The notes under the pieces were generated by a model, which was not told the DNA's origin, made no database searches, and saw only the letters and a list, made by a program, of their open reading frames with translations. The position numbers were made by a program, and so were the translations under genes. Below are positions 1-23,764 of a stretch of DNA of 23,764 nucleotides, one piece after another. Within the stretch, counting starts at the first letter, position 1. Each line of letters opens with the position of its first letter. The stretch lies in contig JBEQLE010000069.1 of the NCBI GenBank assembly GCA_040326155.1, forward strand, positions 1 through 23,764, read 5' to 3'. This stretch comes from Leptospirales bacterium. GTDB lineage: Bacteria; Spirochaetota; Leptospiria; Turneriellales; JAOUFE01.

Positions 1-842
1 TGATACTCAATTTGCTTATCCGTAAGCAGGTTCATAATAGAAAGTGCGGTAAATACCGTTTTTTGTCTGCGTATAGATTGACTAAGATCATTAATCGGTG
101 AATATATGGACGGATTTGGCAAAAGACCAACCAGCATGGACGCTTCTCCTATGGTCAAGCGCCGGGCATTTTTATTAAAGTAATATTGCGAAGCCGATTC
201 AATTCCATAGTTGCCGTGGCCCATATAAATAAGGTTTAGGTACATCTCTAGAATTTCGTCTTTTGTAAAACGTTCTTCAATTTCGAGTGTACAAAAATAT
301 TCGAATATTTTTCGCCCAATCGTTTTTTCTTGCTGGGTAAAGAGTACTTTGGCAAGTTGTTGGGTAATTGTCGAGCCACCCTGGGCAAACCGAAAAGAGA
401 GCAGGTTTTGTACCATGGCCCGCATAATAGAACGATAACTGACGCCGCCATGGTCATAGAAGTTTCGATCTTCGCTGGCAATTAATGCCTTAATAACATA
501 AGGTGGAATTTGTTCTATGGGAATAAGAGTTCGACGCTCGATAAAAAACTCGCCAATTTTAAAACCATTGCGATCATATACAACGGTAGGTATAGCGACA
601 GCTCCGATTGTTGCAGAGCCACCATCACTGTTTGAGGTTGTATGGCCTGTTCGCAGGTAGTCGAGTTGTTTTTTATATGTTTTGAGTTTTTCTAAAACGA
701 TTTCTTCGGATGACTTCCACTTGATGTAATAATAAGTTGTGTATGCCGACGCGAAAATAAAAAAAGCCAGACCCGCATAAAAGGTGTATTTAAGGGTTTT
801 TCTAAAGTTGATTTTGCTTTTTATTTTTTGAATGAGGCCCAT
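1..842 (-). CDS. Class A penicillin-binding protein (PBP1A-like), N-terminal GT51 transglycosylase part; runs off the left edge of the window
   Basis: Not in the ORF track; translated manually from ATG at 842 (GGAG RBS 6 nt upstream). It reads MGLIQKIKSK, then a transmembrane anchor (YTFYAGLAFFIFASAY), then the GT51 motifs EDRNFYDHGGV, QGGSTITQQLAK, RKIFE, KDEILEMYLN and EASMLVGLLPNP. No stop codon before position 1. Confidence 0.93.
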   Translation of the reverse strand, partial: MGLIQKIKSKINFRKTLKYTFYAGLAFFIFASAYTTYYYIKWKSSEEIVLEKLKTYKKQLDYLRTGHTTSNSDGGSATIGAVAIPTVVYDRNGFKIGEFFIERRTLIPIEQIPPYVIKALIASEDRNFYDHGGVSYRSIMRAMVQNLLSFRFAQGGSTITQQLAKVLFTQQEKTIGRKIFEYFCTLEIEERFTKDEILEMYLNLIYMGHGNYGIESASQYYFNKNARRLTIGEASMLVGLLPNPSIYSPINDLSQSIRRQKTVFTALSIMNLLTDKQIEY

Positions 843-899
843 GGAAAACTCCAAGAGCCACCGGAATCGAATTCACCTGATCTGAAATTGATTTAATTC

Positions 900-1211
900 T
901 CAGGTTTTAATTGCAGTAATTTGAATTTTCTGCATGGATTGCCGATGTCCCCACTTTCTTCTGTAATTTTTTCTACGTTTGTATTTAAAACCTAGTATCT
1001 TGGGGGCTTTTACATCGTCGATGACTTTAGCGGTCACTTTGACACTCTCTAAGACAGGATTGCCAACTGAGACATCACTTCCATTTTCTAAGAATAGAAC
1101 ACGAGGAACGTCAAACTCTGTTCCTACTTCTTTTCCGGTTTTTTCAACATAAAAAATTTGGTCAGGCGAAACCCGGTATTGTTTACCACCCATTTCAATT
1201 ACAGCAAGCAT
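900..1211 (-). CDS. rplU: 50S ribosomal protein L21
   Basis: MLAVIEMGGKQYRV...KYKRRKNYRRKWGHRQ matches L21. The ATG at 1211 gives 103 aa, the usual L21 length; the ORF-track start at 1244 is probably too long. Confidence 0.97.
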   Translation of the reverse strand: MLAVIEMGGKQYRVSPDQIFYVEKTGKEVGTEFDVPRVLFLENGSDVSVGNPVLESVKVTAKVIDDVKAPKILGFKYKRRKNYRRKWGHRQSMQKIQITAIKT

Positions 1212-1271
1212 AAGGCATATTCCAACTGCTCTACAGGTTGTCAATCATTTACTGTAAAACTACATTAGACA

Positions 1272-2015
1272 CTATTTCTTTGTTTTAGTATCGCCGGTAT
1301 ACCGGACGTCATTTGTAAAGCGATACCCCATGGCTATTTGTCCGCCTACACCCATCCACGGATAGGTGCTATCTGAGATGTAGTGAAATCTGCCGGTAAT
1401 CGATATAAAAATGTCAGATAAAAATAGCTGGTAACCTAATTCGGCGCCTATCGAAAGGGCGTTATTAGCAAACTGATCTGTAAAGTCCGGGTCATCTGAA
1501 GTCATAAAGCTCATGCCCACAGTGCCAGAGAGTATTATATTATGTCTTGCTTCTTTATCGAGAGGGAACAGCCAGAGCAGCCCCCCTCTCGGAGCAAAAG
1601 ATGTTATTTGAACCGGTCCATAGAAGTTGTAATTAAATTCAAGCCTTAAGCCGGGAATAAAAGCGCTTTTTCTTTTATAAAAGGGCTTAAACAGGTGATG
1701 CAATCCGTGGTCAAAAGCGAGCATAATTCCACCCTGATAAGAGAGTGTGTTTTTTAACTGCCCGATCGGAAACATGTAGTCTGTGCCAAGCGTAATTCGT
1801 CCAAAGTTCCAGGGAAACTCTTTTTCGCCGGTTAAAAATTCCATTTCGTCTTTATTGAAATAAGACATTTCACTTTCTTCGATTTCACCATCGGGGTTGG
1901 TTGCCTCGTTTTTACTATCTGCAGACTCAGTAGTGCCGTCTTGTGCAAACAGCGGTATTGCCAGCCAGGTATAGGCCAGAATTGCCAGAGAGGTAATTAG
2001 TATATTTTTTTTCAT
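1272..2015 (-). CDS. Exported protein, probable outer-membrane beta-barrel
   Basis: Sec signal peptide (MKKNILITSLAILAYTWLAIPLFA|Q), acidic linker, then alternating amphipathic strands (GLRLEFNYNFY, LSIGAELGYQLF, GVGGQIAMGYRF). Confidence 0.7.
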   Translation of the reverse strand: MKKNILITSLAILAYTWLAIPLFAQDGTTESADSKNEATNPDGEIEESEMSYFNKDEMEFLTGEKEFPWNFGRITLGTDYMFPIGQLKNTLSYQGGIMLAFDHGLHHLFKPFYKRKSAFIPGLRLEFNYNFYGPVQITSFAPRGGLLWLFPLDKEARHNIILSGTVGMSFMTSDDPDFTDQFANNALSIGAELGYQLFLSDIFISITGRFHYISDSTYPWMGVGGQIAMGYRFTNDVRYTGDTKTKK

Positions 2016-2177
2016 TCTATTTAGTCTTCCACACGATGTCTATTTATACTCGTATTTATAATACCCTGTTCTCATTACTTAAAGACGATAAAAATTCGCA
2101 AGAATAAACGCATTTTTTAAAGTTTATTCTACATATAATGAGTGTACGCATGCACGAACCCTTTGTCAATGAAAAAG

Positions 2178-2540
2178 TCATAGTTTAACTTTCCTTTTTC
2201 GGACGGGTTTTATATTTAAATGGTCAAAAGGGCCTAAGCTTTTTTCGCCGGCATTGGTAGATGTTGTCGACAAACGGTTGAGTAAAGGCTTAATTCTGCC
2301 AGGATTTTTAACCAAGTACTCTTTTTGTTTTCGCCCCATTGTTTTTATTTTTGCTTCAATTTTCATGGCATCCGACTTAGAGCCTTCGATTGACCAGGCT
2401 CTTGCAAGTTCTATTGGTTTAAACCCCCGGGTAAATTTGGCACCTCGTACGCCGTTTTTATGCTCTTTAAGCCTCTTGTCGAGGTTTACGGTATATCCGG
2501 TGTAATAACCTGCGGGGGTGTCTAACATATAAACCCACAT
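2178..2540 (-). CDS. GIY-YIG nuclease family protein (UPF0213/YhbQ-like)
   Basis: WVYML...YYTGYTVNLDKRLKEHKNG..GAKFTR...SDAMKIEAKIK follows the family pattern. Confidence 0.9.
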   Translation of the reverse strand: MWVYMLDTPAGYYTGYTVNLDKRLKEHKNGVRGAKFTRGFKPIELARAWSIEGSKSDAMKIEAKIKTMGRKQKEYLVKNPGRIKPLLNRLSTTSTNAGEKSLGPFDHLNIKPVRKRKVKL

Positions 2541-2546
2541 GGCGGT

Positions 2547-3887
2547 TTAATTGCAGGTTATGTTTTCCGTGACGTTCGCGGTTAGAACTCTTGGTAACAA
2601 AGCGACATTGTCCACTGCACAACCTGTTCCGATGCCAGAGTCAGCTTTTCTTTTGAGGTCGTATAATGTGCCGCTGGGGTAGGTAATAGGAAACGTATAA
2701 GTTGCTAAGGGATTCGTCATCATAACGATTACTGCGCCGGCATTAAAGCCGTTAATTTTACGTTCTACAGTTACCCATGTTTCTGTTCCTCCCCAGGTGA
2801 TCGTAACGGTTATTGTAAACAGTGCATTGTTGTTTAAATCGACATTCGCTAAGCCATCTGCGTCGCTATCGTACCCTATGGGAACGCCGGCGTCTCTAAT
2901 AATCTGGTAGTTTGTGCCGCCGCATCCAGCAGTGGATTGCAGTACAAAAACTCCCACAGCATTCTGGCATAGATACATTTCAGTAGTCCCGGCAGTACCG
3001 TCAATATCGATCGTTAACCCGACTCCGTCGCCGGTGTTGCCGGTTATCGCCATATCGACATTAGCATTAAATACTCCATCGTAATCGATATCAATGGAGT
3101 CGATTACACCGTCAAAATCGGAGTCAAGCGGGGTTCCAAACAAGCTGGTTACGGTTGCCACATCGAGAGTATCTTCGTATACACCGCATTTGACATTGGC
3201 AGTAGTTGCATTTGCTGTTGCAATAATACCCACTTCGTTTGACAATAAGCAGTTTTGACCTGTCGGGTAAGAAACAATGGCTACTTCATAGGAGGAATTA
3301 TCGTCGAGGTTGGTGGTAAATACATAATTAGCCGGTCCTGAAGTTAATAGCAGGTTCTCAGCATGAACTCCATTTACTTTTAGGGAAATAATCATATTTG
3401 CGCCTAGAGTAGTAATCGAACCACCCACGGTATAATAATTAATTGCCACACCGGTTAAATTAAAGTCAGCAACTCCATCACCGGTATTGTCATAACCGAA
3501 AGGTACATTATTAATGTCGTATTTAATGATAACGGGTGAACCGCCTCCGTTTATCGCTGTAGAAAAGGTTACATTGCCCAGATTATCTATGTTCATATAG
3601 AAATCGGCCGTTAAATCGGAGTTGATATCGGCCCTTCTTGAAGTGCCTACAGTATCAAGTAGTACTATGTCGGCGACTCCATCGTTATTAATATCGATGG
3701 CGTCAGGAACTCCGTCTAAATCGGTGTCGATACCACTGCCTATGTTGGTTATATTTGACCAGACTGTCTCTTCATCGGCGGTCTCGGTGACTGTTTCGTC
3801 ATATCCGGTAACCACTTGATCGAAATTATTAGTACAACCCATTATGGCAATCGTAGTAATAATAAATGCTCCAACCAGCTTTTTCAT
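2547..3887 (-). CDS. Surface lipoprotein with two repeats of [DxDxDG Ca-binding block + Cys-bridged beta-sandwich]
   Basis: Lipobox MKKLVGAFIITTIAIMG|C. DxDxDG-like loops include DTDLDG, DINNDG, DNTGDG, DSDFDG and DSDADG. Two beta-rich domains end in C...AN.T...V/I.C. Confidence 0.75.
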   Translation of the reverse strand: MKKLVGAFIITTIAIMGCTNNFDQVVTGYDETVTETADEETVWSNITNIGSGIDTDLDGVPDAIDINNDGVADIVLLDTVGTSRRADINSDLTADFYMNIDNLGNVTFSTAINGGGSPVIIKYDINNVPFGYDNTGDGVADFNLTGVAINYYTVGGSITTLGANMIISLKVNGVHAENLLLTSGPANYVFTTNLDDNSSYEVAIVSYPTGQNCLLSNEVGIIATANATTANVKCGVYEDTLDVATVTSLFGTPLDSDFDGVIDSIDIDYDGVFNANVDMAITGNTGDGVGLTIDIDGTAGTTEMYLCQNAVGVFVLQSTAGCGGTNYQIIRDAGVPIGYDSDADGLANVDLNNNALFTITVTITWGGTETWVTVERKINGFNAGAVIVMMTNPLATYTFPITYPSGTLYDLKRKADSGIGTGCAVDNVALLPRVLTANVTENITCN

Positions 3888-4235
3888 CTTCTTTACCTCT
3901 TCACGTATTAGAACTCTTAAGAAAAAAAACCATTTCTTGTTCGTGCTTACTCATACTATCGTTCGGTCTCAAGACATAAAGGTTTTTTCTTTAAATTGAA
4001 ACCCGTCTTGAGCTTATAGTATCGATGTAAACCCTTCCCTTCTTCATTATTATTAGACGATAAATTGGGCGAAATATACTCTACAATCGAATATTAACCG
4101 CATAAAATCTATTTTTAATATACATTTTAATAGCTTTTTGTTCATGAAAAGTCGTTAAAATTAAGAATAAAGCGGTTTAATCACTGGGTAAAAGCTTTAT
4201 TTTTAGTTCGCGACCGGGCTATATAGCCATTTGAC

Positions 4236-4263
4236 TTGACAGTTCCGTTGCAATTTTTATTAT
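4236..4263 (+). promoter_or_regulatory. Putative sigma70 promoter of the giant carboxylase
   Basis: TTGACA (4236-4241), 16-nt spacer, TATTAT (4258-4263), 33 nt upstream of ATG 4297. Confidence 0.6.
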
Positions 4264-4296
4264 TATCAATCTAATTTAAAGAAATAATGGTAATCT

Positions 4297-7200
4297 ATGT
4301 TAAAAAAAATTGAAGATAGTCTTGAAAATTTAAAAATAATTAATTCCCGATATGCCGAGATTCGGACAAAAGTGTCAAAACGCACTCATAAATTGCAAAA
4401 GGTTTTGGTGGCAAACCGGGGCGAAATTGCCAAAAGGTTTTTTCTTTCTTTAAGAGAAGAAGGAATTCCGAGTGTTGCGATTGTAACGGATGTTGATTTA
4501 GGCCAGTCCTGGTATGAACAGGCTGATGAAGTGGTCGTTATAGGCGAAGTACGTAATTATACTAATATATCAATTGTTATAGCAGCTGCCTTGCTTGTAA
4601 AAGCAAATGCTATTTATCCTGGTTACGGATTTTTATCTGAAGAAGCTACGTTTGTGGAAGCTATTCGAGATGCCTCCAAAGAGTACAAACATGAAATGAT
4701 GTTCATGGGACCTGACGCTTCTATTATGCACAAGGTCGGCGATAAACTGGCAGCGCGAAAACTTGCAAAAGAGCAAGGCGTTCCGCTATTTGAAGGTTCC
4801 GAAGCTCTGCCGGATGGTTCTGAGGCTCTTATTGCAGCAGATAAAATTGGATACCCTGTCATTGTTAAACTGACTTCCGGCGGTGGCGGAAAAGGGATGA
4901 TGCCCGTTCATTCTGAATCGGGTCTCTATCTGGCTATTGAATACTGCCAGAGAATGGGACGCCAGCTCTATAATAGCGATGTTTTTTATCTGGAAAAATT
5001 CATTGAACGACCTGTACATATGGAGGTTCAAATTTTCAACGGAACCGCAATTGGTATACGTAAATGTGCTGTTCAACGACGTAACCAAAAGGTGGTCGAA
5101 GAGAGTGGGGAGGGTTTTCTCGATTCTCATACTATACTCTCGATGCTGGCGGCGGCTGAGAATATGGCCGATATTTCTGGGTATTCCGCAGGGGCGGGCG
5201 CTGGAACCGTAGAATTTTTATTTGATCCTGATTCTGCAAAATTTGGTTTTTTGGAGATGAATGCCCGGTTGCAGGTGGAACATCCGGTTACCGATCAGTC
5301 TGTTGGTATTGACCTGGCAAAATGGCAAATTCTCTATTTTGACGGTCGCGATAATGAAATTCCATACCAGCTGGCCTTAAAACGGCGATTTGTTGAAAAA
5401 CTGCACTCCATTGAAGCGCGTATTTATGCAGAAGACCCTGAAAACGACTACGCCCCGGCGCCGGGAAAAATTCAAGAGTTAGAACTGCCTACTTTTAATG
5501 GAATTCGTAGCGATTTTGGTTTTAAAAAAGGCGATCTAATTTTGCCGCACTACGACCCCATGATAGGGAAAGTAATTGTAGAAGGGGCAACCCGGGCAGA
5601 GGCCATTACTCGCCTTGAAAGGGCATTAAGTGAACTCTATATAAAGGGTGTGCTTACGAATGTAAATCAGTTGTTAAAAATTGTTCGTCATTCGGAGTTT
5701 AAAACAGGCAATTATACAAACCGCTTGTTACAAGATCACCGTAGCCTGGAGTCCGGTGAACCTGACGAAAAAGAGGGCTTGTTGGCCGCTGTTTTTGGAG
5801 CGTTGGCTGAAAATGCGCGCTATATTAAAGAAGGAACAACACAGGCTTTTATTTCAGGCGATCTTGAAAATAGTATACATGCCCTTCGTCTTAGACGCCT
5901 TCCCATTAGTTATAATGTTAAATTATATAATCAAGACTATGAAATAGAACTTTTACAGACTTCGCTGGCTGTTTATTATGTCTCGGTAAACGGAGAGTAT
6001 CTTGGTGAAGTGGAACAGCTGCCTCGGCTAGAAGGAAATGACGATTATCTTGTAAGGTTCGGGGTTCAATATTACCCTATTCGAATTGATCGAAAACCCT
6101 CTTTTTCTGTATTGCGAATGCAAGATGACGAGGGTAAAATTCATTATTACAAACTGAATATTGTGGCCCAGGGGGCTGGAGATAAAGTTGACCCAGAAGG
6201 AATGATGCGCGCGCCGTTTCAATCTACCTTTGTCGCTTTTGCTAAAGATGAGAATTTAAAACGAGATCGTTTAAGTGAAGGTAGTATAGTTAAAAAGGGT
6301 GACCCCATATTGATTATTGCTGCGATGAAAATGGAGACGACTTTGTTTGCTCCTATTTCTGGCAAAGTCAGCTACCTTGTGGAAGATGGAGACCTTTCGA
6401 AACTTGAAGTGGGAAAAACTCCCGACGGGCTGGTGATTGGTAAAAGTTTAGTTGAAGGTGAAATTCTATATACAATAGAACCGGAATTGGACAGCAAAGC
6501 GGAAGAAAAAGAAGCGGCAAAACCGGTGGCTAGAAAAAGCCCTGGTAACCATCCGCTGGACTTGCTTTATGAAGATTCAATTTTTGAGCGTGTAAATAAA
6601 AAACCTACGGAAGTTATTCCTGTGGTTTTAATGCTGGCCGCGTCTCATTTTCAAGGGTTTTTACCTGATGATAAAATTATTTCACGTGTATCGGAAGTTC
6701 TAGGTAAAATTGATCCTAAATCTTTTGCTAAGTGTGATTCTGAAATTCTTCAAACCAAAATTGGCGAAATTATTGCCTTTTATACAAATGTAAAAAAGAT
6801 TTTCTCGCCGACACTCGATACAAACCTTTCGTTTTTCGGAGAATTGAATCGATTTGTTTCCCAATGGGGGGACGACACTGCTCCGCCATCGTATGCATTT
6901 CGGATGACACTGAATCAGCTGTTTAAAGCGTATGGCATACTCGATTGGAACATTAAAAGTAGCTCCGATAGCAGTACCGTTAAACTTGCTTTCTTTAATA
7001 TTTTAAGAGCGCATGGAGCCTGCACCGGATTTCCAGATGTAATACGAAGTTTGGTTGAAATTATTTCCTATGTAAAAAACCCTTCGAAAAGAATTGTCAG
7101 TTTGCTGAAAGGGCTGGTATTACAAGAGCAGTCTGAACGCGACGACTCTTTAGCCGTTTATACCGCTCGATTAATTCGTGATTTAGACGGACCTCAAATT

Positions 7201-10200
7201 TCAAGGGATATTATACCCATTATCTCTCGAAAGTACATTCCGGAATTTCGCCAGCATATGACCGAAATTTATCACACATTTCCGGGCCATAAACCGGATG
7301 AGTTGGAAGCAAAAATTTCCGCTTCGTTAAAAACCCCTGAAAGCGATTTAATTGGTGATGGTCTTCCGGAGTGGTTCCACCTTGAACTTTCGGAAAGAAC
7401 CGAAAAATTGTCTAAATCGATAAAACTGAAGCGGCTGTATTCACCTTTTAAAGAAGTCGTAATATATCTGGCTGAAAACAAAAAGAATAAGAAAAAAAGA
7501 TATTTTGCGCTATCTTATGTGGCTAAAGTTGACCTGGAAAAAGATGAGCGTGGTAAAGTCATCAGCAGCGAAAGTACGGAAAGAGCCTGTATTCATACAA
7601 CTCAGGTCGTGAGAGCTTATCACCAGATGAAACCTCTAGATGAAAACTGGGTGGAAGTATTTGCCTGTTCGAACTCTATTCCCATGGATATAGGCAGCCT
7701 CGATACCGGTGTTTTAAGTTATCACGGGTTGGCAAGAACCGGACTTACTATACTCAGGTTTTTTACCGATGTAGCTATTACACGTACGACGGTTCATATA
7801 GACGCAGAAAATCCATATGATAAGCAGGTTCGTAGAAAAAGTATTCTCTTAAATCGCCATAAAGGTCAATTGAAACTCGACTTTTTAATCGATCGTGATG
7901 AGTCGAACCCATATTTTGACGGAGAGCCGAACCCGAGAGAACAAAGGTTGTTTGACCGTGAGAAATGGCCTATCGATATCTGGGTGAAGGAATCTTTTGA
8001 CCCTGGAACATCGACTGAAATTACAATTGCTTCTATTGATGAACGCCAATGGATAAACCCCAAAACTGATAAAGAAGAGATTAAGCCTGTCGGTGGTAAA
8101 ATTTTCATAGGACATCTGAATAAAACTCCGGCGCTTTATTATTTAAAAGATTCTCGAATTGCCGGTGGAGCAAGTGGAAATCTCGAAGGGTTGAAATATG
8201 CCGCAGCTACTTATATTGCTTATCGAAAGAATATTCCATTATATGTATGGAACGACGGCGCCGGTGCCAATATTAAAGAGGGTGTGGTTTCATTGAATCG
8301 TGCCGCGCAGGGGTTCATGATGAATGCGCTACTTGGCGGGCGCGCCTCTGAAGAGGTGTTTAACCGGTATACGGAAAATTCTGCAGACCCTGAACTTAGT
8401 AAACTGTTTCAAGAAGTAGATCGACTTGAATCTGTTCATGCGATTGAGTCTGGAACGGGGTATTTTGTTACGGGAGTAGGTATCGGTTCATCGACAGGAC
8501 TTGATGTATATGGTTCGAGTCAGATGGCGGTTCAGCTAATGGTTGACTCCAGAGAGTCGTACCGGGTTCTAACCGGTTCCAATGTTATTAAATCGGTAAC
8601 CGGAGAAGATTTAACCAACTATGAAATTGGCGGCGCCAGGGTTATGGGAAAATGGACCGGGACGGTTGACCTGATTGCGCAGAATAAACTTCATCTATTA
8701 AATCAGATTCGTTCTATTCAGAAGGTTTTTGTAGACCAACGTATGCTTAGCAGTATACAACGGGTGGAAGAATCTACAAAAGATAGTAATTCGGTTGATA
8801 CACCCGATGTATTGAATTATCAAATTATAAGGCGAAACTCCGACGAAGGGTACTTTTTGCCAATGAAAGAAGAGTTTTTCGGGTCGGGTTCTACCCTTGG
8901 TGGGTTTGTAAGGCTTGGCGGCAGAACAACACTTGTTATGGGGCCTCGAACAAACTTTGGAATTCGATCTTTTGCATCGATTACCAAGGCAAAAGAGTTA
9001 TTGGTGATTGCTCATAAAACCGGGGCAAACCAGATACTTTTATATGGAGAAAACTGGTATCATGAAACTGTACTGGAAGATGATCTGGCAATACGGGCAA
9101 GAACAGATTTCTTGAGGCTATTAAATAAAAGGCAAGGAATACGGGTTCATATTATTACTCATCGCGATGGCTTGCATAGAGTTACCATGAATAGTTCGGC
9201 GGATGCACTAATTTATGTAAATAAAGATGAAATCAGCACTAGAGATTACGAGGTAATACGCAAAACGGCGACCTTTATTGTCGATACCATAGAAGAAGCG
9301 TTCGATATATCACACAAAATCTTCAACCTGTTGGACCCTGTTGGGAAAGTAAAAGTCGAGAAGCCAAATGCGGCGCCGACTCTTCCTGAAGATACGTCGC
9401 TACCTTTCGATATGGTCGCAAATATTATTGAAAGAACAGTAGATAAAGATAGCTACATTGAATTTTATAGTAAAATGAATAATCCTACGCAGGGACCTTC
9501 GCTTATTACAGGTTTGGCAAGACTGAACGGCGAGACAGTCGGTATTATTGCCGATCAACCAGTTATTATGGGCGGGGCGCCTGATGCTCCCGGTACGGAA
9601 AAGTTCCGATTTTTTACCGAATTTCTGGAAAAAAACAGCATTCCACTTCTAATGCTCTCGAATGCGCCTGGTTTTGTACCGGGAACGAAGCAAGAGAGGT
9701 TGCGAATTCAACAAATTGGTGCTGAATCGTTGGATGTGAATGTTCTGAGTCAGATACCCGTGGTATCGGTTGTACTCAATCAGAATTTTGGCGGACGACA
9801 GATTCATTCTTTCAGTAAAGATCTTCGACCTGGTATTGTCTATATAGCTATGAAAAAAGCGGTTATAGCGGTGATGGGCGCGAGTGCCTCTTTCGACCTG
9901 TTCATGGGACCAAAATACCAGGAGCTTTTAAGCGGGGGAAAAACGAAAGAAGCGAACGAATTGAAAAAGAAATATGTTGAAGAATACAACAACAAAGCGG
10001 CTGCCTCCAACGATGCATATAAAACCGGCGTTCTCGATTGGGTTATGGACGACTTGAAAGAGTTAAGAGACCATCTAATGAAGGGGTTGGTAGAAGCAAA
10101 AAGAAGAGTCAATGAGATATTTAAATCTCGTTTTGCCGGCATGAAAGAGGAAGAAAAAGACGAAGTTGCAGTTCGTAGAATTCTTGAGTTGAAGAATGTA

Positions 10201-10302
10201 GCCTATGAGATTACCGATAAAGGCGAGATTAAACTTCAAGAGAGTGGAAAAATCGTATCAAAGAAATTGATTCTCGATTCACTGAATAGTATCGATATTT
10301 AA
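4297..10302 (+). CDS. Single-chain multidomain biotin-dependent acyl-CoA (probably acetyl-CoA) carboxylase, 2001 aa
   Basis: BC motifs: KVLVANRGEIA, GGGGKGM, RKCAVQRRNQKVVEE, FLEMNARLQVEHPVT, YDPMIGKVIV. BCCP: AMKM (biotinyl-Lys678). A central region of about 500 aa follows. CT motifs: NDGAGANIKEG, LTGSNVIKSVTGE, ITGLARLNGETVGIIADQP, APGFVPGTKQE, NFGG. Acetyl-CoA specificity is inferred from the adjacent FAS II operon. Confidence 0.93.
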   Translation: MLKKIEDSLENLKIINSRYAEIRTKVSKRTHKLQKVLVANRGEIAKRFFLSLREEGIPSVAIVTDVDLGQSWYEQADEVVVIGEVRNYTNISIVIAAALLVKANAIYPGYGFLSEEATFVEAIRDASKEYKHEMMFMGPDASIMHKVGDKLAARKLAKEQGVPLFEGSEALPDGSEALIAADKIGYPVIVKLTSGGGGKGMMPVHSESGLYLAIEYCQRMGRQLYNSDVFYLEKFIERPVHMEVQIFNGTAIGIRKCAVQRRNQKVVEESGEGFLDSHTILSMLAAAENMADISGYSAGAGAGTVEFLFDPDSAKFGFLEMNARLQVEHPVTDQSVGIDLAKWQILYFDGRDNEIPYQLALKRRFVEKLHSIEARIYAEDPENDYAPAPGKIQELELPTFNGIRSDFGFKKGDLILPHYDPMIGKVIVEGATRAEAITRLERALSELYIKGVLTNVNQLLKIVRHSEFKTGNYTNRLLQDHRSLESGEPDEKEGLLAAVFGALAENARYIKEGTTQAFISGDLENSIHALRLRRLPISYNVKLYNQDYEIELLQTSLAVYYVSVNGEYLGEVEQLPRLEGNDDYLVRFGVQYYPIRIDRKPSFSVLRMQDDEGKIHYYKLNIVAQGAGDKVDPEGMMRAPFQSTFVAFAKDENLKRDRLSEGSIVKKGDPILIIAAMKMETTLFAPISGKVSYLVEDGDLSKLEVGKTPDGLVIGKSLVEGEILYTIEPELDSKAEEKEAAKPVARKSPGNHPLDLLYEDSIFERVNKKPTEVIPVVLMLAASHFQGFLPDDKIISRVSEVLGKIDPKSFAKCDSEILQTKIGEIIAFYTNVKKIFSPTLDTNLSFFGELNRFVSQWGDDTAPPSYAFRMTLNQLFKAYGILDWNIKSSSDSSTVKLAFFNILRAHGACTGFPDVIRSLVEIISYVKNPSKRIVSLLKGLVLQEQSERDDSLAVYTARLIRDLDGPQISRDIIPIISRKYIPEFRQHMTEIYHTFPGHKPDELEAKISASLKTPESDLIGDGLPEWFHLELSERTEKLSKSIKLKRLYSPFKEVVIYLAENKKNKKKRYFALSYVAKVDLEKDERGKVISSESTERACIHTTQVVRAYHQMKPLDENWVEVFACSNSIPMDIGSLDTGVLSYHGLARTGLTILRFFTDVAITRTTVHIDAENPYDKQVRRKSILLNRHKGQLKLDFLIDRDESNPYFDGEPNPREQRLFDREKWPIDIWVKESFDPGTSTEITIASIDERQWINPKTDKEEIKPVGGKIFIGHLNKTPALYYLKDSRIAGGASGNLEGLKYAAATYIAYRKNIPLYVWNDGAGANIKEGVVSLNRAAQGFMMNALLGGRASEEVFNRYTENSADPELSKLFQEVDRLESVHAIESGTGYFVTGVGIGSSTGLDVYGSSQMAVQLMVDSRESYRVLTGSNVIKSVTGEDLTNYEIGGARVMGKWTGTVDLIAQNKLHLLNQIRSIQKVFVDQRMLSSIQRVEESTKDSNSVDTPDVLNYQIIRRNSDEGYFLPMKEEFFGSGSTLGGFVRLGGRTTLVMGPRTNFGIRSFASITKAKELLVIAHKTGANQILLYGENWYHETVLEDDLAIRARTDFLRLLNKRQGIRVHIITHRDGLHRVTMNSSADALIYVNKDEISTRDYEVIRKTATFIVDTIEEAFDISHKIFNLLDPVGKVKVEKPNAAPTLPEDTSLPFDMVANIIERTVDKDSYIEFYSKMNNPTQGPSLITGLARLNGETVGIIADQPVIMGGAPDAPGTEKFRFFTEFLEKNSIPLLMLSNAPGFVPGTKQERLRIQQIGAESLDVNVLSQIPVVSVVLNQNFGGRQIHSFSKDLRPGIVYIAMKKAVIAVMGASASFDLFMGPKYQELLSGGKTKEANELKKKYVEEYNNKAAASNDAYKTGVLDWVMDDLKELRDHLMKGLVEAKRRVNEIFKSRFAGMKEEEKDEVAVRRILELKNVAYEITDKGEIKLQESGKIVSKKLILDSLNSIDI

Positions 10303-10952
10303 TTCTCTGTATTGCAAACGGCGACAAAACAGAACCGTCCGTGGTGACTTAAAGAAAGAGTCAAAGCAGGTTGCGGGCGGTTTTCGCAATGAATAACAGG
10401 TGCGAATCGAGGTGATGCGGAAGTTTTTACGATCGTTACATCCGATAAGCCGATTTCATTTTCAAGCAGCCAGAGAGCGTAGCAGTGACACAAACGGGAC
10501 TCTTCTGAATAACTATTTACTTTTTTACGGTAGGCTGAAAGTTCCTTCATGTCTTGAATTGTGTCAAATTTCGAAATCCACTGTTTATACTTCATTTGTT
10601 TTGATGAGTTAAGACAGACGGAGGCTACATATTCAGATGTTTCGAAGTTCTTAACCGGGTAAGATGCATTTTTGTATGTAACAATTTCTCGCTCCAGAAA
10701 TACTTCAAACTTTATGGGGGAGAACAAGGTGTCGGAATTAAACCGGGCAAGAGCTTTAAAAGTGGACTCTTTAGCGGCCCACATGGCCCAGGCTGTTTTT
10801 TCTTTTTGGGGACTGTTTTGGATATGACGAATTTCGTTTGCGGTAAAGACCCGCTCTATAAATTTGCTGTTTTGCAATACGTCGAGTGAATCAGAATCGA
10901 ATAAATCGACAATATCATTCCCGATTGCCAGTTTTTTCGCGGAAATATTCAT
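10299..10952 (-). CDS. 4'-phosphopantetheinyl transferase (ACPS superfamily)
   Basis: IGNDIVD, FIERVFTANE, WAAKESTFKA and the C-terminal LSLSHHG; last gene of the ACP operon. Confidence 0.92.
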   Translation of the reverse strand: MNISAKKLAIGNDIVDLFDSDSLDVLQNSKFIERVFTANEIRHIQNSPQKEKTAWAMWAAKESTFKALARFNSDTLFSPIKFEVFLEREIVTYKNASYPVKNFETSEYVASVCLNSSKQMKYKQWISKFDTIQDMKELSAYRKKVNSYSEESRLCHCYALWLLENEIGLSDVTIVKTSASPRFAPVIHCENRPQPALTLSLSHHGRFCFVAVCNTEN

Positions 10953-11712
10953 CCTCCATTTTCTTGAGGGTTTCCATAATCTGTAGACTCAAGTCGCGAT
11001 GAGCGCGTAAACCGGTATGTTTGGTTTTAGGGTAGAACTCCTGAAATTTAACGGTAAACGTTTCGCCTTTAATAGGAAGTTCCGAGTAGCCCTCTTGGGC
11101 ATCGCCCCGCATGTACACACACACAGCTTTCAGGTTCGGCACTTCACTTATAAGTTTTCCGACACCGTATCGAATATTGTCCATATCGATTCGAGCCGTG
11201 CGACTTCTACCGCCTTCAGGAAAATAGGTAAAAACATGCCCTTTTTTCATCAGGTATATGGTTTTGTGCAACACCATGTCGTGGTGTTTTTTTGAACCGG
11301 CCCTGTCGACAGGTATACATTTACCCAGATAGGTAATTAACCTACGTGTTATTGTGTTTTTAAAGTTTTCTACAGCTGGAATATTCCATGTCAATTTTTT
11401 ATAATGGGCTGCGTAAAAGGGCATTTTGGCGGCGGCCCAGATAAAGATATTTGAATCCATCATCGTTAAATGATTGGTGCATAGCAAAACAGGATCTTTT
11501 GTCGTGACCAGTTTCTTGTACGCAGCTTTTACTTCTTTAGAATTGCGTAATTTATATTTCAATATAAATCGGAAGATGAAATTAATTACATAGCCAAGCG
11601 GTACTGTAAAAAGCCATCCTAGAAAAATTTGTACAGCTAGACTTCTGTACTCTTTTTTCAACTCTTTTTTAGAGAAAGAGGTTAGTGACGAGTTATCGGT
11701 TTCTTTTTTCAT
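10915..11712 (-). CDS. Lysophospholipid acyltransferase (PlsC family)
   Basis: Catalytic HxxxxD (NHLTMMD), IPVDR and FPEGGRS; N-terminal hydrophobic segment. Confidence 0.9.
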   Translation of the reverse strand: MKKETDNSSLTSFSKKELKKEYRSLAVQIFLGWLFTVPLGYVINFIFRFILKYKLRNSKEVKAAYKKLVTTKDPVLLCTNHLTMMDSNIFIWAAAKMPFYAAHYKKLTWNIPAVENFKNTITRRLITYLGKCIPVDRAGSKKHHDMVLHKTIYLMKKGHVFTYFPEGGRSRTARIDMDNIRYGVGKLISEVPNLKAVCVYMRGDAQEGYSELPIKGETFTVKFQEFYPKTKHTGLRAHRDLSLQIMETLKKMEDEYFREKTGNRE

Positions 11713-11721
11713 CGATTAGAT

Positions 11722-11765
11722 TATAAAAGATGAAACAGTTTTTGAGTTCTCTTTCATCTTTTATA
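11722..11765 (-). terminator. Perfect 14-bp inverted repeat between ACP and acyltransferase genes (mRNA stem-loop or partial terminator)
   Basis: TATAAAAGATGAAA (11722-11735) and TTTCATCTTTTATA (11752-11765), 16-nt loop, 14 nt after the ACP stop. The function is inferred. Confidence 0.55.
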
Positions 11766-11779
11766 TCAATGTTTAAGTA

Positions 11780-12025
11780 TTAGATTTTCGCTGTAATGAG
11801 CTCAATTGCAGCTCCAACAGATTCGACTTTATCCGCTTCGTCATCAGCGATTTCTATATCAAACTCGTCTTCCATTGCAAGAATGATATCGACCAAACGG
11901 GACGAATTAACTTGCAGATCGGTTACGATGTTAGTTTCTTTCTTGATTTCCTTTAAGGCGTCCTGGTTCCGTACATAAGGCTCCAGGATTTTCACTACTT
12001 TGTCAAAAATTTCTTGTTCGTTCAT
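11780..12025 (-). CDS. acpP: Acyl carrier protein with atypical NSS attachment motif
   Basis: 81-aa acidic protein DLQVNSSRLVDIILAMEDEFDIEIADDEADKVESV; strong RBS GAGGAGG before ATG 12025. Confidence 0.92.
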   Translation of the reverse strand: MNEQEIFDKVVKILEPYVRNQDALKEIKKETNIVTDLQVNSSRLVDIILAMEDEFDIEIADDEADKVESVGAAIELITAKI

Positions 12026-12060
12026 GTTTTCCTCCTCTGGTAACAATTATTCGGCAAGTC

Positions 12061-13341
12061 TTAGTCTTGCCACTTACGATATATTATACATCCGTTTACG
12101 TCGCCGAAACCGAAACTGGCTTTGGCAACAATTTTTAAATCGACATCTTTTGTTTCTTGTACAACACTATCTGCGAAGGGTTGAATATCTTCGTGAAGAT
12201 CTTCACAGTTTAATGATTTATGTACAAAACCTTTGTACAGCTGTATAATCGATGCGACAGATTCAATAGAACCGGCTGCGCCCAGGCTATGACCGATCAT
12301 GGACTTTGTGGAGTTGATGAGGGGAAGCTCACCCGGTCCTCGTCCAAGGCCTTTAGACCAGTTCATGACCTCTTTCGGGTCAGCCATCGTTGCTGTCAGG
12401 TGACCGTTAATGTAATCGACTTCTTCAGGTTTTGTATCAGCCATTTTAAGCGCATCTTGAATGCATCTTTGTACAGAAGTAGGGTTGGGGGCCGTCATGG
12501 ACCCGCCCATTCTCTGGCCACCGCAGTTAATACTTCCGCCTGTAATTTCGGCGTAAATACGGGCTCCTCTGGCTTTTGCAGACTCCAGAGTTTCAAGGTA
12601 TAAGACACCTCCGCCTGAACCGGGTATAAAACCACCGGATGAGGCACTCATAGGTCGAGAGGCTTTTTCTGGATTATCGTTACTGCTCGAACTGAGAACT
12701 TTCATTGCGTCGAACCCGCCCCAACAATATTCAGAACTACCTTCTACACCACCGGCTATCATTTTTTCAGCGTAGCCGTGTTTAATGCGATAATATGCAT
12801 CTATAATTGCTTCTGTTCCTGTATTACAAGCACTGCTGTTTGAGGAAAGCTGGTTACCAATGGCAAGTAAACCACCTACTTTAGCAGAGACGGAACTTGC
12901 CATAGTTTGTTCTACAGCTGTTGAACCCATGCGACGAACTTTACCAGCGTCTACACGCGGAACAACGAGATTTCCAATCGTGTCCATTCCACCTAAACCG
13001 GCACCAATAATTGCTCCGGTGTCCCAGTATACGGTATCATCATCAAGCTCAGGTATTTTCAGGCCTGCGTCTTTCCAGGCGTCCATACTGGCGATTCCTG
13101 CATATATCATTGCTTCGTTCATTGCTAAAAGCGATTCACTATCAAAGTAGTTGCCAAGTTTCTCTTCTAAATTTTGTGGGACTCCACCTACATTGCAAGA
13201 AAATTTCAGCTCTGCCAGTTTTTCAATAAATCGAATACCACTGACTCCATTACGAAGTGAATTTTCAAATTCGTCAAGGCCGTGGCCGTTCGATGTAATG
13301 ACGCCCATGCCGGTAACAACAACTCTTCTTATATCAGACAT
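12061..13341 (-). CDS. Beta-ketoacyl-ACP synthase (FabB/FabF family), variant motifs
   Basis: RRVVVTGMG; Cys-His-His triad in SSAC, INGHLTAT and TKSMIGHSLGAAG; C-terminal SFGFGDVNG. Confidence 0.95.
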   Translation of the reverse strand: MSDIRRVVVTGMGVITSNGHGLDEFENSLRNGVSGIRFIEKLAELKFSCNVGGVPQNLEEKLGNYFDSESLLAMNEAMIYAGIASMDAWKDAGLKIPELDDDTVYWDTGAIIGAGLGGMDTIGNLVVPRVDAGKVRRMGSTAVEQTMASSVSAKVGGLLAIGNQLSSNSSACNTGTEAIIDAYYRIKHGYAEKMIAGGVEGSSEYCWGGFDAMKVLSSSSNDNPEKASRPMSASSGGFIPGSGGGVLYLETLESAKARGARIYAEITGGSINCGGQRMGGSMTAPNPTSVQRCIQDALKMADTKPEEVDYINGHLTATMADPKEVMNWSKGLGRGPGELPLINSTKSMIGHSLGAAGSIESVASIIQLYKGFVHKSLNCEDLHEDIQPFADSVVQETKDVDLKIVAKASFGFGDVNGCIIYRKWQD

Positions 13342-13801
13342 CTTGTTTCACTCCAACTCCAGATAATGTACCTCTAGCAACGGTTTCACCATTCGCCAAT
13401 GTCATCTCGACTTTAGCTTTGATCTTTTTTCGTCGGTAAAATACTTTTTCACTTTTAACTATGACTGTGTCACCGGGTAAAACCGGCCGTTGAAATTCAA
13501 CATCGCTTTCTGCGAAAAGTGTAATAATGTTTTCATTACCATGCTCTATTGTGTTCAGGTAAATTCCCAGAGCTACAAGGCCTATCTGAGCCATAGTTTC
13601 AATAAGAATTACACCAGGTGTAATTGGGTTGCCCGGAAAATGACCTTCATAAAAGAATTCATCCGGTTTAAAAGTATATTTACCTGTTACTCCAGAATCG
13701 GTGAGTTCCACGATTTCGTCAACAAATCGAAAAGGATGTTGCTGTGGAATGGCTGATAAGACAATCTTTTTGATGTCTTCCATGGATGCTGTTTTATCCA
13801 T
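13334..13801 (-). CDS. fabZ: 3-hydroxyacyl-ACP dehydratase FabZ
   Basis: PQQHPFRFVD and GHFPGNPITPGVILIETMAQ (His/Glu dyad); 8-nt overlaps with both neighbours. Confidence 0.92.
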   Translation of the reverse strand: MDKTASMEDIKKIVLSAIPQQHPFRFVDEIVELTDSGVTGKYTFKPDEFFYEGHFPGNPITPGVILIETMAQIGLVALGIYLNTIEHGNENIITLFAESDVEFQRPVLPGDTVIVKSEKVFYRRKKIKAKVEMTLANGETVARGTLSGVGVKQDV

Positions 13802-14519
13802 ACATACCCCCGTTTACATGTAAGATCGAACCGGTTATATAGGAGCCTGACGTAGCTAAAAAGCGAACTACTTCGCCAATCTCTTCGGGAGTACCCATTC
13901 GTCCTAATGGAATTCTCTCTAAAATGGATTGTTGCAAATCGTCTGGGATTTTTTCCGTCATGTCTGTTTTAATAAACCCCGGGGCTATGGCATTAACCAG
14001 TATGTTATATTGCGATAATTCGACAGCCGCAACTTTAGTCAAGCTGTCAATGGCTGCCTTTGTCATTCCGTAAATGGATTGGGTGGGATTAGCCACCGAG
14101 CCTATTACGCTGCTCATGTTTATTATTCTTCCTGCTTTTCTTCGTATCATAAACCTGGAAAAACGTTTAATTATATACCATGTTGCTCGCATGTTTACAT
14201 CGACTGTTTTTTGAAATTCATCGAGTGTTGCTTTAAAAATTGGATTATCCATTGCGACGCCTGCATTGTTTACCAAGACGTCCAATTGACCATTGTGATC
14301 ATTTTTTATAGTATCGTAAATTTGATCGATACCTTCTGTGGTAGAAATATCCCCTTGCAGGATGAATGAATTTTCAATCGAGGAAGCTACTTCGGCAGCT
14401 TTCGATTCGCTACTATTGTAATGAATACCGACACGGAACCCAGCTTCGCCTAAAGCACGGCAGCATGCGGCTCCAATTCCTGTTCCGCCTCCGGTTACCA
14501 GGGCAAGCTTATTTTCCAT
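13794..14519 (-). CDS. fabG: 3-oxoacyl-ACP reductase FabG
   Basis: TGGGTGIG, NNAG, SSV, YGMTK (YxxxK), APGFIKTDMT, IPLGRMGTPEE, VNGGM. Confidence 0.92.
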   Translation of the reverse strand: MENKLALVTGGGTGIGAACCRALGEAGFRVGIHYNSSESKAAEVASSIENSFILQGDISTTEGIDQIYDTIKNDHNGQLDVLVNNAGVAMDNPIFKATLDEFQKTVDVNMRATWYIIKRFSRFMIRRKAGRIINMSSVIGSVANPTQSIYGMTKAAIDSLTKVAAVELSQYNILVNAIAPGFIKTDMTEKIPDDLQQSILERIPLGRMGTPEEIGEVVRFLATSGSYITGSILHVNGGMYG

Positions 14520-14585
14520 AATAGTTCCTTATAATATTTATCAATTGACGCTGCAAGAATTTCTTAATATCGAAATTTAAAAGAT

Positions 14586-14613
14586 ATGATAGAAACTCAA
14601 GACTTGCCGTCAA
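14586..14613 (-). promoter_or_regulatory. Putative internal sigma70 promoter upstream of fabG
   Basis: Minus strand TTGACG, 16-nt spacer, TATCAT, in the 111-nt fabA-fabG gap, the largest gap in the operon. Confidence 0.5.
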
Positions 14614-14630
14614 ACATTAAACACCCTTTT

Positions 14631-15236
14631 TCAAGGGGTTTGGTCTATAATTCCACCTATCGAATTCTTACTTTTGTTTGGAAAGTCGGGATAAGTAAGA
14701 CCTTTAAACAGACCGGCTTTAGCGTCTCGGACCGTATAAATATGCTCGTCATCTACAAAGACTTTTCCTGTTCCAATAGCCAGAGCTACTCCTTGTTGTT
14801 GCATGTTGCTAAAACGGCGTATATCAATTTCATATCGAACCAGTTTATTGTAGGGACGAATTTGACCCATAAATTCGACTTCTTTGCAGCCAAGGGCTCG
14901 TCCGGCTCCCGATGCTCCCATTAAAGAGCAATATAGTCCAAGTAATTGCCAAATTGCGTCTACTCCAAGGCAACCAGGCAGTACAGGATCGTTTCGAAAG
15001 TGTATTTGAAAATACCAGTCGTCAACACGAACGTCCATTTCAGCGATAATTTTACCTTTGGAACCGTTTCGGGTGATCTCGACAACGCGATCGACCATTA
15101 AAAACGGGGGTGCAGGTACCTGGGGAAACTCGTCAGGAGGATCGTCTATTAGATTCCCATTCGCGTGTCCGATTAAGTCTGCTTTAGTCAGAGATGTTTT
15201 TTTTAAGAACTCATCGTATTTGATCATTGTGTCCAC
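14631..15236 (-). CDS. fabA: 3-hydroxydecanoyl-ACP dehydratase/isomerase FabA
   Basis: PAPPFLMVDR, WYFQIHFRNDPVLPGCLGVDAIWQLLG (FabA-type His/Asp dyad) and GRALGCKEVEFMGQ. Start is GTG 15236 or ATG 15227. Confidence 0.92.
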   Translation of the reverse strand: MDTMIKYDEFLKKTSLTKADLIGHANGNLIDDPPDEFPQVPAPPFLMVDRVVEITRNGSKGKIIAEMDVRVDDWYFQIHFRNDPVLPGCLGVDAIWQLLGLYCSLMGASGAGRALGCKEVEFMGQIRPYNKLVRYEIDIRRFSNMQQQGVALAIGTGKVFVDDEHIYTVRDAKAGLFKGLTYPDFPNKSKNSIGGIIDQTP

Positions 15237-15244
15237 TTTACCTT

Positions 15245-16177
15245 TTATCCGGAGATGTGTTCTCCGCCGTCTACCCGTATAATTGTTCCGTTAATCCATT
15301 TGGACTCGTCCATCGCCATTAATTTAATAACGTTTCCGACATCTTTGGGCTCGGTAAGTCGGCCAAGTGGATTTCTCAATCGCGCATTTGCGCTAATTTG
15401 TTTGTTACCAGGTATATGGCGAAGGGCCGGAGTATCAGTTACCCCTGCCTGAATAATATTGGAACGTATGCCGTATGGTCCCATTTCTGAGGCCATGCTT
15501 CGAGACAAGGCTTCCATAGCGACCTTGGCGGCGGCCACAGCTGCATAACCTTTCCAGGCAACTTCATTGCCTTCGCTTGTGAGGCCAAACATACGGGCGT
15601 CATCTGCAAACATTTTTCTCTTAAATATATCTTTGGCCCAGGTGTAGTAGCTGGTTCCCATGGAGAAAATAGTATTTTGCAGGTCTTCATCATCGACAAG
15701 CAAGTCGTTATTGTAAATGGCGGGGTCTGCTACAGTGTGAAAAGAGTCGTTTCCTTCCTGGAAAAGTTCATTAATAGCCTGGTTAATTTTTTCAGACTCG
15801 TAGCCTGTTTTTTCAGCCAATAGTTGAGCGGCAGTTTTTCCCGGTTCTTTTAATGGAGCCAACAGTTTTAAATTTCCGAAGGCAATGGAGTGTAACAATA
15901 CGCGAACTTTGCCTTCACCCATTTTAGAGGTAAGTTCGTTGAGAACTTCGGTGCGGCCTTCTTCAGAGAGCGCATCGATATTAAATGTAATCAGTTCAAT
16001 TTTGTTTTTGCGAATTTCATCGAATTCAGCATTGATTCTTTCCATCGAGCCACGGCGGTCGCGGTGGGCGATGCATATGTTCATTCCAGCCTGGCTGAGA
16101 GCCTTGGCTGTGGCAAGTCCAAACCCGGAACTTCCTCCGAGAATAACTGCCCAATAATTTTTTCCTTGAAAACTCAT
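15245..16177 (-). CDS. Enoyl-ACP reductase-type SDR (FabI/FabL-like)
   Basis: ILGGSSGFG, LHSIA, Y-x6-K (YAAVAAAK) as in enoyl reductases, GVTDTPALRHIPG, NPLGRLT, VDGG; located in a FAS operon. Confidence 0.8.
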   Translation of the reverse strand: MSFQGKNYWAVILGGSSGFGLATAKALSQAGMNICIAHRDRRGSMERINAEFDEIRKNKIELITFNIDALSEEGRTEVLNELTSKMGEGKVRVLLHSIAFGNLKLLAPLKEPGKTAAQLLAEKTGYESEKINQAINELFQEGNDSFHTVADPAIYNNDLLVDDEDLQNTIFSMGTSYYTWAKDIFKRKMFADDARMFGLTSEGNEVAWKGYAAVAAAKVAMEALSRSMASEMGPYGIRSNIIQAGVTDTPALRHIPGNKQISANARLRNPLGRLTEPKDVGNVIKLMAMDESKWINGTIIRVDGGEHISG

Positions 16178-16204
16178 ATTGTTCCTCCGTATTTCATTGT
16201 GCTT

Positions 16205-17131
16205 TTATGGTTCGAAGGCTTTTTTTGCAGACCTTTCGTTTATAATAGCAGGGACTTTTACATCTATTGTGGCAAAAAATTTAGTTAGTATTTTATTTGG
16301 TCCGATTTCATAGATATCCGTTCCGGTATCTTTCAAAACACGCATATTTTCCATCCAGCGAACTGAACCGGAGATTTGACTGACAAGGTTATCGATTAAA
16401 CCGGCAGAATCGTGAAAATTTCCTGTAAAATTAGATAATACTTTCGATGCGTTGTCTAAATTGAATTTCGGAGCGAAACTTTCTAAAAAAGCTTTAAATT
16501 CGGGTTCAATTTCTTTCATAAGAGAGCTATGGAAGGGGGCGCTTACGCTGAGCGGTACAATTCGAATACCCTCAATGGCACTATCAAGTTTTTCTGTAGC
16601 CGCATCTACGTTTTCTTTTTTACCGCTAATTACAATTTGCCCTGTGGAGTTATAGTTGGCCACTTCGGCTCCGGCGTCTTTGGTAATTTGTTCAAAGTCT
16701 GTAGATTCAATGTTTTCAATAAGCAGGGCAGCCATGGTTCCGACACCTTCGGGAATGGCGGACTGCATAAGGGCTCCCCGACGACGGACGATTTTAACGG
16801 CGTCTTCAAAGGGGATTACCGAAGCGGCGACAAGCGCTGCATATTCTCCGAGGCTGTGTCCTGCGAAAAAAGAGGGGGAAAACCCATACTCTTTTTCTAA
16901 AACACGATAAATGGCAATTTCAGTAGTTAAGATAGCAGGTTGGGTAAATTCGGTTAAATTTACTTTTTCATTTTCTGTAAAACATAGTTCGCTCAGGTTT
17001 TCACCTGTAGCTTCAGAAGCAGAATCAAAAATGTTTTTTGCAATTTCGTGGTTTTCGTAAAAATCTTGCGCCATTCCGGGGCGCTGAGCGCCTTGTCCCG
17101 GGAAAACAGCAGCTGTCTTATTGTTTGACAT
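16205..17131 (-). CDS. fabD: Malonyl-CoA:ACP transacylase FabD
   Basis: FPGQGAQ, TQPAI, GHSLGEY, RGALMQ, ANYNS and SAPFHS; ATG 17131 with GGGAG RBS. Confidence 0.96.
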   Translation of the reverse strand: MSNNKTAAVFPGQGAQRPGMAQDFYENHEIAKNIFDSASEATGENLSELCFTENEKVNLTEFTQPAILTTEIAIYRVLEKEYGFSPSFFAGHSLGEYAALVAASVIPFEDAVKIVRRRGALMQSAIPEGVGTMAALLIENIESTDFEQITKDAGAEVANYNSTGQIVISGKKENVDAATEKLDSAIEGIRIVPLSVSAPFHSSLMKEIEPEFKAFLESFAPKFNLDNASKVLSNFTGNFHDSAGLIDNLVSQISGSVRWMENMRVLKDTGTDIYEIGPNKILTKFFATIDVKVPAIINERSAKKAFEP

Positions 17132-17276
17132 TTGACTCCCTAGTATAAGAAAATATGTCAAAAAGCTTTTAGAAATAGCAGTGTAAAGGAAAAAACAAGA
17201 TAATTTGGGCCCCATGACAGGTGGGTTCATTTTTCTTTCATACTCGCCCTGCCATGTAGTCAGCGGCGAATTAGAT

Positions 17277-17537
17277 CTAGCTGAGATACTCTTTTAGTTT
17301 TTTCTCGATTAGACTGCAAGAAGCAATAAGTGGTTTTTTGGTGATAGCGATATTTATTGTCTGGCCACTAATAGTATATGTGCCTTCTATTTTTCCGAAT
17401 GGTGTTGGGGCCGTAAATGAGCCTGAAGAGGTGTCTCCTTTAAAAGTACCTCCTGCATCTTCAATGGCTTGTTTAGCCTTTGCAACCAGCTCTTCTGCGC
17501 TGCCCTTAAAATCAACTGAAAAATTGCATAATGCCAT
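17277..17537 (-). CDS. Small hypothetical protein (86 aa) with one Cys near each terminus
   Basis: GGAG RBS upstream of the ATG; compact helix-strands-helix pattern; Cys4 and Cys74. Confidence 0.75.
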   Translation of the reverse strand: MALCNFSVDFKGSAEELVAKAKQAIEDAGGTFKGDTSSGSFTAPTPFGKIEGTYTISGQTINIAITKKPLIASCSLIEKKLKEYLS

Positions 17538-17718
17538 AGTTTTACTCCAATTTGTTATTATTATTTGCTCGCAAAAACCGGATATTCATGGTTATTGAGC
17601 AAATGAAATGGCATTTTATGGTATTAAAACAGGACTACAAGGTTTTATACGAAAAACCGTCGGGGGTAGGCCGAGACCGTGGCTTGGCCGAGGGGGCAGG
17701 CTTGCACCCTTCAAAAAA

Positions 17719-18120
17719 GACGATAAAACACGTTTTGAAACCTTTTTGTTGTGCGCAGACAACAGCGTAGTATCCGTAGAAATAAACTGCCACTTCATGG
17801 GCGGCGGAGAAGCCGGGCAAATACTAGCCAGCTGCCGAGCCCTCGACCACCGCAAAAAAGTAGAAACCGCCATAGGAAGAAGAACCGACAACTACAGAGA
17901 AATACTAGACGAAAGCCCCGACGGCTTCTTATTAATGACCCCGAAAGGCAAAATAATAGAAACCAACGACGCTTATGCAAAGCTAGTGGGCTACACAAAA
18001 GATGAAATTTTGCAAATGAACTATTACCAGTTGGTGATTGGTAAAAACGGCGAAGCCAACCAAAACGGAATACTAGAAAACTCGCTATTCAACAATTACC
18101 ATAAAACTAAAGCGGGTGAT
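17719..18120 (+). repeat. Copy 1 of a 402-bp direct repeat (about 89% identical to 22327-22728)
   Basis: Manual codon-by-codon alignment of 134 codons. Confidence 0.95.
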
Positions 18121-18232
18121 TATGGAAAAAATATTAGCGGGAGAACAGAATATAACCGCCGAAACGATATTTAAGATATGTAAGAAATTAGATGTGAAGC
18201 CGGGGGAATTGTTTGATATCTTCTTTGACTAA
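17719..18232 (+). pseudogene. Mosaic pseudogene: PAS-protein paralog fragment with an internal deletion, fused to the C-terminal half of an XRE HTH
   Basis: 17719-18120 aligns without gaps to 22327-22728 (44 differences in 402 nt by my count). The sequence then jumps to match about 22848-22876, and then reads GEQNITAETIFKICKKLDVKPGELFDIFFD* to 18232. Confidence 0.85.
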
Positions 18233-18287
18233 TATTTTGTGAAATTTCTCCAGTGCATATTCGAACTGTGGAATCCATACCCATGAA

Positions 18288-18476
18288 TTAGGACTTTGGT
18301 TGTTCATCGACTGTAGGTGGGCTTACGAATATTTCTTCTATAGACTTTTCAAGAGAGATTTCATTTGCTGGAATTTCATCATTATTTTCAGCAAATACGG
18401 AATCTAAATCCTTTAACTCTTCATTGGTTAATTCTCTACTTGCTGAAAAATTTGCATTGGTGTTTATTTCTGGCAT
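18288..18476 (-). CDS. Small acidic hypothetical protein (62 aa)
   Basis: ATG preceded by GGAGA RBS; E/D/N-rich and probably disordered; no family recognised. Confidence 0.55.
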   Translation of the reverse strand: MPEINTNANFSASRELTNEELKDLDSVFAENNDEIPANEISLEKSIEEIFVSPPTVDEQPKS

Positions 18477-18502
18477 TCAAAATCTCCAAATCTTATTGAA
18501 GC

Positions 18503-18546
18503 GGTAATTTTAATTGTCGTTGAAAGGTACTTCTAATTGTCGCTGA
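18503..18546. promoter_or_regulatory. Tandem 21-bp direct repeat (possible operator) in a divergent intergenic region
   Basis: GGTAATTTTAATTGTCGTTGA (18503-18523) and GGTACTTCTAATTGTCGCTGA (18526-18546), 18/21 identical, 23-bp period. Confidence 0.4.
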
Positions 18547-18711
18547 TCACGGCACTTAACGTCTTACTCAAGTATAGTTTTTGGTACCCCAAAAAATTAC
18601 CACCAAAGGCATATGCCATTAGGTCATCTAACTACTAAACAAGGTACGGTGTCTATGAATTTTTGTTTAATTTTATCTTGTCAGAATAAGTGTATTGTGC
18701 ATAACGGCCTT

Positions 18712-20592
18712 GTGAAAAAGCTCTTACTGTTAATTTTATTACCCTCCCTGCTTTTTGCTAGTGCAAATAGTGACTTGATGGAAGCCTCAAAAAAAGGTGA
18801 CCTCGAAGGTGTTCAAAAAGCACTTGCTAATAAAGCCGATGTAAATGCGAAAAATATAAATGGCCCTACAGCCCTTCTGGCTGCATCCGAAAAGGGTTAT
18901 ACAGCACTTATATATGCTTCAGATATAGGTCATTTAGAAATTGTCAAACTACTTATTGCTAACAAAGCGAATGTAAATGCGAAAGGAGAATATGGGATGA
19001 CAGCGCTCATAAAGGCTTCAATTAATGGTCATTTAGAAATTGTTAAACTACTCATAGTTAGCAAAGCCGATGTAAATATGAATACCAAATATGTCTCTAC
19101 AGCACTTAAGTATGCTTCAGATATAGGTCATTTAGAAATTGTCAAACTACTTGTAGCCAATAAAGCCGATGTGAATATAAAAAATAACTTTGGCGAGACT
19201 GCGCTAATAGGTGCTTCCTCTGCTGGTCATGTTGAAATAGTCAAGTTGCTTATATTAAATAAAGTCAATGTGAATATAAAAAATAGATGGGGCAATACTG
19301 CACTTATAATGGCTTCACAAAAGGGGAGGTTTAAAGTCGTCAAGTTACTTATAACCAATAAAGCCGATGCGAATATAAAAAATATATGGGGCAATACTGC
19401 ACTTATGACGGCTTCAGTGAGGGGTCTTCTTGATATTGTTAAGTTACTTATATCAAATGGAGTCGATGTGAATGTGAAAAATAATGATGGCAAGACAGCG
19501 CTATTGTTGGCCGTAATGACAGGCCATGTTGAAGTCGCTAAATTTCTTATATTGAATAAAGCCAATGTTAATGCGAAAAACAAAAATGGCACTACAGCCC
19601 TTCTGTATTCATCAAAACAAGGTTATACCGAAATTGTTAAGTTACTGCTTGCCTATAACGCTAATGCGAATGTGAGAGGTAACTATGCTAGAGATGACTC
19701 TAGCTCAACAGCACTTATGTATGCTTCAAGATTTGGTTATACCGAAATTGTTAAGTTACTGCTTGCCAATAAAGCCAATGTGAATGCAAGTGATAACTCT
19801 ATGGGAGATGAGTCTGGCTTAACGGCACTTATGGGTGCATCTAGAAATGGTCATTTAACAATTGTTAAGTTACTGCTTGCCAATAAAGCTAATGTAAATA
19901 TCCAAAGCAAAATTGGCTATACAGCACTTATATATGCTTCAGGTCAAGGTCATTTAGAAATTGTCAAACTACTTGTAGCCAATAAAGCCGATGTAAATGA
20001 AAAAGACAAAAATGGTTCTACAGCACTTACGGAGGCGTCAAAAAATAGTCATACAGCAATTGTTAAGCTACTGCTTGCCAATAAAGCGAATGTAAATGTA
20101 AAGCATTTTAGGTCTGGTAATACAGTTCTTATGAGGGCGTCAAGATATGGTCATACAGAAATTGTTAAGCTACTACTTGCTAATAAAGCTATTGTAAATA
20201 CAAAAGACACAGATGGCAATACAGAACTCATGTGGGCATTAAAGAATGGTCATACAGAAATTGTTAAGTTATTGCTTGCTAATAAAGCTGATGTAAATAC
20301 AAAAGATACAGATGGCCGTACTGCACTAATGTGGGCATTAAAGAATGGTCATACAGAAATTTTTAAGTTACTTCTTTCTAATAAAGCTGATGTAAATGCA
20401 ATAAATAAACATGGCGCTACAGCACTCATGTGGGCGTCAATAATTGGTTATACAGATTTTGTCAAGTTACTTCTTGCCAATAAAGCCAATGTGAATATAA
20501 AGGATAAAGATGGCCGTACTGCACTCATGTGGGCTTCAGAGAGAGGTCATCTGGAAATCGTTAATTTACTCAAGTCTGCTGGTGCAAAGTAA
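18712..20592 (+). CDS. Secreted ankyrin-repeat protein (18 repeats including caps, plus one truncated repeat)
   Basis: 33-aa repeats GxTALxxASxxGHxEIVKLLxANKADVN. GTG 18712 gives a signal peptide MKKLLLLILLPSLLFA; the ORF-track start at 18613 is probably too long. Confidence 0.95.
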   Translation: MKKLLLLILLPSLLFASANSDLMEASKKGDLEGVQKALANKADVNAKNINGPTALLAASEKGYTALIYASDIGHLEIVKLLIANKANVNAKGEYGMTALIKASINGHLEIVKLLIVSKADVNMNTKYVSTALKYASDIGHLEIVKLLVANKADVNIKNNFGETALIGASSAGHVEIVKLLILNKVNVNIKNRWGNTALIMASQKGRFKVVKLLITNKADANIKNIWGNTALMTASVRGLLDIVKLLISNGVDVNVKNNDGKTALLLAVMTGHVEVAKFLILNKANVNAKNKNGTTALLYSSKQGYTEIVKLLLAYNANANVRGNYARDDSSSTALMYASRFGYTEIVKLLLANKANVNASDNSMGDESGLTALMGASRNGHLTIVKLLLANKANVNIQSKIGYTALIYASGQGHLEIVKLLVANKADVNEKDKNGSTALTEASKNSHTAIVKLLLANKANVNVKHFRSGNTVLMRASRYGHTEIVKLLLANKAIVNTKDTDGNTELMWALKNGHTEIVKLLLANKADVNTKDTDGRTALMWALKNGHTEIFKLLLSNKADVNAINKHGATALMWASIIGYTDFVKLLLANKANVNIKDKDGRTALMWASERGHLEIVNLLKSAGAK

Positions 20593-20707
20593 TCTTCTTT
20601 AGACAATAAACCCCTCACGAACAACAGCAAATTGCCAAAAATCTTGGAGTTACAGAGTGGGCGTTTTCTACTTCACCCGGAATTATCGTTTCCAGAATTA
20701 TGAAAGT

Positions 20708-21106
20708 TTATGTAATTGGCTTCGCTACTTTTTTCTTCGCTTTTACTTTATCTTTTCGGCTGGTTTGTTCGTCCCAGAGAGTTTCGGCAACCGTTTTTAA
20801 CAACGATTTATACTTATTATTTAATTCCCTGATTTTCAATACGACTTCGACCTCGTCCGGGTTCACAACAAAAATCGTGCCGTTGTATTGTTCACCCATG
20901 CCGGTTTCGAGCCAGACAGAATTTACGCCATACCTCACTTCGAGTAGTTTAACGAACGTCACCGATACCGTATTTATCTTGTTTTTCAGAATACCCGATA
21001 AAGATGGTGGTGTTATGCCAATATTTTCGGCAAACTTCCTTTGGCTTAATTTCGATTCTCTTATAACCTGTTTCAATCTCATCCTGATTTCATCATTCAA
21101 CTCCAT
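20708..21106 (-). CDS. XRE-family (cI-like) HTH transcriptional regulator
   Basis: RLKQVIRESKLSQRKFAENIGITPPSLSGIL...GVNSVWLETGMGE; GGGGGAG RBS. Confidence 0.9.
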   Translation of the reverse strand: MELNDEIRMRLKQVIRESKLSQRKFAENIGITPPSLSGILKNKINTVSVTFVKLLEVRYGVNSVWLETGMGEQYNGTIFVVNPDEVEVVLKIRELNNKYKSLLKTVAETLWDEQTSRKDKVKAKKKVAKPIT

Positions 21107-21137
21107 GTTCTTCTCCCCCCACGTTTGTTTTTATTTA

Positions 21138-21497
21138 TCAATTGCCTTTATTCTGCTCCAGAGCAAATGCTTTACACAGTAATTTAAATAGTTCCTGATT
21201 ATTGTCATCTAAAGCATCATATAGTAAGAATAAATCCTTAATAAGTTCCGAATCGATTTTTATAACTTCTTTATAACGCTCGCCTTTACCTGTTGCCAAC
21301 CAATGTGTATTTATCCCTCGGCAAAGCTCCAGAGCCAGCAACGTTTTTTTCGACAAAGATTTAATTCGTCCTTTAAGAATATCCGACAAAGAAGATGGCA
21401 ATATTCCTATAGAATCTGCAAATTCCATTTTTTTTACGTCGCTTTCTTCAATTAAAAATTCAAGACGGCCTATAACCCCACTGTCAATATGAACCAC
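21138..21497 (-). CDS. XRE-family HTH regulator, paralog of 20708-21106
   Basis: RLEFLIEESDVKKMEFADSIGILPSSLSDILKG...GINTHWLATGKGE; GTG start uncertain. Confidence 0.87.
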   Translation of the reverse strand: MVHIDSGVIGRLEFLIEESDVKKMEFADSIGILPSSLSDILKGRIKSLSKKTLLALELCRGINTHWLATGKGERYKEVIKIDSELIKDLFLLYDALDDNNQELFKLLCKAFALEQNKGN

Positions 21498-21703
21498 AGG
21501 GCAAAATACAGAATCATTTAATTTTGCATATTACTTTAACTTTGTTAATTCATGAAACGGCCATGTTTTTAAAAAATCGTTCATGGACCGTAACAGAAAA
21601 TTCATTTTGTAAATAATTTAGTAATATTTAGATTGCGGCCCTGCCCTTAATACTATTATTGTTTATAAAATTAATTATTAAATATTTTTTAAAGGAAAAA
21701 ACA

Positions 21704-21961
21704 ATGATAGATACATCAGAAAAATTAACCTCCATGATTAAGTTAAAATACAGATTTATTAAAGAAGCAGCCTCCCAATTTGGATTTCCTGGCGCTAAAA
21801 ATTACCAACGCTTCCGGAACACCATACTCGGCGCATCCAAAGATTACCAGGTGATTCTTGCATTGGTAGAAAACATTCCAAAAATAGATACAGCGGCAAT
21901 ATGGGGCATCGACAAAAAATATATAAAAAATACCTCGTATAAAAAGGAAGTTGACCTGTAA
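21704..21961 (+). CDS. Small basic protein, possible Cro/Ner-like HTH
   Basis: AAAGGA RBS before ATG 21704; 85 aa; helix-turn-helix-like IKEAASQFG...YQRFRNTILG; divergent from the XRE pair. Confidence 0.55.
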   Translation: MIDTSEKLTSMIKLKYRFIKEAASQFGFPGAKNYQRFRNTILGASKDYQVILALVENIPKIDTAAIWGIDKKYIKNTSYKKEVDL

Positions 21962-21962
21962 T

Positions 21963-21998
21963 TTTACCTGCTCGGACATTCGAGATCGGGCAGGTAAA
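21963..21998. terminator. Stem-loop directly after the small basic ORF
   Basis: TTTACCTGCTCG (21963-21974) and CGGGCAGGTAAA (21987-21998), 12 bp with one G-U pair; no clear poly-U tail. Confidence 0.5.
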
Positions 21999-22089
21999 CA
22001 CCTCTCCCTTCTAATTTTACAAAATAACAGTTGACGAATTACAATCTCATATTTGAATACAATGATCTATACGAAATTAAGGGAGCGTA

Positions 22090-23625
22090 ATGAGTTTTAC
22101 CGACGATGGATATGACGAAACCGGCGTCTTCAACGCCTTATTCGAAGCAATAGAAGACGGAGCATGGCTACTCGACAAAGAGGGTTTAATAATGGACGTA
22201 AATGCAAGCGCCCTCAAACTACTCGGCTACGAAGAATCCGACCTGATTGGCGAACAAATCAACGAATTCACTCCCGACCCCGGCAGCGCCGAAACCTTCG
22301 AAAAAGCCTGGGCCCTAACAAACGAAGACGACAAAACGAGATTTGAAACTTTTTTACTCTGCTCAGACAACAGCGTAGTATCGATCGAAATGAATTGCCA
22401 CTTCATGGGCGGCGGCGAAGCCGGGCAAATACTCGCAAGTTGCAGAGCTCTCGACCACCGCAAAAAAGTAGAAACCGCCATAGAAAGAAGAACCGACAAC
22501 TACAGAGAAATACTAGATAAAAGCCCCGACGGCTTCTTATTAATGACCCCCAAAGGCAAAATAATAGAAACCAACGACGCTTATGCAAAGCTAGTGGGCT
22601 ACACAAAAGACGAAATTTTACAAATGAATTATTACGAGTTGGTGATCGGTAAAAACGGCGAAGCCAAAACAAACTCATTAGCAGAAAACTCCTTATTCAA
22701 CAACTACCATAGAACGAAAACCGGTGATATTGTACCCGTAGAAGTCAAAGTACGGCAATTCACGAACAAAAATGGCGTTGACAAGATATTGATGTTTATA
22801 CATAAAATGAATAATATATATTATTTGGTAGATCTAATAAAAAAGGAGCGGGTGATCATGGAAAAAATATTGGCGGGTATAACGAATCAGGATTCGACTG
22901 GGGTTTTGATAGCAAAGAATGACATTGGTATTTGCTATGCCAATGATTTTATTTGTGAAGTATTGGGATATACAAAAAAAGAGATATTCGATTTACACCA
23001 TTTGTTTTTTCTTATGAATCAGGATGATCCCGAAGGTCATATAGAAACCTATACATCTGTACTAAGTGGCGATAAGCAACATATAAAAATAACTCCGCTT
23101 TTCAAAAGGAAGGATGGCTCTATTTTTCAAACCGATATGGAAATGACAAACCATAAAGATAAACATGGTAAGCATTTTACATTGTTGTTGTTTGAAAATT
23201 TTGCCGATGTAGACGAAAATTTATTTGCTAATCCCGAGAAAAAAGATGAAAATTTAACAAAGGTAGTGAAAAAGTTTGACGACAAATGCGAAGACGCTCT
23301 TATATTTCTTAGAACAGATAAAGGTGTGATTTATACAAATATGATATGCAACAAAGCTTTTGGATATCGCACAAATGAAATGATAGGCTTTAAGGCACCG
23401 AATATTATACACTTTGACCATTTAGGAAGAATGGTGAAGAAATCGTTCAAAATATACGCTGGGTTTACCGCAGAGGAAAATGTTGAATGCCGTTTTAAAA
23501 CAAAAGGCGGCGGCGCATTTAAAGCCGATGTTGTAATGAGTAAACACAAAGAGGAACGGAAAAAATATATCATTATGAAACTTAAAAACATCGTCCACGA
23601 AAATGCCGTGGAAACGGTTAGTTAA
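22090..23625 (+). CDS. Protein of four tandem PAS domains with no output domain
   Basis: PAS signatures VNASALKLLGYEESDLIG, TNDAYAKLVGYTKDEIL, ANDFICEVLGYTKKEI and TNMICNKAFGYRTNEMIG, with PAC-like KTGDIVPVE, RKDGSIF and TKGGGAF; AAGGGAG RBS; no TM, HisKA or GGDEF motif. Confidence 0.9.
   Translation: MSFTDDGYDETGVFNALFEAIEDGAWLLDKEGLIMDVNASALKLLGYEESDLIGEQINEFTPDPGSAETFEKAWALTNEDDKTRFETFLLCSDNSVVSIEMNCHFMGGGEAGQILASCRALDHRKKVETAIERRTDNYREILDKSPDGFLLMTPKGKIIETNDAYAKLVGYTKDEILQMNYYELVIGKNGEAKTNSLAENSLFNNYHRTKTGDIVPVEVKVRQFTNKNGVDKILMFIHKMNNIYYLVDLIKKERVIMEKILAGITNQDSTGVLIAKNDIGICYANDFICEVLGYTKKEIFDLHHLFFLMNQDDPEGHIETYTSVLSGDKQHIKITPLFKRKDGSIFQTDMEMTNHKDKHGKHFTLLLFENFADVDENLFANPEKKDENLTKVVKKFDDKCEDALIFLRTDKGVIYTNMICNKAFGYRTNEMIGFKAPNIIHFDHLGRMVKKSFKIYAGFTAEENVECRFKTKGGGAFKADVVMSKHKEERKKYIIMKLKNIVHENAVETVS
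22327..22728 (+). repeat. Copy 2 of the 402-bp direct repeat (inside the intact PAS gene)
   Basis: Aligns to 17719-18120. Confidence 0.95.
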
Positions 23626-23764
23626 AAACAGATAAAACACCATACGCGAAGCTTGTTATAAAACCATAACGGAAAACTCAATAAAACCTAGACACCAAAA
23701 ATACCTATGCTGAATCTTACGAGCCAGGAGGGCGAGCTAACCCGAGCGCCATCACCCAGGGAGG

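Follow-up and report, generated by a model that had tools for sequence, protein, structure and literature searches.

The closest described counterparts of the locus reported here are the type II FAS of E. coli, with its FabA/FabB branch (PMC10869286, PMC8666670), and, for its carboxylase, the two-subunit XCC (PCC, MCC and actinomycete acyl-CoA carboxylases; PMC3199775), eukaryotic ACC, and the multidomain ACC SACE_4237 of Saccharopolyspora erythraea (PMC6491548). Eukaryotic ACC has been proposed to have arisen via fusion of XCC-type subunits, a proposal cited in a study that also surveyed three spirochaete genomes and reported no ACC in them (PMC3199775). Priming by a ketosynthase (KS) alone has a precedent in Pseudomonas putida, where FabB, a Cys-His-His KS, is proposed to prime through malonyl-ACP decarboxylation (PMC10869286). 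In a search of the open-access literature, we found no paper on the operon described below, its NSS ACP motif, its carboxylase family, or a type I FAS in Leptospira.

Gene content and organization of the locus

The window, i.e., the whole stretch of 23,764 nucleotides that was analysed, belongs to a Leptospirae-type spirochaete whose assembly is 94.66% complete (about 5% missing). All ten genes that an earlier note had named are present and uninterrupted, within the boundaries given there (Table 1), with a carboxylase gene on the forward strand and nine fab genes on the reverse strand. The genes do not form one operon; instead, they constitute two convergent, tail-to-tail transcription units, in which the stop codons of the carboxylase and PPTase genes overlap by 4 nt. 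Promoter and terminator counts in the region are not above those of shuffles (promoter total 26 vs. 29.8 +/- 6.4).

Table 1. Positions of the genes and of a putative promoter in the window.
Feature	Position	Strand	Basis or remark
Sigma-70-like promoter consensus, 11/12	4236..4263	+	Upstream of carboxylase; putative
Single-chain acyl-CoA carboxylase, 2001 aa	4297..10302	+	Domain matches, motifs, predicted fold
4'-Phosphopantetheinyl transferase (PPTase), 217 aa	10299..10952	-	PF01648
PlsC-family acyltransferase, 265 aa	10915..11712	-	HX4D and FPEG motifs
ACP, 81 aa	11780..12025	-	From ATG with ribosome-binding site; NSSRLVD replaces DSLD
KAS I/II-type ketosynthase (KS)	12061..13341	-	Cys-His-His; under FabF and FabB cut-offs
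FabZ-type dehydratase	13334..13801	-	Family match and H/E motif
FabG-type ketoreductase	13794..14519	-	Family match and YxxxK
FabA-type dehydratase/isomerase	14631..15236	-	NF003509, 203.8 bits (cut-off 124); H/D motif
SDR enoyl reductase	15245..16177	-	Best family FabL, below cut-off (110 vs. 328 bits); Yx6K
FabD malonyl-CoA:ACP transacylase	16205..17131	-	ATG at 17131; TIGR00128 over cut-off; GHSLG, PFH

The operon encodes the components of a canonical type II FAS, namely discrete FabD, KS, FabG, dehydratase and enoyl reductase with their catalytic residues, except for a FabH for initiation. All catalytic motifs checked are intact (carboxylase biotin site, KS, FabD, FabZ, FabA, FabG, enoyl reductase and PlsC), the KS residues being C172/H314/H351. 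The KS reaches 307.5 of 493.75 bits for FabF and 269.9 of 630 bits for FabB, and its PDB matches are a mixture of FabB and FabF, while the FabA scores above the cut-off of NF003509 and below that of TIGR01749, and keeps its His/Asp dyad. The absence of fabH, plsX and accABCD from the locus, as previously claimed, was borne out by family searches, which returned no match to any of them within the window.

The attachment motif of the operon ACP is NSSRL, where DSL is usual, and the canonical Asp-Ser-Leu is therefore missing. Across the retrieved loci, which are partly redundant, a scan for this motif gave 23 NSSRL, 6 NSARL, 2 NSANL, and one each of NSTRI, NSSRM and DSIDA. The genome also holds a second ACP/PPTase pair, consisting of a DSL-type AcpP and AcpS, which makes carrier insulation plausible, and the operon ACP is a candidate orthogonal carrier.

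Architecture of the carboxylase

The carboxylase is one chain of ~200 kDa (median length 1950 aa among 120 homologues) with the domain order of multidomain ACC: BC (aa 33-479), biotin carrier (MKM 677), central region (about 725-1240), and CT. One profile comparison resolves the CT into an N lobe, an extra degenerate C lobe (about aa 1495-1685), and an intact C lobe. The BC region is best matched by MCC-alpha and biotin carboxylases. The CT profile matches PCC-beta chains at E values of 1e-57 to 1e-40 and eukaryotic ACC CT only at E values of at least 0.14, and since its closest matches are PCC beta chains, use of propionyl-CoA is possible. At the position aligned with S. coelicolor PccB 422, 117 of the 120 homologues have Ile, and Ile at this position is described as favouring acetyl-CoA (PMC7835884).

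The central region matches no Pfam family (ACC_central was found in none of 11 carboxylase members at E<=1) and no PDB sequence at E<=10; an atlas match with a score of 0.77 serves as a lead only. When the region was modelled (pLDDT 80), all 22 Foldseek rows at E<=0.001 among the matches listed were eukaryotic ACC, as were the top 17 VIA rows (Z 9.3-12.4, with the next row at 7.7). PDB 9kkm, a Shewanella carboxyltransferase holoenzyme on which no paper was found, appeared only weakly (E 0.08). The best fit (Z 12.4, rmsd 3.4 over 173 residues) is to the C-terminal alpha/beta part of a fungal central domain, and superposition of the whole region gives an rmsd of about 11. The central region is thus predicted, from the model, to fold like the central domain of yeast and human ACC.

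Related genes elsewhere in the genome

Searching the genome with the window proteins (tblastn) found no second carboxylase, KS, FabD, PlsC or PPTase, and family searches found one elongating KS and one carboxyltransferase, both at this locus, and no AccA, so that AccABCD is not represented. As the genome yielded no further carboxyltransferase, elongating KS or FabD, the locus is likely the sole de novo synthase. The genome search proposed in the earlier note thus yielded neither a canonical fabH nor accABCD, and the synthase appears independent of both. It did yield a DSL-type acpP, which lies in an ancestral fabZ-fabG-acpP-rnc locus without a KS and for which the assembly offers no dedicated KS or FabD. 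The description of the locus as self-contained proved too strong, because plsX, birA, biotin genes, and three other PlsC homologues (scoring better than the operon acyltransferase) are located elsewhere, as is acpS. Similarly, its proposed insulation from a housekeeping FAS is plausible for the carrier, but no other complete FAS was found, and the proposal is unsupported because the locus itself appears to be the housekeeping synthase.

Distribution in Leptospirae

We scanned 170 Leptospirae genomes, some of them related, so the counts are not independent. The module KS was found in 31 genomes and the carboxylase in 63, with both present in 27, which agrees with the expectation that operon and carboxylase co-occur in other genomes; the remaining four KS genomes (89-94% complete) have no carboxylase at E<=1e-100. 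A type I FAS is present in 35 of the 170 genomes, every one of which has the carboxylase, and 60 of the 63 carboxylase genomes contain either the module KS or type I FAS. KS, carboxylase and type I FAS are all missing from 103 genomes. Among the 31 KS genomes, a FabH over the cut-off occurs in only one, consistent with the claim that the module does not depend on a canonical fabH elsewhere in the genome; 12 have a near-full-length KAS III-like match of some kind, and none has a full-length AccA match. In the window's own order, nine of 10 module-less genomes checked have no real KS, which suggests that synthesis is dispensable in this lineage.

Of 80 carboxylase loci, 51 have a ketosynthase-type synthase no more than 10 kb from the CT region, and birA lies that close in 24. 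In three Flavobacteria-like loci (L152-L154), relatives of the module adjoin a type III PKS, so the module can serve specialised lipids.

Proposed function and alternative explanations

We consider it probable that this locus is the organism's only de novo synthase, in which the carboxylase provides malonyl-CoA for a nine-gene operon that assembles saturated and unsaturated chains on the NSS-motif ACP, likely with priming that dispenses with FabH. The activities, primer route and product proposed here draw on gene content, motifs, absences from the assembly, co-occurrence, and predicted fold. The one-piece carboxylase would supply malonyl-CoA, the operon PPTase would arm the first Ser of NSSRL, and FabD would place malonyl on the ACP. 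The single KS may then decarboxylate malonyl-ACP to acetyl-ACP and go on to elongate it, as in P. putida FabB. FabG, FabZ and the FabL-like reductase would close the cycle, with FabA diverting cis-unsaturated chains, and the chains would leave via the operon acyltransferase and probably also via the PlsX encoded elsewhere. The DSL-type ACP, AcpS, FabZ and FabG would be an ancestral set retained without its own KS/FabD partner in the assembly. No unusual chemistry is expected.

Alternatively, the locus may make a specialised lipid, with the acyltransferase passing an unusual chain to a dedicated acceptor, while bulk fatty acids are scavenged via PlsX and the DSL-type ACP. The private ACP, PPTase and acyltransferase alongside a retained AcpP/AcpS/PlsX/PlsC set would fit this, as would the type III PKS at the Flavobacteria-like loci, the module-less genomes of the same order, and the use of long-chain fatty acids as carbon source described for Turneriella parva and Leptospira (PMC3746428, PMC11442865). 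However, apart from FabA, the enzymes amount to an ordinary cycle of full reduction; the operon and its immediate surroundings, in the window and at 11 same-order loci, contain no gene for tailoring, a PKS or export; in 35 genomes it is type I FAS that the same carboxylase serves; and biotin genes cluster with the operon or the carboxylase in several relatives; we therefore regard a specialised product as unlikely. Less probable still is a main synthase that is primed from outside, by short acyl-CoAs from beta-oxidation or by a divergent KAS III-like protein encoded on contig C33 among desaturase-like genes, and that is thus not truly FabH-independent. This protein retains its Cys-His-Asn triad and has counterparts in two of three same-family genomes, and a KAS III lies inside the operon at five metagenome loci of the same module. 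Yet it scores 85 bits against a FabH cut-off of 292 (in the scan of the KS genomes, the best match from this genome reached 78.6 bits), and it shows no relationship to the KAS III type found inside those operons (best E 6e-5), of which the genome has no close copy. Further, it was not found in the same-family genome G001, and there is no FabH-model match at all in 11 of the 31 module genomes, of which two are 100% complete.

Two other primer sources were considered and rejected. Of the 31 module genomes, 27 have a stand-alone starter transacylase (SAT, PF16073), but so do 162 of the 170 class genomes, and the enzyme is hence not module-specific; it is absent from all four genomes of the window's family. 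Malonyl-ACP decarboxylase (Mad) has no match in the genome.

The earlier note had also proposed a recently acquired, portable cassette. Presence is indeed patchy (two of 14 genomes in one family and two of 112 in another), KS homologues with 62-67% identity carry the labels Calditrichota, Bacteroidota and Oligoflexia, and the carboxylase and NSS module are adjacent in nine of the 80 carboxylase loci. On the other hand, the large genes have GC3 and codon scores typical of the genome, family searches found no mobile-element gene in the window, and among 72,556 plasmid records none matched the KS at 1e-100 or covered 80% of the carboxylase. The KS sequences of the family form one starred clade of seven rows; the tree was a quick one, with a long outgroup branch and without three rows that were intended as outgroup. 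The flanks of the carboxylase are shared with two same-family genomes (G001 and G003), and in all three same-family genomes the carboxylase and operon lie on separate contigs. Recent acquisition as a cassette is therefore very improbable, and older transfers of the module may have occurred.

Implications and comparison with known systems

The locus would represent a naturally minimal bacterial FAS, with ten genes, one KS, a one-gene carboxylase, and a candidate orthogonal carrier. The newer part of the system is the carboxylase, which could be useful for engineering malonyl-CoA supply, and which bears on the origin of the central domain of eukaryotic ACC. Together with the synthases, it suggests that 60 of the 170 Leptospirae genomes carry genes for de novo fatty acid synthesis; the group is described as subsisting on long-chain fatty acids, and its phylum was earlier scored as lacking ACC. 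More tentatively, the carboxylase may found a third single-chain ACC lineage, with XCC alpha and PCC-beta-like halves around a eukaryote-type central domain and a three-lobed CT, an arrangement that was at one time put forward as the forerunner of eukaryotic ACC. It would then be a plug-in malonyl-CoA source in Leptospirae, giving a fatty-acid-scavenging lineage de novo synthesis via interchangeable synthases, either an orthogonal NSS-ACP type II system primed without FabH or Mad, or type I FAS.

Compared with the type II FAS of E. coli as described (PMC10869286, PMC8666670), the locus shares FabD, a Cys-His-His KS, FabG, FabZ, FabA, an SDR enoyl reductase, ACP, PPTase and a PlsC-type acyltransferase, with motifs kept. 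It differs in its NSSRL carrier with its own PPTase, in its single KS under both the FabB and FabF cut-offs, in its FabL-like rather than FabI reductase, and in the absence of FabH, Mad and accABCD. P. putida FabB is likewise proposed to prime by decarboxylation, but is described as a backup to FabH1 (PMC10869286), whereas no canonical FabH is found here and the KS falls in a separate subfamily. The carboxylase shares with SACE_4237, which was compared via its description only (PMC6491548), and with eukaryotic ACC a ~200 kDa single chain, the same domain order, and likely the same role, and with yeast and human ACC, by prediction, the same central fold. Unlike these, it has no ACC_central match and an extra degenerate CT lobe, and its CT is PCC-beta-like, whereas that of SACE_4237 is described as grouping with eukaryotes (PMC6491548). 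The single-chain long-chain acyl-CoA carboxylase PDB 4rcn is shorter (1093 aa) and not closely related in its CT, ranking only 41st for the CT profile (E 9e-12). Finally, the BC and CT resemble MCC-alpha and PCC-beta, respectively, of the two-subunit XCC (PMC3199775), but here they are parts of a single fused chain, with a central domain of some 500 aa between them.

Gene Content and Genomic Context

The locus comprises a single-chain carboxylase gene and a nine-gene fab operon whose acyl carrier protein (ACP) bears an NSS motif (the module), convergent and with overlapping stop codons. Family scans returned the same gene names as an earlier note had read from the sequence, confirming that observation, and by motif inspection all catalytic motifs of the locus genes are intact, while no fabH, plsX or acc subunit gene was detected within the window.

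Coordinates of the locus and of associated features (positions refer to the window unless a genome or locus is named; G, genome; C, contig of the window's own genome G000; L, fetched locus)
Feature	Location	Strand	Basis
Carboxylase ORF, 2001 aa	4297-10302	+	ORF analysis and family scans
Nine operon genes	17131 down to 10299	-	ORF analysis and family scans
Two proteins without Pfam or NCBIfam match	1272-2015; 2547-3887		
Stretches sharing a 300-nt repeat	17608-18174; 22090-23625		
Two small ORFs between the PAS ORFs	20708-21497	-	
Divergent KAS III locus (L001)	G000:C33:57002-63868		
Tandem KS copies within the operon (G008, G022)	L040:8868-11495; L041:8448-11069		
Stand-alone SAT-domain protein	L157-L164, L167; L066, L067, L072, L082, L085, L098, L117, L119		
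Type I FAS upstream of carboxylase	L096, L101, L102, L104, L112, L116, L118, L125, L130, L132-L134		
Carboxylase whose immediate upstream neighbors are pfa-like multi-ACP synthases and highly reducing PKSs (Spirochaetota MAGs)	L097, L103, L106, L109, L113, L131		

The repeat copies (91% identity) lie 4.6 kb apart at two PAS ORFs, the first of which seems to be a truncated version of the other; an ankyrin-repeat gene also lies between them. One of the two unmatched proteins, whose homologues adjoin the carboxylase in the same-family genomes G001 and G003, contains repeated DxDxDG-like motifs.

In the own assembly (4.26 Mb, 94.66% complete, with the window as the entire contig C137), tblastn with ten locus proteins found paralogues elsewhere for FabZ/FabA and SDR enzymes only. 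Family searches of this assembly returned one elongating ketosynthase (KS), one carboxyltransferase (CT), no AccA, and no malonyl-ACP decarboxylase (Mad); visual inspection of the sequence and neighbors of a further biotin-motif enzyme, on C157, suggested an oxaloacetate-decarboxylase-like protein. Of the fabH, accABCD and DSL-type acpP that the earlier note had proposed searching for, a canonical DSL-type ACP is present, within fabZ-fabG-acpP-rnc and without a KS; elsewhere the genome has one KAS III, which scores below the FabH cut-off. With a single elongating KS, a single CT, no AccA and a KS-less acpP locus, the locus is therefore the only complete fatty acid synthase (FAS) found in the genome and not accessory to another, so that the proposed insulation from a housekeeping FAS was not borne out. 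Nor is the locus fully self-contained, since a solitary plsX, acpS, birA, bioA/B/D/F and three more PlsC homologs are encoded outside the window.

Conservation, Linkage, and Mobility

The system is real and conserved. The order FabD-ENR-...-KS (ENR, FabL-like enoyl reductase) is preserved in 11/11 same-order loci, among which three same-family genomes have all nine genes; the others lack FabA, and some also FabG, FabZ, ACP, PlsC or PPTase, within the fetched stretch. The full order recurs in five of seven further genomes fetched from the class Leptospirae. Of ten module-less same-order genomes checked, nine gave no KS match beyond weak, partial ones.

Across 170 class genomes, each at least 85% complete and including relatives, so that counts are not independent, we found the KS in 31, the carboxylase in 63 and a type I FAS in 35, and none of the three in 103. 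The carboxylase accompanies the KS in 27 of 31 genomes (absent from four), consistent with the predicted co-occurrence, with variable adjacency, and type I FAS in all 35; conversely, 60 of the 63 carboxylase genomes have one of these two synthases. AccA gave only weak partial model matches in the 31 KS genomes. Growth on long-chain fatty acids has been described (PMC3746428, PMC11442865, PMC12769562).

The carboxylase and operon are on separate contigs in G001-G003 and adjacent in the class genomes G008, G022 and G080; in G005 biotin genes lie between the two. Metagenome loci L138 and L143 have the tail-to-tail layout as well. Among 80 carboxylase loci, some of them short and with four neighbors acting as their own references, the module was nearby in 9, type I FAS in 12, PKS-/pfa-like synthases in 15 and another KS gene in 17 (any synthase or KS type, 51; birA, 24). 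The type I FAS (~3300 aa) lies directly upstream of the carboxylase, mostly followed by an AcpS-like gene, in records titled Leptospira or Leptonemataceae/Leptospiraceae; no paper on this FAS was found in the literature searched.

The locus had been proposed to be a portable cassette. Large locus genes have codon scores at the 34th-94th genome percentile (PPTase, PlsC and the short ACP score lower), genes upstream of the carboxylase have homologs adjoining it in G001 and G003, PAS genes follow the carboxylase in G003 and the operon in the window, and plasmid records hold no close KS or full-length carboxylase. Codon scores, shared flanks and absence from plasmids instead fit a long-resident system that has undergone shuffling and losses, an ancient transfer being possible.

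Operon Family and Priming

KS homologs at 62-67% identity are labeled Calditrichota, Bacteroidota and Oligoflexia, with Gemmatimonadota added by the atlas. A KAS III is encoded within the operon in five of the 20 metagenome loci; three Flavobacteria-like loci have a type III PKS next to the module. This taxonomic spread and the in-operon KAS III indicate that the module is widespread and FabH-less in some lineages only. In the fetched loci the first Ser of the ACP NS motif is invariant and the next residue variable, which points to the first Ser as the attachment site. An ACP that has lost its acidic residues in helix II would probably interact less well with AcpS and the other standard partners.

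We found no FabH, Mad (family defined in PMC8666670) or starter transacylase (SAT, PF16073) in the own genome, and the simplest route would then be priming through malonyl-ACP decarboxylation by the KS, as shown for P. putida FabB (PMC10869286). The rival primer is the divergent KAS III on C33, which retains its Cys-His-Asn triad, scores 85 bits versus the FabH cut-off of 292, and is surrounded by three ORFs judged by eye to be desaturase-like and an SDR. Among the 31 KS genomes, FabH exceeds the cut-off in one, which is 7% contaminated; 12 have a near-full-length KAS III-like ORF and 11 no FabH-model match. SAT as the module's primer failed a control, PF16073 matching in 162/170 class genomes and being absent from the window's family. 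Nearly all genomes of the class encode the stand-alone SAT-domain protein (~390 aa), and a copy adjoins the carboxylase in eight loci.

The Giant Carboxylase

The chemistry of the system is expected to be ordinary; its parts are an undescribed variant, with the carboxylase the most novel element, and no description of the system was found in the open literature searched. Within the lengths searched, the carboxylase has 208 homologs at E<=0.001. Titles of 80 CT-related genome loci are mostly Spirochaetota, including Leptospirales, Leptospiraceae and Turneriella-type names, plus one Syntrophaceae, one Roseiarcus and a few with other or no names, which suggests that the window's own genome belongs to a spirochaete of the class Leptospirae. 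The central-region profile has 60 representatives at 50% clustering, the few named distant ones being Deltaproteobacteria or 'bacterium'. Two distant relatives, P0282 and P0295, have a C-terminal biotin-ligase domain fused into the same chain.

The biotin carboxylase part best matches MCC-alpha and biotin carboxylases, and the CT strongly matches PCC-beta and transcarboxylase 12S, with no significant match to eukaryotic ACC CT. Of 120 homologs, 117 have Ile at the position that aligns with PccB 422, and D422I widens PccB to acetyl-CoA (PMC7835884). Together with the carboxylase's neighbors, this residue makes acetyl-CoA a likely substrate, propionyl-CoA being a possible alternative.

The central 516 aa have no sequence-level match. 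For their model (pLDDT 80.2, pTM 0.71, from an 11-sequence alignment), only eukaryotic ACC appears among the listed Foldseek matches at E<=0.001, and eukaryotic ACC also fills the first 17 rows in VIA, with a best Z of 12.4 (rmsd 3.4 over 173 residues); the row after these has a Z of 7.7. This match of the predicted fold is firm over a single alpha/beta domain but loose across the region as a whole. Farther along the chain, a second, degenerate copy of the CT C lobe seems to occupy residues ~1495-1685 (hhalign 90%, E 1.4e-6 over 83 columns).

PMC3199775 scores no ACC in three spirochaete genomes, and cites a proposal that eukaryotic ACC arose from two-subunit acyl-CoA carboxylase alpha and beta subunits fused around a central linker. 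A bacterial multidomain ACC is already known, but the CT of that enzyme groups with eukaryotes (PMC6491548).
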